The notes beneath the pieces were generated by a model. That model made no database searches. It saw only the letters and a program-made list of their open reading frames with translations, and had not been told where the DNA came from. From assembly GCA_031281255.1 (NCBI GenBank), contig JAITFR010000214.1, positions 7,996 through 71,995 of the forward strand: a stretch of 64,000 nt of DNA, given 5' to 3'. Origin of the DNA: Oscillospiraceae bacterium (GTDB taxonomy: Bacteria; Bacillota; Clostridia; Oscillospirales; Oscillospiraceae). This document shows, piece after piece, positions 1 through 64,000 of the stretch. Made by a program: the position numbers and the translations under genes. How positions within the stretch are numbered: the stretch's first letter is position 1; every line of letters starts with the position of its first letter.

Positions 1-141
1 TATTAACATCTTTTATCTACAAGATATTGTGAAAATTATTTTTAAAACTATAATAATATTTTATATGCTATATTATTAGGTGACAGTAGGTTTGATAATT
101 ATAATGAATGTACTTGTCATTGTCTCATATGATGCATTGTG

Positions 142-170
142 TTGAAAACCGCAAAGTAATCTTATATACT
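142..170 (+). promoter_or_regulatory. Candidate sigma-A type promoter (TTGAAA - 17 nt - TATACT) upstream of the 215..1102 CDS
   Basis: Hexamers read directly from the sequence. SD-like GAGGTG lies 7 nt before the GTG start at 215. Confidence 0.3.
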
Positions 171-214
171 ATATATGATTTGTGGATATCGCATAATGAG
201 CGAGGTGAAAAACT

Positions 215-1102
215 GTGGGTGTAATAAATACCAATAATCAAAAAAGTAGCACTTTCAAAGATGCTTTCAAAACTATCAAAGATAGTATTACAATCGCAGG
301 AATGGTTTTGCTCGCCGGAATCATCGGCAATTTTATAGCATATGTATATAAATTAGGATATTTCCATGGCTTTAATATTCCATTTTCGTTGATTCATATA
401 TCTGTGTACGAAGCTGTTTTATACTCGTGTGTTTCTCTCTTATATGCTATTTCATTTCTTTTCATTTTCCTAGTTGGAAAACCTAGGAAAAAGGAGCTTG
501 ATAAATTTTTTAAAAAAGAAAGACATTCAAAATCTCAGCTTTATATACTTAATGTAATTAATATAATGTTTATTGCAATTGTTTTTGGTTTCATTTTATT
601 TTTTATAACATCAAACTTGTTATTTGCTATTGCATTCCCTGTAGTTTTGGCACTTACACAATTTATCATTTTTGCTAGTAACAGCTCAGGAAAAGAAAAC
701 ATAAATGTAAGAACATCCATAGAAACTCAGATAGTTGATTTCAAAAGTAAATTTCCTGATATAGAGCTTCCGTCAAAAGATGAGTTGGTTGAAGAGCAGA
801 ATATAAGAGAAGACTCAATTAAAAAGGCTGCGACTATCATCATAGTTACCCTTCTTTTTGCTGGGATTATTTTTGGTATAGGATTCTTAGGATACTCCAT
901 CAGCGGAAATCAGACAGGTTTTACGGTCATAAATACCGAAAAGAGTAGTTTTTTAGTTGTTGCTGAGGGCAGTGATTACTATATATGTAATCACTATTAT
1001 GAGGGTATGAATGAGATAACACCGGAATATTTTATAGTACATAAAAACGATGTCATAAGCATCTGGCAAGTGGAGTTGAAAAGGTATGTCATGAATAGGT
1101 AG
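215..1102 (+). CDS. Multi-pass membrane protein of unknown function
   Basis: 295-aa ORF with a GTG start preceded by GAGGTG. It has several long hydrophobic segments. I recognise no family motif. Confidence 0.55.
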   Translation: MGVINTNNQKSSTFKDAFKTIKDSITIAGMVLLAGIIGNFIAYVYKLGYFHGFNIPFSLIHISVYEAVLYSCVSLLYAISFLFIFLVGKPRKKELDKFFKKERHSKSQLYILNVINIMFIAIVFGFILFFITSNLLFAIAFPVVLALTQFIIFASNSSGKENINVRTSIETQIVDFKSKFPDIELPSKDELVEEQNIREDSIKKAATIIIVTLLFAGIIFGIGFLGYSISGNQTGFTVINTEKSSFLVVAEGSDYYICNHYYEGMNEITPEYFIVHKNDVISIWQVELKRYVMNR

Positions 1103-1490
1103 AGCGGTAAAAGCATCTCAATTACTGTTCAAATTTTTGCCTTTCAATTCGGACAGATAGTGATTTTTATTATACCACAATCTAATGGCAGATTACAGAA
1201 AAAACTTCAACTCTTTTTTGAATTTGAGACAATATGTAGTGACCACACAGTTGCAAAACGTGGATTAACCTGTATATTAAAATCACAAAGAATGGTAACA
1301 GGGTTGCCATAATACATAAGGAGGTTACTACAATGACAAGTATTTTCTATTGGTCAGAAGATCTAAATCTATTTTTACTTGATGGACTTCGAGTGGTCAA
1401 AATGACCACTCGAAAATGAATACTGCAAACAAATTATTAGATGTGATGCCGAAATGGTAAAAGTTGAAGATGGTATGTTAAAAATGCAGA

Positions 1491-1598
1491 TTATTTTATA
1501 GAGCTCACAGGGTTTGTCGGGTGCTTTTCATCAATAGGATTATATAGTAGCTCACCATAAACAGTTCCACCAGACGATGCATATATAATCTCCCCCGT
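1491..1598 (-). pseudogene. Remnant of an extended-SDR NAD-dependent sugar epimerase/dehydratase gene
   Basis: Minus-strand translation gives TGEIIYASSGGTVYGELLYNPIDEKHPTNPVSSIK then a stop. This matches the conserved SSxxVYG ... E.HP..P core of GalE/RmlB-like enzymes but lacks the N-terminal Rossmann part and the YxxxK region. A possible further fragment (YGNPVTI) lies near 1296-1313 at roughly the expected spacing. Confidence 0.5.
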
Positions 1599-1601
1599 GA
1601 T

Positions 1602-2570
1602 TCATTTTCTCAACAACACTATCTCTCTAATACCATAAGGTAATTTTATTAAGTCTGAGAGCTTGTTATCAATATTAAATAATACCTTCATAAACATATT
1701 GCACGATAACTCTACATCACTTTGCATACGGTCGAACTTGTCCTTAGCCTTGTTATGTATCACACGATTTATCTTCTTTTTCAAAGCAAAAGGCAGATAC
1801 ATAAAACTATTAAGAAATCGTCTTTTAACAACGCTAAAACCAACACTTTGAGCTTTACTAACAAGCTCATTTTTTCCATATCTTCTTATATGCAACACTG
1901 ATTCATCATAATAATCATATAGTTTAGCTCCATAAGGCACGGCAATACATGCTATACCATTTGGCTTTAATACTCGGTTAAATTCGCTGAGTGCTTTTAT
2001 ATCATCTTCAATATGCTCAAGAACATTTAAACATATTATACAATCAAGGAAATTGTCCGGAAATGGTATTTTTGTTATATCGAATTTAAATAATAAATAC
2101 TCCGGTTTATTATTATGTAACATTACTAAACTACTATCAACTATGTCAACACCAATTAATATTGGCTCATGCAACTCATTTTCAATTTTGCTTAGCATAT
2201 ATCCGGTAGAACAACCAAAATCGCAAATAAAAAGTTGACAACCCACACCCTGTGTGTCAAAATATCCCTTGATGTATTCTATAACTATAGAATGTTCTTT
2301 TAATTCAAGTGGATGAGTTTTAAAATCAGAGTCATAAAATACAGAATTAAGCGAATCTGACCAGTTTGATTGCTTTTTAAATTGATTATCAAACTCATAA
2401 AATGGTCTTCTTATTACTTCGGTAGATTCAGAAAGATTCGTATTTATGATTGTATCAGTTTCCAGTTCGTTGTGTTTCTCAATTATTTCTGCGACATTTT
2501 TAATTGATAATACTTTTTGTGACAATTTATTAGTACTACTTTCTATTAATAATATACGGTATATTATCAC
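1602..2570 (-). CDS. Class I SAM-dependent methyltransferase
   Basis: Motif I-like LFICDFGCSTGYM and the downstream IICLNVLEHIEDD and LKPNG segments are typical of Methyltransf_11/23-type enzymes. Confidence 0.8.
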   Translation of the reverse strand: MIIYRILLIESSTNKLSQKVLSIKNVAEIIEKHNELETDTIINTNLSESTEVIRRPFYEFDNQFKKQSNWSDSLNSVFYDSDFKTHPLELKEHSIVIEYIKGYFDTQGVGCQLFICDFGCSTGYMLSKIENELHEPILIGVDIVDSSLVMLHNNKPEYLLFKFDITKIPFPDNFLDCIICLNVLEHIEDDIKALSEFNRVLKPNGIACIAVPYGAKLYDYYDESVLHIRRYGKNELVSKAQSVGFSVVKRRFLNSFMYLPFALKKKINRVIHNKAKDKFDRMQSDVELSCNMFMKVLFNIDNKLSDLIKLPYGIREIVLLRK

Positions 2571-2665
2571 AATTTCTATATAAACTCAACATTCAAAACA
2601 CGAAAAATCAATTACACTTGAAAACGATTAAAATACAAATAAAACAATTTTTAGGGAGTATCTAA

Positions 2666-3604
2666 ATGGGCAAACAACCAATATATTCGGTCGTAATACC
2701 CTGCTACAATGAACAAGAGGTTATAACAGAAACATATAACAGACTCACAAAAGTTATGAAAGACTTAAATGAACCTTATGAGCTTATATTTGTAAATGAT
2801 GGAAGTAAAGATGATACTGCAAATATAATATCTACGTTTTGCGAAACAGACTCTTCTGTTAAGTTAATTAACTTTACGCGAAACTTTGGTCATATGCCTG
2901 CTATATCAGCAGGTATGGAAAAATCCAAATGTCAAGCTATCTTTATAATTGATGCAGATTTACAAGACCCACCTGAAATATTTCCGGAAATGATAGAAAA
3001 ATGGAAAGAAGGGTATCATGTTGTTTATGGAAAACGAATAGAACGAAAAGGTGAATCCTTTGTAAAAAAACTCACAGCTAAAGTTTTTTATCGTTTTATA
3101 CGTAGTTTAACATCTATAGATTTACCACTTGATACAGGTGAGTTCAGGTTAATCGACAGAAAAGTATGTGATACTGTGAACAAACTGCCTGAAAAGAATC
3201 GATATATTCGCGGTCTGGTCAGTTGGGTAGGTTTTAAGCAGATTCCGGTAGAGTATGTGCGTGATGAACGATTTGCCGGCGTCACAAAGTACCCGTACCG
3301 TAAATTATTAATACTCGCAATGGACGGAATTACATCATTTTCGTATAAACCTTTAAAAATAGCCACAACATTTGGAATAATTATATCGATTGCCAGTTTT
3401 CTTTATATACTGTATGTACTATATCATTATTTTTTCAATGATATTGCTATACAAGGTTGGGTATCAATAATGGCTGCAATCTTGCTAACGCAGGGGATTA
3501 TGTTCATTATACAGGGTTTAACGGGTGAATATATAGGCAGAATATACACAGAGTTACAAAACCGCCCAACATATATTATTCAGGAAATTGTTGGAGAAGA
3601 TTAG
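2666..3604 (+). CDS. GT2 polyprenyl-phosphate glycosyltransferase (GtrB/CsbB/ArnC-like)
   Basis: YSVVIPCYNE, FVNDGSKDDT and IDADLQDPPE motifs plus two C-terminal TM helices. This is the classic architecture of bactoprenol-phosphate sugar synthases. Confidence 0.9.
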   Translation: MGKQPIYSVVIPCYNEQEVITETYNRLTKVMKDLNEPYELIFVNDGSKDDTANIISTFCETDSSVKLINFTRNFGHMPAISAGMEKSKCQAIFIIDADLQDPPEIFPEMIEKWKEGYHVVYGKRIERKGESFVKKLTAKVFYRFIRSLTSIDLPLDTGEFRLIDRKVCDTVNKLPEKNRYIRGLVSWVGFKQIPVEYVRDERFAGVTKYPYRKLLILAMDGITSFSYKPLKIATTFGIIISIASFLYILYVLYHYFFNDIAIQGWVSIMAAILLTQGIMFIIQGLTGEYIGRIYTELQNRPTYIIQEIVGED

Positions 3605-5135
3605 CGGTTTGAGTATCAGCGTATATTAATGTGCTTTCATTTTCATATATTAATACATAATTACCAAAATAATCATAAAAATTGTACGAATTACGAAGAA
3701 TTTCTCTATCAGTTACTAATATTGGTTTAAACTCGTCAACTAAAAGTTCAAGTTTATCGCCAAAATCTCTGTATACATAAAACCATGATGACCCAAACAT
3801 AGTCATATTTGTAATATTAGTAGGAAAAGTAATTGCAAGTAATGGGTATTTTGAATAGTTTAGAAATTGCTTATCAGGGAAACTCATGTTTAAAAATTCA
3901 ATATATGAAAAGTAATCTAAATAAAATTCATATACTTCTTGACTAGTCCGAATACCATTTAAATGAAATCCATAATCTATTTTAACAAATTCTTTTTTAT
4001 TCATTTCTAACACACTTAAAGAAGTATTAACTCTTCTTGGTATTTGATTAGGAAGAAGTGGAGTTAAGACTATAAGCATTGTCAAAATAATTGCAATAAT
4101 ATTGTTTAGTTTAAACTTTTTTAGAAATAATAAAATTGCATAAACTAATATACCAAACATAAGTCCTGTAGCCCAATATGCATGACTCGGACAAAACATA
4201 GGATAATACTGATGCCATGAAGATAGTGCAACAATCAAAAATCCAAACAACATCATTTCTTTTTTTGTTGCATATTCACATACATTAATTCGATATTTAC
4301 TATAATGTAATTTCTTAAAGAAAAACATAAAAAACAAAATCAAAGATACAATTGGTAATACTCTCCATATTATTGGACCAGTAAAAAATAATGATATAAA
4401 AAGATTTGGATTGTTATCAGTCCAATACCATTCACCGGTTATACCAAACCTAATTGCCTTATCTATTGATTGGATGTACCAATCATACAATGCTCCATTA
4501 ATAAGTAAATACATTGTATAAATAGCTATTATAGAAAATACTCCTATAAAATAAAAACATAATGTTTTCCAAAACTTAATAGTTCACTCTTTTACAAACA
4601 ACGCATAAACTATAAGGAATATTATCACTGCAAGAAACAAAGTGCCACCAACTGCTTGCCTTGTATAAAATGATACAGCTGTCATTACTCCAAGAAGAAG
4701 TAACTTAGTTATACTTTCTTTGTTTATATAACTATAGAGTATAAAAATGATAATCAATGTAAACACCATAGTAAAAACTGATGACCATGGGTAAAAAAAT
4801 TCTGTATAAAATGGAGCCATTGCAATAAACAAGACTACAGATAACATAGTTGCTGCTTTTGGTAAGAAGTGTCTCCATAATTTATATAGTAAAAATACTG
4901 ATACTGCATACATAAATGCTGTTTGTATTTGTAGAACAAGCAGTTCCGCACCAAATATCCAAAGTGCTAAAGCTTGAAAATATGTGTAAAAAGCTCCATA
5001 CATTGAATATGTATCACGATATAACACCATCCCATTTAACACGTCAATAGCTGGTTTTAATACCATTCCTTGATGATGTGGGTCTATGTTAATTCTTGCA
5101 AATGAAGAAGCTATAACAAACATTATTAAAGCCAT
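3576..5135 (-). pseudogene. GT-C (ArnT/PMT-like) polytopic membrane glycosyltransferase interrupted by one in-frame TGA at 4584-4586
   Basis: ORFs 4584..5135 and 3576..4514 are in the same frame. The 23 codons between them (TIKFWKTLCFYFIGVFSIIAIYT) contain no stop and look like a TM helix. The first ATG also falls inside the predicted first TM helix. Confidence 0.6.
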
Positions 5136-5250
5136 TGTTATAGCTAGAATATTATCTATTGTAATTACCCTTTTTTTAACTTATTTTAGCATCTTTTTTA
5201 GTTTATCTCTTAAATCATTCAATTTGTGTAGTACATTTCTCTATATTAAC

Positions 5251-5886
5251 TCACTTCGGCTTAACTTCTCCAAAAAAATGTTCTTCTAATGCTAAACATA
5301 ACGCATGGTATATCGGTACGTGCAACTCTTGGATTTTGTAAGTTTCTGTTTCTGGCACATTAATAACAATATCTGATAATGGCGCCAGTTTACCGCCACA
5401 TAAACCAGTAAGTGATATGACTTTTAAACCTTTAGCTTTAGCAACCTCTGCTGCATACAATATATTAGCTGAGTTTCCGGTTGTACTGATTGCAATCAAT
5501 ACATCTACATTTTTACCGTAACCAAACACTTGTTGAGCAAAAATAAGTTCAGAATCAGCATCATTAATATACGCTGTTATAAGGCTGACATTATTTACAA
5601 GACTAATTGCAGGAAGAGTTCTTTGTAGATTTTCGTTTAAGTAATCAGAAAATACACGTTCATCTTCTGTTAATTTTCTTGGTAGATTAAAGGATTTCAT
5701 AAGTTCACCCACGATATGTAAAGAATCTGCAGAACTACCGCCATTACCGCATATTAAAACTTTACCATCTTTTTCATAACAGTTTACTAATTTATTAAAC
5801 GCACTATGAATTTTTTCTTTAATGCTAATAAGAGTTGGGTATCGCTCAAATAATGAACCAAATATTTCTTTAGTTGCTAATCGCAT
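5251..5886 (-). CDS. gmhA: SIS-domain sugar-phosphate isomerase, GmhA (phosphoheptose isomerase) family
   Basis: CGNGGSSADSLH, ISTTGNSANI, KVISLTG..GGK and KIQELH align with the conserved GmhA blocks. Confidence 0.75.
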   Translation of the reverse strand: MRLATKEIFGSLFERYPTLISIKEKIHSAFNKLVNCYEKDGKVLICGNGGSSADSLHIVGELMKSFNLPRKLTEDERVFSDYLNENLQRTLPAISLVNNVSLITAYINDADSELIFAQQVFGYGKNVDVLIAISTTGNSANILYAAEVAKAKGLKVISLTGLCGGKLAPLSDIVINVPETETYKIQELHVPIYHALCLALEEHFFGEVKPK

Positions 5887-5913
5887 TGGTTTTCATCCTT
5901 TCCATATACACTA

Positions 5914-6873
5914 CTACTCTCCTTGTTGTATTTTATGATAATACTCATAATTTGCTAGTTGTTCATTAACAGTTGGTAATCGTTCTAATCCATCCCCGCT
6001 AAAGAAAGCATCTACTTCGCGATATAATCCTGGTTTAAACTCTATATCAATAGTATCGTCAATATGATATTTCTCAATAGCAACTGAACCTATTTTCTGA
6101 ATATGTAACTGTTCAAGTGGGCGGAAAATAAATCTTCGTTTTCTTGTAAGAATTTCCACACTCCATCTACCGGGAGCATTCCAATTCGCTTGGTATGAAA
6201 ATAATGCACCAATTTTTGATATACCTGCGCCTGAATAAATTCGAGTGCTGTCGTCATCAAACTTTATTCCTATAGATTTGGCAAAACAATTCATAATTTC
6301 CGGAAGCCCACCTAAGAAAAATGCCATATCCATAACATGTGACGAGTTGCAAATTAGTATATCTACACCATCAAATTTTTCATTCTCTTTAAATAAATGT
6401 AACCACTCTGTAAACTCAAAATTAAACGATGTTACACCGCCATCTTCTTTTATCAATCTTTCCGCAGTTAATGTTGATGAATAAAATCGTCGGTTATAAG
6501 CGATACGAACATCTGCTTCTGCATGATTTGCTACTTTATCAATGATATGAAGTTCTTCCCTATTTACTCCACCTGGTTTTTCTAATAATATTCTTTTTAC
6601 ACCTTTGTTTAATAAAACACAAGTAACATTAGCTAATTCAGAAAGACTAACTGATACAATCGCTGTTTCCGGTATCGAACACTCTAGTGCTTTATTAATT
6701 CCCCCTAGAAAAACATCTTCTCCAGTTGTTTTAGTGTATTCTTCTGCCGACAACTCTCCTCGCCCTATTGTTGTAAATGCGATTTTTTGTGCTTTTAAGA
6801 CTTTTGCGTAATATGCGGACATTAGACCAGCACCAACAAGCCAGTTCTTCTCTTTTATTATGTTATCTTGCAT
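5914..6873 (-). CDS. Gfo/Idh/MocA family NAD(P)-dependent oxidoreductase
   Basis: N-terminal Rossmann segment (LVGAGLMS) and the EKPG motif (LLEKPGG). The size is typical at 319 aa. Confidence 0.7.
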   Translation of the reverse strand: MQDNIIKEKNWLVGAGLMSAYYAKVLKAQKIAFTTIGRGELSAEEYTKTTGEDVFLGGINKALECSIPETAIVSVSLSELANVTCVLLNKGVKRILLEKPGGVNREELHIIDKVANHAEADVRIAYNRRFYSSTLTAERLIKEDGGVTSFNFEFTEWLHLFKENEKFDGVDILICNSSHVMDMAFFLGGLPEIMNCFAKSIGIKFDDDSTRIYSGAGISKIGALFSYQANWNAPGRWSVEILTRKRRFIFRPLEQLHIQKIGSVAIEKYHIDDTIDIEFKPGLYREVDAFFSGDGLERLPTVNEQLANYEYYHKIQQGE

Positions 6874-7832
6874 ATTGTCACCTCAGTTTTACTATTTTCA
6901 TTTAAATGACGAAGAAATGCTTCTAAATAAGGAATGTGTAGTTTAATAGACTCTTCATAACCTGGTAGCATACAATCTCCAGTTTCCATAAGTTGTTCTA
7001 TCAATATACCAGTTGATTGAACTGCATAAAGAAACGAAAACTCTACTGCTTCTGTTACATAATCTTTGCTTAGAAACGTCTTCTTCGCCTTATGATTATT
7101 TTCATCAATCTCATATTTATAGTTAAGGCTTTTTATTACAATTGTGCAAGATAGTTTATCTCCATCATGACAAGAAAGCAATATATTTTTGCATTTTTTT
7201 GAAACTCCTTTCATTGTTCCCAAAAACTCTATATATCCATCACGTTTGCTGTTAATATAGCCTTTCTCTAATTTAGATGCATTAAAAATAAAGCCGTCAG
7301 AATTTCTTGATATAAAAGCCAATATATCTAAAAAATGAACTCCATTACACCCTAATCCCCAGTTTACTCCGTTTACTTCAAAACTTTCAATTATTTCATC
7401 TTTCATATCTTCGTGGAGTTCTCTATAAAAATCAAACATACGGCGCGTACAGTTTACCCAAGCTTTACATGAGTGTTGTTCCAATAATTCGGATACCTCA
7501 GAATAGTCTTTTATTTCAGGGAAAAGAAACTTTTCTAGTATCATATACTTTACTTTACTGTTTTCTAATAATTCCTTAATTACTGTTTTTCGTGGACCTG
7601 ATGATGTTGCTATAATAACTATATCAAGCTCTTTAGGTAAGTTGCTTATACAGTTATAGGATTCTATAATGTTAATATGTGTATGTGACACACCGTTGTA
7701 TAACTTCATTGCTTTTTCTAATGACTCTTTTGATGTATCAACTAAGTGTATAGAAACTTGTCTTTTTATTTGAGCAACAGCTTGAAGATGACGACTGCCT
7801 ATTCCACCTACTCCTATGATTGCTATATGCAT
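6858..7832 (-). CDS. Gfo/Idh/MocA family NAD(P)-dependent oxidoreductase
   Basis: MHIAIIGVGGIGSRHL Rossmann start and an EK(F/P) motif (ILEKFLF). It overlaps the downstream paralogous oxidoreductase by 16 nt. Confidence 0.7.
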   Translation of the reverse strand: MHIAIIGVGGIGSRHLQAVAQIKRQVSIHLVDTSKESLEKAMKLYNGVSHTHINIIESYNCISNLPKELDIVIIATSSGPRKTVIKELLENSKVKYMILEKFLFPEIKDYSEVSELLEQHSCKAWVNCTRRMFDFYRELHEDMKDEIIESFEVNGVNWGLGCNGVHFLDILAFISRNSDGFIFNASKLEKGYINSKRDGYIEFLGTMKGVSKKCKNILLSCHDGDKLSCTIVIKSLNYKYEIDENNHKAKKTFLSKDYVTEAVEFSFLYAVQSTGILIEQLMETGDCMLPGYEESIKLHIPYLEAFLRHLNENSKTEVTICKIT

Positions 7833-7902
7833 TTATAGTTTACCTCAATTCTTACTAATAATAATTGTTATACAAATAACTTATCAAACTTAAACAATTT
7901 AC

Positions 7903-7931
7903 TTGCAATATCCTAACAAAAATAGTACTAT
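7903..7931 (+). promoter_or_regulatory. Candidate sigma-A promoter (TTGCAA - 17 nt - TACTAT) in the divergent intergenic region
   Basis: Hexamers read directly from the sequence. An 8-bp perfect inverted repeat (TTGCAATA at 7903-7910 and TATTGCAA at 7931-7938) brackets the element. Confidence 0.3.
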
Positions 7932-7989
7932 ATTGCAATTGTTATTTTATGTGATTCGTTTTTATAAAAATGTAAAGGAAGTATAATTA

Positions 7990-9324
7990 ATGATCAACAT
8001 GTTAAGGAGTTTCTATATAAATATTTTAGTCATTTTCTGCACACTAATTACATTTAAAGAGTTTTTTTACAAACTTTTGATAAGATTTAGAATTAATGAA
8101 AGATATACACCTTTTATAGATCTTTATAATGATGTTTTTAAAGAAAATAAAACAATTAGAGCAAATGATCTAAAAAAAATATACTCCTTTAAATATATGA
8201 ATAAAAAAGAACAAAAAATAACAGAAAAATTATGTGAGATTATTAATTTAAAAATATCAAGTAATGAATACAATCAATATATTGATTTATTTTTAAATGA
8301 GATTGAGAAACACAAAACTAAACTCTCTGTTTTATGGTTCTTAGACATTGAAACATTATCTATGTGCGGCGGTTTTTATGTGTTAGCATGGGATATTCGA
8401 CAGTTGTTAGAAACAAAATTAATAGAAAAATATGAAAACAAACAAAAGGTACATTTCTATGATACACGTAGACTGTTCTTATGTTATTTATATAAAGGTG
8501 ATTTAACAAAAGCAGAAGATGTTATAAAAAAAGCAAGTTATACATGGAAACAACGTCATGATGGATATTGGCAGTATATGTTAGCAATGACAAAAGCAAA
8601 GAATCTTGCTGACATTCCATCACTACTAAAAATGGAGAATAATAAAAATGATGATAAATACCATAACATAATTTTTGAAAAAAATATTGCAGTTTTTGGT
8701 CCTTCATCTAATGTATTGGATGTAGAGCAAATAAAAAAAGATTACGATGTGAAAATAATTATGACCTACCGTGGTGTTGAACATTTATCAGAGGTTTTAA
8801 AGAAATGTGGCATAGATGTATCATACTATAGTGTTTGGATGGGTATAAAATACACTGAGCCAATAATTCAATCTTTTCTATACGATTTAAAAATGGTTGT
8901 TTTTAAACAAATTAATAATGATAATCAAAAAGATATGATACAACAAGGTAGATCAAGAATGAGGTCAAAAAGAGATAATTGCTTGCTAATGCAAGGACAT
9001 GACTATCTAATACCATTGATTATAATGGATTTGCTACACTTTGCTCCATCTAGTATAAAACTGTTTAATTTAAATCTATTTCTACCTCATAAGAGCAGTG
9101 CATATAGAGAAGGTTATCTAGATTTAAATAATGTACCATTTGGTTTTGATAAAGGTAACAACCAGCTCAACCCTAGTAATTTTGCAATACATAATATTAT
9201 TAGTTACTATGAGTTATTAAAGTTTTGGTACACTCGAGGTTTCTTTGAAGCTGATGATGAACTATCAGAAATACTATCATTTGATACTAAAGAATACCTG
9301 CGTTTAATGGAGCAGTATTATTAA
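7990..9324 (+). CDS. Hypothetical protein; the C-terminal half has a GT42/CstII-like (sialyltransferase-like) motif pattern
   Basis: 444-aa ORF with an AAAGGAAG SD. The C-terminal half carries IAVFGPSSN...DYDVKII (compare IIAGNGPSL...DFDVFRCN in CstII) and a late FAIHNIISYYELLKF segment (compare YIGHSKNTDIKALEFL). The function is inferred only. Confidence 0.5.
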   Translation: MINMLRSFYINILVIFCTLITFKEFFYKLLIRFRINERYTPFIDLYNDVFKENKTIRANDLKKIYSFKYMNKKEQKITEKLCEIINLKISSNEYNQYIDLFLNEIEKHKTKLSVLWFLDIETLSMCGGFYVLAWDIRQLLETKLIEKYENKQKVHFYDTRRLFLCYLYKGDLTKAEDVIKKASYTWKQRHDGYWQYMLAMTKAKNLADIPSLLKMENNKNDDKYHNIIFEKNIAVFGPSSNVLDVEQIKKDYDVKIIMTYRGVEHLSEVLKKCGIDVSYYSVWMGIKYTEPIIQSFLYDLKMVVFKQINNDNQKDMIQQGRSRMRSKRDNCLLMQGHDYLIPLIIMDLLHFAPSSIKLFNLNLFLPHKSSAYREGYLDLNNVPFGFDKGNNQLNPSNFAIHNIISYYELLKFWYTRGFFEADDELSEILSFDTKEYLRLMEQYY

Positions 9325-9417
9325 TGTATGTTCATCTAGTAAATTATATGATAAAAATGTAGAAACTCAATTAGTAATTACAAAAGATACTTACTATTTC
9401 TTTTCATATAAAAACAT

Positions 9418-9446
9418 TTGATATTAATTGTGTCTTTTGTTAGTAT
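9418..9446 (+). promoter_or_regulatory. Candidate sigma-A promoter (TTGATA - 17 nt - TAGTAT) upstream of the NeuB-like gene
   Basis: Hexamers read directly from the sequence in the 156-nt gap before the synthase gene. Confidence 0.3.
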
Positions 9447-9495
9447 ATAGCAAGCTAATTTTTTAAACTACAAATTAATTGTGAGGTCAAAAATA

Positions 9496-10323
9496 ATGAG
9501 AACATTTATAATAGCAGAAATAGGTATTAACCATAACGGAAATATGGAGATAGCAAAGGATCTTATAAAAGCAGCAAAAAATGCAGATTGTGATGCAGTT
9601 AAGTTTCAAAAAAGAACAATTGATGTAGTGTATACACAGGAGTTTTTGGATGGATATCGTGAAAGCCCATGGGGTAATACACAAAGAGCACAAAAAGAAG
9701 GCTTGGAGTTTAATCTTGAGCAATATAAAGAAATTGACAGTTACTGTAAGGAACTTGATATAGCTTGGTTTGCTTCCGCTTGGGATAATGAAGCACAAAA
9801 GTTTTTAAGACAATTTAACCTAAAGTATAATAAAATAGCTTCTGCAATGAATGCAAACTATGATTTTTTGCATGAGGTTGCCGGCGAAGGAAGATATACA
9901 TTTATTTCAACAGGTATGAGCACTTATGATGAAATAGATGCTGCTGTTAATATTTTCGCAGAACACAAGTGCGAGTATGAGCTGATGCATTGCAGTAGCT
10001 TATATCCAATGCCGAAAAAAGAAGCAAATCTAAAAATGATAGAAACACTCCGTAACAAGTATAATTGCAAGGTTGGATATAGCGGACACGAAACAGGTAG
10101 AATCGTATCTTTATCTGCCGCAGTTTTAGGAGCAACATCTATAGAGCGGCATATAACCTTAGACAGAGCAATGTACGGCTCTGATCAAGCTGCATCATTG
10201 GAAGTTGGAGACATAGCACGTCTGGTTACGGATATTCGCATATTGGAGTTAATTATAGGTGATGGTATAAGGAAAATGTCGGAAGAAGAATTAGCTATGC
10301 GTAAAAAGCTAAAAGGTGATTAA
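9496..10323 (+). CDS. NeuB-family ulosonic acid (phosphate) synthase lacking the C-terminal SAF domain
   Basis: FIIAEIGINHNGNMEIAKDLIKAAKNADCDAVKFQKR is the NeuB signature. The protein ends about 60-70 aa short of SAF-containing NeuB/PseI. The ATG at 9496 has a GAGG SD; the ORF track starts at a GTG at 9481. Confidence 0.85.
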   Translation: MRTFIIAEIGINHNGNMEIAKDLIKAAKNADCDAVKFQKRTIDVVYTQEFLDGYRESPWGNTQRAQKEGLEFNLEQYKEIDSYCKELDIAWFASAWDNEAQKFLRQFNLKYNKIASAMNANYDFLHEVAGEGRYTFISTGMSTYDEIDAAVNIFAEHKCEYELMHCSSLYPMPKKEANLKMIETLRNKYNCKVGYSGHETGRIVSLSAAVLGATSIERHITLDRAMYGSDQAASLEVGDIARLVTDIRILELIIGDGIRKMSEEELAMRKKLKGD

Positions 10324-10325
10324 TT

Positions 10326-10799
10326 TTGATAAAAATTGTATTATTTGATATTGATGGTGTTCTTACTGATGGTTCTCTGCTTGTCGATTATAATGGTAAC
10401 GAGCTTAAGCAAGTTAACTTAGTGGACATTGATGCTGTTCATGCAATAAAAAAACAAGGTTTTTTGATTGGTGCTATAACTGGAGAAAATACAGCACTTT
10501 GTAACTACTTTGAAAAACGTTTCCCGTGGGATTACTTCTATTTTGGCAGAAAAGATAAACTAGATGTAATTAAAGAAATAGAAACAATTACTGGAATATC
10601 ATCATGTGAAATATGTTACATTGGTGATGGTTTTTATGACATTGAACCATTATCATACGTAGGTTTATCTGTATGTCCTAATAACGCTATAAAAGAAGTG
10701 AAGGATATTGTTGATATTTGTCTTACAAGAAATGGAGGTAGCGGTTGTATTTGGGAGTTTCGGAACATATTGTTAGAACTTAAAGAAAAAGGTGAATAA
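10326..10799 (+). CDS. HAD-IIIA phosphatase of the KdsC/YrbI family (ulosonate-phosphate phosphatase)
   Basis: FDIDGVLTDG at the N-terminus, ITGE, KDK and GDG..D blocks, and GGSGC..E near the C-terminus. The TTG start has an AAGGTGA SD 8 nt upstream. Confidence 0.85.
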   Translation: MIKIVLFDIDGVLTDGSLLVDYNGNELKQVNLVDIDAVHAIKKQGFLIGAITGENTALCNYFEKRFPWDYFYFGRKDKLDVIKEIETITGISSCEICYIGDGFYDIEPLSYVGLSVCPNNAIKEVKDIVDICLTRNGGSGCIWEFRNILLELKEKGE

Positions 10800-11476
10800 T
10801 GAACGTAGCATTTATACCAGCCAGAGGGGGCAGCAAATCCATACCAATGAAAAACATAAAAATAATTGCAGGTAAGCCTCTAATTTACTGGGCAGTCAAA
10901 GCAGCGTGTGATTGTGAATATATAGATAAGGTTTTTGTTAGTACAGATTGTGAAAAAATTGCAGATACCGTCCGAGAGTTTAATCTACAGAAAGTTATAG
11001 TGATCGGGCGATCAGTAGAGTCCGCAACAGATACAGCTTCAACGGAGATTGTTATGTTAGAGTTTGCACGTGACTACATGTTCAAAATTATTTGTTTATT
11101 ACAATCAACAACTCCATTAGTTACAGCAGAAGATCTTGAGGAAGGTTTTAAAACATTTAATCAAGAAAATGTTGATAGTGTGATATCTGTGGTAAATCAA
11201 AAGCACTTTATTTGGGAAGAAAAAGAAGATGGTTTTTCAATACCAATCAATTTCGATTATAAACAAAGACCACGAAGACAAGATTATAATGGGTATTTAG
11301 TTGAAAACGGTGCTTTTTTTATAACTAGTCGTGATGCTTTGTTAAAAAATAAGTGCAGGATTTCTGGGAATATAAAAACTGTACTAATGTCACTAGAACG
11401 TTCTGCTGAAATTGACGAACCAGAAGATTGGATTTTAGCGGAGAGGTATTTAGAACAACGGCAACTGTCATTATAA
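10799..11476 (+). CDS. CMP-ulosonic acid synthetase (NeuA/acylneuraminate cytidylyltransferase family)
   Basis: AFIPARGGSKSIPMKNIK..AGKPLI is the CTP_transf_3 signature. The start overlaps the previous stop (TAATG). Confidence 0.85.
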   Translation: MNVAFIPARGGSKSIPMKNIKIIAGKPLIYWAVKAACDCEYIDKVFVSTDCEKIADTVREFNLQKVIVIGRSVESATDTASTEIVMLEFARDYMFKIICLLQSTTPLVTAEDLEEGFKTFNQENVDSVISVVNQKHFIWEEKEDGFSIPINFDYKQRPRRQDYNGYLVENGAFFITSRDALLKNKCRISGNIKTVLMSLERSAEIDEPEDWILAERYLEQRQLSL

Positions 11477-11511
11477 TTAAATAATATCATCATTTATTGG
11501 AGGATTTCTAC

Positions 11512-12339
11512 ATGGACTCAATGGAACTTTTTAAGCTAAACAAAAAAGTAGCTATTATTACAGGTGGAGCTGGTTTTTTAGGTGAAAAACACGCTGAGGC
11601 TATTTTAGATGCAGGTGGTAGTGTTGTTATTCTTGATATAAACACGGTGCGTATGGATGCTGTTAATGATAATTTAACAAATCGTTATGATAGTAAAAAA
11701 ATACTTAACATTAAATGTGATATAACATGTAAAGAAGAAGTTGAAATCTCTTTAAAAACTATACTTAATCATTTTAAACGAGTTGATATTCTCATAAATA
11801 ATGCAGCTAATGATCCTAAAGTTGATGAGAATTTCCCTAATTGGAGTCGTTTAGAATCATTTTCTATGGAAAACTGGAATAAAGATATTACAGTTGGAAT
11901 AACAGGAGCATTTATTTGTTCACAAGTATTTGGTACATATATGGCAAAACAAAAAAATGGTACAATAATAAATGTTTCATCAGATTTAGGTATCATATCA
12001 CCGGATCAACGTTTATATCATGTTGAAGGTGTAAAAAAAGAAAATCAATCAGTAAAACCTATAACATATTCTGTTGTTAAGCATGCTTTGCTCGGTATGA
12101 CAAAATACCTTGCAACATATTGGGCTGATGATAATGTTCGTGTAAATGCATTTTGTCCTGCCGGAGTATACAATAATCATAATGAAGAGTTTGTAAAAAG
12201 AATCTCAAGTCTAATTCCATTAGGACGTATGGCAACTGAGGATGAATACAAAGGTATAATCATATTTCTATCTTCTAATGCTAGTTCTTTTATGACAGGT
12301 TCAACCGTTGTTATTGACGGTGGACGTACATGTTGGTGA
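11512..12339 (+). CDS. Classical short-chain dehydrogenase/reductase (SDR)
   Basis: TGGAGFLG cofactor motif, NNAA, and the catalytic YSVVKHAL (YxxxK). The ATG at 11512 follows GGAGGA by 7 nt. Confidence 0.85.
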   Translation: MDSMELFKLNKKVAIITGGAGFLGEKHAEAILDAGGSVVILDINTVRMDAVNDNLTNRYDSKKILNIKCDITCKEEVEISLKTILNHFKRVDILINNAANDPKVDENFPNWSRLESFSMENWNKDITVGITGAFICSQVFGTYMAKQKNGTIINVSSDLGIISPDQRLYHVEGVKKENQSVKPITYSVVKHALLGMTKYLATYWADDNVRVNAFCPAGVYNNHNEEFVKRISSLIPLGRMATEDEYKGIIIFLSSNASSFMTGSTVVIDGGRTCW

Positions 12340-12355
12340 GTAGTGGGGTTTAACA

Positions 12356-13168
12356 ATGAAATTTGGCATAATGCAAGGGCGTCTATTACCTAGACCATAT
12401 CTAAAGTTAAAAGCATTTCCACATACTTTGTGGAGAGATGAGTTCTATCTTGCAGCAAATTTAGGAATGTCTTGTATTGAGTGGGTATTTGAAGCTGATA
12501 GGTATGAGGATAATCCAATATGGGATAACGATGGACGCAAAGAAATTTGTGATTTAGTTAATAAAACTGGTGTTCAAGTTCCATCATTATGTGCAGATTA
12601 TTTCTTAACAAATCCACTACACAGAGATGCTAATGGAACAAGTTTAAAAGTTTTTAAAAAGCTAGTTCAAAAGGCTTCACAAATTGGCATTTCATTAATT
12701 TTAATACCTGTATTAGAGGAAGCAGAATTAAAATCAATAGAAGAAAAAAAGCTTCTTATAGCTGCAATAAACTCATGTGATGATTTACTAAAAAAACATA
12801 AAATAAAAATTGGTCTGGAAACTGAATTGTCCGCTCAAGAGTATTCAGAATTAGTTAAAGCTTTTAATAACAAATCGATTGGTGCTTATTATGATTCTGG
12901 CAATTTAGCATGTAAAGGTTATAATATGAAACAAGATATTGAAGTGTTGTTTCCAATTTTATTTGGTGTTCATATTAAAGATAGACCCTTTAGTGGAACA
13001 AGTGTTTATATTGGTTCTGGTGATGCAAATTTTAAAGAAGGTATACCATTATTATGTAAAAAAGGATATAATAAACCTTTAATTTTTGAGTCATTTTATG
13101 AAAATGATCCAATTGGCACTATGAAACAGAATATTATAGAGATTAAAAACTGTATAGACACTAAGTAA
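12356..13168 (+). CDS. Xylose-isomerase-like TIM-barrel protein (sugar phosphate isomerase/epimerase family)
   Basis: The size and block pattern (IEW..E, GLETE, GVHIKD) are consistent with the AP_endonuc_2 TIM-barrel family. This is a motif-level call only. Confidence 0.65.
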   Translation: MKFGIMQGRLLPRPYLKLKAFPHTLWRDEFYLAANLGMSCIEWVFEADRYEDNPIWDNDGRKEICDLVNKTGVQVPSLCADYFLTNPLHRDANGTSLKVFKKLVQKASQIGISLILIPVLEEAELKSIEEKKLLIAAINSCDDLLKKHKIKIGLETELSAQEYSELVKAFNNKSIGAYYDSGNLACKGYNMKQDIEVLFPILFGVHIKDRPFSGTSVYIGSGDANFKEGIPLLCKKGYNKPLIFESFYENDPIGTMKQNIIEIKNCIDTK

Positions 13169-13170
13169 TT

Positions 13171-14253
13171 ATGATTTTTTTAAATATTATGTATGATTTA
13201 AGAAAAGGATTAAATAGATTGATGGAAAAATTATACGGAGGAAAAATGATTTTAAAGTATGGAAAGAAAATTGATTTTCGAAAACAAGGACGAGATATAA
13301 GGTGGATTGAAGTCACAGCTTTAGAAAATACAGAAATATCAAAAAAAGCTTCAAAAAAAGCATCAATACATGTAAATTCCTGTCCAATATGTAAATCAAC
13401 TAATATAACACCACTAAAAGAAATCAATTATTTTTTTTGGAATAGGTGTGAAAATTGCGGACATTTTTTTGTTAGTAATGTACCTAGTGAGGTTTCCGAT
13501 ATCTATGAAGAAGGTAATCAAGCACAAAAAACTGTTTATATCTCTGAGGAATTATTTGTAAAAAGAAAAGAACTAATAAGCAAACCAAAAGCAGAGTTTA
13601 TAAACTCTGTTATTAAGCAATTAAATGATAGAAATAATGGTTTGTGGGTTGAAATCGGTTGCGGTGTTGGTGAGTTACTAAGCGAGGTTTCTTTATTAGG
13701 TTGGGAAACTATCGGATTTGAAGCAGACCCTAATGAAGTTGAGTTTGCACGAAAGCATGGTATTAATGTTGTGCAAATATATGTAAGAGATAGTTTTGAT
13801 AAAGAAGTTTCAGATTCATTAAAAAAAGCTGACGTTATCTCAATAATCAATGTTCTTGAGCATATTGTTGACCCTTTAAAGTGGATAACAAACATAATAT
13901 CATTTATGAAAAAAGGTTCTTATTTAGTAATTGAAGTTCCGCGCGAGACATCAATAACTGCATTTTGCAATCTTGCCGGACTCCCATACAAACACCTGGT
14001 TACAGCAGGACATTACCATATATTTTCGGAGAAATCCATGCAAATAATCCAAAACCATTGTAAACTTGAAAATATTGCAAAATGGTGCTTTGGCAATGGA
14101 TTTGTTGATCTTTTAAACACTATTTTATGGCTTAGCAATGCACAGGTAGATGCACATTTACTTGATAATATCTTAGATAAAGCAAATGATATTCAACAAA
14201 AAATTGATGAGTGTGGATTATCTGAAGCTATGTTGTTGGTCTATAGAGTATGA
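13171..14253 (+). CDS. Class I SAM-dependent methyltransferase with an N-terminal Cys4 zinc ribbon
   Basis: CPICKS...CENCGH zinc ribbon, then VEIGCGVGELL (motif I) and ISIINVLEHIVDP. The start is ambiguous (ATG at 13171, 13222 or 13246). Confidence 0.75.
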   Translation: MIFLNIMYDLRKGLNRLMEKLYGGKMILKYGKKIDFRKQGRDIRWIEVTALENTEISKKASKKASIHVNSCPICKSTNITPLKEINYFFWNRCENCGHFFVSNVPSEVSDIYEEGNQAQKTVYISEELFVKRKELISKPKAEFINSVIKQLNDRNNGLWVEIGCGVGELLSEVSLLGWETIGFEADPNEVEFARKHGINVVQIYVRDSFDKEVSDSLKKADVISIINVLEHIVDPLKWITNIISFMKKGSYLVIEVPRETSITAFCNLAGLPYKHLVTAGHYHIFSEKSMQIIQNHCKLENIAKWCFGNGFVDLLNTILWLSNAQVDAHLLDNILDKANDIQQKIDECGLSEAMLLVYRV

Positions 14254-14263
14254 GCGAATTATA

Positions 14264-16066
14264 ATGAAATCAATGAACAAACTAGTAAAGAATATACTTA
14301 ATATTAAAAATGCTATTGTTAACATATTTGTTTTCTTAATAGCTGTAATAGCAATAACACCATTAATCTATTATGGGAAAGATTCCATTATACAAGTTTT
14401 TGATAATCTAGATAGTGTTGTTCCATGGATAAAAATGCAAAAAGATACTGGGTTATTATTCGCAATAAACTCTCCTACTAATGTCATGGGCAATATGTCT
14501 ACAGCATATTTTATGCATCATTCTTTTAATTTGCTTTATATTTTATATGCAATATTTGATGTTTTTACAGCACATATACTTGGGTTTTCTATAAAAGTAT
14601 TAGCTGGCTTCATATCAATGTATCTTTTATTAAGATATTTATTTCCAGATAATAAGAATAATACGATATTTAAACTTGTTTCAATAGCTTTTGCACTACT
14701 TCCTTCACTACCAATATGGTGGTTATCTATAGACACTGTGCCCTTACTGTGTTTGGCTTTTCTGTACTTTATGAAAATTAATGATAAGTTTGATAAACGT
14801 ATTTTATTATTACTATTCTTCCCATTTTTATCAAACTTTGGACATATTGGTATTTTTTTATTAGCATTTTGGGTATTATGCACTATTATAGTATGTATAA
14901 TAAACAAAAAGCTTAACATAAATCTTATTATTGGCTTCTTTTGTTTATTAATTGGTTTTATTATAATTGATTTACGGCTATTTTATTCAGTTTTATTTCT
15001 TAATGAACCAACCAATAGATTATTATACTATAATAGTATGTCATTATTTGATGCATTTACCAGTATACCATCTATGTGGTTTGATGATTTTCTTGCTGTT
15101 TCATACCATGCACCGCACATAGCTCAATACGTTATTATACCTTTTATTTTTATAACACTAACAGTAATTTCATTATATTTTCTATACAGAGTTTCTAGAA
15201 ATGAAACACAGATTTTTTCTTCTGAACAGAAGATTTTAGCATTATATTCTACAAAAATAATCATGCTTCTTTCTATATCTGTTGTGTTCGCAGCTATTGG
15301 AACATTGTATTATATACAAATTATTAGCAATATCATCCACAGTATATTACCTTTTCTTATTGGGTTTAATTGGGGACGTATAGTATTTCTAAATCGTATA
15401 GTATTATATGTGTGTTTTGCATTTACATTAATTATTTTACCATTTGTATTCAAAAAAAGATTATTTCGTTTGCTAATATATTTCATAGCTGTGTTACAAA
15501 TAGTCGTTGTTTTGTTATACCCAACAATATATAACTATTCACGAGTAAACATTAGTCACTTTTATTTGGTTAAAAGAGACCATCATATAACATACAATGA
15601 GTTTTTTGCTGTAGAATTGTTCTCATTAATCAAAAAAGATTTACAATATGATGGTGAAGGTGTTGCAGCACTTGGGTACCATCCCAGTATACTCATGTAT
15701 AATGGTTTTTCGACAGTTGATGGTTACTTATCGGTATACCCTCTTTCACGAATGATAGCATTTCGTGAGATTATAGAACCTCAACTGGAACGCAATCACG
15801 AACACCGGGATTATTATGACGCATGGGGTGGACGTATGTATCTGTATAATGATGATTTGTCTTTCCAACCAACGCGTACAAACGTTGAATATCCGGTTAA
15901 TTTATATATAAACACCGAGGCATTTCGTAACCTCGGTGGTGTATATATACTCTCAAGAGCAGAAATAGCAAACTCTGATGAACTAGATTTAACCTTTATA
16001 AACTCTTATACCATAGAAGACTCTATATATGAGATATATGTGTATTTAGCATCAGTTCTAAATTAA
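14264..16066 (+). CDS. Large polytopic membrane protein with a C-terminal extracytoplasmic domain (possible GT-C-like polymerase or transferase; family not recognised with certainty)
   Basis: About 12 or more hydrophobic helices followed by a roughly 150-aa soluble tail. I prefer the ATG at 14264, just after the upstream TGA stop, over the overlapping ATG at 14186. Confidence 0.65.
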   Translation: MKSMNKLVKNILNIKNAIVNIFVFLIAVIAITPLIYYGKDSIIQVFDNLDSVVPWIKMQKDTGLLFAINSPTNVMGNMSTAYFMHHSFNLLYILYAIFDVFTAHILGFSIKVLAGFISMYLLLRYLFPDNKNNTIFKLVSIAFALLPSLPIWWLSIDTVPLLCLAFLYFMKINDKFDKRILLLLFFPFLSNFGHIGIFLLAFWVLCTIIVCIINKKLNINLIIGFFCLLIGFIIIDLRLFYSVLFLNEPTNRLLYYNSMSLFDAFTSIPSMWFDDFLAVSYHAPHIAQYVIIPFIFITLTVISLYFLYRVSRNETQIFSSEQKILALYSTKIIMLLSISVVFAAIGTLYYIQIISNIIHSILPFLIGFNWGRIVFLNRIVLYVCFAFTLIILPFVFKKRLFRLLIYFIAVLQIVVVLLYPTIYNYSRVNISHFYLVKRDHHITYNEFFAVELFSLIKKDLQYDGEGVAALGYHPSILMYNGFSTVDGYLSVYPLSRMIAFREIIEPQLERNHEHRDYYDAWGGRMYLYNDDLSFQPTRTNVEYPVNLYINTEAFRNLGGVYILSRAEIANSDELDLTFINSYTIEDSIYEIYVYLASVLN

Positions 16067-16150
16067 TATTACATCAACATAAAACTATCAGTTTTCTTTA
16101 TATCGAAAACATATCTGAAAACATATCTTTGCTCTGCTTATAAAACAAAA

Positions 16151-16180
16151 TTGGTAATTTTTTGATTTATAATGTATAAT
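16151..16180 (+). promoter_or_regulatory. Candidate sigma-A promoter (TTGGTA - 18 nt - TATAAT)
   Basis: Hexamers read directly from the sequence in the 138-nt gap upstream of the 16205 CDS. Confidence 0.3.
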
Positions 16181-16204
16181 ATATAGTAGTTAAAGGATTA
16201 TTAT

Positions 16205-18016
16205 ATGAAAAAAAATACAAATGTAACCCAAAATAACAATACCACATTCTTAGCTCTCACTGCTGATACTGAATTTTGGGACTTAGAGGCAGATAAGGTC
16301 ATTTTTCTTGGAGATTGGTGTAAAACGTATGATAATAAACATATTATCGATAAGTTAAACCATGAAACAATGCCTTCTCCATGGAAAAATGCTGATGAGT
16401 ATACTAGTGCTCGCAGGTATGTTAATGATACATATACAAAACTACTTCCATGTTTAGCTACCTTCATGAATGAACTACATTCCATGAATGAAGCAAACAA
16501 GTATTGGGAAATTATACTCAGTGCTTGGTTACGCTCATATATAGCACTTATGTATCATCGTTATTGTTATATAAAGAAAATGATTGCATTGGATGTTGAT
16601 TTTTTCACTTCGCTTCCTGAAAGCAATATTTATAATCCTCATTATAACACTGACAAATTTATATTTAATGCAGTTTCTGATGACACATTCAATATGACAA
16701 TATTTAGTTTGTTTTTATCTAAAATAAATCATAATATTCCTATCATAAGAAAACAAAATAAGAGATTTAGTAATAGTTGTACAAAAACAACAGGTAATGA
16801 AGTAAAATCTCTAACTAAAAAAATAAAATACATGTTTTTTGATGCGTATGTAAGCTTTATGAACAAAATTAGCAGTAAGGACATAATGTTATATCTAACA
16901 TATTTTCCTCCTAAAACTATTTTCTACATTCTTAGGAATGGAAAGAGGAAGATAGTTTGCTATAGAAAGAATAAAGAACTTAAATCAATTAATTCAAGGG
17001 TATTATTAAGAAATAACTTAACTATACAGTTTAATCACAACAATGAGTTTGAAGTTATTATAAAAGATATAATTTCAAAACATATTCCAACAATTTTTAT
17101 AGAAGGTTTTTCAGAACTTACTAAGTTCTCTGAAAAAAGTTTTAAAAATAGCTATAAATACATAGTTTCCTCAGTAGGATGGTATAATTCAGATGCTTTT
17201 AGAGTTTTCGCTGCAAACTCTAAGAGTAAAGGAAGTAAATTGATAAGTGTACAACATGGCGGTTACATGCTCGCTGAATCTTATTGGCTTTCCTTTGAAC
17301 TAAGTTTAGTCGATATTTTTTACTCATGGGGATGGAAAATCGATTATAATGATGTAGTAATTAAGAACGGTTCATTATCAAAACTTGGAAGAGATTATCA
17401 ACTCACAAACAACCGTAAAAAAATATTATTTATAAATACGTTTACGTATCGATATAATACTCTTTTTCGTAATTTCAGCTTGCATTTAGAATTATACTAC
17501 AAGGATCAGATAATTTTCATTCAAAGCCTAAACTCTAGTGCTTTTAATGATCTTGTTGTTAGACCTTATAGAAATGCAAATAATGCTATTGAGCGATACA
17601 TAGATGCTATCCCAAATGTTAAGCTTGAAAGTTGGGATGTAATACTATATGATAGTTTATCAGAGACGAGATTATTAGTTGTTGATCATTTGGCGAGTAC
17701 AACAGCATGCGAGGCTATAGCTCAAAATATACCAACCATTTTTTTCTGGCGTCCAATATTCGATGATTTTACTGAAATATCAAAACCTATATATGAAGAA
17801 TTGAAAAAAGTTGGCGTGTTTCATGACTCCCCAGAATCTGCAGCTACCTATATTAACGAAATTTATAACAGTATCGAAGATTGGTGGATGGAATCGGAAC
17901 GACAAAAAGCCATTGACACTTTTCGAAATACATTTGCATATTTGCGTGAGGATCAAGATAAGTGGTGGCTCAATGAGTTTTTAAATCTTTCTATAGAAAC
18001 TATGAGGAATAGTTAA
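16205..18016 (+). CDS. Large soluble hypothetical protein; the C-terminal half resembles a GT-B/TagF-like or capsule-type transferase
   Basis: 603-aa ORF with no TM segments. The C-terminal pattern is KKILFINTFTYR ... LVVRPY ... LLVVDHLASTTACEAIAQNIPTIFFW, which resembles the acceptor/donor domain layout of TagF/GT52-type enzymes. I recall a similar family (named after Leptospira LIC12162) next to nonulosonic acid genes, but I cannot verify that here. Confidence 0.5.
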   Translation: MKKNTNVTQNNNTTFLALTADTEFWDLEADKVIFLGDWCKTYDNKHIIDKLNHETMPSPWKNADEYTSARRYVNDTYTKLLPCLATFMNELHSMNEANKYWEIILSAWLRSYIALMYHRYCYIKKMIALDVDFFTSLPESNIYNPHYNTDKFIFNAVSDDTFNMTIFSLFLSKINHNIPIIRKQNKRFSNSCTKTTGNEVKSLTKKIKYMFFDAYVSFMNKISSKDIMLYLTYFPPKTIFYILRNGKRKIVCYRKNKELKSINSRVLLRNNLTIQFNHNNEFEVIIKDIISKHIPTIFIEGFSELTKFSEKSFKNSYKYIVSSVGWYNSDAFRVFAANSKSKGSKLISVQHGGYMLAESYWLSFELSLVDIFYSWGWKIDYNDVVIKNGSLSKLGRDYQLTNNRKKILFINTFTYRYNTLFRNFSLHLELYYKDQIIFIQSLNSSAFNDLVVRPYRNANNAIERYIDAIPNVKLESWDVILYDSLSETRLLVVDHLASTTACEAIAQNIPTIFFWRPIFDDFTEISKPIYEELKKVGVFHDSPESAATYINEIYNSIEDWWMESERQKAIDTFRNTFAYLREDQDKWWLNEFLNLSIETMRNS

Positions 18017-19083
18017 TGTTAAAACAACTGAAGAAAAGATTGTCTGGAGAAAAATACACTGAAGCTGTAGATATAATGAATAGAGTATATAGATGCAAAT
18101 ATGTACTAAAGATCATGAAAGAATCACTATCTATAGAAAACCCTAATGCTTTCTGGATTAATTGGTTTAGTAATGTAATAAGTGTTTACAATAATGATTA
18201 TATTAGAGCATTACGAATAAATAGCATAATTCCAAAACCTTTATTACCAAAGCAAATACGATCAATACTAGATAATACATACATGACAGCATGTAATTAT
18301 GCAATAAATAGCACTTGTACAAATAACAAAATCAAACTTAAAAAAGTAACACTATCACAACCAGAAACTGAACTAGATACTTTCACATTCATAAATAATA
18401 TCCTTGAAATATTCACAACATATCTATTAAATGATGTTGATAAAAATATTTTGTATGATTTTTTTGATTCTGTTCCGTTTCATCAATATTTTTCCGGTCC
18501 TTACGAGTATGAGAAAGTAAAGTTAAGCAGTAATGATATTGTAATTGATGCAGGTGCAAACGAGGGATTATTCTCTGCATTATGTAGTGCAAAAGGCTGT
18601 TCAGCTTATGCTTTTGAACCAATACCTCAAACTATTACGCACTTAAATGCTACGGCTAAATTAAATCCGAATATTACAATATGTAATTATGCATTATCTG
18701 ATTTTTGCGGTGATATAAATTTTAATTACGATTCCATTTTACCGGTCGCAGCAACATATGTTGAAAACAGTTTAGGTATTAATAAAAATAATAGTGAACT
18801 AATAAAGTGTAAAACTATAACTCTTGATAGTTTTGTAGATCAATGTAATCTCCCAAAAATTGACTTCATTAAAGCTGACATTGAAGGTGCTGAGCGTGAT
18901 ATGCTAAGAGGTGCAAAGAATGTTTTAAAGGATTTTGCACCAAAATTATCAATATGTACATATCACCTCCCAGATGACCCTCAAGTATTAAGAGAGTTAA
19001 TACTTGAGGCAAACCCAAACTATATCATTGAAGAACGATGGCATAAAATGTACGCTAATGTACCTAATAACAAGGAGATGTAA
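18016..19083 (+). CDS. FkbM-family methyltransferase
   Basis: VIDAGANEGLFS and IDFIKADIEGAERDMLRGA are hallmark FkbM (TIGR01444-type) blocks. The start overlaps the previous stop (TAATG). Confidence 0.85.
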   Translation: MLKQLKKRLSGEKYTEAVDIMNRVYRCKYVLKIMKESLSIENPNAFWINWFSNVISVYNNDYIRALRINSIIPKPLLPKQIRSILDNTYMTACNYAINSTCTNNKIKLKKVTLSQPETELDTFTFINNILEIFTTYLLNDVDKNILYDFFDSVPFHQYFSGPYEYEKVKLSSNDIVIDAGANEGLFSALCSAKGCSAYAFEPIPQTITHLNATAKLNPNITICNYALSDFCGDINFNYDSILPVAATYVENSLGINKNNSELIKCKTITLDSFVDQCNLPKIDFIKADIEGAERDMLRGAKNVLKDFAPKLSICTYHLPDDPQVLRELILEANPNYIIEERWHKMYANVPNNKEM

Positions 19084-19256
19084 AAAACTTATGGGTATAA
19101 ACTATGATATTGCATGTTTTCTTGCATCTGTATCTCACTTTTCAAAAAACAGTACTATTGAAAGAACGTATGGTGAAATCAAATGGGAAATTAAACGCAA
19201 AGTAATTTACAAAAACAATTCTGTAAAGTATTTAAAAAGGTCAATCTATAAGTATA

Positions 19257-20234
19257 TTATCTGTTTTTATTTATAAACCTTTTCAATAATCTCGGCAAAA
19301 ATGTTACTACTCGTCCGATTTTGTGTGAAATTGAGTTCTTATATCTATTGACTTGTGTTTCATAAAAACTATTCTTTAAGTCTGTATCATTACGTCCTTT
19401 TAACATATATTTAGTATGGTCATAATTATATGGACTCTCTAAAGCTGCTTGATACCATAAGTGTGATAACAAAGCGTAATCATCACTTGAGTTCCAGGGT
19501 TTTATTCCACCAGCATAATGAATGATAACAGGATTATTTAATGCATCTTCAACTTCAATTGGCGAGTAGTAAGATTCTAAATCACCTTTACTCACAGCAA
19601 GATAAAAGCATACATTAAATCTCAATGGCAATAATGTTATGCGGTTGTAACACACTTTATTTAAAACATCTTGATCATGATATTGATATTCGTTCTTTAT
19701 CTGTTCAATAAACTTAGATAGTAAACTTTCATTTTTAATTACTTTCAAGTTAATTATCAAAACACCAGCTTGAATATATCTTTCTGGTGATGGTATTTTC
19801 AAGTCTTTATATCTTTCCTTGCTGGCTAGAGCGTCTCTAACACCCGCAATGATAGAGTTACCAATTTCATAATTCCATAACTCGGTTAAATCATCACATG
19901 CAATAATATCTACATCTAGGTATATACATTTATCTAATTCTGGCAATAATTCGGATATTAATAAACGATAATATGATTCTATAGTTATATGATTACTTAT
20001 AAATGCATTATCAAACCTATCACCAACAATAATATATTCTATCTCAGTACCTTGAAATTGATTTAATAGTTTATAAAAATTTTTTGTAACATCTATGGGT
20101 AATCCTGTACGTACTAAAAAATAGAAAGAATAACAGGTTTCTATTTTTTTTGACTTTAGTGCAGAATAAACTGCTACACATGCATTCATTGCGTAATTTT
20201 CATCAAACGCCATAACTATCGGTATTTTGTTCAT
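19257..20234 (-). CDS. GT8 family glycosyltransferase
   Basis: IPIVMAFDENYA..., YLDVDIIACDDL (DxD) and HDQDVLN are the conserved GT8 (RfaJ/LgtC-like) blocks. Confidence 0.9.
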   Translation of the reverse strand: MNKIPIVMAFDENYAMNACVAVYSALKSKKIETCYSFYFLVRTGLPIDVTKNFYKLLNQFQGTEIEYIIVGDRFDNAFISNHITIESYYRLLISELLPELDKCIYLDVDIIACDDLTELWNYEIGNSIIAGVRDALASKERYKDLKIPSPERYIQAGVLIINLKVIKNESLLSKFIEQIKNEYQYHDQDVLNKVCYNRITLLPLRFNVCFYLAVSKGDLESYYSPIEVEDALNNPVIIHYAGGIKPWNSSDDYALLSHLWYQAALESPYNYDHTKYMLKGRNDTDLKNSFYETQVNRYKNSISHKIGRVVTFLPRLLKRFINKNR

Positions 20235-20250
20235 TTATGTCACTCCATTA

Positions 20251-20279
20251 TAGACTTTATCTGAGTATAGCATTATAAT
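20251..20279 (+). promoter_or_regulatory. Candidate sigma-A promoter (TAGACT - 17 nt - TATAAT)
   Basis: Hexamers read directly from the sequence in the divergent gap between the GT8 gene and the GT2 gene. Confidence 0.3.
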
Positions 20280-20346
20280 ATTGTGTATGCAATGGAATTG
20301 TTAATTAATAAATAAGTTAAATTCACTGAGAGGAGGTTTTTTACAT

Positions 20347-21363
20347 TTGAATTCCTTGATTATGTTTAGCGTAATAGTTCCAGTATATAACTCAGAAAAA
20401 TACATTGAAAGATGTATTTTAAGTATAACTTCACAATACTATAAAAACTATGAATTAATTCTAATTGATGATGGTTCTATAGATAATTCTGGTACGATTT
20501 GTAAAAACCATTCTAGTAAAAATGATAAGATAAAGTACGTTTTTAAGGAAAACAATGGTCCAGCTAGTGCAAGAAATGTCGGTCTTAAGAATGCTGTTGG
20601 AGATTATATCTTGTTTCTTGATAGTGATGATAGAATGTGCGAAGGTTTGCTAGATAAACTAAATGAAGTAATAAAAGATAAATATAATGATATATATCTC
20701 GGAACTTATATGGCATACAATGATACAAATAAACTTACTATATTAGAATCATTTAAGTACAATTTATCTCTTGTTGAAAAAAGTTTACCTTTAGAAGTAT
20801 TACATAATTTTTTAACTAACAATCCTCAATCTTTTTCAATATGGAGACATACATTTAAGCGTGAAATGTTAGAACACAAACAAATCAGGTTTGATGAAGA
20901 TTTATTCGGACCCGAAGATGGTGATTTTTTTATGAATGCAGTTTTTGCTGCAAAAACATTTTCTGTGATAAATATACCCTTTTGTTATTATACAATTAAG
21001 CGAGATGGTTCAATAATAACTAAGCGAAGTTATGAAAATGTTAGAAGCGAGTTTGATTTCTCGATAAGATGGTATTCATATTTCAAAGAAATATTTTCAA
21101 AAAACAATAATGTAATTGCTCTTGAGCTTTCTCGATTGTTTGCTAATATATTTCTAAATTGTATAGCTTCGTCTGGACGTTTAAAAAGGAATAAAAGATT
21201 AGAATTAAAAAATCTAGTCATTATAAATGATTACATTTTGAGTAATGTTTTTGGTGTAAATAAAAAAATATCTGTCTGTATATACAGACTTTTCGGATAT
21301 ATTAAAGCAGCTCCAATTATCAACTTTTTATACACAGTAAATACAAAGATAAAAACACCTTAG
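20347..21363 (+). CDS. GT2 family glycosyltransferase
   Basis: FSVIVPVYNSEKYI, LILIDDGSIDNS and FLDSDD motifs. The TTG start lies 10 nt after AGGAGG. Confidence 0.9.
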   Translation: MNSLIMFSVIVPVYNSEKYIERCILSITSQYYKNYELILIDDGSIDNSGTICKNHSSKNDKIKYVFKENNGPASARNVGLKNAVGDYILFLDSDDRMCEGLLDKLNEVIKDKYNDIYLGTYMAYNDTNKLTILESFKYNLSLVEKSLPLEVLHNFLTNNPQSFSIWRHTFKREMLEHKQIRFDEDLFGPEDGDFFMNAVFAAKTFSVINIPFCYYTIKRDGSIITKRSYENVRSEFDFSIRWYSYFKEIFSKNNNVIALELSRLFANIFLNCIASSGRLKRNKRLELKNLVIINDYILSNVFGVNKKISVCIYRLFGYIKAAPIINFLYTVNTKIKTP

Positions 21364-21390
21364 AAAGTAATACTAAGAAAGAGGAAATAT

Positions 21391-23121
21391 ATGCGTATTC
21401 TAAAAGAATTAAATTCAATTTTTAATCGTAAAACTAAGATAAAACTATTCATCTTACTTGTAGCAATCATAATTGGTGCTACACTTGAAGTATTAGCTTT
21501 ATCTATTATTTCTCCACTAATATCAGTGTTACTTGATAATGAAACAATATACTCAAATGAGCTAACGAATTTTATTTATTACCACCTAGGTTTTTCAAGT
21601 ATAAATACTTTTTTAGCTTTTCTTGCTTTTATTCTTTTCACTGTATACATTATACGTGGAATCTATTTATATATCCTAGCAAAAATACAATACAACTTTA
21701 TAGCACGAAAACAATCAGAATTATCAATTAAAATATTAGAGAAAATCCAAAGTAACTCTTACCTGTACCATACAGGAAAAAACATTGCTGAACTCCAGCG
21801 TATTGTTTTAGGTGATGTTCATGGGATGTTCTTATCAATAACTGCAATTCTGCTATTTCTGACTGATGCTTTTATGGTACTCTTTATAATGATATATTTA
21901 CTTATAATATCACCAATAATGACATTATGTGTTGTTACTCTAGCTGGTATATGTTTATTTCTATATTTTGCTATTTTTCGTCGTCTAATAATATATCTTG
22001 GACAAAAGAATCGTGCTTCTAATATAAATATGACAAAATCAGTAAATCAAGCATTAGGAGGCATTAAAGAAGTAAAAGTATTGCAACGAGAAGCGTACTT
22101 TCGTAATATCTTTAAAAAAAGTAGTGATTCTGCTGCTAAAACTACTGCTCATTTTCAGCTTTTATCTGCAATGCCAGTCTTAATAATAGAAACTGTATGT
22201 TTTGGAGGTACGTTTCTTTTTCTTAGTATTTTGATTTTTTCAGGAGTAGACATCTCTTATTTAATACCTCAACTAAGTATTTTTGTTCTTGCTGCGTTTA
22301 GATTATTACCAGCACTTTCTCGTCAAGCAAGTAAACTAAACGCTATAATCTTCCAACGTCCAGCTATTGATGGAGTTTATAAAACTCTCAATGTAGATAA
22401 TCATTCCACATTTTTACCTCCTAAACAAGATATTTCGTCACCTTCAATTTTTTCAAATAATATTGATATATACAACATATCTTTCCAGTATCCACACACA
22501 CAAAAACCTGTTCTAGAAAATGTTTTATTTACAATACCGGAAAACAAATCTATTGCTCTAATTGGTACTACAGGATCAGGCAAAACTACTTTAATTGATT
22601 TAATACTTGGCATTATAGCTCCAAATAATGGTTGTATATCGTATAAAGGTATGTACAGTACATTAGATAGGATTTGGAGTAAAAGTTTTGGATATATTCC
22701 TCAACAAATATATCTACTTGATGAAACTATATTGAAAAATGTTGCTTTTGGTATAGATGAAAACATGATAGAAGAAATAAAAGTATGGAAAGCACTCGAA
22801 CAAGCTCAAATTGCTGATTTTGTTCGCACTTTACCTGATGGACTAGAAACTATTATCGGCGATAGAGGTATCCGTTTGTCCGGAGGACAACGCCAACGTA
22901 TTAGTATTGCCCGAGCACTTTATGAAGATCCCCCAATTCTCGTACTTGATGAAGCCACATCATCTCTCGATGATGATACAGAAACTGCTGTTATGGAAGC
23001 TATCACTGGTTTCCACGGTAAAAAAACAATAATCATAGTTGCACATCGTTTGAGCACAATTGAACACTGTGATATCGTATATAAAGTTGATAATGGAAAT
23101 GTAAGAAAGATATCAAAATAA
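21391..23121 (+). CDS. Fused TMD-NBD ABC exporter (MsbA/PglK-like; candidate lipid-linked glycan flippase or exporter)
   Basis: Six N-terminal TM helices. Walker A GTTGSGKTT, ABC signature LSGGQRQRISIARAL, Walker B ILVLDEATSSLD, and H-loop AHRL. Confidence 0.9.
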   Translation: MRILKELNSIFNRKTKIKLFILLVAIIIGATLEVLALSIISPLISVLLDNETIYSNELTNFIYYHLGFSSINTFLAFLAFILFTVYIIRGIYLYILAKIQYNFIARKQSELSIKILEKIQSNSYLYHTGKNIAELQRIVLGDVHGMFLSITAILLFLTDAFMVLFIMIYLLIISPIMTLCVVTLAGICLFLYFAIFRRLIIYLGQKNRASNINMTKSVNQALGGIKEVKVLQREAYFRNIFKKSSDSAAKTTAHFQLLSAMPVLIIETVCFGGTFLFLSILIFSGVDISYLIPQLSIFVLAAFRLLPALSRQASKLNAIIFQRPAIDGVYKTLNVDNHSTFLPPKQDISSPSIFSNNIDIYNISFQYPHTQKPVLENVLFTIPENKSIALIGTTGSGKTTLIDLILGIIAPNNGCISYKGMYSTLDRIWSKSFGYIPQQIYLLDETILKNVAFGIDENMIEEIKVWKALEQAQIADFVRTLPDGLETIIGDRGIRLSGGQRQRISIARALYEDPPILVLDEATSSLDDDTETAVMEAITGFHGKKTIIIVAHRLSTIEHCDIVYKVDNGNVRKISK

Positions 23122-23165
23122 ACATGTACATTCTCAATTTCCAGAAATTATGTTTATGCTTAAAC

Positions 23166-24251
23166 TCACGGTAAATAAAACTTTTCTAACTCCTTAACTG
23201 CACTTTTAATGTCATATCCCGCTTTGTAAACATCATTGCTAGGATCAATTCGATTGAAATCTCTATATGTTATCATACGTTCAGCCCAAATATCCACACC
23301 TTTGTCAATCGGTAAGAACTCAACATTATCAGTAATCTTACATTCAAATGGAACACCATTAGACAATAGACATGGTAACCCAGCTGCTTGTGCTTCAATG
23401 GCTGCAATACCTAACCCTTCACTGATAGATGGCAAAACAAAGATATCCGCTGCTTGAAGTAAATCAGCTACATCGTCACGCTTACCTAAAAACTTTACAT
23501 AATCACAAATACCTAGCTCTAAAGCAACTTCAAGTAAATGTTTATGTTCGCTGCCGTCTCCGGCGATTAGCAGCACGATATTAAGCTGCTTATTTACTGC
23601 ACAAGCAAAAGCCTTAAGTAAAAATTCTTGATTTTTAACCTTTTCAAATCGTCCAACGTGAAATACTATAAACTTGTCTCCTAAATCCATTTTGTCACGA
23701 ATTTTCATTCTTCTTTCTGTGGAATATCGATATTGCTCAATATTTATCGCATTTTTTATTAAACTCAGCTTATCCTTTGTAAATATTGATTTACCAAAAA
23801 GTGACATGCCAGCTTCGGTTGAGCAGGCTAAGTGTTTTGTTGTTATTAACATAGCTAGTTTTTGGTAGAAAGGTCTCAGCAGTCTTACTCCATGACTTTT
23901 ATTGTGAGAATGAACAAAACGTATTTTTACACCGCACAATGATGCAACATACAAATCTAATAATACAAATGGTAAGCAACCATGTGTGTGTATAATTTTT
24001 ATATCTGGATTATCTTTAAGAACCTTGCGAAGCACATTTAAATTACGAAAAGGATTGTGTTTTAATCTTGGCCTTTTAAATATCCGTGCACCAAGTAGCA
24101 ATACATCATCATTATAGTGTTCTCTATAATTTTCATAAATCAAAAAATCAAACTGTATTTTTGTTCTATCAATGTTCCGATAATAATTTACTAAAAAAGC
24201 TTCCACTCCACCTATATCAAGCGAACCAAATATCTGCAAAACTCGAATCAT
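23166..24251 (-). CDS. GT4 family (GT-B) glycosyltransferase
   Basis: C-terminal E-x7-E region SISEGLGIAAIEAQAAGLPCL. The N-terminus IRVLQIFGSLDIGG is typical of GT4. The ATG at 24251 follows GGAGAG. Confidence 0.9.
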   Translation of the reverse strand: MIRVLQIFGSLDIGGVEAFLVNYYRNIDRTKIQFDFLIYENYREHYNDDVLLLGARIFKRPRLKHNPFRNLNVLRKVLKDNPDIKIIHTHGCLPFVLLDLYVASLCGVKIRFVHSHNKSHGVRLLRPFYQKLAMLITTKHLACSTEAGMSLFGKSIFTKDKLSLIKNAINIEQYRYSTERRMKIRDKMDLGDKFIVFHVGRFEKVKNQEFLLKAFACAVNKQLNIVLLIAGDGSEHKHLLEVALELGICDYVKFLGKRDDVADLLQAADIFVLPSISEGLGIAAIEAQAAGLPCLLSNGVPFECKITDNVEFLPIDKGVDIWAERMITYRDFNRIDPSNDVYKAGYDIKSAVKELEKFYLP

Positions 24252-24269
24252 ACTTCTCTCCAATTATTA

Positions 24270-25280
24270 TCAATCCTTCAGTGTTCCTTTACTATACAAT
24301 CTAAACATTAATCTATAAATTGGATATGGCAAAAAGTACATAATTACTGCTGATAATTTTTCAATTTTACTATTTGATAAACGTAATATAGTTTTTATAT
24401 CTATCCAATTTAACCTCAATGTTGGTTGCATTTTGCTAATAACTGCAGTATGAATTATCACCATTTTAGCTACACATTTTTGGTTTATAAACAAATTCTT
24501 AATCTCTTGTGATCGCTCCGGTAAAGCTCTTAACACAACCTCTTGCATATACTCCAGAAAACGTACTCTTTCATCTAATCCTACTCTTTTACCTAATGAT
24601 TCGGATTTGTCAATAAAATAAATATATGGACATATATTGATAAAAGTAATCCCTTTAGTTACTGCAACAAAACACTCTAAGCAAAACCATTTATCTTCAA
24701 TGCCTTTAAATTGATTATCAAACCTAATGTTTTTAGTTATACTTTTTCCATTTAAAGGTGTTAATAAATCGCTTCTAAATAACTTGTTCCATGGATAAAA
24801 AAGTTGGTGATGATATTTTTCTATATCATCAATACACGTTTCCCACAATTGCTTTGTACTTATTTTTTGCTCTATAGGTACTCTTCTCAAACGTTCAAAC
24901 TTATCATAAATCATTCTGACACCACAGATGCATATATCTGAATCTGTTTCATATATACTTTTATACATTTGCTCATACATATCATGTTCTATTTCATCAT
25001 CACTATCTACAAAAGCAATAAATTCACCTTTAGCAGAATCCAATCCGGCATTTCGAGCTGATGATGGTCCACCATTTTCTTTGTGAATTACTACAATTCG
25101 TTTATCCTCTAAAGCGAGTTCATCACAAATTGCAGAACTTCTATCTGTTGAACCATCATTAATCAATATTATTTCCAAGAATGAGTATGATTGTTTTTGT
25201 ATACTTTCGACACATCTACGTAAATATTTCTCGGCATTGTAAACCGGTATAATTACAGATATTAAATCATTCATTATCAC
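24270..25280 (-). CDS. GT2 family glycosyltransferase
   Basis: ISVIIPVYNAEKYL, ILINDGSTDRS and FVDSDDE motifs. The start overlaps the upstream stop (GTGA). Confidence 0.9.
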   Translation of the reverse strand: MIMNDLISVIIPVYNAEKYLRRCVESIQKQSYSFLEIILINDGSTDRSSAICDELALEDKRIVVIHKENGGPSSARNAGLDSAKGEFIAFVDSDDEIEHDMYEQMYKSIYETDSDICICGVRMIYDKFERLRRVPIEQKISTKQLWETCIDDIEKYHHQLFYPWNKLFRSDLLTPLNGKSITKNIRFDNQFKGIEDKWFCLECFVAVTKGITFINICPYIYFIDKSESLGKRVGLDERVRFLEYMQEVVLRALPERSQEIKNLFINQKCVAKMVIIHTAVISKMQPTLRLNWIDIKTILRLSNSKIEKLSAVIMYFLPYPIYRLMFRLYSKGTLKD

Positions 25281-26242
25281 ACTTTCTCTTTCGTACCAAA
25301 CCGTGTCATTTCTCTAAATATGTTATCATTAATATTAAGGTACTTTAATGAATCTCGTAAAATCGTGTCATTTCTATTATTATCTACATTGTCTATATGT
25401 AGAGATGTTTTTTGTGAACTAGGAATTAATAAACTATCAGGTGGTTTTTGATAAGCCAAAACAACCGGAATACTACATAACAGTTCAATAATTTTTAACC
25501 ATAAGTCATCTGCATATAAACTCACTTCCATAACTGCTTTTGAATCTAGTAGCAATTCATGCTTCTTTTCAAAACAATTAGGTGGGTATAAAACGCCACT
25601 GACACCAAGAGCTATCAAATCAAATGCAGGGTTAAATGTATATGTCGATTCAAATATCCAATCATTATATGGTAATAATTTATCTCCATAAAACATTATT
25701 CTATGAGCTCTTGCTGATGAAATAGCAGTTGGGTATTTTTTATACGATTCATATAGTTGCTCAATAAGATTTTCTGGATATAAAATGTCATCATCAACTG
25801 TAATTATAATACCCTCTGAGTAATTTTGCATTGCATAACGATACTTATTATGAGATCTTAAATCTTCATCAATTATTACAACAGTGAGTCCGCGTTTTTC
25901 CAGATTTATGAAATCTTTTGGTAATTGTACAGTAGATTTATAGTCATTTGATGATAGCACCATAATTATTCTATCAGGTTTGAAAGTTTGTCTGAGCATA
26001 GCATCTGCTACATATACAGCTGAGTTTATTCTATCTGGATATGTTGTAAATGATACAGTAACCTCAACATCACGTTTTGTTTCATTTAACCCGTACTTTG
26101 TACATATTGCATTATATAAACTCATAGCTTTTTTTGTTTTTCTTTTATTTATGATTTCATATATCGGCATTAAATGTTTCTTAATACCAAGTTTTATTGT
26201 TAATCTTCTTATTTTATTCTTAAAAGATAAATCCTTACTCAT
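25277..26242 (-). CDS. Probable GT-A fold glycosyltransferase (capsule/teichoic-type; family not named)
   Basis: VSFTTYPDRI ... RQT.KPDRIIMVLS ... HNKYRYA ... TVDDDILYP (DxD). I recognise this block pattern from polysaccharide-locus transferases. Confidence 0.6.
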   Translation of the reverse strand: MSKDLSFKNKIRRLTIKLGIKKHLMPIYEIINKRKTKKAMSLYNAICTKYGLNETKRDVEVTVSFTTYPDRINSAVYVADAMLRQTFKPDRIIMVLSSNDYKSTVQLPKDFINLEKRGLTVVIIDEDLRSHNKYRYAMQNYSEGIIITVDDDILYPENLIEQLYESYKKYPTAISSARAHRIMFYGDKLLPYNDWIFESTYTFNPAFDLIALGVSGVLYPPNCFEKKHELLLDSKAVMEVSLYADDLWLKIIELLCSIPVVLAYQKPPDSLLIPSSQKTSLHIDNVDNNRNDTILRDSLKYLNINDNIFREMTRFGTKEKV

Positions 26243-26268
26243 TTAAATATCACCAAAGTATTACTACA

Positions 26269-27237
26269 TTAAGTTGTTTTATTTTCTTTCACATCAATAA
26301 TCTCTTTCACGTGCGCTTCATTATATCTGTTACGAAATGTCGCGTCTACAACCATATCTCCAATAAATCCGGTTGATATTGATTGCACTCCAAGTATAAT
26401 TAGTAAAACACCAAGATTTAAAAGTGGTCTTCCACCAATACCTATTCCCATAAACCATTGGATAGTAAGAACTGTACAAATTGCAAACCCCGCAAGGAAA
26501 AAAAACAATCCGAGAAGACCAAAAAAGTACATCGGTTTGTTATAAAATCGAGATAAAAACGTTGCAGTCAATGAATCAAAAAAACCACGTAAATAACGTT
26601 CAAATCCATATTTAGATTTACCATGCTTTCGTTTATGGTGTGTAACTGGTATTTCTGTAACACGAAAACCTCTGCGGTGAGCTAACACCGGAATGTATCT
26701 ATGTAGTTCTCCGTATAAGTCAATGTTTGTAACAACTTCTCTTTTGTAAGCCTTAAATCCACAATTAAAATCATGGAGTTTAAGACCGGATAGTGTTGAA
26801 GTAACAGCATTAAATAACTTTGATGGTATTCGTTTTTCAAAGCTGTCTTTCCTGTCTTTTTTCCACCCGGATATTAAGTCATAACCTTCTTCAAGTTTTT
26901 GAAGCATTCTAGGCACATCGCTTGGGTCGTCTTGAAGGTCTGCATCCATTGTGATTATATAGTCTCCGCTAGAATGTCGAAAACCGGCTTGCAAAGCAGT
27001 AGCTTTTCCGAAGTTACGTCGGAAAGATATTAGCTTTACTTTACTGTCAGTTTCTATAAGCTCTTTAACAACACTAACAGATGTATCATTACTGCCATCA
27101 TCAATAAACCAAATCTCATAATCATTAATAACATTTTTATCTGTTAAGATCTTAATTTGTTCAATAATACGTGAACAAAGTGTTTCAAGCGACTCTGCTT
27201 CATTAAAAACAGGAATTATAAAAGATATTTTTTTCAT
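26269..27237 (-). CDS. GT2 polyprenyl-phosphate glycosyltransferase (GtrB/CsbB-like)
   Basis: ISFIIPVFNE, FIDDGSNDTS, MDADLQDDPSD and two C-terminal TM helices. Confidence 0.9.
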   Translation of the reverse strand: MKKISFIIPVFNEAESLETLCSRIIEQIKILTDKNVINDYEIWFIDDGSNDTSVSVVKELIETDSKVKLISFRRNFGKATALQAGFRHSSGDYIITMDADLQDDPSDVPRMLQKLEEGYDLISGWKKDRKDSFEKRIPSKLFNAVTSTLSGLKLHDFNCGFKAYKREVVTNIDLYGELHRYIPVLAHRRGFRVTEIPVTHHKRKHGKSKYGFERYLRGFFDSLTATFLSRFYNKPMYFFGLLGLFFFLAGFAICTVLTIQWFMGIGIGGRPLLNLGVLLIILGVQSISTGFIGDMVVDATFRNRYNEAHVKEIIDVKENKTT

Positions 27238-27250
27238 TTTCCCTCTTAAC

Positions 27251-28861
27251 TCATCTTAATAAATATATATCATGTATTGTCACTCTGCCAAGATTAGTGA
27301 ATTCCGTAAGACCAGTATACTTCATTATTTCATTAAGATGTCCAGCAGCAATGTCTGCATCTACATTTTGCAAAAAAAGTATTATACCGTTATTTGATTG
27401 CACTTCTTCAAGTACTTCCACATTAAATATATCTTTATATGATATAAGTGCCATATTATCAAATAACATAAGGTGATATATAGTACGTGCTAAACAACCA
27501 CTATTAAATCCTACACTAACTACAGGCAGCTCTAGATGTTGGAGATATCCAGTAGAAGAAAAACCTGCGTGATAATGTTTATATAAATGTAATGGATGCG
27601 TATTTGTATATAATAATATTACGCATGGTAGAGTAATCAAAAAGAATAATGTTGCTTTATTTATACCAAATGACTTAACTGCATATATAATAGGTATTAT
27701 TGTTATCAAAGTAAAAAATGGTAATAGAAAAGAAAAATATCTAAAATCAATTTCCCATACAGTTCGGTTGATTGTAATAAAACAAAGAAATGTTGAAATA
27801 ATAAGAAGAATATACATTGCAGTTTCAGGTTTCTTTACGATTTCTGGAATCCTAGTTTTTTTATTTTTCGTGTTTAATATAAAAAGACATATAGCTGCAC
27901 CTGCTATAATAAATACAGTAATATAACTGACATTTGCAAATAAATGCAAATTAACTAAACTCATGGTTCTTGTTAACCGTTCGGAAATATTCATACTACC
28001 ATCTGTCAGATTATTCATTGCTACCTCACCATGACCAAGCCTTAACACCTGCATTGGAGATCTACCAAATAGTGAATAAATAAAAATAGATAATCCTGCT
28101 GCTAGCGAACATTTTATTACTGTGAAGAATTCCTTTTTTACAAGTAAGTATACCCCAAATGATAAAGATACAAAAAGTGCATATAATAAAAAATAATAAT
28201 GTGTTATTATACCTAAGCAAGCGGTAATAAGTATTGCTAAAATATACAGATTCTTTTTACTACTTACTACAAGTTTACATACAAAATATGTAAATAACAA
28301 GCAAAAGAACAATAGTAAATAATACATTCTAATATATACTACAAGACTAATAGCTGCACTGCTCATGCCCCATATTATTACAGGTATTAATGATAAATAT
28401 CTATCTTTTAAAAATAATATACCAAACTTATATATTATTATCAAAGACCCTAAGTACACTAAAATATTTAAGGAAATTGCTGGCCATATAGAAAATACGT
28501 CAGGAAATAATGAATTCACTGTATGGATTGCATAGAAATATAGAGGCGGATGAGAACCATTAACAGTTATTGAACGAGTATAGGTAAATGCATCCTCGCT
28601 TGATACTGTGATATGTGTTTTAAGATCTGATGCTTCTATCCAAGTATTGTAGATATTAGGATAAAAATATATCCTTCCTTTATCGCCCCCTTGGCTTTGC
28701 ATAAATGTAAAGATTTCATCAATATGAAACCCAGCCTTTTGTCCAGCCCAATAAAACATATATACCACTAGTATGACAATTATTAATACTAATAATATAA
28801 TATGCAGATTCTGCTTGATCTTATCCTTGGTAACTGTTCCCACTCTTGTTACTAGCTCCAA
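27251..28861 (-). CDS. GT-C (ArnT/PMT-like) polytopic membrane glycosyltransferase
   Basis: About 11-13 TM helices. An acidic first-loop motif GFHIDEIFTF follows TM1. It sits immediately downstream of its Und-P-sugar synthase partner's neighbour. The start is non-ATG (TTG or GTG) and abuts the upstream stop. Confidence 0.75.
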   Translation of the reverse strand: MELVTRVGTVTKDKIKQNLHIILLVLIIVILVVYMFYWAGQKAGFHIDEIFTFMQSQGGDKGRIYFYPNIYNTWIEASDLKTHITVSSEDAFTYTRSITVNGSHPPLYFYAIHTVNSLFPDVFSIWPAISLNILVYLGSLIIIYKFGILFLKDRYLSLIPVIIWGMSSAAISLVVYIRMYYLLLFFCLLFTYFVCKLVVSSKKNLYILAILITACLGIITHYYFLLYALFVSLSFGVYLLVKKEFFTVIKCSLAAGLSIFIYSLFGRSPMQVLRLGHGEVAMNNLTDGSMNISERLTRTMSLVNLHLFANVSYITVFIIAGAAICLFILNTKNKKTRIPEIVKKPETAMYILLIISTFLCFITINRTVWEIDFRYFSFLLPFFTLITIIPIIYAVKSFGINKATLFFLITLPCVILLYTNTHPLHLYKHYHAGFSSTGYLQHLELPVVSVGFNSGCLARTIYHLMLFDNMALISYKDIFNVEVLEEVQSNNGIILFLQNVDADIAAGHLNEIMKYTGLTEFTNLGRVTIHDIYLLR

Positions 28862-31411
28862 CTATCTTACTAAAAAAACATTATATCTTCGCAAAGCATA
28901 TATAAACTCAACGAATTGAAAATCGCTTATTTGCATAAACTCTTCAATACTCATATTTCCATATCTTGTACCAAGAATTAATATAAAACCATTTTCATAT
29001 GACCTGTTAATTATACCATAAAAATCAATATTGTCAACTGGTGTGATATAAATAGTATCAAACTCTAGCAAATGCCAATAAATTGCAGCGATATCTCCAT
29101 TTTCTTTGTTGACTATCACCACTGGTAAATCATGATAAACACTCAGTTTATAATCTGTATATTTATCATCAGAGTGTAGGTATAATAAACAAATATTGCT
29201 GATTAGCAAAGTAACAAGAGGTACAGCAATAATTATATACATAGCGAGTTTGCTTTTAATGCCTATAGAACGTAACGCATATATTAAAAGAATAACAAAT
29301 AATAAACTTACAAATGGTGTGTAGTTGGCTATATACCTGTAGTCAAGCCATGTTGCTATTTGTGATATCATTAGAAAACCACATAATGTAGATAATCCTA
29401 TTAAGATACAAATAATAAATGTATTATTATGTAGTAATCTTGTAATTTTAATACTTTTACATCTATTTAACAAAATTGTAAAGATTGAAACTATACAAAC
29501 TATAACAACTGTTATCAATCCCATTCCAGAGAAAACCTTGTCTAATATCATATTTAAATATGTGTTAACGCCAAGTAAACCATTGCCACTATTACCAAAT
29601 AATCCTTCAATCGCTCCTGTTCCATGTTGTGTACTAAGTATTAAAGATATAGTATTACGACTAAACAGCAAAAATAAAACAACTGATGCAAACAATGGTA
29701 AAGTCGTTTTAAACAAAAGCATAAATTGTTTCTTAATAATTAATAACGTACAAAAGAATATAAATATAAAAAACGCAAAAACAACAAAATAATAATGTGT
29801 TATTACACCTAGAAATGCAGATAATTGTAAAAATACAAAATATTTATTCTCCCATCCTCGTGATAATAGCCGGCAAATTAAGTATGCAAACAAAACACAG
29901 AAGAAAGTTAACATCATATACATTCTGATGAATACAACAATATCAATAGCAGCACTACTTACTCCCCATACAATACACGGTAATAACGCAAGATATTTAT
30001 TATCTATCAGCATAAGTCCAAACTTATATAATAAAATCAAAATACCAATGTATAGTAATATATTCAATGCAATCGCAGGCCATATAGTAAATGTATCTGG
30101 AAAAAATGAGTATATTGTGTGCATAGCATAAAAATAAAGTTGCGGGTGTACAGAGTTTGCTGCTAATCCGCGATATGTAAATGCGTCTTCTTTTGATATT
30201 GTTATATGTGATAATAATTCTTGAGAGGTAAGCCATTCGTTATAGAAATCACTTTGGCGATATGGTCTAGTTTGACCATCACTGTTAATTTGCATAAAAG
30301 TGAACATTTCATCAATATGAAATCCATTTTTTTGCGTACCCCAATAAACCATATAAGCTGTTAACACTATAATTACAGCTAGCAGTAGAAATATATGTTT
30401 ATTTTTCTTTATTTTATTAGTTGTTCTAATGAAACCTCTCTCAGACTTCTCATTTGATAGCTCATTAAAATGTTGAGATGTTTTATCACCATTTCGAATA
30501 CTAACTTCAACACTCTGTACCTCATCAGCATACGGGCTTTCTAAAGCAACTTTTTGCCAAATCTCAAACATCTCACCGGTTGAGCTTTGCCAAGGTTTTA
30601 CTTTTTCTAAATAATGTATGATAACTGGTCGTTCATGAGCTTCTGTTACTTCTTGTGATGGGAAAACAAAATCTACAACAACAGATGTTACTGCGGGGTC
30701 GGCAAAACGTGCTGCTTGATAATTATATTTAAGTGGTAAAAACACTATTCGTTCATAACAAGCTATATTTAAAACATCTTGATCGGCACATAACAAATCT
30801 CTATTTAATAACTTAAAAAACTTTTCATCAATTTTATCTCTTCGTATTGTTGCTAAGTTCATTAGTAAAACACCAGCATTGAGATAATTATCAAACGATT
30901 TAAGACCAACTTGGTTACAGTAAAGTTTAGCGTGTTCATTATCAGGATTCGCAAGATTTGTAGCAAAAATAGCGGATTGTACACCTGCCAAGTAATTGTC
31001 TCCAATATCAAAGTTTATCAGATCTGATAAATCCTCACAAACAATTATATCACTATCTAAATATATACATTTTTCATGATGAGGAAGTATTTTTGTTAGT
31101 AATAATCTAAAATATGCTACTTTTGACACATGATCAGGTGTTGATGGAGCATCATTAAAAAGCTTGATGTAACTATCATCAATAAAAATCCATTTAATTG
31201 TAGTATTTGGGTATTTCTTACTAAGTATATCAAAATGTGCTAATGTTTTTTTATCAAACTTTTCCGGTACAAGTAAATAAAATATATAGTCAGTAGTAGA
31301 TTTTTTTGAAGATAGAATTGAACTAATAGCTACACATGTAGGCATAGCATAATTTTTATCAAGAGCCATGACTATGGGTATTTTATTTTTTTGTAACTCA
31401 GTGGTACTCAC
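28862..31411 (-). CDS. Fusion protein: N-terminal GT8 glycosyltransferase plus a C-terminal GT-C membrane module paralogous to 27251..28861
   Basis: Residues about 1-300 carry the GT8 blocks (IPIVMALDKNYAMPTC, YLDSDIIVCEDL, ADQDVLN). From about residue 335 onward the sequence parallels the neighbouring GT-C protein (NGFHIDEMFTFMQ; EDAFTY...HPQLYFYAMHTIYSFFPDTFTIWPAIALNILLY versus EDAFTY...HPPLYFYAIHTVNSLFPDVFSIWPAISLNILVY). Confidence 0.8.
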   Translation of the reverse strand: MSTTELQKNKIPIVMALDKNYAMPTCVAISSILSSKKSTTDYIFYLLVPEKFDKKTLAHFDILSKKYPNTTIKWIFIDDSYIKLFNDAPSTPDHVSKVAYFRLLLTKILPHHEKCIYLDSDIIVCEDLSDLINFDIGDNYLAGVQSAIFATNLANPDNEHAKLYCNQVGLKSFDNYLNAGVLLMNLATIRRDKIDEKFFKLLNRDLLCADQDVLNIACYERIVFLPLKYNYQAARFADPAVTSVVVDFVFPSQEVTEAHERPVIIHYLEKVKPWQSSTGEMFEIWQKVALESPYADEVQSVEVSIRNGDKTSQHFNELSNEKSERGFIRTTNKIKKNKHIFLLLAVIIVLTAYMVYWGTQKNGFHIDEMFTFMQINSDGQTRPYRQSDFYNEWLTSQELLSHITISKEDAFTYRGLAANSVHPQLYFYAMHTIYSFFPDTFTIWPAIALNILLYIGILILLYKFGLMLIDNKYLALLPCIVWGVSSAAIDIVVFIRMYMMLTFFCVLFAYLICRLLSRGWENKYFVFLQLSAFLGVITHYYFVVFAFFIFIFFCTLLIIKKQFMLLFKTTLPLFASVVLFLLFSRNTISLILSTQHGTGAIEGLFGNSGNGLLGVNTYLNMILDKVFSGMGLITVVIVCIVSIFTILLNRCKSIKITRLLHNNTFIICILIGLSTLCGFLMISQIATWLDYRYIANYTPFVSLLFVILLIYALRSIGIKSKLAMYIIIAVPLVTLLISNICLLYLHSDDKYTDYKLSVYHDLPVVIVNKENGDIAAIYWHLLEFDTIYITPVDNIDFYGIINRSYENGFILILGTRYGNMSIEEFMQISDFQFVEFIYALRRYNVFLVR

Positions 31412-31447
31412 TAACTTTAAACCTTTAACTTTCGAAAATATTAATAC

Positions 31448-32701
31448 TTACTCATTCAACGCCCTATACACCTTCGCAAACCAGCTCCCGAATTCCCACG
31501 TTTTAGAGCTGTAAATTTCATTAATCTGTTGTGCTTGATCATTATTTTGATTAATCAACTCATTTCTATGGTGTACTAGTTCATCTATGTGCTTTTCCAA
31601 CTCGTTGTTTTTTAATTCCAAATCTTTATTAAGTTGCATTTGCTCATCATTTTGTTTAATTAATTCATAATTTTTCTGCTTTAACTCATCGATTTCGCTA
31701 TCTAAATAAGACACTGCTCTATCAATTGAACTTAAAACTGCACGAATGATTTTTTTATCGTCATTATCATTCGTTGTATACAACGATTTTAATTCTTCAT
31801 TACAAAACGAAACATTAATTAATCCGTTTACTAATAGTTTATCACCTAATTTTATAATTAATCGTTCAATATCTTCTTTTTTATTACAATTAAACAAACT
31901 GTATTCAATAGAAATTTCTTTCATTTTTTCTTTTGATATTTTACCATTTTCTTTTAATTCATTAAACAAAATACCAAGTTGCATTACATCAATTGCACTT
32001 CTAGGATCGCGCTCCGGTATAGTCCACCTGTTTATCCAGTTAGGAATTGCTCTTATCATAACTTGCTTTTGACTTCTAATTGGATAATGAGCACAGAACA
32101 AATCTTTTGTTTTGTTAATAGCTGTTGTATCTTTATGTTCATCCGGATATACAAGCCAATGAGTTCCGTAATAAGGACGTGCTTTTTTCTGCATAGCTAA
32201 ATATTTACTGATAATAACTGTGCCGGCGTGACCTTGTATATCATCTAATTTTTGATTTCTGTAAAACCGGAAATTATCCGGTATAAAACTTTTCTTTACA
32301 CATGGTTCATTTTCATAGATATATGTACGCCAAGGTACTTGATATTCAATATCTTCCCGCATATTCTCAAGTACATGTCGTGGGTTTATTCCATCAACAT
32401 GACATAAAAACTCATCTGCATCTAAAGGTATAACAAAATCTGCTCCATATTTCTGAAAAGCTTGTTTTATCATCATTTTTTTTGCAACCTCATAATGCAT
32501 ATCTTCATTATCATCAAAAAATATCGGTAAACCTTCATCAATTAATTTTTGTACAATTTCACGTGTGTTGTCACTGCTTTTATGATTTTCATAAACAAGT
32601 AACACATCTGAATATGTAAGATTATAACGAATAAATGATTCAATAATATCACTTTCGTTCTTAATACTTGTAATTATGAATATTTTCTTTTTTTCTTTCA
32701 T
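31448..32701 (-). CDS. GT-A (Glyco_tranf_2_4-like) domain protein with a C-terminal coiled coil
   Basis: The N-terminus IFIITSIKNESDIIESFIRYNL ... SSDNTREI ... PLDADEFL fits the GT2_4/GT92-like pattern. The last roughly 90 aa are heptad-rich (ELKQKNYELIKQNDEQMQLNKDLELKNNELEKHIDEL...). Confidence 0.65.
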   Translation of the reverse strand: MKEKKKIFIITSIKNESDIIESFIRYNLTYSDVLLVYENHKSSDNTREIVQKLIDEGLPIFFDDNEDMHYEVAKKMMIKQAFQKYGADFVIPLDADEFLCHVDGINPRHVLENMREDIEYQVPWRTYIYENEPCVKKSFIPDNFRFYRNQKLDDIQGHAGTVIISKYLAMQKKARPYYGTHWLVYPDEHKDTTAINKTKDLFCAHYPIRSQKQVMIRAIPNWINRWTIPERDPRSAIDVMQLGILFNELKENGKISKEKMKEISIEYSLFNCNKKEDIERLIIKLGDKLLVNGLINVSFCNEELKSLYTTNDNDDKKIIRAVLSSIDRAVSYLDSEIDELKQKNYELIKQNDEQMQLNKDLELKNNELEKHIDELVHHRNELINQNNDQAQQINEIYSSKTWEFGSWFAKVYRALNE

Positions 32702-32774
32702 CTTTTATCTCCAATACAAACGGTTGCAGATTACACGTTGTACAATAATTTCTTCTTTTATAACTTTTATTTTT

Positions 32775-35147
32775 TTAACGCTCTTTTTCATTGATTAATT
32801 TACAATACCTAAAAACACTATTAATGCACAATTTGTTTTGTTCGATGTTGATTTGCTGTTCTGCAATAACAGCATCTTTCTCTCTAATTATTTTCTCATA
32901 CTCATTGTATTGTGCTACAACTATCGGATCTACTATCCCTGATGTATTTTGTAATTTTATTGCAATTCTTCCTACAATACTCTTGATTTTACTTTTTGTT
33001 GACTTTGGTAAAGGTAGTAGCCTATATAAACCACGAAACATCTTATAACCTGTTTTAGCAGTTTTAATGATTATTCTCTTTATTATGTTTCTTTTATATA
33101 TCATTTGTTGATTATCAGAGATTTCATCTTTTTTACCTGCGGTTGCTTTTGATTTTATAGATTTAAATACTGTTTCACATCGTCTATTAAACGCTTCGAC
33201 TGTGAAGTTCATTGATTTTTTTACTGCTTGTTTTGCTAGAGCAACTCTTAGATTTTTATCATCTATTAATATACAAGTTTTTTCAATACATTCATTTACA
33301 TCATTCCAAAGATATCCATTTATTGAATCGTCGACAATCTCAGGTTGACCTCCTTTGTTTATTACTACCGGAACAACGCCATAACTCATAGCTTCAACTG
33401 TTGTTATTCCGAAATGTTCCGCTTTACATGGTTCTTCATCAATATTCTCTCCACATCCTGCCCAGTGCCAGAATATCTTAGCTTTTTCAAATAATGAAGC
33501 TACTGCTTCTGTTTTGATATCAATATGGATAAAGATAGGAAAATCTTCAATTAGTGATTTTATGGTTTCTACATATTGAATATCAGGTAAATTATCACTT
33601 AAGCCACCAACTAAATGAAGTTCATAATTTCTCATTTTCTCTTTATTTTCTATGAAACTTTTTACCATTTCCAGTTGTTTTTTATTATGTCCAGCAGTGA
33701 AAAACCTGCCTACGCTGAGTATAATATTTTCTTTTTTTGTTTCATCGTATAAACTTGAAATATTTTGCTTTGAAAAAACGGGAGGATAAATAATCTCATG
33801 ATTTTGATTTTCTCCCCAGTATTTTACAAACCACTCACATGAAAACTCTGAAATAGGTATAAACATATCATAACTATTTACAAATAACTCATTATTTATT
33901 TTAGCCATCTCACAATTAGGTTTTGGCGGAAACATACAAATGTATATATTCTTTCTTGCTCTACCTTGTTGTTTGCTTAAAAACATAAAGTTTATGAATA
34001 TATCGTATTCTGCTGTTATATTAGCTATAATCGGATTATTTTCTGGTATATCATCAAATGTTTTTGCTTTTTCTATATCAACTTTTCTTACATTAGTATG
34101 GTTTAATTGTAGATTAAATCTACTAGTTAACCTTTCTAATAATGTTATATTTTCGATTTCTAGTACATCATATAATAAATCATTTATAAGTATATCTATC
34201 TCTGCATCAGGATAGTAGCTTTCTAGAAACTCACATAAATGTCCCATATATTTCTCTCCGCCTCCTAGAATATATAGAGAAGGGTTATATATGAGGATTT
34301 TTCTACATACATCTGCTCTTTTATATATAAACTCACTATCATCTTCATTAGAAATAGTATTATAGAAATCATTTTTCTTTAATTCTGCACTCCAGTTAGT
34401 AATGAATAGTTTACAGTCTGCATCGTATATTTTTTGTTGTTTTGCTTCCATATGGTTTCCACGTGTTATTCCTTCATAATGAATGAGCTCAACTCCCGGT
34501 TGCATCATTATTGATAACCCTATTGCTCTCATCTTCAAACAAAAATCCACATCACCATAAAATGTTTGATATTCCTCGTTCATGTACCCTACTTGTTCAT
34601 ACACATCTCTTCGACTCATAGTACATGCTCCGGTCACCCAGATTACTTTGTGTGCCGCTCGCTGTTCCATCATTACATACCAAGTGTTTTTTGGTAACCC
34701 CGCATATTTATGCAGTGCATACGGTTCACTTTCTAATAAAATACCTCCCACATGCTGAACTCGTAAATCAGGATAATAAAGCACAGCACCTACTGCACCT
34801 ACATCATCATGTTTAGCAACTTCTATCATTAACTCTAACCAATTTGGAGTAAGTAATTTTGTATCATTATTTAACTGGACTATATAATCTCCATTAGATT
34901 CACGTACAGCGTAATTTACTATTTTCTGGTAATTGAACTCCGGATTATTGTACTCCAATATGCGTATATTTTTTTGCTTATCCAGTTCTTTATAGTACAA
35001 AAATGTTTCGTCTAATATACTATTATTATCTACAATGAGTATTTCATAATCCTTGTATGTTGTCAGTTGTAGTACTGACTCAACACATGGTCTTAAAAAC
35101 TCAAGCTTATCTTTATTTAGTATTATTATAGAAACCATCTTATTCAT
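32775..35147 (-). CDS. Two-domain glycosyltransferase (N-terminal GT2, central/C-terminal GT4) with a basic/coiled-coil tail
   Basis: VSIIILNKDKLEFL ... ILIVDNNS (GT2), and FGITTVEAMSYGVVPVVINKGGQPEIV (GT4 E-x7-E region). The tail contains YKMFRGLYRLLPLP. Confidence 0.85.
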   Translation of the reverse strand: MNKMVSIIILNKDKLEFLRPCVESVLQLTTYKDYEILIVDNNSILDETFLYYKELDKQKNIRILEYNNPEFNYQKIVNYAVRESNGDYIVQLNNDTKLLTPNWLELMIEVAKHDDVGAVGAVLYYPDLRVQHVGGILLESEPYALHKYAGLPKNTWYVMMEQRAAHKVIWVTGACTMSRRDVYEQVGYMNEEYQTFYGDVDFCLKMRAIGLSIMMQPGVELIHYEGITRGNHMEAKQQKIYDADCKLFITNWSAELKKNDFYNTISNEDDSEFIYKRADVCRKILIYNPSLYILGGGEKYMGHLCEFLESYYPDAEIDILINDLLYDVLEIENITLLERLTSRFNLQLNHTNVRKVDIEKAKTFDDIPENNPIIANITAEYDIFINFMFLSKQQGRARKNIYICMFPPKPNCEMAKINNELFVNSYDMFIPISEFSCEWFVKYWGENQNHEIIYPPVFSKQNISSLYDETKKENIILSVGRFFTAGHNKKQLEMVKSFIENKEKMRNYELHLVGGLSDNLPDIQYVETIKSLIEDFPIFIHIDIKTEAVASLFEKAKIFWHWAGCGENIDEEPCKAEHFGITTVEAMSYGVVPVVINKGGQPEIVDDSINGYLWNDVNECIEKTCILIDDKNLRVALAKQAVKKSMNFTVEAFNRRCETVFKSIKSKATAGKKDEISDNQQMIYKRNIIKRIIIKTAKTGYKMFRGLYRLLPLPKSTKSKIKSIVGRIAIKLQNTSGIVDPIVVAQYNEYEKIIREKDAVIAEQQINIEQNKLCINSVFRYCKLINEKER

Positions 35148-35156
35148 ACTGTAGAT

Positions 35157-36209
35157 TTATTGCTTTCCAATATAATCATCCACTCTACTATCTCCACGTT
35201 TTTTTAGTATCTCTACTGCATCTTTTACTTTTTGTGTTTGGTCTTTATGACATATCAAAAGTGCATCGTCCATATCTACAACTACTAAATCTGAAACCCC
35301 TATAAGTGCTATTGCTTTATTTTTTTCAGAATACACTATGTTTTTTGCACTATTAAGCATTATTTCATCACCGAATTGTACATTGTCTGCTTCGTCACGT
35401 TTTGCGTGTTGTTTTTCACAAAATGTACCAAATGTACCAAAATCACTCCAACCGGCATCTAGTGGTACACAATACACATTGTCCATTTTTTCTATAAGTC
35501 CGTAATCTACTGATATTGATGGTGTTTTATCAAAGCTTTCTTCTATATCACTAGTTCTGAATGCTTCATAAACTTCAGGGTTGTAGTTCATTACAGCATC
35601 TTCAAATTGCTCTGATTGAAATACAAATATACCACTGTTCCATAGATAACCTTGTTCAACATAACGTATTGCTGTGTCATAGTCAGGTTTTTCTTTAAAC
35701 TCCAAAACCTCGAAACCACCTTGTAGAGGATTACCCGGTTTAATATATCCATACCCTGTTTCTGGTCTATCAGGTTTTATACCAAATGTTACAAATCCGC
35801 TACTAGCAAGGGTTTCTGCTGTTTTTACTGTATCAGCAAGAGCTTGAGGGTTGTCAACTATATGATCTGATGAAAAAACTGCACATATATCATCAGTTTT
35901 CTCTCGTATAGTCTGTACAGCGTACATTATCGCCGGTAGTGTGTTTTTTGCTTCAGGTTCTAATAAAATCTGTTCATAAGGTATAGATACATTCATCTCT
36001 TTAAGCTGTTCATTTACCAATTCAGAATAGTTCTCACTTGTCACTAAGTAAATATCATTTTGCTCACCTATAAGTAAGCACCTCGATATTGTTTCTTGAA
36101 ATACCGATTTTTTCATTCCTGAGAGTTTTATAAATTGCTTTGGATAATTTGTTCTGCTAAGAGGCCAAAGTCTTGTACCTGACCCTCCCGCCATAACTAT
36201 CAATTTCAT
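35157..36209 (-). CDS. manC: Mannose-1-phosphate guanylyltransferase (GDP-mannose pyrophosphorylase, no cupin/PMI domain)
   Basis: MKLIVMAGGSGTRLWPLSRTNYPKQF is the ManC/CpsB N-terminal signature. AGGAGGG SD lies 6 nt before the ATG. Confidence 0.9.
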   Translation of the reverse strand: MKLIVMAGGSGTRLWPLSRTNYPKQFIKLSGMKKSVFQETISRCLLIGEQNDIYLVTSENYSELVNEQLKEMNVSIPYEQILLEPEAKNTLPAIMYAVQTIREKTDDICAVFSSDHIVDNPQALADTVKTAETLASSGFVTFGIKPDRPETGYGYIKPGNPLQGGFEVLEFKEKPDYDTAIRYVEQGYLWNSGIFVFQSEQFEDAVMNYNPEVYEAFRTSDIEESFDKTPSISVDYGLIEKMDNVYCVPLDAGWSDFGTFGTFCEKQHAKRDEADNVQFGDEIMLNSAKNIVYSEKNKAIALIGVSDLVVVDMDDALLICHKDQTQKVKDAVEILKKRGDSRVDDYIGKQ

Positions 36210-36220
36210 ACTAATCCCTC

Positions 36221-36290
36221 CTACTCTCTACTCTCTACTCTCTACTCTCTACTCTCTACTCCCTACTCCCTACTCCCTACTCCCTACTCA
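36221..36290. repeat. Heptanucleotide tandem repeat, 10 copies (5x CTACTCT, 4x CTACTCC, 1x CTACTCA on the plus strand)
   Basis: Counted base by base. The repeat spans the stop codon of the 36277..38286 CDS (TAG at 36277-36279) and ends next to the manC SD. Confidence 0.95.
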
Positions 36291-38286
36291 ACAACCTATA
36301 CAGCTTCGGATGCCTATGTTTTAAGTTCTCAATTAATGAAAAACGCATCAGCGAAAATAGTTTATACTCGTTAAACCGTGAGTATAAATGGTTAAGAGTC
36401 AAAGAAAGCACATCTTTCTCAATTATTACCTCGTCTCTTTCAATTGTTAACTCGTGTTTTTCGTTTAATAAATTACCTTTTTCTACAATTAGCTCCTTTG
36501 TTTCGTTGTACAATCTCGTATTTTCTATTAAGTGCAACTCAATTTGATGGTTAAGATGCGAAATCTCAGCTTTTAATCCTGTCATACAAACATCTAAACG
36601 ATCATTAACTCCAGCTGATAATAGAATATCCATATGATAACGTTCATTTAGTTTTATCAAATCAACTTTTGTATTTAGTAACTCTGCAAAGAAACTCTCT
36701 AACTCTGTTGCTGCTCTATCCCATGTATCAATGAACTCTACACTAGCTAATGTAGTTGAAAAGTCTGTTTTATTTATTATATCACGTATATCATCAAAAT
36801 TATCATAAGTTATTATATATCTCTTAAAATCATAATAATGTTCCCTTAACTCTTTATTGAGGTCATTATTATTGACAATAATTATTTTATTTAACTTCAA
36901 GCATATAGTAATAGGTAATCCAAAACCTTCATATAAGCTAGGGAAGATCACAGCAGTGCAATTTGCATACAGATAACTTATAAAATCATCATCAAGAAAA
37001 CCACTTTGATATCCATAAATATTTGGTTTTATATAATCGTTTTCTCCCAAACCAATAACTATAAAGTTTTCTTGTGTATCTACAACAGCACTTATTGTTT
37101 CATTTAATGCTTTATGCTTATATGAGTTTCCAACAATTAAAAAATATTTATCAAAAGGTAAATCATACTCCATTTTTGGCTCATCTAACTTTGATGTTAG
37201 ATATATTCTTTTTTGCTTTAGCTTTTTCATATTATTTAAAATTGCAACAGATGAAAAATATGCTTTAAAATCATTTACTGCAAAATCACTTATAAATACA
37301 ATACCGTCACTAAGTAAAATACCTAACTCAATATCACCAATACCATCGACACTTACATGCTCGTCAATTCTTAATGCAATTATATCAAGTATTGATTGAA
37401 CAATTTTTAAGCAATGTTTATTTAGTGTAACTTGTTGTTCATAGAACATTAGTTGATTTGGTGAGAATCCAAGATGAAACTCACCATCTAATGTTTCAGG
37501 ATAAAGTACATTGATATATTTTTTTGAAAATTCAAAAAACTCATCCACTTCATGCGTTACATATAAATAAATATCATACTTATCAGAGAACAGTCTATAA
37601 AACGCATCATAATATGATCTTAAATATTCTGAAGTGCCATTATACTGTGGAGTTAAAGCAATACAATCAAACAATATTTTTTTCTTAGGATAATATTTTT
37701 CATCAATAAGTTTAAGAAACTCTACACAAGGGTTTTTATTATAAAGGCCAAAGCGTTCAGTTTTTTTATTCCAATAATGCTCATATCGCGATAAAAACAA
37801 TTCTTCATCAGCATTTGTTTCATCATTACTAAACTTATTATTGTCTCCAATATCATCTTTATATGAATACATTGCATGATAAACAGCTAGAGCAGAAAAA
37901 CCATACATGTTTATCCTGCAATAAAAATCTAATAGTGCCCAATGTAAACTGGTAAATGCCTCATCAAAAAAACCTAGCTTATCTATAACAGAACGTTTTA
38001 TAAGAACACAATCAACATTTACATTGATAGTAATTGTATATTCGGGTAAATACTTCCACGCTGTTTTTATAAGATTTTTATTGTTTTCTATTTCATAACC
38101 TACAGAGATTGCGTGCTTTTCTGCAGTTTTAAGACAGGATTTTAAACTATCCAAAGCACTCTCATGCAAAACTATGTCATCAGAGACAATTAGCACATCA
38201 GATTCAGGCTCAGCAAGAAATCTGCTCGTATACTCTTGAATAATAGTTTTTGTAGTTGTTAATTTGTTAATTGTAATCTTTAACAT
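36277..38286 (-). CDS. Multi-domain glycosyltransferase: truncated GT-A-like N-domain, GT4 (GT-B) domain, coiled coil and a conserved C-terminal tail
   Basis: FPSLYEGFGLPI (GT4 E-x7-E region). The N-terminal LIVSDDIVLHESAL resembles only the DxD half of a GT2 domain. A heptad-rich segment is followed by LTLNHLYSRFNEYKLFSLMRFSLIENLKHRHPKLYRLL. Confidence 0.75.
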   Translation of the reverse strand: MLKITINKLTTTKTIIQEYTSRFLAEPESDVLIVSDDIVLHESALDSLKSCLKTAEKHAISVGYEIENNKNLIKTAWKYLPEYTITINVNVDCVLIKRSVIDKLGFFDEAFTSLHWALLDFYCRINMYGFSALAVYHAMYSYKDDIGDNNKFSNDETNADEELFLSRYEHYWNKKTERFGLYNKNPCVEFLKLIDEKYYPKKKILFDCIALTPQYNGTSEYLRSYYDAFYRLFSDKYDIYLYVTHEVDEFFEFSKKYINVLYPETLDGEFHLGFSPNQLMFYEQQVTLNKHCLKIVQSILDIIALRIDEHVSVDGIGDIELGILLSDGIVFISDFAVNDFKAYFSSVAILNNMKKLKQKRIYLTSKLDEPKMEYDLPFDKYFLIVGNSYKHKALNETISAVVDTQENFIVIGLGENDYIKPNIYGYQSGFLDDDFISYLYANCTAVIFPSLYEGFGLPITICLKLNKIIIVNNNDLNKELREHYYDFKRYIITYDNFDDIRDIINKTDFSTTLASVEFIDTWDRAATELESFFAELLNTKVDLIKLNERYHMDILLSAGVNDRLDVCMTGLKAEISHLNHQIELHLIENTRLYNETKELIVEKGNLLNEKHELTIERDEVIIEKDVLSLTLNHLYSRFNEYKLFSLMRFSLIENLKHRHPKLYRLLSRE

Positions 38287-38310
38287 TCTGTGAAATCCTC
38301 ATGTTCTAAA

Positions 38311-38366
38311 GAAAACATCTTATTCATACTTTTATTACTTTCTAACATTATCATCCACTTTACTCA
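38311..38366 (-). other. Duplication scar: a degenerate copy of the manC 3-prime end, the intergenic spacer and the first codons (MNKM) of the 32775..35147 gene
   Basis: Aligned by eye with 35131..35195. The first 20 nt differ at 1 position. After a 5-nt gap, about 31 of 40 positions match. The relic reads SKVDDNVRK-stop versus the manC end SRVDDYIGKQ-stop. Confidence 0.6.
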
Positions 38367-40379
38367 CTAACCCCTTCTCCCTTTTAACAACCTATACACC
38401 TTCGGGTGTCTATGTTTTATGTTCTCAATTATAGAAAAACGCAGCAGTGAAAATAATTTATAATCGTTAAACCGTGAATATAAATGGTTAAGAGTCAGTG
38501 AGGATGTATCAATCTCAGCTCGCATTTCATCAGAATATGTTTTATAATCCTCGATTTCATAGTTAAGCATACCTATTTTCGCTCTAAGTTCATCTACAAT
38601 ATATTCTAAATTGTGTCTATAGTCTTCGTATAGTGCGATTGAATTATCATTCAGCTCAATAGTATGCTCTAATGATTTAAACAATAACCATCTGCCGGCT
38701 ATTATATCATAATTTATCGGCTTTAACATTAACATACAAACAAACTTATTTAATTCAACTACAAATTTATCCCAACTCCACTCTATCGGAGTTATACTAT
38801 GTTTATTATTTAATATATCTTCTATTAGCGAGTTTATCTCATTATGTATTTTAAAAAGATACAGATTTTCTGAATTATTTTGCAAAATTTCCTTATGCTC
38901 GTGGTTTAACTCACAATCAAAAAGTAAAATTGGTTTATCTGCAAACAACGCTTCATATACCGGAAACCCAAACCCTTCATAGCAACTTGGAAATAACACC
39001 ATATCACAGTTGTTATATAATAGCGATATAAAACCATTCTCTAAACTCCCACTATCATATCCATAAACATTCGAATATAGTAACTTATCTCCACCATAAC
39101 CAATTATGATAAAATTATTATCATTATTTCGGATTTCATTAATTACCTCGTTTAGCATTTTGTGCTTTAACGCATTACCCATTACTAATATATATTTATC
39201 AAAAGGTAACTCTATATCAACAGGTTCTGTTCTATAAAGTTTTGGTGGATTTTTTATTTTAATAATCTCTATATCTTTTAAAACATACTCATCAATAAAA
39301 TATGCTAATAAATCATTTTTTGAAAAATCACTAACGCATACAATTCCATCAATTAATGAAAACAATAATCTAAAACCTTCATCCATCTCATCTATTTTGC
39401 ACCTTACATAATTGCATCTTAGCATGATAATATCATGTACAAAGACAATGATTTTCAAAGCACATCTATTCAAATAACATAAGTGTTTTTTATTAATATA
39501 ATGAAAACCAACAATTGCTATATCAAAGAGTTCTTCACTGGTTTCATCACTTATAGTTTTGTATCCTTGAGCAGAAATCAAAAAATACTCATCAGCATCA
39601 GGTGGTATAAAGACATATATGTCATATTCTTCAAAATACTTTTTTACAAAACTACTCATTAGTGATAAATTATGCTCATTTACGCCATTATACCGTGGCT
39701 GTACTTGAAATAAATCAATTAGTACTTTCTTTTTTCTTTTACTTGCTACAAGTAAGCCGGAAAAATGATCTACAGCACTAGTATCATATCTTTCATACAG
39801 CATTTCCAACTTATTTAAATATGGGTATTGCTTATTTAATAAATCTTCCTGCTTTTCATCAAAAATAGTATTGGTGTTTTTAATTTGTAAAACAGCATAA
39901 TTGCTTTGAATAGTCGAGTAACCATAATCACTAATAAACAAACAGAACTTTTTTAGTTGATAATAAATTGAATCATATCCGGTAAAATCACAAAGATGCC
40001 AAAACAAGTTATAAACTCTGCGTTTTATCATCACACATATTGTATCATTAAAATAAACACGATGATAAAGCGGAATGTTTTCAACATTTAAAATACTTTT
40101 AATATCACTTTTTGGTATTGATATTCCATGCTTCTCTGCCGCTTCTAAGGATTTGATTAGAGAAGTAATCGATTCGTTATCTAACTGCATATCACTATCC
40201 ACAAAAAGTAAATCATCTTTTGTATCAATCTGAGAGCATATCTCAAATATACGCTCTGTCAAATCTGGTTCAGATTGTAAAAGAGTATAAACTTTTTTTA
40301 TAGCTTTATGATGATGCCACATCTCTTCTATTTTATGCACATCATCATCTGCTTTAGTTATACAAAGAAGAATTAACAA
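38367..40379 (-). CDS. Paralog of 36277..38286: truncated GT-A-like N-domain, GT4 domain, coiled coil and conserved tail
   Basis: FPSCYEGFGFPVYEAL (GT4). N-terminal LLFVDSDMQLDNESI. The tail is LTLNHLYSRFNDYKLFSLLRFSIIENIKHRHPKVYRLL. The start codon is uncertain (TTG at 40379 overlaps the upstream gene). Confidence 0.75.
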   Translation of the reverse strand: MLILLCITKADDDVHKIEEMWHHHKAIKKVYTLLQSEPDLTERIFEICSQIDTKDDLLFVDSDMQLDNESITSLIKSLEAAEKHGISIPKSDIKSILNVENIPLYHRVYFNDTICVMIKRRVYNLFWHLCDFTGYDSIYYQLKKFCLFISDYGYSTIQSNYAVLQIKNTNTIFDEKQEDLLNKQYPYLNKLEMLYERYDTSAVDHFSGLLVASKRKKKVLIDLFQVQPRYNGVNEHNLSLMSSFVKKYFEEYDIYVFIPPDADEYFLISAQGYKTISDETSEELFDIAIVGFHYINKKHLCYLNRCALKIIVFVHDIIMLRCNYVRCKIDEMDEGFRLLFSLIDGIVCVSDFSKNDLLAYFIDEYVLKDIEIIKIKNPPKLYRTEPVDIELPFDKYILVMGNALKHKMLNEVINEIRNNDNNFIIIGYGGDKLLYSNVYGYDSGSLENGFISLLYNNCDMVLFPSCYEGFGFPVYEALFADKPILLFDCELNHEHKEILQNNSENLYLFKIHNEINSLIEDILNNKHSITPIEWSWDKFVVELNKFVCMLMLKPINYDIIAGRWLLFKSLEHTIELNDNSIALYEDYRHNLEYIVDELRAKIGMLNYEIEDYKTYSDEMRAEIDTSSLTLNHLYSRFNDYKLFSLLRFSIIENIKHRHPKVYRLLKGRRG

Positions 40380-42055
40380 ATCTTTTTTCTCCTTTTATAT
40401 ATAACTTTATAAATACCAAAACCTAATGCTAAAACAGCAATCCATGCAATAATAAACACAGGAAAATTATACCTGTCTATAAAGGATTGTGATACACTAT
40501 TGAGTAATTGATATCCTAAAGATGTTGTTGAACTAATAAAAGAAATAATAAAACTAACAGAGTCCTTTAATAATATCAACATTACAATCGAAGTTACCCA
40601 CACAAAAGGCAGCAGCAAAAAACCTAATGTAAACATAAAGTTTGCCGGTTTTTGTGTAACTTTAAAATACCCTGTAATAATAGGTCCTGCTGACTTTACT
40701 TGATCAAATGGTTCTGCAAGTTCTATCATTTCAGGGAAAAAACTATGAATAAATGAGGGTGTTGAAAAAACAGCATACCCAATCGCACCATTTTCATTAG
40801 CTCTTATCATACTGGGTTCTCGACTTATACTCCACGTTAAATAAGTATCTCCTCCATAAAAATTAATACTTGTTAAGTATGAGTCAGTTACACCGCGTAT
40901 TACTGATAATGGTTGCCTGGTAATATTTCTAAAGAACACTGATAATGCGTCGTTTAATGATAATTCACTGGTACACGTTACACCTTCGACAATATATTCA
41001 TCAATTAACTCACCATCTAAAGTATAAAATGAAACTCTCATATCTGAATCATTTGCAGCGCTATATTTTATGAAATCAGTTTGAGGTGTAAATATCCCAA
41101 TAAATAAACGCTCTGAGCGTCGCCCAACCATGTAGTAATTATCATCTGAGGCATCCGGCAATATTTGATTCCACACCGTTATACTTATTACTGTCACAAT
41201 TATTGAGTATATTAGCAACCTAACAGGACGGGTTATACGTTTTAATCCTTGTTTTTGTACAATCGACATAAAAAGAATTGCTAAAACTGCTCCAACATTA
41301 AACATTAAATAATTCTGCTTCAGAAAATACAGTATAGGAAACAATGATATTATCGTTACTAAACTGACACGATACTTCCAGTTTATGCGACTTAACTTCG
41401 AGTTTGAGTAATAAACAATTGAAAAATATACTAGCGCCGCCACTAGAAATGTTGCTAAGTGTTCAGTGAGCATTACATGATAATACCCAAAAAATAATGG
41501 ACATAATCCTACAAAAGCATATATTAGTATTCCGGTTGTTAGCTTCTTATTATTAGTATCCAGCATCAATACCTTATTAGCAATCAAGTAGTATAAAACC
41601 AACGTTGCAGCATAAACAACATATTGAACAATTAATACAGCATATGCATTATACCCAAAAATCGACGTTGTAAACCACAAGTACAATGGAAACGTAGGTC
41701 CTCTGACAACATCCCAATAATCCATTGGTACTTCTCCATTTATTATTGGCAGGTATGATAAGTAATGTGCTGAATCCCAAGTAATCACAATGTTATACCA
41801 AATAAACAATAAAAAAGAAAATACACCCAATGCAGGAAGAATAAAGTAAGGTTTATATACTTTTTCAAAGAATAGGGTTGTAATAATTACACCAATTGTA
41901 GCAGCAGTAAATAATGCCCAAAAAAACTTCCCATTTAACTCCACGTTTCGCCCCATCATTGTAATAACAGGAGAAAAATATACAAAAACAGCTGCTGCAA
42001 CATAAATAGCAGATATTGGTATAACTACAGATAATTTTAACTTTTTATTTTTCAT
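40373..42055 (-). CDS. Polytopic membrane protein with a large extracytoplasmic loop/domain (GT-C-like; uncharacterised family), paralog of 45394..47523
   Basis: Multiple TM helices. Conserved loop WDSAHYLSYLPIINGEVPMDYWDVVRGPTFPLYLW and shared C-terminus ...DRYNFPVFIIAWIAVLALGFGIYKVIYKRRKKI. Confidence 0.7.
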   Translation of the reverse strand: MKNKKLKLSVVIPISAIYVAAAVFVYFSPVITMMGRNVELNGKFFWALFTAATIGVIITTLFFEKVYKPYFILPALGVFSFLLFIWYNIVITWDSAHYLSYLPIINGEVPMDYWDVVRGPTFPLYLWFTTSIFGYNAYAVLIVQYVVYAATLVLYYLIANKVLMLDTNNKKLTTGILIYAFVGLCPLFFGYYHVMLTEHLATFLVAALVYFSIVYYSNSKLSRINWKYRVSLVTIISLFPILYFLKQNYLMFNVGAVLAILFMSIVQKQGLKRITRPVRLLIYSIIVTVISITVWNQILPDASDDNYYMVGRRSERLFIGIFTPQTDFIKYSAANDSDMRVSFYTLDGELIDEYIVEGVTCTSELSLNDALSVFFRNITRQPLSVIRGVTDSYLTSINFYGGDTYLTWSISREPSMIRANENGAIGYAVFSTPSFIHSFFPEMIELAEPFDQVKSAGPIITGYFKVTQKPANFMFTLGFLLLPFVWVTSIVMLILLKDSVSFIISFISSTTSLGYQLLNSVSQSFIDRYNFPVFIIAWIAVLALGFGIYKVIYKRRKKIC

Positions 42056-42070
42056 TTTTATGACTATTCC

Positions 42071-44446
42071 TCACATATATGCTTTAATTATGTCACTCTC
42101 AATGTTTATCCAAGAGCGTTCTTTGGCTGTTTCTATTCCATTAATAATCAGTTTATTCCTTAAATCTTCATCTTTTAATACTGATTCGATTTTATCTAAT
42201 GCTTCAATAATATTCCCATGCTTGTAAATTAAACAATTATAGTTATCTATTGCAAACTCTTTATTTCCATCATTAGCTATAGCAATTACTACACCGCCGG
42301 TTGCCATCATTTCCAGTATTGGATAAGAAAAACTTTCAAACAAACTTGTCTTTATCAATATATGTGCGTTTTTATAAATCTCAGCAACTTGTTCATATGG
42401 AACTTTATGAAACAGTTTATCATATTTATACCAGTTTTTGGGATATCCCATATATGACAAGTATATCACTTCAAATCTATCTCTATCAAGTTTGTTTGTA
42501 ATTGTAAATGCTTCATCTACATTTCTAAAATCTATACTGCAATCCCCTTCAATAAGAATTGTTATCTTCTTAGTATAATCGCGTTTACTCTCATTAAATA
42601 AAGCTATATCAATACCATTCTTAATAAAATTAGGGGATTGCTTAAAATCACTTATTAGCCAATCTCTGCACCATGCCGACACTGTTAAATACTTTAAATC
42701 ATTCCTACAATATGATGAATTAGCTTCCATTCTATTTAAAGTATCATTTTTATTAAAAAATTCAGTCTCAAATCCCTGAACAAGATAATATTTCTCGCCA
42801 ATACCGGTCATACTATCCATACACTTCACGGTTAGGCACATAGTGGCTACTACAGCATTTATCTGTCCCTCAATACCATTTGTTTTATAACTTATAACAG
42901 GTATCTCTCTGCCGTTAGAAAAAGCAGTGTCTTCTTCGTCGCTCATATTTATAATAAAAACATCACACCCATTTTTTTGCAATATCTCACAATGTTTAAC
43001 TACTACATTATACCCTCCGCACACAAGCAAACTAGGTAAGATAAAAGCTATATTTTTCTTAATTGTTTTATATAAATACTCTTTTAATTCTAAACCTGTA
43101 TTAAATTGTTGCTCACTACTATTTATCTTATACACTGTTTTATTTAACTTTTCCGCAATACTAATAAAATCCTCTACAATCTCATTAAGTAAACAATTAA
43201 CAAAAACAAAACCTCTATAATTTTTTATAGAACCGGGATTTATATTTTCTATACTTATTGATACTGCACTAACATTGTAGTAGCCAAGTTTTTCTACATA
43301 CTCATTTGCAGCTATTTTAGCAATTTTATCATCATATAAAAATAAGAAATCGTTAAAATACGCTGGTTTTGGGTCATGTACCGGGGTTAGTTCATAATAT
43401 ATACCCATTCGGCGAGTTATATAATATATTATTTTTCCTATTAAAAAACGTCCGCCACGTTTTTTATACAATTCTTTTGATTTTCTAAATAAAACTCTAA
43501 GCCTGCGAAATAGTCCTTTTGGATAATTAATTGTAGCACCGGTTTGTTTATTACTTGCTTTGTTATTATAGTTTAAAGCATTAACTTTGTTTATATAACT
43601 CTTGTCAAAAACTATACTTTCATATTTAATTAAATCTTTATAATCGTTCTTTTTTAATCTCTTTTTTACATACTTCACAGGGTCGTTCTTTAGATATTTC
43701 TTAATATCCTTATTGTATTGATCTCCCCATTTAGATAAAAATAGATCTCTGTTTTTCTTTCTTAGAACATCAGCATCCGAAAAACTATTATAAGACACTT
43801 CCGCTTTGTGGAATACATATGTATCAATTGCTATTACTGCTTTATACCCTAACTCAACCGCTCTATATTGATAATCTGTTTCTTCTCCATACCCTCTGCC
43901 ATATGCTTCATCGAGATTACCAACCTTTTCATAACAATCCCTGGTTATTATTAAACAATTCCCAATAATTGTGCACGCCTTAAAGCTCTTACCTTTAAAA
44001 CGTTTTTCCAGTAGTTTGTCAAACTTAATATAATCGTATCCTTCAGGAATATCTATTGATAAGTTTGCTGCATTATTAGAAAGTGGCGAAATTAATCCAC
44101 ACTTCAAATCCTTAGATAGAATGTCAACCATTTTTTTAATACTATCTTCAGCCAGTAAACAATCCGAGTTTAAAAGCATTATGTTATCAGCTTTAGTCGC
44201 TTTAAGACCTTTGTTGCAAGTTTTAACAAATCCTAAGTTCTTTGTGTTTTCTAATGCTACTATATTTTTATGTTTCTTTGATAATTCTCTAATTAATTGT
44301 TTTGTTTCATCGTTTGAGCAATCATCCACAATTATTACGTTATTTAAATATCCGTTAATATCAGATAAATAAACAGCTTCAATGCATAACTCCAACCATT
44401 CGGGAGCATTGTACACAGGTATAACTATATCACAACTATTTTTCAT
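42071..44446 (-). CDS. Two-domain glycosyltransferase (N-terminal GT2, C-terminal GT4-like)
   Basis: CDIVIPVYNAPEWL, IIVDDCSNDET and LLNSDC (GT2). C-terminal SLFESFSYPILEMMATGGVVIA (GT-B E-x7-E-like). Confidence 0.85.
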   Translation of the reverse strand: MKNSCDIVIPVYNAPEWLELCIEAVYLSDINGYLNNVIIVDDCSNDETKQLIRELSKKHKNIVALENTKNLGFVKTCNKGLKATKADNIMLLNSDCLLAEDSIKKMVDILSKDLKCGLISPLSNNAANLSIDIPEGYDYIKFDKLLEKRFKGKSFKACTIIGNCLIITRDCYEKVGNLDEAYGRGYGEETDYQYRAVELGYKAVIAIDTYVFHKAEVSYNSFSDADVLRKKNRDLFLSKWGDQYNKDIKKYLKNDPVKYVKKRLKKNDYKDLIKYESIVFDKSYINKVNALNYNNKASNKQTGATINYPKGLFRRLRVLFRKSKELYKKRGGRFLIGKIIYYITRRMGIYYELTPVHDPKPAYFNDFLFLYDDKIAKIAANEYVEKLGYYNVSAVSISIENINPGSIKNYRGFVFVNCLLNEIVEDFISIAEKLNKTVYKINSSEQQFNTGLELKEYLYKTIKKNIAFILPSLLVCGGYNVVVKHCEILQKNGCDVFIINMSDEEDTAFSNGREIPVISYKTNGIEGQINAVVATMCLTVKCMDSMTGIGEKYYLVQGFETEFFNKNDTLNRMEANSSYCRNDLKYLTVSAWCRDWLISDFKQSPNFIKNGIDIALFNESKRDYTKKITILIEGDCSIDFRNVDEAFTITNKLDRDRFEVIYLSYMGYPKNWYKYDKLFHKVPYEQVAEIYKNAHILIKTSLFESFSYPILEMMATGGVVIAIANDGNKEFAIDNYNCLIYKHGNIIEALDKIESVLKDEDLRNKLIINGIETAKERSWINIESDIIKAYM

Positions 44447-44467
44447 AATTACTCTATTATATACGAA

Positions 44468-45397
44468 CTAACTCCTGCTCGCAACTATCTCCTGTACCAC
44501 TTTTACTGCGCCGTTTTTATTAACCTGCTCGGTCAAACGTTTAGATAATATTAATCTCTGTTTATAGTTACTCAAAAGTGCTGCAACTTTTTGTTTTAAA
44601 TTACTTAAATCCACATTATTCCAATCTCCAACACTTTCAATAAGATTATTTCGCGACATATACTCTGTAACAAAATTTTGATTGTCAGCTTGTTTTATTG
44701 TTATTGCTGGTAATCCAAGTGCTGCTACTTCATATATCATTGATCCGGACGATGTTACTGCAATATCGCATTTTTGCATTATCTCCACCATGGATTTTGG
44801 TGTTTTATGAACTTTCACTCTATCTTTTCCGTATTTTTCTGCAAAAAGTAACACTTCTTCATCATTTTTAGTGTATTTACCTAATACAACATTTAAATAA
44901 ACACCATCTATTTGACACAGAGTTTTAATAGTTCTTGGTGTCGTGTTGTGTAAATCAGTACCGCCAAAACAAACAAATATTGTATTTGCATTTTCTTTTA
45001 TAACTATTGGTTTTGCTTCTCTAAACTCTCTACGTAACAGGGCATACTCTCCACCAAGTAAAAGTTTTGGTGTTTTTGCTCCAAACTTAAACTTTAGCTC
45101 ATTCGCATACAAATTAGCATTTACTAACATATCACAACTATAAGTATACAACGCATTATCATCATAACACACCAGGGTGCGGTTAGGGGCATTTAGATTT
45201 TTAATATAATCATTACTGACTTTGTATGTATCAACGATTATTAAATCAAACCCGTTGTAATCAATATGTTCGTCCTCTTCTGTAAAAAACTCACATATAT
45301 AACCAAGATCAGTAAATACATCAGCTAATGCAGACATACGCACAAAATGCCCCGTGCCTGTTTCGCTCCCTATATCAATTCTAAACGCTATTTTCAA
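44468..45397 (-). CDS. pseG: UDP-2,4-diacetamido-2,4,6-trideoxy-beta-L-altropyranose hydrolase (PseG)
   Basis: MKIAFRIDIGSETGTGHFVRMSALA (GxGHxxR) and FVCFGGTDLHNTT blocks are typical of PseG/SpsG. The TTG start overlaps the upstream stop (TTGA), with an AAGGAGA SD. Confidence 0.8.
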   Translation of the reverse strand: MKIAFRIDIGSETGTGHFVRMSALADVFTDLGYICEFFTEEDEHIDYNGFDLIIVDTYKVSNDYIKNLNAPNRTLVCYDDNALYTYSCDMLVNANLYANELKFKFGAKTPKLLLGGEYALLRREFREAKPIVIKENANTIFVCFGGTDLHNTTPRTIKTLCQIDGVYLNVVLGKYTKNDEEVLLFAEKYGKDRVKVHKTPKSMVEIMQKCDIAVTSSGSMIYEVAALGLPAITIKQADNQNFVTEYMSRNNLIESVGDWNNVDLSNLKQKVAALLSNYKQRLILSKRLTEQVNKNGAVKVVQEIVASRS

Positions 45398-47523
45398 ATG
45401 GTTTTTCTCCTTTTAGAAAGAACTTTATAAATACCAACACCCAACGCAAATATTGCTATCCAGGTTGATATATATACAGGAAAACTATACCTGTCAAGTA
45501 ACGATTGTGAAATTGCATTTAGAAATCGATACCCAAATGATATTGAGGAACTTATGAAAGCAATAACGAATGCAGTTTCTTTCTTGAAGAAAAATAAAAA
45601 TGCAAAAGATCCTATCCATATAAAAGGTAACAGTAAAAATCCTATTGTAAACAAAATGTTTGAAAGTATGCTCATACGCCAGAAGAAATCTGTCACTGTA
45701 ACACCTGCTGTTTTCTTATGTACGAATGGATCGACAAAATGCTGTAAGCTAGGTGACACATGATAAACATTTGAATATTCTTCAGAATAGAAAGTGAAAC
45801 TGCCAAGTGTCATATTTTCATTTCCTCTTAGCATAGGAGATCTACTTCTATCAATTCTATAAACTACTCCATCAGCAGTAGATGCATGATACCAGTTTGA
45901 ACCTGTTAAATATGAATCAACAAACCCTCTAATTGTTAACATCGGTTGTCGTGTTATATTCTTAAAGAATATATTTATTGCATCTGGAACAGATAATTGA
46001 CTAATATTTTGTATACCATCTACTACATAATCATCAACCAGTTTCCCATTGATATCAAAAAAGGAAACTCGCATATCTGCATAGTCTGATGTAGTAAATT
46101 GAATAAAATCAGAAGTTGTTGGTACAAATATAAGTAGTAGCAAACGATTAGGTTGCCGTGCTAACACACTATAATCCTCACTATCATCAACATTTGGTAA
46201 GATATTGTTCCATATTGTTATACTTATAATAAGAGCAATAAGAGTGTACATAAATAAACGTAAAGCACGAAACACACTCCTAATACTACATTTTTGAATT
46301 AATACTATTAAAATAATTGATAGCACAACACAAAGAGACATCATAAGGTAGTTTTGTCTCAGAAAGTATAGCATTGGGCTTAATATAACAATAAATAAAA
46401 TAGATAATTTATAACTCCTATTGATTTCTTGACTGTCTTCTTTCTCATAGTACACTAATGCTAAATATATAATAACAGCTACTGCCAAAGATGCTATAAA
46501 CTCTGTTAGCATTACATGATAATATCCAAAAACCAGTGGATTAAGACCAATGATTATATAAATTAAAACACCGGTTGTAAGTTTTTTATTTATTGTATTT
46601 AGTGGTAAAAGTTTTTCAGCAATAAGATAGTATGTATATAATGTAGCAATATAAAGAAAATAATGAACTATTAACATAGAAGTTACAGGTTCTCCAAGAG
46701 ATTTGTTAATAATAAATAAAAATAATGGATATGTAAATCCTCTAACAGCATTCCAGTAATCCATTGATAAAGTGCCTTCAATTATTGGCACATATGATAG
46801 ATAGTGAGCAGTATCCCATGTTACTATTATTGAATAACTATAAAACAGTACGAATGAGAATACCCCAAGCAAAGGTAGAATATAGCGAGGTCTATAAAGC
46901 TTTTCAAAAAATACTGTAAATACAGAAACAATAATAATTAATAATACATATATAGTCCAGAAAGTAAAATTATAAAATTCATGTAAATTACCAATCAACC
47001 TAACATCAAATGCCATTGCATATAATAGTTCTCCGTTAACATATAACGGTTCAACATCAGCACCTTCAATTAATCTTAAAGCAACACAGTTGCCGGTTTC
47101 TGAATCTGGTGCATGAAGTTCCAAGTCGTATATCTCCCCGGGTACAAGAGATAGAGTTGATTCAAATGTGATGTTTAAACGCAAATTATCATGGATATCA
47201 CTAATATTAATAATACTTTTGCTAATAATTTCATCTTTTTTACTTAGTGTAGCATTAATATAACCTGTGTTCTCTCTATTGTTTGTTTCTACAAATATAC
47301 CTATATTCACAAGTCTTGACACAGGTGAAGCAAAGCTTTGTTTATACACTTTATCACTTGTTAGTTCAAGAGCTGAGGCATTTATTGTGTACACTCCATT
47401 AGTATTTAAATAGTATGATATTGCAGGTCTGGTGTTAGAAAAAATGATAACAGGTAGTATAACAATAATAGTAACGATTAAAATCATTATACTCAATATT
47501 ACTAATCTTTTTTTACTAATCAT
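45394..47523 (-). CDS. Polytopic membrane protein, paralog of 40373..42055, with an extra roughly 170-aa N-terminal extracytoplasmic domain
   Basis: Shares WDTAHYLSYVPIIEGTLSMDYWNAVRGFTYPLFLF and ...DRYSFPVYISTWIAIFALGVGIYKVLSKRRKTI with the paralog. A single N-terminal TM helix is followed by a soluble segment before the TM bundle. Confidence 0.7.
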   Translation of the reverse strand: MISKKRLVILSIMILIVTIIVILPVIIFSNTRPAISYYLNTNGVYTINASALELTSDKVYKQSFASPVSRLVNIGIFVETNNRENTGYINATLSKKDEIISKSIINISDIHDNLRLNITFESTLSLVPGEIYDLELHAPDSETGNCVALRLIEGADVEPLYVNGELLYAMAFDVRLIGNLHEFYNFTFWTIYVLLIIIVSVFTVFFEKLYRPRYILPLLGVFSFVLFYSYSIIVTWDTAHYLSYVPIIEGTLSMDYWNAVRGFTYPLFLFIINKSLGEPVTSMLIVHYFLYIATLYTYYLIAEKLLPLNTINKKLTTGVLIYIIIGLNPLVFGYYHVMLTEFIASLAVAVIIYLALVYYEKEDSQEINRSYKLSILFIVILSPMLYFLRQNYLMMSLCVVLSIILIVLIQKCSIRSVFRALRLFMYTLIALIISITIWNNILPNVDDSEDYSVLARQPNRLLLLIFVPTTSDFIQFTTSDYADMRVSFFDINGKLVDDYVVDGIQNISQLSVPDAINIFFKNITRQPMLTIRGFVDSYLTGSNWYHASTADGVVYRIDRSRSPMLRGNENMTLGSFTFYSEEYSNVYHVSPSLQHFVDPFVHKKTAGVTVTDFFWRMSILSNILFTIGFLLLPFIWIGSFAFLFFFKKETAFVIAFISSSISFGYRFLNAISQSLLDRYSFPVYISTWIAIFALGVGIYKVLSKRRKTI

Positions 47524-47547
47524 TCAAATATCACCTCTAAACTTTAA

Positions 47548-47952
47548 TCATCTGCTTTGGTTAATGTTTTCAGATATTTGTTTATTTGTAACATCATTAT
47601 TTTGTTCTAGCTCATTTATAGCAATATATTGTGTTAATTTCCGAAGCTTATCTGATAAGCTGGATACTACTAATGTTAAACTAATGCAAATACAAGTTAA
47701 GAAAGCAATACAAACTATAAACAGAGCATTTACTGGCACATCAATACCAAGTAATGTTGAAAGATTATGTAGCAATGTTGGGAAAATGCAAAACACTGCA
47801 ACTCCAACAATAGCAATTAACCAAACAAGGCAATACTTTAACTCAAGTTTTTGTCGTCGCAGTAATATTACAAAGAATACAAACATTATAGCTAAAATCG
47901 CTAACATTAACATACGTAATTCAAAAAACATAAAACTAATCTCCTTTATCAA
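47548..47952 (-). CDS. Small membrane protein (DUF2304-like) usually partnered with a GT2 enzyme
   Basis: 134 aa with 3-4 TM helices and the pattern RRQKLELKYCLVWL...FPTLL..LS.LLGI..P.NALF. It overlaps the upstream GT2 gene by 17 nt. Confidence 0.65.
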   Translation of the reverse strand: MIKEISFMFFELRMLMLAILAIMFVFFVILLRRQKLELKYCLVWLIAIVGVAVFCIFPTLLHNLSTLLGIDVPVNALFIVCIAFLTCICISLTLVVSSLSDKLRKLTQYIAINELEQNNDVTNKQISENINQSR

Positions 47953-48658
47953 AATCTATCCTTGGTTTAATTGTGCTGATTAAAATTCCTATAGATACTT
48001 TAAACATATAATAAATTGATTTCAGTGGTGAAATTGAGGACACTCCGCCTTGTCTTTCTCGCATTGACACAGGTATTTCAACCACTCGTAATTTGTTTCT
48101 CAGAGCCAGCATATTACTTTCAGGTTCGGGGAAATCCTTAGCATAATAACTGGTAAACAATTTTAATGTTTTTTTGTTTATTGCACGAAATCCGCTTGTA
48201 GCATCTGTGATTCTTTTTCCGCTTAAACAGTATATAAGCATCTTAAAGAATTGAATCCCAACTCTGCGCAAGGTAGATGATTGAAAACCTTCATTGTCGA
48301 TGAACCTTGAGCCAATAACAAGATCAGCTTCTGCCAGATCTATAGGTTTAACAATTGCTTCAATCCAAGATGGATCATGCTGTCCATCTCCATCCACCTG
48401 CACAGCAACATCATAATTATTTCGTAATGCATAGATATAACCGGTCTGAACAGCACCTCCGATTCCGAGATTCATAGGTAAATCTAAAAATGGTATGTTC
48501 TTACTTTGTAATAACTCTTTACACCCATCTGTACTACAGTCATTTACAATAATCACATCATAGGTCGTTTTCTCACGTATCTCATGATAAAGAGTTTCAA
48601 TATTTTCCAATTCATTATAACATGGAACGACAATAAGCACTTTCAATGCAGAGTCCAC
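47936..48658 (-). CDS. GT2 glycosyltransferase (Dpm1/polyprenyl-phosphate sugar synthase-like, no TM)
   Basis: LIVVPCYNELENI, IIVNDCSTDG and VQVDGDGQHDP motifs. A TTG at 48646 preceded by AGGTGG may be the true start. Confidence 0.85.
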   Translation of the reverse strand: MDSALKVLIVVPCYNELENIETLYHEIREKTTYDVIIVNDCSTDGCKELLQSKNIPFLDLPMNLGIGGAVQTGYIYALRNNYDVAVQVDGDGQHDPSWIEAIVKPIDLAEADLVIGSRFIDNEGFQSSTLRRVGIQFFKMLIYCLSGKRITDATSGFRAINKKTLKLFTSYYAKDFPEPESNMLALRNKLRVVEIPVSMRERQGGVSSISPLKSIYYMFKVSIGILISTIKPRIDFDKGD

Positions 48659-48731
48659 CTGTAATCAATTACTTAAAAGTTTCTATTAAACTTACACTTC
48701 GTTTTCAAGTAAAATTACTCATATATATGGA

Positions 48732-49592
48732 TTATTTTACTTTGTAATGGTTATATAAATCTTTATGTTTCCTGACCCAGTCTCTCATATCATTTATCTG
48801 TTCTTTATAAGGCTTTACAATAAAATCAAAGTCATCTCTGGTGTTTAACAATGTTTTATCAATAACATAATCATCGTATGGCTCAACTAGCACATCTGTT
48901 TTATTAAATATATCTTGAAGTAATAAAAGAAGATTGTGTTTATCTATATATTCATTTGGCACAAGGTGATACAAGCCTGACAAATCTTGAATAATCGCAG
49001 CATGAACAGCTCTTGCAAGCTCAATAGTTGTTACGCCATTCCACATTGCTCTTGTAAAACCATTTATTTTGTTTTTTTGATTCATAAACCAATTAAAAAG
49101 ACCTGCTGAGTTCTTTTTAAGATCAGGTCCAATAATTGACATGCGCAATGTTAAATCTTTATTATTATTTATTTCACCTAAAAACTTTGTACGTTCATAT
49201 ACTGTTTCACCGTCTGGAATATCAGACTCTATGTAGCTTCCTTTTTTTCCTGAAAATACACAATCAGTAGATAAATGAATTATTTTAACTGATTTATCTA
49301 TATATTTTCTTTCAAGAAACTTCGGAAGATAAGAGTTTAACAGTATTGCTCTATCCGGTCTTTCGTTAGATTCACCAATCAGAATCCCAATACAATTTAT
49401 TATCACATCCGGTTTAGCTAAATCCAAAGAGTTTGATAAACTTAATATATCTTCTGCATCAATTGATATCATTTTTCCATTTTTTTCTACACTTCGCGAC
49501 ATAGAAATCACATCATAACTACATTCATTTAAATAAGTAGCAAGCACATGACCTGCCATTCCTGTTCCACCCAATACAATTATTCGCTTCAT
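48732..49592 (-). CDS. RmlD-like NAD(P)-dependent sugar-nucleotide reductase (extended SDR)
   Basis: IIVLGGTGMAGHVL and LSTDCVFSGKKGSYIESD...YERTKFLGE match the RmlD substrate-binding family pattern. Confidence 0.75.
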   Translation of the reverse strand: MKRIIVLGGTGMAGHVLATYLNECSYDVISMSRSVEKNGKMISIDAEDILSLSNSLDLAKPDVIINCIGILIGESNERPDRAILLNSYLPKFLERKYIDKSVKIIHLSTDCVFSGKKGSYIESDIPDGETVYERTKFLGEINNNKDLTLRMSIIGPDLKKNSAGLFNWFMNQKNKINGFTRAMWNGVTTIELARAVHAAIIQDLSGLYHLVPNEYIDKHNLLLLLQDIFNKTDVLVEPYDDYVIDKTLLNTRDDFDFIVKPYKEQINDMRDWVRKHKDLYNHYKVK

Positions 49593-49605
49593 GTTTACTT
49601 CATCC

Positions 49606-51039
49606 TTAATGAAAAATCTCTTTGTTATAGAACTTTTTTGTTATATTATACCATCTAATCAATCCAATTAGTAGTATTATAGCAAAAACACTCGCAATAA
49701 TTAACCTAATCAACATCATATCCATTATTATAATTGACACAAATGTTACGCTGATAATAATTGCAGCAGGTATAAACAACTGATGTAATTTAATTGGAAA
49801 GTTTTTAACTACAAATTTAGAAAAAATAAAATGTACTAAAAGTAAACAAAAATACGATGCAACCGAAGATACTGCAGCTCCATAAGCTCCATAATGTGGG
49901 ATAAAAATAAAATTCAATCCTACATTAACACTTGCAGCTATAATAGTAGCAAGTGGTATATAAATAGTTTTTTTTGCGTATACTTCATGTGTTGCACAAA
50001 TTGTATAAAGAAATGTAAAAAAGCCTCCACTCATAACAAGAACCGAGTATGTGATGCCTGAATGATATTCCGGCACAGCAATAATTCTTATAACATCCGG
50101 TAATATTAATAATATTAAAATATAAACACAAAGTATTAACCTTATATAAGTATTAGTTACATCACAAATAGCTTTAGTTTCATTATTCTTTAGTCTATCA
50201 AAATACATAACTGTCCATGAATTATTTATCGCTACCCATAAACCTGTTGGTATTAATGATATACTAAATATATAACTATATACTCCCATTTCACCTTCAC
50301 CAAGCATTTGAAACAGCATATACTTATCAGTTCCAGCTATTAAAATACTAGATATAGAATGAAAAATAATTGGTATAGATATTGGTAAAAAATATTTAAT
50401 GTATTTTATGTTAAATCTACCTTTTGATTCTACTGTTGTTATGACAACGGCGATAGTTCCAATTATTATTGCTGACATAAAGAATCCATAAATATCACCA
50501 AGATAATTTTTAAAAACAAAAATAGTTAAGAGTAATGAAAGTATTAATCTTAACAATGGTATTGACGAACTCCAAAAAACAGCAGATACAGCTTTTTTTA
50601 ACACACGGTTTTTTTCAAGTCTTATCACAGAAAACTGTGACATTGCTGTTTGTAATAGAAATAATGCGGCTATGAATACAGGAAACCCAATAATATTTTC
50701 AAGTAAATTATAAGTTATTAAAACAATGCTCAATATTACCGTAGAAAATAATAAACTCACTATCGATAATGTAAATGAATATGATTTCATTTCCTTTTCA
50801 TTATACTCATTTAAAGCATTATTCATTGAGCTTGCACCTTGCAATCCCATAAATGACAAACATACATTAACCCACAATGAGTATAATGCCATCAGTTCAT
50901 AGTCATCAGGAGATAATATCCTTGCAAGAATTATTATTAGTAAAAAATTTGAACCTTGGTTTAATGCAACACCAACGGTATATATAAAAGAATTTTTTAA
51001 ATAAATATTTTTTTTAAGCATATTTAGCATATGTTTCAA
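49606..51039 (-). CDS. Wzx-like oligosaccharide flippase (MOP superfamily polysaccharide biosynthesis protein)
   Basis: 477 aa with about 12-14 TM helices and no soluble domains. The position is typical, next to GT genes. The stop overlaps the upstream gene. Confidence 0.8.
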   Translation of the reverse strand: MKHMLNMLKKNIYLKNSFIYTVGVALNQGSNFLLIIILARILSPDDYELMALYSLWVNVCLSFMGLQGASSMNNALNEYNEKEMKSYSFTLSIVSLLFSTVILSIVLITYNLLENIIGFPVFIAALFLLQTAMSQFSVIRLEKNRVLKKAVSAVFWSSSIPLLRLILSLLLTIFVFKNYLGDIYGFFMSAIIIGTIAVVITTVESKGRFNIKYIKYFLPISIPIIFHSISSILIAGTDKYMLFQMLGEGEMGVYSYIFSISLIPTGLWVAINNSWTVMYFDRLKNNETKAICDVTNTYIRLILCVYILILLILPDVIRIIAVPEYHSGITYSVLVMSGGFFTFLYTICATHEVYAKKTIYIPLATIIAASVNVGLNFIFIPHYGAYGAAVSSVASYFCLLLVHFIFSKFVVKNFPIKLHQLFIPAAIIISVTFVSIIIMDMMLIRLIIASVFAIILLIGLIRWYNITKKFYNKEIFH

Positions 51040-52283
51040 CCTTCTTCTCGAAACATAAAGTTTATCAGTTTTTTCAATTGTTCGTTGCGTTCGAAATGCT
51101 CATAATAGTATTTTTTCGCTCTCTCTCCCATAGCTATTCGCTCATCTTCTGTCAACATATAAATATCACGTATATTTTTACTTAATGTTTCAATACTATC
51201 TGAAGGTCCGCATAGACCAACATGATTATCATTTATCATCATTGCAGCATCTCCGTCCATCGCGCCTATGATTGGCTTTCCTGCTGCAAAGTATGATTGG
51301 ATTTTTGCAGGGATTCCAAAACTACCTAACTCAGATTTTTTTAATGCAACAATAAATGCATCAGCAATTGCATAATACTTTGGCATATCTGTAACCGGAT
51401 GATAACCCTCAAAGTGGAAGTTATTTTTTAACCCATTTTTCTCAACCATCTCTTCAACATCATTTCGGCTCATACCATCACCAACTATAACCCAGTGTAT
51501 GTTAGTTAGTCCTTCATTAAAACAAATCTTTGCCGCTTGTATCACAATATCAAACGACTGTGCGGGATTTATACTGCCTGTAAATACAATACAAAACTTA
51601 TTCTTGTATTTTTCTTGAATACTCTCGTCAAATAGTTTTTCCTCATGTAGTTTTTCACATGCTTGTGGTATATAAATTATCTTCGAAGAATCTATTTTGA
51701 CATCATTAATTAACATACTTAGCATACCTTCAAATACAGCTATAATACCATCAGCTTTTCTATAATGCCATCTTGATAATTTTGTTATCATATGCTTAAC
51801 AAAATTGCTTTTTATATTCATTACCGCAAACACACTAAATGGCCAATAATCCAGTATATATATTGTCAAAGGTATTTTTGTAAACGCTCTATAAACTATA
51901 GCAGGAAAACTCATAATAACAGGAGATAGTTGGTACATAAGAACTCTGTCATACTTTTTTCCTATAAATGGGAGATAAAACATACAAAAAAATGGCCAGG
52001 ATACAAAGTTTAGCAATATCCTAAACATACTGTTTTTTTTGCCACGTGGGATTTCCCAAACTCTACGTATGTTTATACCATTCCAATTTTCTTTTGTTCG
52101 CTTAAAAAAACCCCAGCTTTTATATACCTTACCATCAGGATAATTAGGAATACCGCAAATAACATCTACATCATATCCTTGCTCAACAAGTCCTCTACAT
52201 ACATCATTAACCCTAAACTCCTCAGGCCAAAAATGCTGAGAAAATACCAATATATGTTTTTTTTCTTTTTTTCTAAATTCCAT
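51036..52283 (-). CDS. GT4 glycosyltransferase (WcaI/WbuB-like)
   Basis: The N-terminus HILVFSQHFWPEEFRVNDVCRGLVEQGYDVDVICGIPNYPDG is characteristic of the WcaI/WbuB subgroup. It has a C-terminal GT-B fold region. Confidence 0.85.
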   Translation of the reverse strand: MEFRKKEKKHILVFSQHFWPEEFRVNDVCRGLVEQGYDVDVICGIPNYPDGKVYKSWGFFKRTKENWNGINIRRVWEIPRGKKNSMFRILLNFVSWPFFCMFYLPFIGKKYDRVLMYQLSPVIMSFPAIVYRAFTKIPLTIYILDYWPFSVFAVMNIKSNFVKHMITKLSRWHYRKADGIIAVFEGMLSMLINDVKIDSSKIIYIPQACEKLHEEKLFDESIQEKYKNKFCIVFTGSINPAQSFDIVIQAAKICFNEGLTNIHWVIVGDGMSRNDVEEMVEKNGLKNNFHFEGYHPVTDMPKYYAIADAFIVALKKSELGSFGIPAKIQSYFAAGKPIIGAMDGDAAMMINDNHVGLCGPSDSIETLSKNIRDIYMLTEDERIAMGERAKKYYYEHFERNEQLKKLINFMFREEG

Positions 52284-53397
52284 ATTTATTTATATACTCA
52301 TATCCGACCATTATATTCTCTTTAACATCACTAAATGAATTATTTGCAGTTGAGTCTATGCTAACTAACTTCCTAATCTTTAATTTAGGATTAAATGTGA
52401 GAATTTCTACAGAAAAATATGATGGTAAAATAACTATATTACTATATTCTGATAATAATATGGAATAATCTATTTTGTCTAACGGATGAGGTTTTAGTAT
52501 AATCATTTCAGCATCATATAGATAATCCTTAATTATTTGTTTGCTTAATTGGAAATAAGAATATTCGTTATTCCTACCATGAATTGTTGTTGTTAAGAAC
52601 ATATCAAAAACAACATCATCATAAAACTTTAAATTATATGCGGTTGCATAGATACTGAAAATTTGTTCTCTTTGTTCATGACTTAGATTATTAACCAGAT
52701 TATCAACCGGAATTACTCTTATTTCTTTTCCTTTTGTCTCAACTACAAGGTCTTTATCACTACTTACTTCTATAGCTCTTATATAACGACATGATCCACG
52801 AATACCATATATTATGCGCATCTTTACAAGAACATTTAATAAATTTGTTATTTTGGGATACTTACCACTTAATGCATTTTTTGCATGTTCAACATAAACA
52901 AGATTATTCAGTTTTTTTCTATATAAATAGAAATTAACTATTGATGTACAATCAGTTATATAAATCTCATCATAATCACACAGGTTTATACCTTTAGGTA
53001 ATTTCACATATTTTGCTCGGTACTGTGATTTAATATACGTTATAAACCCTTTTACCATCTTATAAATACTTACTATAGTTAATCCAATATCAGATACTTT
53101 CTTTATCGAAAATGTACCTTGAGTCTTTAATACATGAGTAAAAGTGTCATGTTTTTGCTCATCGTAATAATATGAGTTCCGAAATATACCACTTTTTGAT
53201 ATTTCCTCAAACATTTCTTTCATACCTTCAGAATTGTTAGTAAGTAATATATCATTCTCATCATTAGAGTTTATAACTTTTAGTATTGTTCTATATAAAT
53301 TATATGGTTTCTCACATATATGCAAATATCTCATATTTATCTCTTGTTTCTTATTATCTGCCTTTAAAGCGGCCAAAACATACCTTTTGACACCCAC
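52273..53397 (-). CDS. Hypothetical protein with GT52-like (bacterial sialyltransferase-like) layout; candidate nonulosonic acid transferase
   Basis: YLHICEKPYNLYRTILKV resembles the GT52 N-terminal block. ILKPHPLDK supplies the sialyltransferase HP motif. At the position of the D/E-D/E-G motif the sequence reads VYVEHAKN. The start is ambiguous (GTG at 53397 or ATG at 53334). Confidence 0.5.
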   Translation of the reverse strand: MGVKRYVLAALKADNKKQEINMRYLHICEKPYNLYRTILKVINSNDENDILLTNNSEGMKEMFEEISKSGIFRNSYYYDEQKHDTFTHVLKTQGTFSIKKVSDIGLTIVSIYKMVKGFITYIKSQYRAKYVKLPKGINLCDYDEIYITDCTSIVNFYLYRKKLNNLVYVEHAKNALSGKYPKITNLLNVLVKMRIIYGIRGSCRYIRAIEVSSDKDLVVETKGKEIRVIPVDNLVNNLSHEQREQIFSIYATAYNLKFYDDVVFDMFLTTTIHGRNNEYSYFQLSKQIIKDYLYDAEMIILKPHPLDKIDYSILLSEYSNIVILPSYFSVEILTFNPKLKIRKLVSIDSTANNSFSDVKENIMVGYEYINKYGI

Positions 53398-53424
53398 TTT
53401 TGGCCCACTATATAGCTTTACCCA

Positions 53425-54576
53425 TCACTTAACTGCTTCTATTACACATTCTATCACATACTCTACTTCATTGTCAGTCATCGACTGGTGCAGTGGTATT
53501 GTTATCATCTTATCATACGCATCTTCAGCTATCGGACATATACCACTCTTGTAACCTATTTTTTTATAATACGGCATTAAATAAACCGGTATATAATGTA
53601 AGTTCACGCCAATATTCTTATCTGTAAGTGTCTTAAATACACCGTCTCGTTTTGATTTATCATTAACACGGATTGTATATAAATGACGCACAGGGTCACT
53701 CCACTGTGGACTTTTTTGAACCTTTATTGGTAAACCTTCAAATGCAGTGTTATATTGCTCAACTATTTCATGTCTGCGTTTCGCAAATCTATCCAGTTTT
53801 TTTAATTGACTTACACCTAAAGCACATTGAAAATCAGTAAGACGGTAATTATACCCCAAGTCCAACATTTCATAATACCATGTGCTGTATTCAAGTTCTT
53901 CGCTGTTCTTATAAGGGTATGAATATTGTGTTTTATCTCGTGTTATACCATGTGTTCTGAAACGTAAGAGGGATTTATACATTTCTTCATCGTTTGTTGT
54001 AATCGCTCCACCTTCACCTGTCGTGATTGTTTTTACAGGGTGAAACGACCAAATTTGTTGCCCTTGATACTCGCCGGCATACTTACCATTTATCTTACTT
54101 CCAAGACTATGAGCGCAATCATGTATTATCTCAAGTCCGTGAAAATCAGCAAGTTTAGATAGCTCGTCCATATTACATATTTCACCACCGTAATCAACAG
54201 GGATGATTGCACGAGTTTTCTTTGTTATGGCTTTTTTTATGATATCTATATCAATCAGCATTGTATCTTCATCAATATCAACAAATACAGGTTTTCCACC
54301 GCAATATAATACACAGTTAGCAGAAGCTGCAAATGTAATCGGTGTTGTAATAACTTCATCATCCGGTTTTAGGTTTAAATTCATGGTTGCTATATGAAGT
54401 GCGGCTGTTCCGTTAGCAACAGCAACAGCATATTTAGAACCGGTTACTTTTTTTAGTTCATCTTCAAACTCCAAGACCTTAGGTCCTGTTGTAAGATAAC
54501 CGCTCTTTAGTGTTTCAACAACAGCGGTTATATCATCCTCTTCAATACATTGTGTTCCATATGGTATGTAGTTCAT
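53425..54576 (-). CDS. pseC: UDP-4-amino-4,6-dideoxy-N-acetyl-beta-L-altrosamine transaminase (PseC; DegT/DnrJ/EryC1 family)
   Basis: IPYGTQCIEEDDITAVVETLKSGYLTTGPKV is the PseC-type N-terminus. The PLP-lysine region is SFHPVKTITTGEGG. Confidence 0.85.
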   Translation of the reverse strand: MNYIPYGTQCIEEDDITAVVETLKSGYLTTGPKVLEFEDELKKVTGSKYAVAVANGTAALHIATMNLNLKPDDEVITTPITFAASANCVLYCGGKPVFVDIDEDTMLIDIDIIKKAITKKTRAIIPVDYGGEICNMDELSKLADFHGLEIIHDCAHSLGSKINGKYAGEYQGQQIWSFHPVKTITTGEGGAITTNDEEMYKSLLRFRTHGITRDKTQYSYPYKNSEELEYSTWYYEMLDLGYNYRLTDFQCALGVSQLKKLDRFAKRRHEIVEQYNTAFEGLPIKVQKSPQWSDPVRHLYTIRVNDKSKRDGVFKTLTDKNIGVNLHYIPVYLMPYYKKIGYKSGICPIAEDAYDKMITIPLHQSMTDNEVEYVIECVIEAVK

Positions 54577-55128
54577 TTATTTAACCGCTCCAAAAATCAA
54601 ATTGTCTTGCCATTTATCATTTTCATTGATGCGTAGTTGTTTTCTTTGTCTACCTTCAAGTATAAACCCTGCTTTTTCCAAAGCCTTTTTACTGCCAACA
54701 TTCTCTTCAAATAAACCCGCTTGAACACGGTGAAGTCCTAATACATCAAATGCATAATCTTTTACCAATTTAATAGCTTCTGTAGCTATTCCTTTACCCC
54801 AATAGTTGCAATCACCTATGAAATAACTAACATCAGCGTAATTGTAGTGCGGATGAATAGGTCCAAGTTTTATATTTCCAATATGCGTGTTATTATCGCA
54901 ATAAATAATCGCAAATAAAATTGAATGATCACTTTTATGTATCTCACTTACAAAACTGATTATTTTCTCGAGTGTTTGCTCTGTCCAACGTGTTTCTAAG
55001 TATTTATTTACGTTTGGGTCATTTAACCATGATAAATATATAGTATTACAATCGTTTTCTCTGCATTCACGTAAAATAACTGTCTCCCCCTCAAGAACCA
55101 CATTTTTATCAATCACATTTAACCTCAC
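54577..55128 (-). CDS. GNAT family N-acetyltransferase (RimJ/RimL-like)
   Basis: WGKGIATEAIKLVKDYAF..LGLHRV and KALEKAGF blocks are typical of the Acetyltransf_3 family. Confidence 0.85.
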   Translation of the reverse strand: MRLNVIDKNVVLEGETVILRECRENDCNTIYLSWLNDPNVNKYLETRWTEQTLEKIISFVSEIHKSDHSILFAIIYCDNNTHIGNIKLGPIHPHYNYADVSYFIGDCNYWGKGIATEAIKLVKDYAFDVLGLHRVQAGLFEENVGSKKALEKAGFILEGRQRKQLRINENDKWQDNLIFGAVK

Positions 55129-55129
55129 A

Positions 55130-56263
55130 TCAAACTACTGTGTCCCACAACTTCATATCAGGTAATTCTTCACCTGTTTTTATATCTTTTCTATCAAATC
55201 CCCAATTTATAACAGCTGTATCAAGTAGCATATTCTCAAACTCATCTTCAGTGATATCGAAAGTTCTTAAAAATCCATCTAATGAAGTAGGACGTTTACC
55301 ATCATATTTCTCAACCATACGAAGACCAACTTCACGATCCAGTTCACCATTACGTATATCAATACATACCAAATGATTTGTTCGTCCATGTCCTCGTTTT
55401 ATATATTTACAATAATCACGTACTCCCTGCCACCTGCATTCTATTTTTTCATAATCATATTCAGGCGGAATACCTTCAACTTGAATACCTTCCCAGTTTA
55501 GTTCACGTTTAATTGTCTCTACATTCTTTTTTGTGTGCCATTTAATATAGTTACCAAGATAAATAGCTCGCACACCAACACGTTGTAGTTCCTCTTTGCT
55601 TGGAAACTCAAATGTTTCTAAATCTCGTCTGCTGACTTCTCCCTTTAAAAGTTCAAACATCTTATCTGCATTTATACCAAGATTTACAGCCTGATTAAAG
55701 ATACTCTCATCAAACTCTTCTACTTCTTCAGCAGTGCGATACGACCTATACTCAGATGATGATTCTCCCCAAATAACTAATGGAATATCATGTATTACAG
55801 CAATTTGCATTGTATGTGCAAAAACACCCGTATGGCAATGCCAGCAAAAATCCCCTGTGTTTTGAAGTGATGCTAACATTAACATTTTAACTACTTTCCA
55901 GCTGGATCTAAACTCAAGTACATCTACACCTAATTTCTTAAAAACCTTATTGTTATTTTTTTCTACTATTGGTCTGTACCCCCAGTGGTTATAACGTACA
56001 ACCAATGGTTTTAAACCCAATTCTTTTATTATAAACCATAGCTGATATACGCTGTCTTTTCCTCCGCTATAAGGTACAATACAATCATACTGTCCTTTGT
56101 CACGGTAAAATGAAACTATATTGTCCAGGGTTTTGCGTCGTTCATTCCAATCAATTCTTTCATGTTTTACTTCAGATTGTTTGCAAATGTTACAAACTCC
56201 GTCTTCATCAAACACAATAGATTCATGACTTTCAGGCAAAACACATTTTTTACAATATTTCAT
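55130..56263 (-). CDS. N-acetyl sugar amidotransferase (PP-loop ATPase; PseA/WbpG-like)
   Basis: The N-terminal CKKCVLPES...DEDGVCNICK zinc-ribbon pattern is followed by the PP-loop VPYSGGKDS. Confidence 0.85.
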   Translation of the reverse strand: MKYCKKCVLPESHESIVFDEDGVCNICKQSEVKHERIDWNERRKTLDNIVSFYRDKGQYDCIVPYSGGKDSVYQLWFIIKELGLKPLVVRYNHWGYRPIVEKNNNKVFKKLGVDVLEFRSSWKVVKMLMLASLQNTGDFCWHCHTGVFAHTMQIAVIHDIPLVIWGESSSEYRSYRTAEEVEEFDESIFNQAVNLGINADKMFELLKGEVSRRDLETFEFPSKEELQRVGVRAIYLGNYIKWHTKKNVETIKRELNWEGIQVEGIPPEYDYEKIECRWQGVRDYCKYIKRGHGRTNHLVCIDIRNGELDREVGLRMVEKYDGKRPTSLDGFLRTFDITEDEFENMLLDTAVINWGFDRKDIKTGEELPDMKLWDTVV

Positions 56264-56294
56264 TTTTCTATATTCCTCTATTTTTTATCACCAT

Positions 56295-57611
56295 CTAGTT
56301 TAACCGAGCAAATCCTGAATGACAAACTTCACCCTCTAAATACTCAGTTATATCTATATCACAGTTAACAATATCAGCAATTTTCTTAAACACTTTTTCA
56401 CAAGCAATCGAATACTTATCAAGAACATCAAATGTATGAGCATAACTGGCATAAAACCCGGTACCTGCTAGAAAACCTTCTTTGAGCATCTCTTGTGTGA
56501 AATATGTTTTATACGCCAATGGATTATCATAAGAAAAAATAAAGTGACTTAGTGGATGAATTCCACCAACATGAATATCAAGATTTTCTTTTTTTGCTGT
56601 GTTTACCCATATTTCCTGCACTTTTTTTCCTATTTTATCTAAATGCTCACTTACATTATTTTCAATAAAAAACTTTATTGATGCAATAGTTGCTGCCAGT
56701 GCAACTCTTTCAGTCCAATACGTACTACTGATAAAGGTCTCCTGTGTAGCAGACATAACATCTTTTGTGCCGATAATTGCTGCAAGCGGATAGCCATTTG
56801 ACATACCTTTTGCAAATACTGCAATATCCGGAATGATGTCAAACTTTAAGTGGCTACCACCATTACAAATCCTAAATGCTGCTGTAATCTCATCATATAT
56901 TAGTAGAATATTATTTTCTTTTGTAACTTTTCGAATTTTCTCTAAAAATCCATCTTTTGGCATATCGCTTCGAATCGGTTCCATAATAACAGCAGCTATA
57001 TTACCATCGTTTTCTAAAACTAATTTTTCAAAGGCTTCATAATTATTATAACTAAAAATTAAATTTGTCCCTGCTAGACCGGTCGGTACACCTGCCGGTT
57101 CCAACCCTTTGAGGTGTACATCAGCTAGTGCATCACCTTTTGTTAGATTTGCAGCTAAATACCAATCATGCCATCCGTGATAACCACAGACTAAAACAAT
57201 ATCCTTCTTTGTATATGCTCGTGCAATTCTGGTTGCGATAGCCATTGCTTCTCCGCCGGTTTTTGAATACCGTACCATATCTGCCCATTTATGAATATCA
57301 AGTAAAAGCTCAGCAAGTTCTACCTCCTCCGGAGCATTTAACGAACTCATACCACCATTGTCTATAGCTTTTTTTGCAGCATTATCTACTTCATCAACTG
57401 CATAACCTATCACATTAGCACCAACGCCCATTAATGTCATATCGTAATAATGGTTATCATCTAAATCCCACACTTCACAGCCTTTTGCTTTACTATAGTA
57501 TGCAGGCCAAATATCAGGTAGCCACATCTCCGGTCGTTTACTAAGGAGCTGTGTACCACCCGGTATTATTTTTTTTGCTTCTATGTATAAATCTTGCCCT
57601 CTACCCATCAC
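56295..57611 (-). CDS. Class III PLP aminotransferase (glutamate-1-semialdehyde aminomutase-like)
   Basis: SKTGGEAMAIATRIARAYT, ...EPI..., DEITAAFR and FAKGMSNGYPLAA (PLP Lys region) follow the HemL-like pattern. Confidence 0.85.
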   Translation of the reverse strand: MMGRGQDLYIEAKKIIPGGTQLLSKRPEMWLPDIWPAYYSKAKGCEVWDLDDNHYYDMTLMGVGANVIGYAVDEVDNAAKKAIDNGGMSSLNAPEEVELAELLLDIHKWADMVRYSKTGGEAMAIATRIARAYTKKDIVLVCGYHGWHDWYLAANLTKGDALADVHLKGLEPAGVPTGLAGTNLIFSYNNYEAFEKLVLENDGNIAAVIMEPIRSDMPKDGFLEKIRKVTKENNILLIYDEITAAFRICNGGSHLKFDIIPDIAVFAKGMSNGYPLAAIIGTKDVMSATQETFISSTYWTERVALAATIASIKFFIENNVSEHLDKIGKKVQEIWVNTAKKENLDIHVGGIHPLSHFIFSYDNPLAYKTYFTQEMLKEGFLAGTGFYASYAHTFDVLDKYSIACEKVFKKIADIVNCDIDITEYLEGEVCHSGFARLN

Positions 57612-57633
57612 TTTGACCTTTTCATTTATATTG

Positions 57634-58401
57634 TTAAATCATAATTTTATCTTCTTTAAGAGATTTTTGCAATCCCATATTTCTTGAGTACATAGAGTTT
57701 ATTTGCATAACCTCTGGATTTCTTTCAAGGTATGTTAAAATATCTTCCGTTACAAAGTTTTCTTTATCAATTGAGTTAAAAAAAACATAAATATTTTTTA
57801 TAAGCTCATAGTCTTCTTTTTCATCAAATGTCCATCTATGATGTGAAATATCTTTTATTGGACATGGATAATTGTATATATTGTAGTTATTTTTATTGTT
57901 TTTTATATACATTGTGACATGTTCACGTTCTGATGATAATTTAGCTTTTTCCCACATTTCAGCAAGCTTCGAGAACTTTATTATCTCAATATCTAAACCG
58001 TCAGGAAATGTTTCGTCTAAATCAGATAAATAATCTATGCCGGGGTTATTTCTAACAATCTTTACAGCTTCATCAAGATATCTCCAATCCAGAACAGGAC
58101 AATCAGCTGTTATACGTACAATATAGTCAGTTTTTAACAGTTTTGCACATTGATAATATCTATCCAAAACGTCATTTTCTGATCCAACAAAAACACGTAT
58201 TGAGTTTTCTGCACATATTTTTACAATAGAAAGATTACTCTTCTCAATTGAAGTAACAACAACAATATCATCAATACATTTGCTTTTTTGCACCCTGTTT
58301 ATCACGCGAATTATTTCAGGCTTTCCTTCAATATCAGTAATAACTTTATTTGGAAAACGTGTTGAGTCATATCTTGCTTGAATTAGTGCAATTATGTTCA
58401 T
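57634..58401 (-). CDS. SpsF-like cytidylyltransferase-family protein
   Basis: IIALIQARYDSTRFPNKV...GKPEI and RITADCP blocks are typical of SpsF/CTP_transf_3 proteins from sps/flagellin-glycan clusters. Confidence 0.8.
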   Translation of the reverse strand: MNIIALIQARYDSTRFPNKVITDIEGKPEIIRVINRVQKSKCIDDIVVVTSIEKSNLSIVKICAENSIRVFVGSENDVLDRYYQCAKLLKTDYIVRITADCPVLDWRYLDEAVKIVRNNPGIDYLSDLDETFPDGLDIEIIKFSKLAEMWEKAKLSSEREHVTMYIKNNKNNYNIYNYPCPIKDISHHRWTFDEKEDYELIKNIYVFFNSIDKENFVTEDILTYLERNPEVMQINSMYSRNMGLQKSLKEDKIMI

Positions 58402-59966
58402 TATTTACTCCACTCTCTTGGATCAATCAGCTTCATATTTATATCTGACATACTAGTAATTATATCCTCAATGTCTTGATACTTAATATGTATTTGGTTG
58501 TTAATTGTATCAATATTGTTTTTAAGCTGCTCCACTGTGTCACAACCAAACAGAATTCCTGTTAATTGCGAAAAGCATTTGCAGAAACTAAAAGCAAGAT
58601 TTTCTATTGTGGTGTTATACTTTTTACATAGTTCTTGAACATATTCTATATGCCTGCTTGCATTATATGTGACGATAAAGTCATCATTTTGTTTCATAAA
58701 CAAAACACCTTGCAGAAAAATGCTCCTGCAAAAGACTTCAATACCACTTTCCTGTGCCAATTTTGTAATATTAATCCATCTTGTACAGTCAAAAATACTA
58801 AAAGGTATTTGAACCACGTCGATTACATCTGACATATTCTCAATAATAAACCTTAGTTCATCGGGAGTATATATAGATATTCCGATTTTCTCTATTACCC
58901 CTTTTTTCTTACATTCTCTCAACTCGCTTAATATAGCTTCATTTTTACAATCATCGTATTTATGTAGATAATAAAGATAAACCCGTTCAATATTTAATTT
59001 GCTTAATGAGTTTTCCAGTTCAAGAAGTAAGTTGCCTTTTCCTGAGTACTTAGTGCATATATCAAATCTCTTTCCTGTTTCTTTTGTGAATTTTCCGATG
59101 ATTTCCTCACTTACACCGTATCCGCTAGCTGTATCAAGACATTTGATATTACAATCATATGCATAAGATAACATAGAAAACACTTGCTCTTGTGTTGGCA
59201 TCTCGGTTTCATTGTTTATTCCATATTTTAGACCAAACTGAACTGTACCCAGTATATATTTTAGTATATTCGCATCTTTTTCTTTGAGGATCTGATACTT
59301 TATCTCAGCTTCTCTCCAATCTTCATACGTATCTATATCCTGCACATCACTTTTAGACAATATTACCGGTAGCGATTTCTTGCAGAACAACTTTTTTTGT
59401 GAGTATAATGATTTAACTTTAATACAGTAAAATTGTCCCGCATCATGATATATTGATTCTAAATCTTGTGATCTAACATCATAGTTTTCCGGTTGCATCA
59501 TAAATGCTTCATCATTTTGTATTACTAATCCTCGTTGTGGTGGATATGAATATTTAACTACCGGTATTACACTATCCGTATTTGACTCTTCAAGTAATAC
59601 CATGCTTTTTATAAGTCGTTCTTTTGTTAAAAATGGTGCACAAGGATAAATACAACAAACGTAATCATAAGTTGAACCAAGTTTTTTATATTCATCGAGA
59701 ACATTAATTAAAACTGAAGCTGTTGTAGCTATATCATTGGATAGCTCTGTATTACGCAAAAATGGTACTGTAGCACCATAACTTTTCGCAATTTCTGCAA
59801 TCTCAACATCATCAGTTGATACCATAACTTCATCAAATAAGCCAGTTTTAATAGCTGTTTCAATAGAATATGCAATAATCGGTTTTCCATGGAACTCTTT
59901 TATATTCTTACGAGGAATCCGTTTGCTTCCTCCTCGGGCCGGGATTATTGCAATTTTTTTACTCAA
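58401..59966 (-). CDS. pseF: Pseudaminic acid cytidylyltransferase (PseF-like) fused to a C-terminal aldo/keto reductase domain
   Basis: N-terminal KKIAIIPARGGSKRIPRKNIKEFHGKPII (CMP-NulO synthetase signature). From about residue 235 the sequence reads YILGTVQFGLKYGIN ... CLDTASGYGVSEEIIG ... LYYLH (AKR blocks). Confidence 0.8.
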   Translation of the reverse strand: MSKKIAIIPARGGSKRIPRKNIKEFHGKPIIAYSIETAIKTGLFDEVMVSTDDVEIAEIAKSYGATVPFLRNTELSNDIATTASVLINVLDEYKKLGSTYDYVCCIYPCAPFLTKERLIKSMVLLEESNTDSVIPVVKYSYPPQRGLVIQNDEAFMMQPENYDVRSQDLESIYHDAGQFYCIKVKSLYSQKKLFCKKSLPVILSKSDVQDIDTYEDWREAEIKYQILKEKDANILKYILGTVQFGLKYGINNETEMPTQEQVFSMLSYAYDCNIKCLDTASGYGVSEEIIGKFTKETGKRFDICTKYSGKGNLLLELENSLSKLNIERVYLYYLHKYDDCKNEAILSELRECKKKGVIEKIGISIYTPDELRFIIENMSDVIDVVQIPFSIFDCTRWINITKLAQESGIEVFCRSIFLQGVLFMKQNDDFIVTYNASRHIEYVQELCKKYNTTIENLAFSFCKCFSQLTGILFGCDTVEQLKNNIDTINNQIHIKYQDIEDIITSMSDINMKLIDPREWSK

Positions 59967-60980
59967 CTATACTTTCTCCATTTTTCCTTTATAATCCTCT
60001 ACCCAGTCACGTAATGTCGGTATTTCCATCCATTCAGTATTGCTGTCAGATGTATATGAAAACGAAGGTTCTACATGTTTTCCATTTTTGATTCTATTAA
60101 CATCATCACACCAGCCATGAATCTGTGGCAGGATTTTATAATATGAATCATACTCATATGTATATACTGCATCCTCAATACCAATCATTTGTTCATGGAG
60201 TTTCTCTCCCGGGCGTATGCCGATAATCGTTTGTTTTGTTACTTCTGATACTGCTTTTGCTATATCTGAAACTGTCATTGAAGGTATCTTTTTGACATAT
60301 ATCTCTCCACCAACCATATCTTCAAAAGCGTGCCACACAAGCTCTACACCTTGCTCTAATGTAATCATAAACCTTGTCATACTTCCATCTGTAATTGTTA
60401 TATTTCCTGATTTTGCTTGCTCTAAAAACAATGGTATAACAGAACCTCTTGAACACATAACATTTCCATAACGTACAACAGCAAATTTTGTGCCTGTAAA
60501 TCCTGAATACGCATTACCTGCAATAAACAATTTGTCGCTGCATAACTTAGTTGCACCATATAGATTGATTGGTGAGCTTGCTTTGTCTGTACTTAATGCA
60601 ACACATCTTTTTACCCCGGTATCAAGACACGCATCTATAACATTCATAGCACCATTTATATTAGTTTTAACACATTCAAATGGGTTATATTCAGCAGTTG
60701 GTACAATTTTTGTTGCTGCAGCATGAACTACATAATCAACATCAGTCATTGCTCTGCGTAAACGTTCTTTATCACGTACATCACCGATAAAGAATCGAAC
60801 TCGTTCTTCTTCATGTACAAACTTCTTCGCCATTTCCCACTGCTTCATTTCATCACGTGAGTAAATGATAATTTTCTTAATGTTATATTTTTCCAGAACC
60901 ATTGGTACAAAAGCATTTCCAAAAGACCCCGTACCTCCGGTAACTAAAATTGTTGAACCTTCAAACATAATAAAGTCCAT
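59967..60980 (-). CDS. pseB: UDP-N-acetylglucosamine 4,6-dehydratase, inverting (PseB/FlaA1)
   Basis: ILVTGGTGSFGNAFV, YSRDEMKQWEM, RFFIGDVRD, HAAATKIVPTAEYNPFECVKTNI.GA.NVI.AC and LSTDKASSPINLYGATKLCSDKLF closely follow the H. pylori FlaA1 / C. jejuni PseB blocks. Confidence 0.9.
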   Translation of the reverse strand: MDFIMFEGSTILVTGGTGSFGNAFVPMVLEKYNIKKIIIYSRDEMKQWEMAKKFVHEEERVRFFIGDVRDKERLRRAMTDVDYVVHAAATKIVPTAEYNPFECVKTNINGAMNVIDACLDTGVKRCVALSTDKASSPINLYGATKLCSDKLFIAGNAYSGFTGTKFAVVRYGNVMCSRGSVIPLFLEQAKSGNITITDGSMTRFMITLEQGVELVWHAFEDMVGGEIYVKKIPSMTVSDIAKAVSEVTKQTIIGIRPGEKLHEQMIGIEDAVYTYEYDSYYKILPQIHGWCDDVNRIKNGKHVEPSFSYTSDSNTEWMEIPTLRDWVEDYKGKMEKV

Positions 60981-61043
60981 TCTAAAAAAAGCTTATCCTA
61001 TTACTAAGATACCGCATGATTATATATAAATAGCACTGTATAA

Positions 61044-61544
61044 TCAAGTAATATATTGTAAAAACTCACCATTTTGTGATTTAAACAAGAATCCGAGTTT
61101 TTCAATCATTTTTATAGATGCTGTGTTGTTAATATGTATTTCAGCACGAAAGGTTGTTATACCTTCTACATTCATTTTTTTCATCATAGCAATAACAGCT
61201 TCACTGGCAAAACCTTTTCTTTGAAAATCATTTTCTGCAATCATATATGATATTTCACATGAATGGTCTGAATAATCTATATCTTTTATACTAACTGTTC
61301 CAATTTTACTATTTGTAATTTTTTCAGTTATAATAAAATCATATCTTGTGTCATCAGGTAAGTAGAAGTCATTAAACCACACAGTATGACTTTGAACTGT
61401 AATCGGTTCATTATTTTTAAAAAAACGAATTACATCAACATCAGATCTCCATTTTACTAAAATAGATGTATCATCATCAGTGATGCCGGTGTAAGTTAAT
61501 CTATCAGATGTAAAGCTATCGTTTTTTACTATATTACAACTCAT
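61044..61544 (-). CDS. pseH: GNAT acetyltransferase, probable PseH (UDP-4-amino-4,6-dideoxy-AltNAc N-acetyltransferase)
   Basis: GNAT core QRKGFASEAVIAMMK..., at the position between pseI and pseB. I prefer the ATG at 61544, which gives an 11-nt overlap with the pseI stop, over the upstream ATG at 61628. Confidence 0.65.
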   Translation of the reverse strand: MSCNIVKNDSFTSDRLTYTGITDDDTSILVKWRSDVDVIRFFKNNEPITVQSHTVWFNDFYLPDDTRYDFIITEKITNSKIGTVSIKDIDYSDHSCEISYMIAENDFQRKGFASEAVIAMMKKMNVEGITTFRAEIHINNTASIKMIEKLGFLFKSQNGEFLQYIT

Positions 61545-62559
61545 TATTTGATATTGGTTCTCCTGTTTTGTAGTTATGCTTCGATTGTTTTTCCATAAGC
61601 TCTTTGTAATGCTTTGGACTAATACCATTTGCCGGTCTTATGCTACGAATATTGTCTGATGTAAATGCTTCACCTTTTTTAATGTCTTTTACTGCAAATA
61701 TTGAACGGCGAAAGATTGTTGATGCTTTCTCTTTTTCAGTTAAATCATAGCTAATGTCTCCTCTTATCTCTGCTGCAACACGACAATCTTCAACCATTTG
61801 CATGTACTCATGAGGTTCCATAGAAAACTCGCTGTCCGGATTTTTTATATTTCTCGAAATACAAATATGCTTTTCAATCACTGTAGCACCAAGAGATACG
61901 GCAACTACAGCGGCAGTTGACCCCATAGAATGGTCAGATAACCCCATCGGTATTTTGTAGCGTTTTTGCATATCTGTTATCGTTTTTAAGTTCATATGCG
62001 AGTATTCTGCCGGATACTCGCTACAGCATTTTAATAAAATAACCTGGTCATTATTTTGTCTCTTACATGCATCAACAGCATCTTGAATCTCTTCAATCGA
62101 TGCCATCCCACAGGACATAATCATAGGTTTTCCTTTGCTTGCGGTATATTCTATAAGCGGTATATCAACAAGTTCAAAGGAAGCAATCTTATAAAACAAC
62201 ACACCCATATCTTCGAGGAAGTCAACAGAAGAAAAATCAAATGGTGTGGATAAGAAATCTAATCCTATTTTCTCACACTCTTCTTTGATAATAGGTTGCC
62301 ACTCCCAAGGGGTATATGCTTCCTTGTATAAATCGTATAGCTTATACCCATCCCATAAACCACCTTTTATAAGAAACGGTTCATCGTTGCAGTCTACCGT
62401 AATTGTATCTGCTGTATATGTTTGTATCTTTAAACAATCCGCTTTAGCTTCTTTTGCTTTATGTACTATTGTTAACGCATTCTCTAAACTACCTGCGTGG
62501 TTTGCAGACATTTCAGCGATAAAATATGTACCGGTGGTTAACTTTTCATAAAGAGTCAT
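61534..62559 (-). CDS. pseI: Pseudaminic acid synthase (PseI; NeuB family with SAF domain)
   Basis: YFIAEMSANHAGSLENALTIVHKAKEAKADCLKIQTY (PseI-type NeuB block) and C-terminal SAF-like VKDIKKGEAFTSDNIRSIRP. GGAGA SD lies 6 nt upstream. Confidence 0.9.
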   Translation of the reverse strand: MTLYEKLTTGTYFIAEMSANHAGSLENALTIVHKAKEAKADCLKIQTYTADTITVDCNDEPFLIKGGLWDGYKLYDLYKEAYTPWEWQPIIKEECEKIGLDFLSTPFDFSSVDFLEDMGVLFYKIASFELVDIPLIEYTASKGKPMIMSCGMASIEEIQDAVDACKRQNNDQVILLKCCSEYPAEYSHMNLKTITDMQKRYKIPMGLSDHSMGSTAAVVAVSLGATVIEKHICISRNIKNPDSEFSMEPHEYMQMVEDCRVAAEIRGDISYDLTEKEKASTIFRRSIFAVKDIKKGEAFTSDNIRSIRPANGISPKHYKELMEKQSKHNYKTGEPISNNEL

Positions 62560-62562
62560 ATA

Positions 62563-64000
62563 TTATCTCCGTATCCAATGATTTATACATATTTGACCAA
62601 ACTCCGGAGAGTTGGCAAAACCATAAAAAACTTGCTCACGTGTCATACCGTTAACCAGTCTTGAAACCCATGCAGTTCTACCATAATCATCATACTTACG
62701 TCCAAGTAAGGTTTGGTATAACATCTCCACAAAAGCTTCATTAGAGAGGTTTTTGTTGTTCATTTCAACACTAAACACAAATCCATGTGCAACTGTGGTA
62801 CCTGACATGCCATTAATTAACCTGTCAATCCAACTCTCAAGACCATAACTATCCGGATTTCTTCCCAATGCTTGTGTGTATAAACGTGTCACAAATGGTT
62901 CAACATCTGCACGTGTTGCACGATAAAAAGTATTGGCATTAGATGGTGCAGTATACGAACCTGCTATTATTCCATATTGAGTACACAAACTGTTAAACTC
63001 CGGTGAGTTAGCAAATCCTTGGAAAACAATCTCACGTGGTACCCACGAATTCAATTGTGATAACCAATGTGCTCTACCAATTGCATCCGGACTACGATTT
63101 AACATAACAGAATATAGAGTATCTACAAATGCATCATTTGTTAGATTCCTATTTATAAACTCTGTACTAAAGAAGAAACCACCGGCAACACTAGCTCCTG
63201 TATTTCTACCGGTCATAAGTGAGTTTGTCCAAGTGATAAAACCATTAGTATCGGGACTACGTCCAAGTGCAGTAGTATATAAACGTGTAACAAATTGACC
63301 TGTTGGAGTTGCAGAAAAAACACTTTGTACTGCTGCAGAAGCATTTAATATACCACCTGATGAAACCACTCCATTTAAAGAGTTTACTCGTCGAGCTGTG
63401 GTAAGTATGTTGCTCCTTAGTGCAGTCGCATTTAATGTTGGATTAATGGACAACATCAATGCTGCAACTCCTGCAACATACGGTGTTGCCATAGATGTAC
63501 CGTTTAAGTTACGATATTGTGAGTTTGCATACGTGCTTAAGATATTTTGACCCGGAGCTGCTATATGTACTGATGTTGCACCGAAGTTTGAGAATCCTGC
63601 ACGTACATTTGCATTTGTTGTTGCAGCGACAGTTATGATATTTGGTAAATTAAAACTAGCAGGATATATATGAGGATTTGTTGTGTCATTGTTCTGTCCA
63701 ACATTTACACCACTTATTACAATTCCATTTCCGGCTGCAGTCACAAATAGACCGGGATATGCTTGTATTGTTTGATATAAAGCAGCTGAATCTCCGGTTC
63801 CACCCCAACTGGCGTTTAGTATCGGTATTTTATGCAAAGTGGCATAATTAATTGCATCTATTATAGCTGATCCACTTAACGAATCACCTGATGCATCTAC
63901 ACCAAGCCACACTAAACTGACATTCCAGTTAATCCCTGTAACACCAATTCCATTATTACCCTGTGCTCCAATAATACCCGCAACATGAGTTCCATGACCA
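62563..64000 (-). CDS. S8 (subtilisin-like) serine protease with C-terminal DUF4214-like repeats; partial, with the 5-prime end beyond the window
   Basis: The frame stays open to the window edge and reads GHGTHVAGIIG (catalytic His). GTSMATPYVAGVAALM provides the catalytic Ser. There are four FV..LY...LGR.PD..G...W repeats and two GFANSPEF motifs. Confidence 0.9.
   Translation of the reverse strand, partial: GHGTHVAGIIGAQGNNGIGVTGINWNVSLVWLGVDASGDSLSGSAIIDAINYATLHKIPILNASWGGTGDSAALYQTIQAYPGLFVTAAGNGIVISGVNVGQNNDTTNPHIYPASFNLPNIITVAATTNANVRAGFSNFGATSVHIAAPGQNILSTYANSQYRNLNGTSMATPYVAGVAALMLSINPTLNATALRSNILTTARRVNSLNGVVSSGGILNASAAVQSVFSATPTGQFVTRLYTTALGRSPDTNGFITWTNSLMTGRNTGASVAGGFFFSTEFINRNLTNDAFVDTLYSVMLNRSPDAIGRAHWLSQLNSWVPREIVFQGFANSPEFNSLCTQYGIIAGSYTAPSNANTFYRATRADVEPFVTRLYTQALGRNPDSYGLESWIDRLINGMSGTTVAHGFVFSVEMNNKNLSNEAFVEMLYQTLLGRKYDDYGRTAWVSRLVNGMTREQVFYGFANSPEFGQICINHWIRR

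Follow-up and report, generated by a model that had tools for sequence, protein, structure and literature searches.

The region at about positions 5251-19083 of the 64,000-nucleotide stretch analysed here (the window), from a gut Oscillospiraceae bacterium, probably consists of two divergent operons and carries one version of a conserved, uncharacterised and widely distributed route to a CMP-activated 3-deoxy-2-ulosonic acid. In the proposed core, a GmhA-type SIS isomerase would convert a ketose phosphate into an aldose phosphate, a NeuB-family synthase would condense the latter with PEP to a 3-deoxy-2-ulosonate carrying a terminal phosphate, a HAD phosphatase would release the ulosonate, and a cytidylyltransferase would turn it into the CMP-sugar. 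Because related loci have a GmhA-type gene next to that of the synthase or in fusion with that of the phosphatase, this core follows the logic of the Kdo pathway (KdsD-KdsA-KdsC-KdsB), although two of the cassette enzymes belong to families that differ from those of Kdo synthesis. The gene coupling, fusions, recurrent co-location and family assignments are observations, and all substrates and the tailoring order are inferences. No paper describing this cassette was found in the literature, in agreement with the first-pass annotation, which had called the pathway apparently uncharacterised.

Gene organization of the locus

Ten open reading frames, all on the plus strand, fill positions 7990-19083, and TAATG stop/start overlaps join the phosphatase gene to the cytidylyltransferase gene (10797-10801) and the LIC12162-family gene to the FkbM gene (18014-18018); the co-directional, coupled operon described in the first-pass annotation is confirmed. 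With intergenic spaces of 171 nt (9325-9495) and of 138 nt (16067-16204), the interval may comprise as many as three co-directional transcription units. The probable start codons are ATG 9496 in the synthase gene, with a GAGG ribosome-binding site and in agreement with the database protein P0001, ATG 11512 for the short-chain dehydrogenase/reductase (SDR), and ATG 14264 for the DUF6044 gene, downstream of the methyltransferase stop codon. Pfam and NCBIfam matches bear out the earlier domain calls, and domain searches likewise found no NeuC-type epimerase, aminotransferase or acetyltransferase within 7990-19083. The first gene of the interval (7990-9324, 444 aa) had been left undescribed, and the GmhA-type isomerase and Gfo/Idh/MocA genes of the divergent upstream operon (5251-7832) had been overlooked.

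The SAF-less synthase

The synthase (9496-10323, plus strand, 275 aa) is matched by PF03102 alone (235.7 bits), a Pfam search finding no SAF domain, and it scores under the NCBIfam equivalog cut-offs for NeuB and PseI. Judged by its sequence, its clade is separate from characterised relatives, as had been proposed. The members, of about 275-280 aa, are very conserved (52-80% identity) and range from Firmicutes to a Woesearchaeote, whose synthase is 52% identical to that of the window; identities are 67-80% in one comparison set and 57-63% for metagenome relatives (80 loci drawn from 588 confirmed relatives). All characterised relatives tested share 28-38% identity with it: 28% for the window's own PseI, 31% for the Bacteroides Kdn-9-P synthase (BT1714 orthologue), which, unlike the window synthase, has a SAF domain, and about 32-38% for the Leptospira NeuB structure. 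The best tested match is, provisionally, human NANS, a phosphosugar-using enzyme (37% identity, 194 bits, 3 gaps). The loop KFQK[RS]...[WF]GxT...LE[FL] is common to the synthase, NANS and BT1714, and the motif GYSGHE to the synthase and NANS, whereas PseI lacks both.

The GmhA-type isomerase and the length of the sugar

The proposed first enzyme (5251-5886, minus strand, 211 aa, Pfam SIS_2) looks like an active GmhA. Its best PDB matches are GmhA structures (E 2e-30), and it keeps the Zn/catalytic residues H61, E65, Q172 and H180, their roles being taken from work on GmhA (PMC5387315). These residues are kept in all 28 cassette SIS domains. So is the phosphate loop, in which no changes beyond conservative Ser/Thr exchanges occur; it reads S-T-T-G-x-S in the window as opposed to S-T-S-G-x-S in GmhA. 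SIS orthologues 45-49% identical to that of the window adjoin the synthase in L097 and L098, and in L012 the gene order is SIS-synthase-HAD. Against the proposed pathway stand the scores with NCBIfam GmhA models, which at 146-148 bits (146-190 in all) are below all cut-offs (209-276), the replacement of Arg69 in the window isomerase, a position at which 26 of the 27 other cassette SIS domains carry Arg or Lys, and Asp169, conserved in none of the 28. The location of the window isomerase in a separate, divergent operon also speaks against it.

An entry enzyme resembling sedoheptulose-7-P isomerase hints at a heptose-7-P substrate, and therefore at a C10 ulosonate; a route from sedoheptulose-7-P through D-glycero-D-manno-heptose-7-P to a C10 homologue of Kdn is thus a real possibility, though short of probable. 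A Kdn-type C9 sugar made from Fru-6-P/Man-6-P can be suggested just as tentatively, and is favoured by a more distant SAF-less relative from Nonomuraea, with a synthase 47% identical, a CT::HAD fusion of cytidylyltransferase and phosphatase and no SIS, which resembles the operon that has been associated with Kdn teichulosonic acid in Streptomyces. The Kdn-like core put forward in the first-pass annotation is not established, given the SAF domain and low identity of the BT1714 orthologue and the heptose-7-P raised by the GmhA-type isomerase. It is unlikely that the product is something else than these two sugars.

Phosphatase, cytidylyltransferase and co-location

The KdsC/YrbI-family HAD phosphatase (10326-10799, plus strand, 157 aa) passes TIGR01670 (110.1 bits, cut-off 106.95) and scores 113.7 bits with the Kdn-9-P phosphatase model NF058599, under its cut-off of 180. 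Because its best PDB match is the Kdn-9-P phosphatase BT1713 (3E81) and it keeps the Glu of BT1713 position 56, which is Arg in KdsC, it resembles a nonulosonate-phosphate phosphatase. The occurrence of the synthase with a KdsC-type HAD in one operon supports the phosphorylated intermediate that had been deduced. The CMP-ulosonate synthetase (10799-11476, plus strand, 225 aa, PF02348, CTP_transf_3) reaches 120 bits with the PseF model, under the cut-off of 205.7, and shares 59% identity with its counterpart in the L004 cassette.

The core steps are linked by gene fusions, namely HAD::SIS in L001, L004 and L015, HAD::NeuB in P0120, and CT::HAD in L092, L048 and L099. Among 15 loci whose sequence extends 6 kb or more to either side of the synthase, a cytidylyltransferase was present in 13, a SIS in nine, a HAD, a TIM barrel and a second SDR in eight each, and a PtmA-like SDR in seven. 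In L097, whose synthase is 77% identical, the order is synthase-SIS-CT-SDR-x-methyltransferase, with a SIS 45% and a methyltransferase 63% identical to those of the window. Further points against the proposed pathway are that no HAD was detectable within 10 kb in L097 and L098, the two closest relatives, and that neither SIS nor HAD was seen in the cassettes of L018, L044, L069 and L083.

Candidate tailoring enzymes

Genes for a UlaE-like TIM barrel, a PtmA-like SDR and methyltransferases recur together with the cassette. The classical SDR (11512-12339, plus strand, adh_short), a candidate tailoring or precursor oxidoreductase, matches PRK09186 best in NCBIfam (167 bits) and the PtmA model weakly (123 bits); PtmA-like SDR orthologues are present in 18 of 40 loci, those of L001, L007 and L092 being 50-54% identical. 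The xylose-isomerase-like TIM barrel (12356-13168, plus strand, PF01261, AP_endonuc_2), found in 20 of 40 related loci, is a putative UlaE-like sugar-phosphate epimerase/isomerase, with UlaE as its sole PDB match (E 1.5e-11) and 48-59 bits with L-ribulose-5-P 3-epimerase models. In the divergent operon, the first gene encodes a Gfo/Idh/MocA NAD(P) oxidoreductase (6858-7832, minus strand, 324 aa, PF01408, E 1.5e-14), which is overlapped by 16 nt by the gene of a 319-aa, weakly Gfo/Idh/MocA-like protein (5914-6873, minus strand; PRK11579, E 2.9e-4; PDB matches to oxidoreductases and inositol dehydrogenases, E 0.02-0.2), placed in the pathway by position alone. In related loci Gfo/Idh/MocA genes, like that of the isomerase, adjoin the synthase, and in L001, L028, L042 and L046 GFO-family genes, not orthologous to 6858-7832, occur together with those of the TIM barrel and the SDR. 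Acting on either the precursor or the product, the TIM barrel, the SDR and the Gfo/Idh/MocA proteins would alter its stereochemistry or oxidation state.

Methylation of the sugar would fall to two enzymes, a SAM methyltransferase (13171-14253, plus strand, Methyltransf_23) with an N-terminal four-cysteine, zinc-ribbon-like motif (CxxC...CxxC, CPICKS...CENCGH in translation), which has orthologues 57-63% identical in the L097 and L098 cassettes, and an FkbM-family methyltransferase (18016-19083, plus strand, PF05050 and TIGR01444) extended at its N-terminus by about 170 aa. FkbM genes also occur in L001, L004, L015 and L098.

Amination and the pseudaminic acid region

The coexisting pseudaminic acid pathway noted earlier is indeed present in the window; PseB, PseC, PseI, PseF and PseG (44468-45397) score above their cut-offs, while for PseH there are weak GNAT matches only. 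Domain searches of this region also delineate a minus-strand module (54577-58401) of a KdsB-like second cytidylyltransferase (57634-58401), a class-III aminotransferase (56295-57611), a WbuX amidotransferase (55130-56263) and a GNAT (54577-55128). Orthologues of its genes lie inside SAF-less-synthase cassettes of other genomes: GNAT (86 bits) and aminotransferase (248 bits) in L036, aminotransferase (228 bits) in L075, aminotransferase (228 bits) and WbuX (126 bits) in L022, and second-type cytidylyltransferase (149 bits) and aminotransferase (229 bits) in L093. In L032, L047 and L079 a second-type cytidylyltransferase stands directly 3' of the synthase. The module may thus act on the same sugar as the operon, and since its orthologues sit inside cassettes elsewhere, an operon without an aminotransferase does not establish the non-aminated core that had been argued from it.

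Proposed transfer and export

Three proteins would install the sugar in a surface glycan. The 444-aa candidate glycosyltransferase (7990-9324, plus strand) combines an N-terminal TPR-like helical domain with a C-terminal alpha/beta domain carrying the motif GKxIAIxGPA...DxVIRxNY; it has no Pfam or NCBIfam match and 325 homologues among representative proteins. Its AlphaFold2 model (pLDDT 89, pTM 0.91) gave weak Foldseek matches only (SPINDLY/OGT, E 0.03; Cst-II, E 1.5), a GT29 sialyltransferase model weakly matches two of 40 family members, and hhalign comparisons with Cst-II and with a Maf-like protein were not significant. The polytopic membrane protein DUF6044 (14264-16066, plus strand, PF19510, 403.5 bits), for which no counterpart was seen in the other cassettes inspected, is possibly a membrane glycosyltransferase or polymerase. 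The third, formerly described as a large orphan transferase-like protein, is no orphan, as it belongs to the LIC12162 family of putative transferases (16205-18016, plus strand, TIGR04331/PF27859, 379.7 bits, cut-off 225). A gene of this family is reported to adjoin neuABC in Herbaspirillum, and homologues lie directly 3' of the SDR in L045 and L048; another, 54% identical, has no adjoining cassette in its MAG. For the window protein, AlphaFold2 yields a low-confidence model (pLDDT 49.5) that matches GT-B/TagF weakly.

A PglK/MsbA-like ABC flippase (21391-23121, plus strand; NF050066 PglK, 332 bits, under cut-off), whose homologues flank the cassette in six to seven related loci, possibly exports a lipid-linked glycan bearing the sugar. 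The cassette is unusually widespread, being common to hundreds of environmental microbes.

Organisation of the operon

Ten open reading frames, all read in the same direction, occupy positions 7990–19083 (+) of the window, which has a G+C content of about 30%. The domain calls made for them in the first-pass annotation are borne out by Pfam and NCBIfam matches. A gene for a 444-residue protein is followed by a synthase with a NeuB domain but without SAF (9496–10323), a HAD phosphatase of the KdsC/YrbI type (10326–10799), a CTP_transf_3 cytidylyltransferase (10799–11476), a classical SDR, a xylose-isomerase-like TIM barrel, a Methyltransf_23 methyltransferase with a four-cysteine motif at its N-terminus, a DUF6044 membrane protein and, at the end, an FkbM methyltransferase. 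The 603-residue protein encoded before the latter had been regarded as an orphan, but it clearly belongs to the LIC12162 transferases (TIGR04331; score 379.7 bits, cut-off 225, profile positions 1–585), and PF27859 is also on record for it. The TAATG overlaps are present at 10797–10801 and 18014–18018, and the likely true starts of the synthase, SDR and DUF6044 genes are ATG 9496, ATG 11512 and ATG 14264, respectively. Gaps of 171 nt and 138 nt make up to three transcription units possible. A promoter and terminator scan of the AT-rich DNA of the window performed no better than on shuffled sequence, and Rfam and tRNA scans gave no matches.

A SAF-less synthase clade

The synthase, which is identical to a protein from an Oscillospiraceae MAG, matches PF03102 with 235.7 bits over profile positions 1–240 of 241, and in the alignment it has the invariant columns E8, N12, H13, K36, H198, E217 and H219 in common with PseI, human NANS and an orthologue of the Kdn-9-P synthase BT1714. 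The C-terminal SAF (antifreeze-like) domain is absent, as translation stops after residue 275 and the HAD gene begins 3 nt further on. Its best 120 database relatives, which are 67–80% identical, are 274–307 residues long and have PF03102 as their sole domain, except for one protein of 468 residues that is fused to a HAD domain. The protein search gave at least 8000 scored candidates, all with E values of 1e-10 or better, and an alignment-based metagenome scan confirmed 588 of 600 sampled matches as relatives, the best 80 of which are 56–65% identical and come from marine, freshwater and soil samples; a scan of a genome collection with the single synthase sequence yielded four loci only. A Woesearchaeote copy is 52% identical, and identity within the core clade spans 52–80% across phyla. 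PGAP labels members of the clade only as “N-acetylneuraminate synthase family protein”, even in the cultured Azospirillum thermophilum, and their neighbours as “HAD hydrolase” or “TIM barrel protein”.

None of the characterised enzymes compared is close to this clade. The synthase scores 247.5 bits on the N-acetylneuraminate synthase model TIGR03569, below the equivalog cut-off of 399.65, and 187.1 bits on the pseudaminic acid synthase model TIGR03586 (cut-off 340.25), on which the true PseI of the window reaches 460.8 bits. Among the comparators, the SAF-less NeuB structure of Leptospira (6NCS) gives an E value of 6e-38, Campylobacter jejuni PseI 7e-34 and Neisseria meningitidis NeuB 4e-23. 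The PseI of the window is 28% identical, and the BT1714 orthologue (L091:578–1618), which was reached by a search with the BT1713 sequence and then taken as the neighbouring gene, is 31% identical (114 bits) and has 346 residues with a SAF domain. The best match tested is human NANS, with 37% identity, 194 bits and three gaps against a provisional reference sequence; it differs from the synthase of the window in its C-terminal AFP/SAF domain. The synthase had been set apart from the bacterial NeuB and LegI routes, and identities of 28–31% to PseI and BT1714 and 37% to NANS do place it outside the characterised NeuB/LegI clade.

The alignment also shows a loop, KFQK[RS]...[WF]GxT...LE[FL], that is common to the synthase clade, NANS and BT1714, and a motif, GYSGHE, that is common to the clade and NANS; PseI enzymes have neither. 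As NANS and BT1714 both use sugar phosphates, it is plausible from these motifs that the synthase takes a phosphorylated substrate, too.

An upstream isomerase of the GmhA type

Directly upstream, three genes run divergently from the operon, encoding a Gfo/Idh/MocA oxidoreductase (6858–7832, −), a 319-residue protein weakly related to this family (5914–6873, −) and a SIS_2 protein (5251–5886, −). The SIS protein scores 146–148 bits on GmhA models, below their cut-offs of 209–276; on TIGR00441 (cut-off 209.45) it reaches 146 bits and the SIS domain of a fusion protein from the related locus L001 183 bits, both being below. Its top PDB matches are GmhA structures, and the zinc and catalytic residues of GmhA (His61, Glu65, a Gln and a His) are kept in all 28 SIS domains found in cassettes, the conserved gene sets around relatives of the synthase. 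The Ser-Thr-Ser phosphate loop shows at most one conservative Ser/Thr exchange in the same 28 domains, reading S-T-T in the window. Ligand residue identities were taken from the literature (PMC5387315), and the residues were aligned to a provisional sequence of Escherichia coli GmhA. Downstream of the SIS gene, at 3576–5135 (−), lie a PMT_2 (GT-C-like) reading frame of 183 residues and an unannotated one of 312 residues, which may together represent a membrane glycosyltransferase that has been split or truncated.

Because the SIS gene sits beside the core genes, or is fused to them, in related loci, it is assigned to the same pathway. In L001 and L004, with synthases 70% and 68% identical to that of the window, a 360-residue HAD::SIS fusion is encoded directly upstream of the synthase and cytidylyltransferase, and L015 has such a fusion also. 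The closest relative, L097 (synthase 77%), has the order synthase-SIS-cytidylyltransferase-SDR-x-methyltransferase, with 45% identity to the window in the SIS protein and 63% in the methyltransferase, and L098 (synthase 75%) and L012 are arranged similarly. It might be argued that the SIS and Gfo/Idh/MocA genes have nothing to do with the synthase and feed a nucleotide-heptose or another sugar to nearby glycosyltransferases, the synthase drawing an aldose phosphate from central metabolism. The separate, divergent operon and the abundance of glycosyltransferases in the locus, which also holds a ManC-like gene, would suit this. We consider it improbable, however, given that a heptose kinase, GmhB and a heptose nucleotidyltransferase are all absent near the SIS gene, and that orthologous SIS genes directly adjoin the synthase in L097 and L012 and form fusions with the phosphatase in L001, L004 and L015.

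Conservation of the cassette

Further fusions, namely HAD::NeuB in the database relative P0120 and cytidylyltransferase::HAD in Azospirillum, Nonomuraea and L048, also tie steps of the pathway together. Of the related loci, 15 extend 6 kb or more to either side of the synthase; among these, the cytidylyltransferase is found in 13, SIS in nine, HAD, the TIM barrel and a second SDR in eight each, a PtmA-like SDR in seven and a Gfo/Idh/MocA protein in four. Clustering of neighbouring reading frames adds a VOC/glyoxalase-fold protein (12 loci), a B12-radical-SAM protein (10 loci), and class-IV aminotransferases, KpsC/KpsS-like Capsule_synth transferases and PglK-like ABC flippases (seven loci each).

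Some of these loci deserve description in their own right. On an Azospirillum thermophilum plasmid (NZ_CP029359; L092, 1–28633), a complete legionaminic acid pathway adjoins the cassette back-to-back, and an IS21 element interrupts the cassette, which comprises the synthase, a cytidylyltransferase::HAD fusion, a TylF methyltransferase, a PhyH dioxygenase, three SDRs, a TIM barrel, a radical SAM protein and a cytidylyltransferase. The archaeal cassette of a Woesearchaeote (L007, 9794–16318) is a tight set of eight genes, in the order synthase, cytidylyltransferase, class-III aminotransferase, VOC/glyoxalase-fold protein, TIM barrel, FabG-like SDR, PtmA-like SDR and HAD, with a B12-radical-SAM gene nearby and no SIS gene within 10 kb. 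In L001, L004 and L097, many of the neighbouring tailoring enzymes, including methyltransferases, GT2, GT8, radical SAM and MptE/Maf-like proteins, have an N-terminal “C2185-like_N” domain (PF22674), which suggests a common docking target, perhaps a glycoprotein substrate.

Proposed core reactions and possible chain length of the product

The core would consist of an isomerase, a PEP-condensing synthase, a phosphatase and a cytidylyltransferase, and would thus follow the logic of the Kdo pathway (KdsD, KdsA, KdsC, KdsB), in which a SIS-fold isomerase, condensation with PEP, a KdsC-family HAD and a CTP_transf_3 enzyme are also found. Two enzymes would be exchanged, a GmhA-type (SIS_2) isomerase standing in for KdsD and a NeuB-family TIM barrel for the DAHP-synthase-like KdsA.

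The phosphatase scores 110.1 bits on TIGR01670, above the subfamily cut-off of 106.95, and has the catalytic DxDGV motif in the form FDIDGVLTDG. Its top PDB match is the Kdn-9-P phosphatase BT1713, of which it keeps Glu56, a position where the KdsC enzymes compared have Arg, and replaces Lys67 by Arg. Lu and colleagues reportedly described these two residues as specificity markers in 2009. On the Kdn-9-P phosphatase equivalog model NF058599, the protein scores 113.7 bits, below the cut-off of 180. The cytidylyltransferase of the operon scores higher on models of the PseF/NeuA type than on KdsB models. A Kdo-type (C8) product, for which the NeuB-family enzyme would act on arabinose-5-P as a non-orthologous substitute of KdsA, would agree with the four-step logic, the TIGR01670 and CTP_transf_3 assignments and the Capsule_synth transferases beside several cassettes; with an isomerase that resembles GmhA rather than KdsD, Glu in place of Arg in the phosphatase and the scores of the cytidylyltransferase speaking against it, we regard it as highly improbable.

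The two leading readings are a C10 product derived from sedoheptulose-7-P and a Kdn-type C9 product, which we rate about equal. According to the former, which we put forward tentatively, the synthase would condense PEP with a heptose phosphate to give a 3-deoxy-dec-2-ulosonic acid, one carbon longer than Kdn, and this acid would then be dephosphorylated, CMP-activated and O-methylated. The invariance of the GmhA active-site residues in the cassette SIS domains points this way, since these residues, together with the phosphate loop, are predicted to set how far the phosphate lies from the reacting carbons. We know of no GmhA-family enzyme acting on hexose phosphates, and heptose-7-P is, to our knowledge, not otherwise made by Gram-positive bacteria. 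A dedicated isomerase would be sensible for heptose-7-P and less so for the ubiquitous Man-6-P, which favours the C10 acid. One distant relative, on plasmid pRS11DPr1 of Methylomagnum ishizawai (L093, synthase 46% identical), carries a split transketolase in its operon, which also argues for the longer chain.

The operon in question (5014–11459) combines the SAF-less synthase with a KdsB-like nucleotidyltransferase, the N and C halves of the transketolase, a class-III aminotransferase, a PtmA-like SDR and a HAD protein, and the transketolase suggests a dedicated supply of ketose phosphate there. As a common partner of the cassette, transketolase was discarded, as it occurs only in Methylomagnum and matches elsewhere are weak.

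A non-aminated C9 sugar of the Kdn type, made from Man-6-P as by BT1713–BT1715 of Bacteroides thetaiotaomicron and NANS/NANP of animals, and later epimerised, oxidised or reduced, and O-methylated, is an equally tentative reading, in which the GmhA-like protein would be a Fru-6-P/Man-6-P isomerase or stand outside the pathway. The Bacteroides system has the same three kinds of enzyme (phosphatase BT1713, synthase BT1714 and CMP-Kdn synthetase BT1715), with a synthase that acts on a sugar phosphate, as proposed here, and the animal route (NANS, NANP, CMAS) likewise proceeds through a phosphorylated intermediate. The BT1713 match of the phosphatase with its conserved Glu56 is in favour of this reading, as is the synthase loop shared with NANS and BT1714, both of which accept Man-6-P, and so are the two methyltransferases and the lack of an aminotransferase within the operon. 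A SAF-less relative in Nonomuraea (47%), outside the 52–80% core clade, occurs in a cytidylyltransferase::HAD-NeuB-GT2 arrangement without any SIS, which resembles the Streptomyces operon SCO4879–SCO4881; the latter, with NeuA/NeuB-type genes, is linked to a Gram-positive wall glycopolymer, the Kdn-containing teichulosonic acid of Streptomyces walls, which is often methylated.

Against the C9 product stand the SAF domain and low identity of the BT1714 orthologue, the NF058599 score below the cut-off, and the frequency in the cassette of a GmhA-type isomerase with intact active site, sometimes fused to the phosphatase, which one would not anticipate for a synthase that uses housekeeping Man-6-P. 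One short BT1713/BT1714 contig showed no isomerase, TIM barrel, SDR or methyltransferase, and the actinomycete teichulosonic (Kdn) system no GmhA-type isomerase, TIM barrel or SDR. The phosphatase NANP belongs to a HAD subfamily different from that of the window.

Possible amination and the pseudaminic acid genes

The window contains three cytidylyltransferases and, as had been stated, a co-resident pseudaminic acid pathway: PseB (520 bits, cut-off 408), PseC (461, cut-off 424), PseF (307, cut-off 206), PseI (461, cut-off 340) and PseG (168, cut-off 154) all exceed their cut-offs, while the call of PseH is weak, with GNAT matches only that fall below the PseH cut-off. PseF (58401–59966, −; 521 residues) is fused to a C-terminal aldo-keto-reductase-like domain, and a reading frame of this kind also follows a cytidylyltransferase in a Pelagibacteraceae locus, L008.

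Among the Pse genes lie a GNAT (54577–55128, −), a WbuX amidotransferase (55130–56263, −), a class-III aminotransferase (56295–57611, −) and a KdsB-like cytidylyltransferase of a second type (57634–58401, −). Orthologues of these genes are found inside cassettes with SAF-less synthases in L036 (in the order SIS-HAD-synthase-TIM barrel-GNAT-cytidylyltransferase-aminotransferase), L075, L022, L085 and the Methylomagnum locus L093; in L032, L047 and L079 the second type of cytidylyltransferase comes straight after the synthase, and class-III aminotransferases are recurrent neighbours of the synthase, in 13 loci. The earlier argument for a non-aminated sugar is correct in that the operon has no aminotransferase, but it is weakened by these orthologues, which also speak against a non-aminated C9 product.

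The final sugar could accordingly be aminated and N-acylated by the 54577–58401 genes with the SDR of the operon, giving a Neu-like or amino-C10 ulosonate. The ketose phosphate might be transaminated and oxidised by the SDR to a 2-amino-aldose phosphate before condensation, or amination might occur on an oxidised ulosonate, and either route would differ from the Pse and Leg paths. A point in favour, besides the orthologues and the clustering, comes from C. jejuni, where the amino-sugar-phosphate part of the Leg pathway is listed as PtmA, which is an SDR, and PtmF, which is an oxidoreductase. The SDR of the window is PtmA-like, with 123 bits on NF050066, far below the equivalog cut-off of 350, and a Gfo/Idh/MocA-type oxidoreductase accompanies the nonulosonate locus in both cases. 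A link between PtmF and the SIS protein was dropped, as PtmF is listed as a 326-residue oxidoreductase. We nevertheless think amination unlikely, because the module is found among Pse genes on the opposite strand, some 38 kb from the operon, and could equally modify Pse, and because no aminotransferase was found in the cassettes of the closest relatives, L097 and L098. WbuX/PseA-type amidotransferases make Pse5Ac7Am, and the Leg pathway uses GDP-linked amino sugars and a SAF-containing LegI.

Proposed tailoring and transfer

The only solved relative of the TIM barrel is UlaE, a ketose-phosphate 3-epimerase, and by this likeness the protein may work on the ketose phosphate before isomerisation. 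PtmA-like SDR orthologues with 50–54% identity occur in L001, L007 and Azospirillum. The zinc-ribbon methyltransferase is kept in the closest relatives, which makes it probable that the product is indeed methylated.

Candidates for transfer are the LIC12162-family, 444-residue and DUF6044 proteins, the last of which was found at the window locus only, among the loci examined. In L045 and L048, a LIC12162 homologue comes after the cassette, and one neighbours neuABC in Herbaspirillum. The protein was rejected as an obligatory partner, since a 54% identical homologue in another MAG is found among GT8 genes with no cassette nearby. Its structural model, built with four homologues only, has a pLDDT of 49.5, and the Foldseek matches of this poor model to TagF (E 8e-4) and other GT-B enzymes are weak. 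For the 444-residue protein, the structural model is confident and comprises a TPR-like and an alpha/beta domain. There are only hints of likeness to sialyltransferases, in that two of 40 relatives weakly match GT29 (PF00777; best E 0.004). A resemblance in motifs to Cst-II/GT42-like or Maf-like transferases found no confirmation by hhalign (probability 1.7% with Cst-II), and Foldseek, despite the good model, gave no significant match (Cst-II at E 1.5, TM 0.40).

Downstream of the operon, at 21391–23121 (+), a PglK/MsbA-like ABC flippase is encoded, which suggests assembly on a lipid carrier; homologous ABC genes lie beside cassettes in environmental loci including L026, L034, L036 and L038. 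A run of very large multidomain glycosyltransferases at 28862–47523 (−) includes an 849-residue GT8, two GT2+GT4 fusions of about 790 residues, two paralogous GT4 proteins of about 670 residues, and proteins of 560 and 709 residues without a family match. The border of the glycan locus is occupied by a subtilisin-like serine protease with mycosin/dentilisin-like matches (62563–63912, −).

Biological significance

Bacteria cap their surface glycans and flagella with sialic-acid-like sugars, which shape immune and phage recognition. In the literature searched, no description of this synthase clade or pathway was found, nor any report that links a GmhA-type isomerase with a NeuB-type synthase or combines nonulosonic acid with sedoheptulose. 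A 2026 preprint gives the first evidence of CMP-activated C10 ulosonic acids, in Magnetospirillum, without assigning genes. A route from heptose and PEP would be a timely candidate source of these acids, although the Magnetospirillum compound is di-N-acetylated and may have a different origin.

There is, in our estimate, a realistic if less than even chance that the product is a new class of sugar. If the C10 acid is true, its pathway would provide the first route for the biosynthesis of a “higher-carbon” ulosonic acid; up to now, such acids are on record only from Magnetospirillum, as C10 signals in mass spectrometry that lack an explanation. The gene set is distributed among gut, marine, freshwater and soil microbes and at least one archaeon, with Azospirillum thermophilum and Methylomagnum ishizawai as cultured carriers, and the clade is abundant, yet annotation pipelines give it generic names only. 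Knowing its product would close a large gap in the maps of nonulosonic acid biosynthesis and account for the fusion of a heptose-type isomerase with a Kdo/Kdn-type phosphatase, and the clade may provide the genes still lacking for the C10 ulosonic acids seen by mass spectrometry.

Follow-up and report, generated by a model that had tools for sequence, protein, structure and literature searches.

A G-rich heptanucleotide array in front of manC that may have grown in place from a glycosyltransferase gene tail in an Oscillospiraceae bacterium

The window, by which we mean the whole 64-kb stretch of DNA analysed here, is one glycan island. Its proteins belong to a single metagenome-assembled genome (MAG) of an uncultured, gut-type Oscillospiraceae bacterium (MDR2591004/5, on a 78,494-nt contig, run SRR14710903) with a GC content of about 30%. 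A literature search with the run and sample identifiers returned no paper naming them. The pseudaminic-acid set PseB, C, F, G, H and I is encoded on the minus strand at 44468-62559, and a second nonulosonic-acid module, consisting of a NeuB-family synthase, a HAD phosphatase and a CMP-transferase, lies on the plus strand at 9481-11476. The island also holds more than 12 glycosyltransferases, several methyltransferases and an ABC exporter. Three minus-strand ORFs, at 40373-42055 (560 aa), 45394-47523 (709 aa) and 27251-28861 (536 aa), gave no Pfam/NCBIfam match.

The junction studied here joins manC, which encodes mannose-1-phosphate guanylyltransferase, to the glycosyltransferase (GT) gene upstream of it, termed paralog B (Table 1). 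A second GT4 gene, paralog A, stands just upstream of paralog B, and the C-termini of the two proteins are nearly identical (...LTLNHLYSRFN(D/E)YKLFSL...HRHPK(L/V)YRLL). GTs of this family are common in Oscillospiraceae MAGs and occur in one Treponema as well. ManC, both here and in the sister MAG described below, is a short 350-aa form that lacks the mannose-6-phosphate isomerase/cupin (PMI) domain; that domain is present in most relatives of 55-66% identity, which are about 457 aa long.

Between position ~23 kb and the window end, 29 of the 30 ORFs of at least 150 aa are encoded on the minus strand and are separated by short gaps, the sole plus-strand exception being the ORF at 47432..47983. 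A search of the minus strand between 34.5 and 39 kb found no terminator-like site. The co-directional genes and the lack of such a site make it likely that the junction is transcribed as part of a polycistronic mRNA. Among sigma-70-like sites in the region, the one at 36422-36450 on the minus strand matches best (TTAACA, 17 nt, AATAAT; 10/12). It lies within the 3' end of the GT gene, some 130 nt upstream of the repeat array, and overlaps a coding-sequence tandem repeat of 21 nt (36413-36462). If this site were active, the array would be part of the manC 5' leader.

Table 1. Features at the GT-manC junction, in window coordinates.
Feature	Position	Strand	Remarks
manC, mannose-1-phosphate guanylyltransferase, 350 aa	35157..36209	-	NTP_transferase and ManC beta-helix domain
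manC Shine-Dalgarno AGGAGGG	36216..36222	-	-10.7 kcal/mol; fused to last repeat unit
Heptanucleotide tandem array	36221..36290	-	TG(AGTAGGG)4(AGTAGAG)5AGTAG; Tandem Repeats Finder
CTACTCT, five copies	36221-36255	+	
CTACTCC, four copies	36256-36283	+	
CTACTCA, one copy	36284-36290	+	
GAG-type sub-array, five AGTAGAG	36221..36255	-	Not SD-like, not G4-capable, no predicted canonical structure
GGG-type sub-array, four AGTAGGG	36256..36283	-	TAG in each unit; -7.4 kcal/mol with anti-SD
Canonical G4 motif GGG(AGTA GGG)3, GGGAGTAGGGAGTAGGGAGTAGGG	36261..36284	-	Motif scan and ViennaRNA gquad
TAG stop, upstream GT gene	36277..36279	-	Within second repeat unit
GT4-type glycosyltransferase, paralog B, 669 aa	36277..38286	-	Pfam Glycos_transf_1; 3' end enters array
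Proto-repeat AAAAGGGAGAAGGGGTTAGTGAGTAAAG in paralog A tail	38358..38385	-	Position homologous to array
GT4 glycosyltransferase, paralog A	38367..40379	-	Tandem paralog just upstream of paralog B

An earlier reading of this DNA, made from the sequence without searches (the sequence-only reading), had described a ten-copy heptamer repeat between the two genes, and direct reading of the plus strand agrees with its composition of 5x CTACTCT, 4x CTACTCC and 1x CTACTCA to the base. On the minus strand the run through the array is TATAGGTTGTTG(AGTAGGG)4(AGTAGAG)5AGTAGGAGGGATTAGTATG, so that two pure sub-arrays, one of AGTAGGG and one of AGTAGAG units, follow each other. Tandem Repeats Finder reports a period of 7, 9.9 copies and 98% matches with a score of 110, and the runner-up tandem array in the window scores 60. 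The window contains 15 CTACTCY heptamers, nine of them inside the array, and none of the shuffles reached 15. Together the repeat score and the heptamer counts show that the array is real and beyond chance.

The array overlaps the end of the GT gene. The GT frame closes with TTG TTG AGT AGG GAG TAG, in which the residues SRE and the stop come from the first two repeat units, giving the C-terminus ...YRLLSRE*. The stop-to-start spacer between GT and manC is 67 nt long, and 56 nt of these are repeat. Since every unit carries TAG, translation stops within the array whichever frame is used. Furthermore, AGT AGG GAG TAG and AGT AGA GAG TAG both translate as SRE*, so neither protein is altered by a change in copy number. 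Two claims of the sequence-only reading are thereby borne out: the GT stop lies inside the repeat, and copy-number change frameshifts neither protein. The GT ending is SRE* at any copy number.

The same reading had noted that the last unit runs into the manC Shine-Dalgarno (SD) sequence AGGAGGG, which is correct, although the SD sits one base off the position it implied. The GGAGG core of this SD is 7 nt from the ATG at 36209. Its pairing energy ranks second among 51 ORFs, which are those of 150 aa or more in the window, each taken with its best upstream anti-SD pairing (median -5.5 kcal/mol); these energies use the canonical CCUCC core, which may differ from the 16S of this MAG. On the same scale each AGTAGGG unit beats the window median and is among the top ~1.6% of 9-mers (-6 kcal/mol or stronger), whereas each AGTAGAG unit forms an anti-SD duplex weaker than -4 kcal/mol. 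The proposal that every unit is SD-like thus stands for the four GGG units and fails for the five GAG units. The array contains no ATG, GTG or TTG, and only the terminal AGGAGGG has a start codon 7 nt away. The AGTAGGG units are therefore predicted to be SD-strength decoys without a start codon. An on/off effect of the array on manC is unlikely, because manC has a strong SD of its own downstream of the array, at a distance that does not change.

A search for the pattern (G3+N1-7)3G3+ on the plus and minus strands of the window (128 kb in all) gave a single match, the G-quadruplex (G4) motif of Table 1. The exact G3N4 consensus that had been proposed at this position is thus present and unique in the window. 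The motif is not an independent observation, because any four units with GGG yield one. A check with a G4 predictor, which had been suggested along with the motif, also went in its favour: in the ViennaRNA quadruplex model GGG(AGUAGGG)3 has -8.36 kcal/mol and is in the minimum free energy structure (MFE) in each of three contexts. With canonical pairs only, the MFE is 0.0 kcal/mol both for the 86-nt spacer sequence and for the array alone, and a 251-nt context folds no better than its dinucleotide shuffles (z = +0.71). No inverted CTACTC array was found nearby on the same strand. We also considered known RNA families; no Rfam model matched anywhere in the window at gathering score, and within 35900-36700 none matched even at E <= 1.

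The origin of the array can be approached through paralog A. The C-terminal consensus of the GT family is ...RHPxLFxxLKG followed by a few basic residues. Paralog A ends in the family-typical way with YRLLKGRRG*, coded by TTGTTAAAAGGGAGAAGGGGTTAG and then TGAGTA. In it KGRRG* is coded by AAAGGGAGAAGGGGTTAG, while the SRE* of the array-side GT is coded by the array. When 23-mers from both strands of the window (128 kb) were compared with (AGTAGGG)n in any phase, the sole site outside the array reaching 17/23 or more was 38385-38358, in the paralog A tail. The position of this proto-repeat is exactly homologous to that of the array, after the conserved ...TATAGGTTGTT. This correspondence points to an ancestral GT tail that probably already had about two imperfect units, and likewise to an array that was probably born in place, by slippage from the gene tail. 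Two pure sub-arrays imply that one G was changed to A and that expansion took place at least twice. That the GAG half is neither SD-like nor G4-capable fits slippage rather than selection for G tracts. We also considered a GT duplication that carried the manC start with it and rejected it: the region after the paralog A stop aligned locally to the region after the array with a score of 16, where shuffles averaged 15.3 (p = 0.41). The homology left standing between the paralog tails is roughly 25 nt.

Closest to this MAG is a sister MAG that comes from the same sample (JGI 3300042608, contig Ga0466721_382749); its ManC is 80% and its GT 56% identical to those studied here. The sister MAG keeps the GT-manC order with a 61-nt non-repetitive spacer ending in AAAGGAAGTTAGCAATG, and 12 kb of its sequence hold no heptamer array, against one in our 64-kb window. 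The sister junction without a repeat indicates that the array is a recent, lineage-specific gain, and it leaves no conservation that would argue for a function. At a wider range, in a collection of about 15 billion proteins clustered at 90% identity, those of the MAG are singletons. An exact look-up returned no match for ManC and, for the GT, only a Logan contig of SRR14710903. A scan of ManC against GTDB representative genomes gave a best identity of 54%, and none of these genomes had the repeat upstream.

Arrays of the same unit are found elsewhere. A metagenome scan for (AGTAGRG)3 recovered at least 120 unrelated contigs, and the source sample was not among the matches listed. Both (AGTAGGG)n and (AGTAGAG)n are widespread among them, in contigs with GC contents of 32-70%. 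Contigs L048, L054, L096, L097, L130, L152, L160 and others carry such arrays, and the listed arrays often adjoin an inverted (CCCTACT)n, with which a hairpin is possible, or mix with other NNNNGGG heptamers. Two sets of homologous low-GC loci allow a comparison of length: L055, L113, L121 and L166 have 4, 4, 3 and 4 AGTAGGG units, and L069 and L164 have 3 and 6. As unit counts differ at homologous loci, AGTAGGG arrays are length-polymorphic between related genomes. Four is the commonest number of GGG-N4 tracts among the matches listed, although the search threshold biases that set. ORF orientation around the listed arrays is biased by construction, with a TAG in each unit and a stop-free complementary strand.

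An independent assembly of the same run bears on the copy number. Logan contig SRR14710903_11983 (L046) reproduces the GT 3' end and four AGTAGGG units; the AGTAGAG half is present in the MAG assembly only. The Logan contig, built on a k=31 de Bruijn graph, ends at ...GTTGTTG(AGTAGGG)4A. In simulations of that graph, the unitig extends 29 nt further, into the GAG units, when the window sequence is the only input; a three-unit allele ends it elsewhere; and the observed end results only if the reads also hold at least five consecutive AGTAGGG units. The other Logan break, at 35639 in manC, validates the logic of this argument, since it lies in a stretch of 35 nt (35610-35644; L168) that the sister MAG shares letter for letter, although the ManC proteins are only 80% identical. 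Both Logan contigs break at this stretch. The extra k-mers could stem from a longer allele, or equally from a foreign (AGTAGGG)n array or from stutter, which makes the hint at length variation a weak one.

Taking these results together, we lean towards the view that the array is a lineage-specific, G-rich heptamer microsatellite that grew by slippage from the GT tail and now forms an unstructured intercistronic spacer with, at most, a graded effect on manC. The starting material would have been a short, purine-rich proto-repeat in the GT 3' tail that originally coded for ...LLKG(RRG)*. In the paralog B tail the units would have expanded, replacing KG... with an ending in SRE*. The array is presumably transcribed within one long polycistronic mRNA of the glycan operon. 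There it would end GT translation in any frame, leaving the GT C-terminus as ...SRE. At and past the GT stop, ribosomes would meet four SD-strength motifs without a start codon and then the strong manC SD. Slippage that changes the copy number would shift the stop-to-start distance and the numbers of SD-like motifs and G tracts, with four tracts needed for a G4. The expected result would be at most a graded shift in manC translation and no on/off switch. The array may be nearly neutral. Several points run counter to this view. Genuine length variation, and with it contingency behaviour, could lie behind the Logan break. The 67-nt spacer is close in length to the 61 nt of the sister MAG, as selection on spacing might produce. 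The number of GGG units, exactly four, is the minimum for a G4, and selection for a quadruplex could be the cause. Finally, a surface-glycan island is a typical setting of contingency loci.

The last of these points leads to the alternative that survives best, although we think it rather unlikely: a contingency rheostat, the kind of control that the sequence-only reading had suggested, in which frequent slippage would let decoy SDs, spacing and G4 set the level of ManC, and perhaps of the GTs downstream, and so diversify the glycan. In its favour, the array is a simple sequence repeat (SSR) within a surface-glycan island and its GGG units are of SD strength, and precedents exist in the (ATCTTTC)n repeats of hmw (PMC12721329) and in the AGAT repeats of uspA2, as cited in PMC4679880. 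The k=31 end point argues in the same direction, given that it was reproduced only with at least five consecutive AGTAGGG units in the reads and that the break logic held at the mid-manC stretch common to the sister MAG; the extra k-mers, however, may derive from another genome in the sample or from sequencing stutter. Each sub-array has just 4-5 pure units, the manC SD and ATG lie downstream of the array where copy number does not affect them, and the only close relative has no array. No stable hairpin of the hmw kind is predicted for the array, given the 0.0 kcal/mol of the array itself and the z of +0.71 of its context.

It is more doubtful still that the G4 is functional, in which case the four GGG tracts would fold in the mRNA or, during transcription, in the non-template DNA and act before manC as a barrier to ribosome or RNA polymerase, or as an enhancer. 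The motif is the sole one in 128 kb of strand sequence of an about 30% GC genome, its predicted -8.4 kcal/mol places it in the MFE in all three contexts, and its four tracts equal the four-unit preference of a described repeat class (PMC4692102) as well as the peak of GGG-N4 tract number among the metagenome matches listed, a set biased by the search threshold. RNA G4s in 5' UTRs also raise translation in E. coli (PMC11087576). Against this, any four such repeat units produce the motif automatically, and Rehm et al. found no regulatory role for their class (PMC4692102). Its position also speaks against such a role: it is at least 39 nt upstream of the manC SD, behind the non-G4 GAG units, and because it overlaps the GT stop each terminating ribosome would be expected to cover most of it and to unfold it.

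About as improbable is a tunable intercistronic device that would combine these elements. The number of AGTAGGG units would set both the G4, from four units on, and the SD decoys that hold ribosomes after they leave the GT, and would so set the supply of GDP-mannose heritably and reversibly. If this were true, the mannose content of a surface glycan containing pseudaminic acid would be set reversibly across the population. More generally, if the array does tune manC, repeat-driven graded control would no longer be confined to a few Gram-negative pathogens but would include an uncultured commensal Firmicute, the control would act between two cistrons and not in a promoter or coding region, and the G4-type heptameric repeat class would have a function.

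A role as a platform for proteins is very improbable. It supposes that a CsrA-type regulator on A-N-GGA, or an S1- or Csp-type protein on the purine-rich strand, is tied to manC translation. All four GGG units contain AGGGA, which we take to be a short match to the A-N-GGA motif bound by CsrA-type regulators, and the SD adds two more GGA. The array is predicted to be single-stranded, and binding of S1, Csp or CsrA has been suggested for heptamer arrays that lie directly before start codons (PMC4679880). Yet no such regulator is encoded within the 64-kb window, the A-N-GGA match is short, and the array is missing at the sister locus. Equally remote is an artefact of short-read metagenome assembly, in copy number or in the whole array, because, even though the k=31 Logan assembly cannot cross the array and the AGTAGAG half is in one assembly only, Logan independently gives the GT end with four AGTAGGG units, and the pure tracts of 34 and 41 nt are below an assumed large k and 150-nt reads, which should resolve the count.

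Returning to a microsatellite that would have grown from the GT tail, its main value at present is as a clean example of the birth of a repeat, with a two-unit tail in paralog A and ten units next door. The expansion in paralog B overwrote the last residues of the protein and filled the spacer.

Among known systems, the array can be compared with the (ATCTTTC)n repeat in the 5' UTR of Haemophilus influenzae hmw1A/hmw2A, a graded rheostat that works through a repeat hairpin and RNase III (PMC12721329). Both are heptameric SSRs that are transcribed (here presumably so) upstream of a surface-related gene and cause no frameshift. In hmw, at least 11 units are needed to form, together with a G-rich arm, a long hairpin that RNase III cuts, whereas no such pairing is predicted here, and the hmw repeat lies in a primary 5' UTR while our array is intercistronic.

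Cyanobacterial STRR heptamers are tandem heptamers comparable to the TAACTGA repeats. The latter, a looser analogue of our array, are heptamer direct repeats found upstream of start codons in Beggiatoaceae, cyanobacteria and Bacteroidetes (PMC4679880). Like the array, both are tandem heptamers a few nt upstream of a start, a role in translation or protein binding has been proposed, and assemblies often break inside the repeats. They differ in being dispersed, with many per genome, and in often replacing the canonical ribosome-binding site; here a single array is followed by a strong canonical SD.

The nearest likeness is to the G-rich heptameric SSRs described by Rehm et al. in 2015, with GGGAATC in Xanthomonas and GGGGA(C/T)T in Nostoc (PMC4692102). 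These show a marked preference for four units, are mostly transcribed, differ in length between close relatives, and lie between co-oriented ORFs on the coding strand, overlapping the stop or at most 50 bp from it; they form G4s in vitro, and the authors could assign them no regulatory role (PMC4692102). The present array shares the 7-nt unit with a GGG tract (four AGTAGGG), has exactly four G tracts, the preferred number of the class, and overlaps the GT stop between two minus-strand neighbours; its transcription is presumed, and same-unit arrays elsewhere differ in length between related genomes. It differs in its unit (GGGAGTA) and in its host, a low-GC Bacillota MAG, as well as in being a hybrid with a non-G4 AGTAGAG sub-array and in being fused to a real SD. 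It also bears signs of in-place birth from a gene tail, and it is the single array in 64 kb, whereas the class is abundant genome-wide. Judged by its unit, its tracts and its placement, all read from the DNA, the array is a further case of the described G4-capable, G-rich heptameric repeats.
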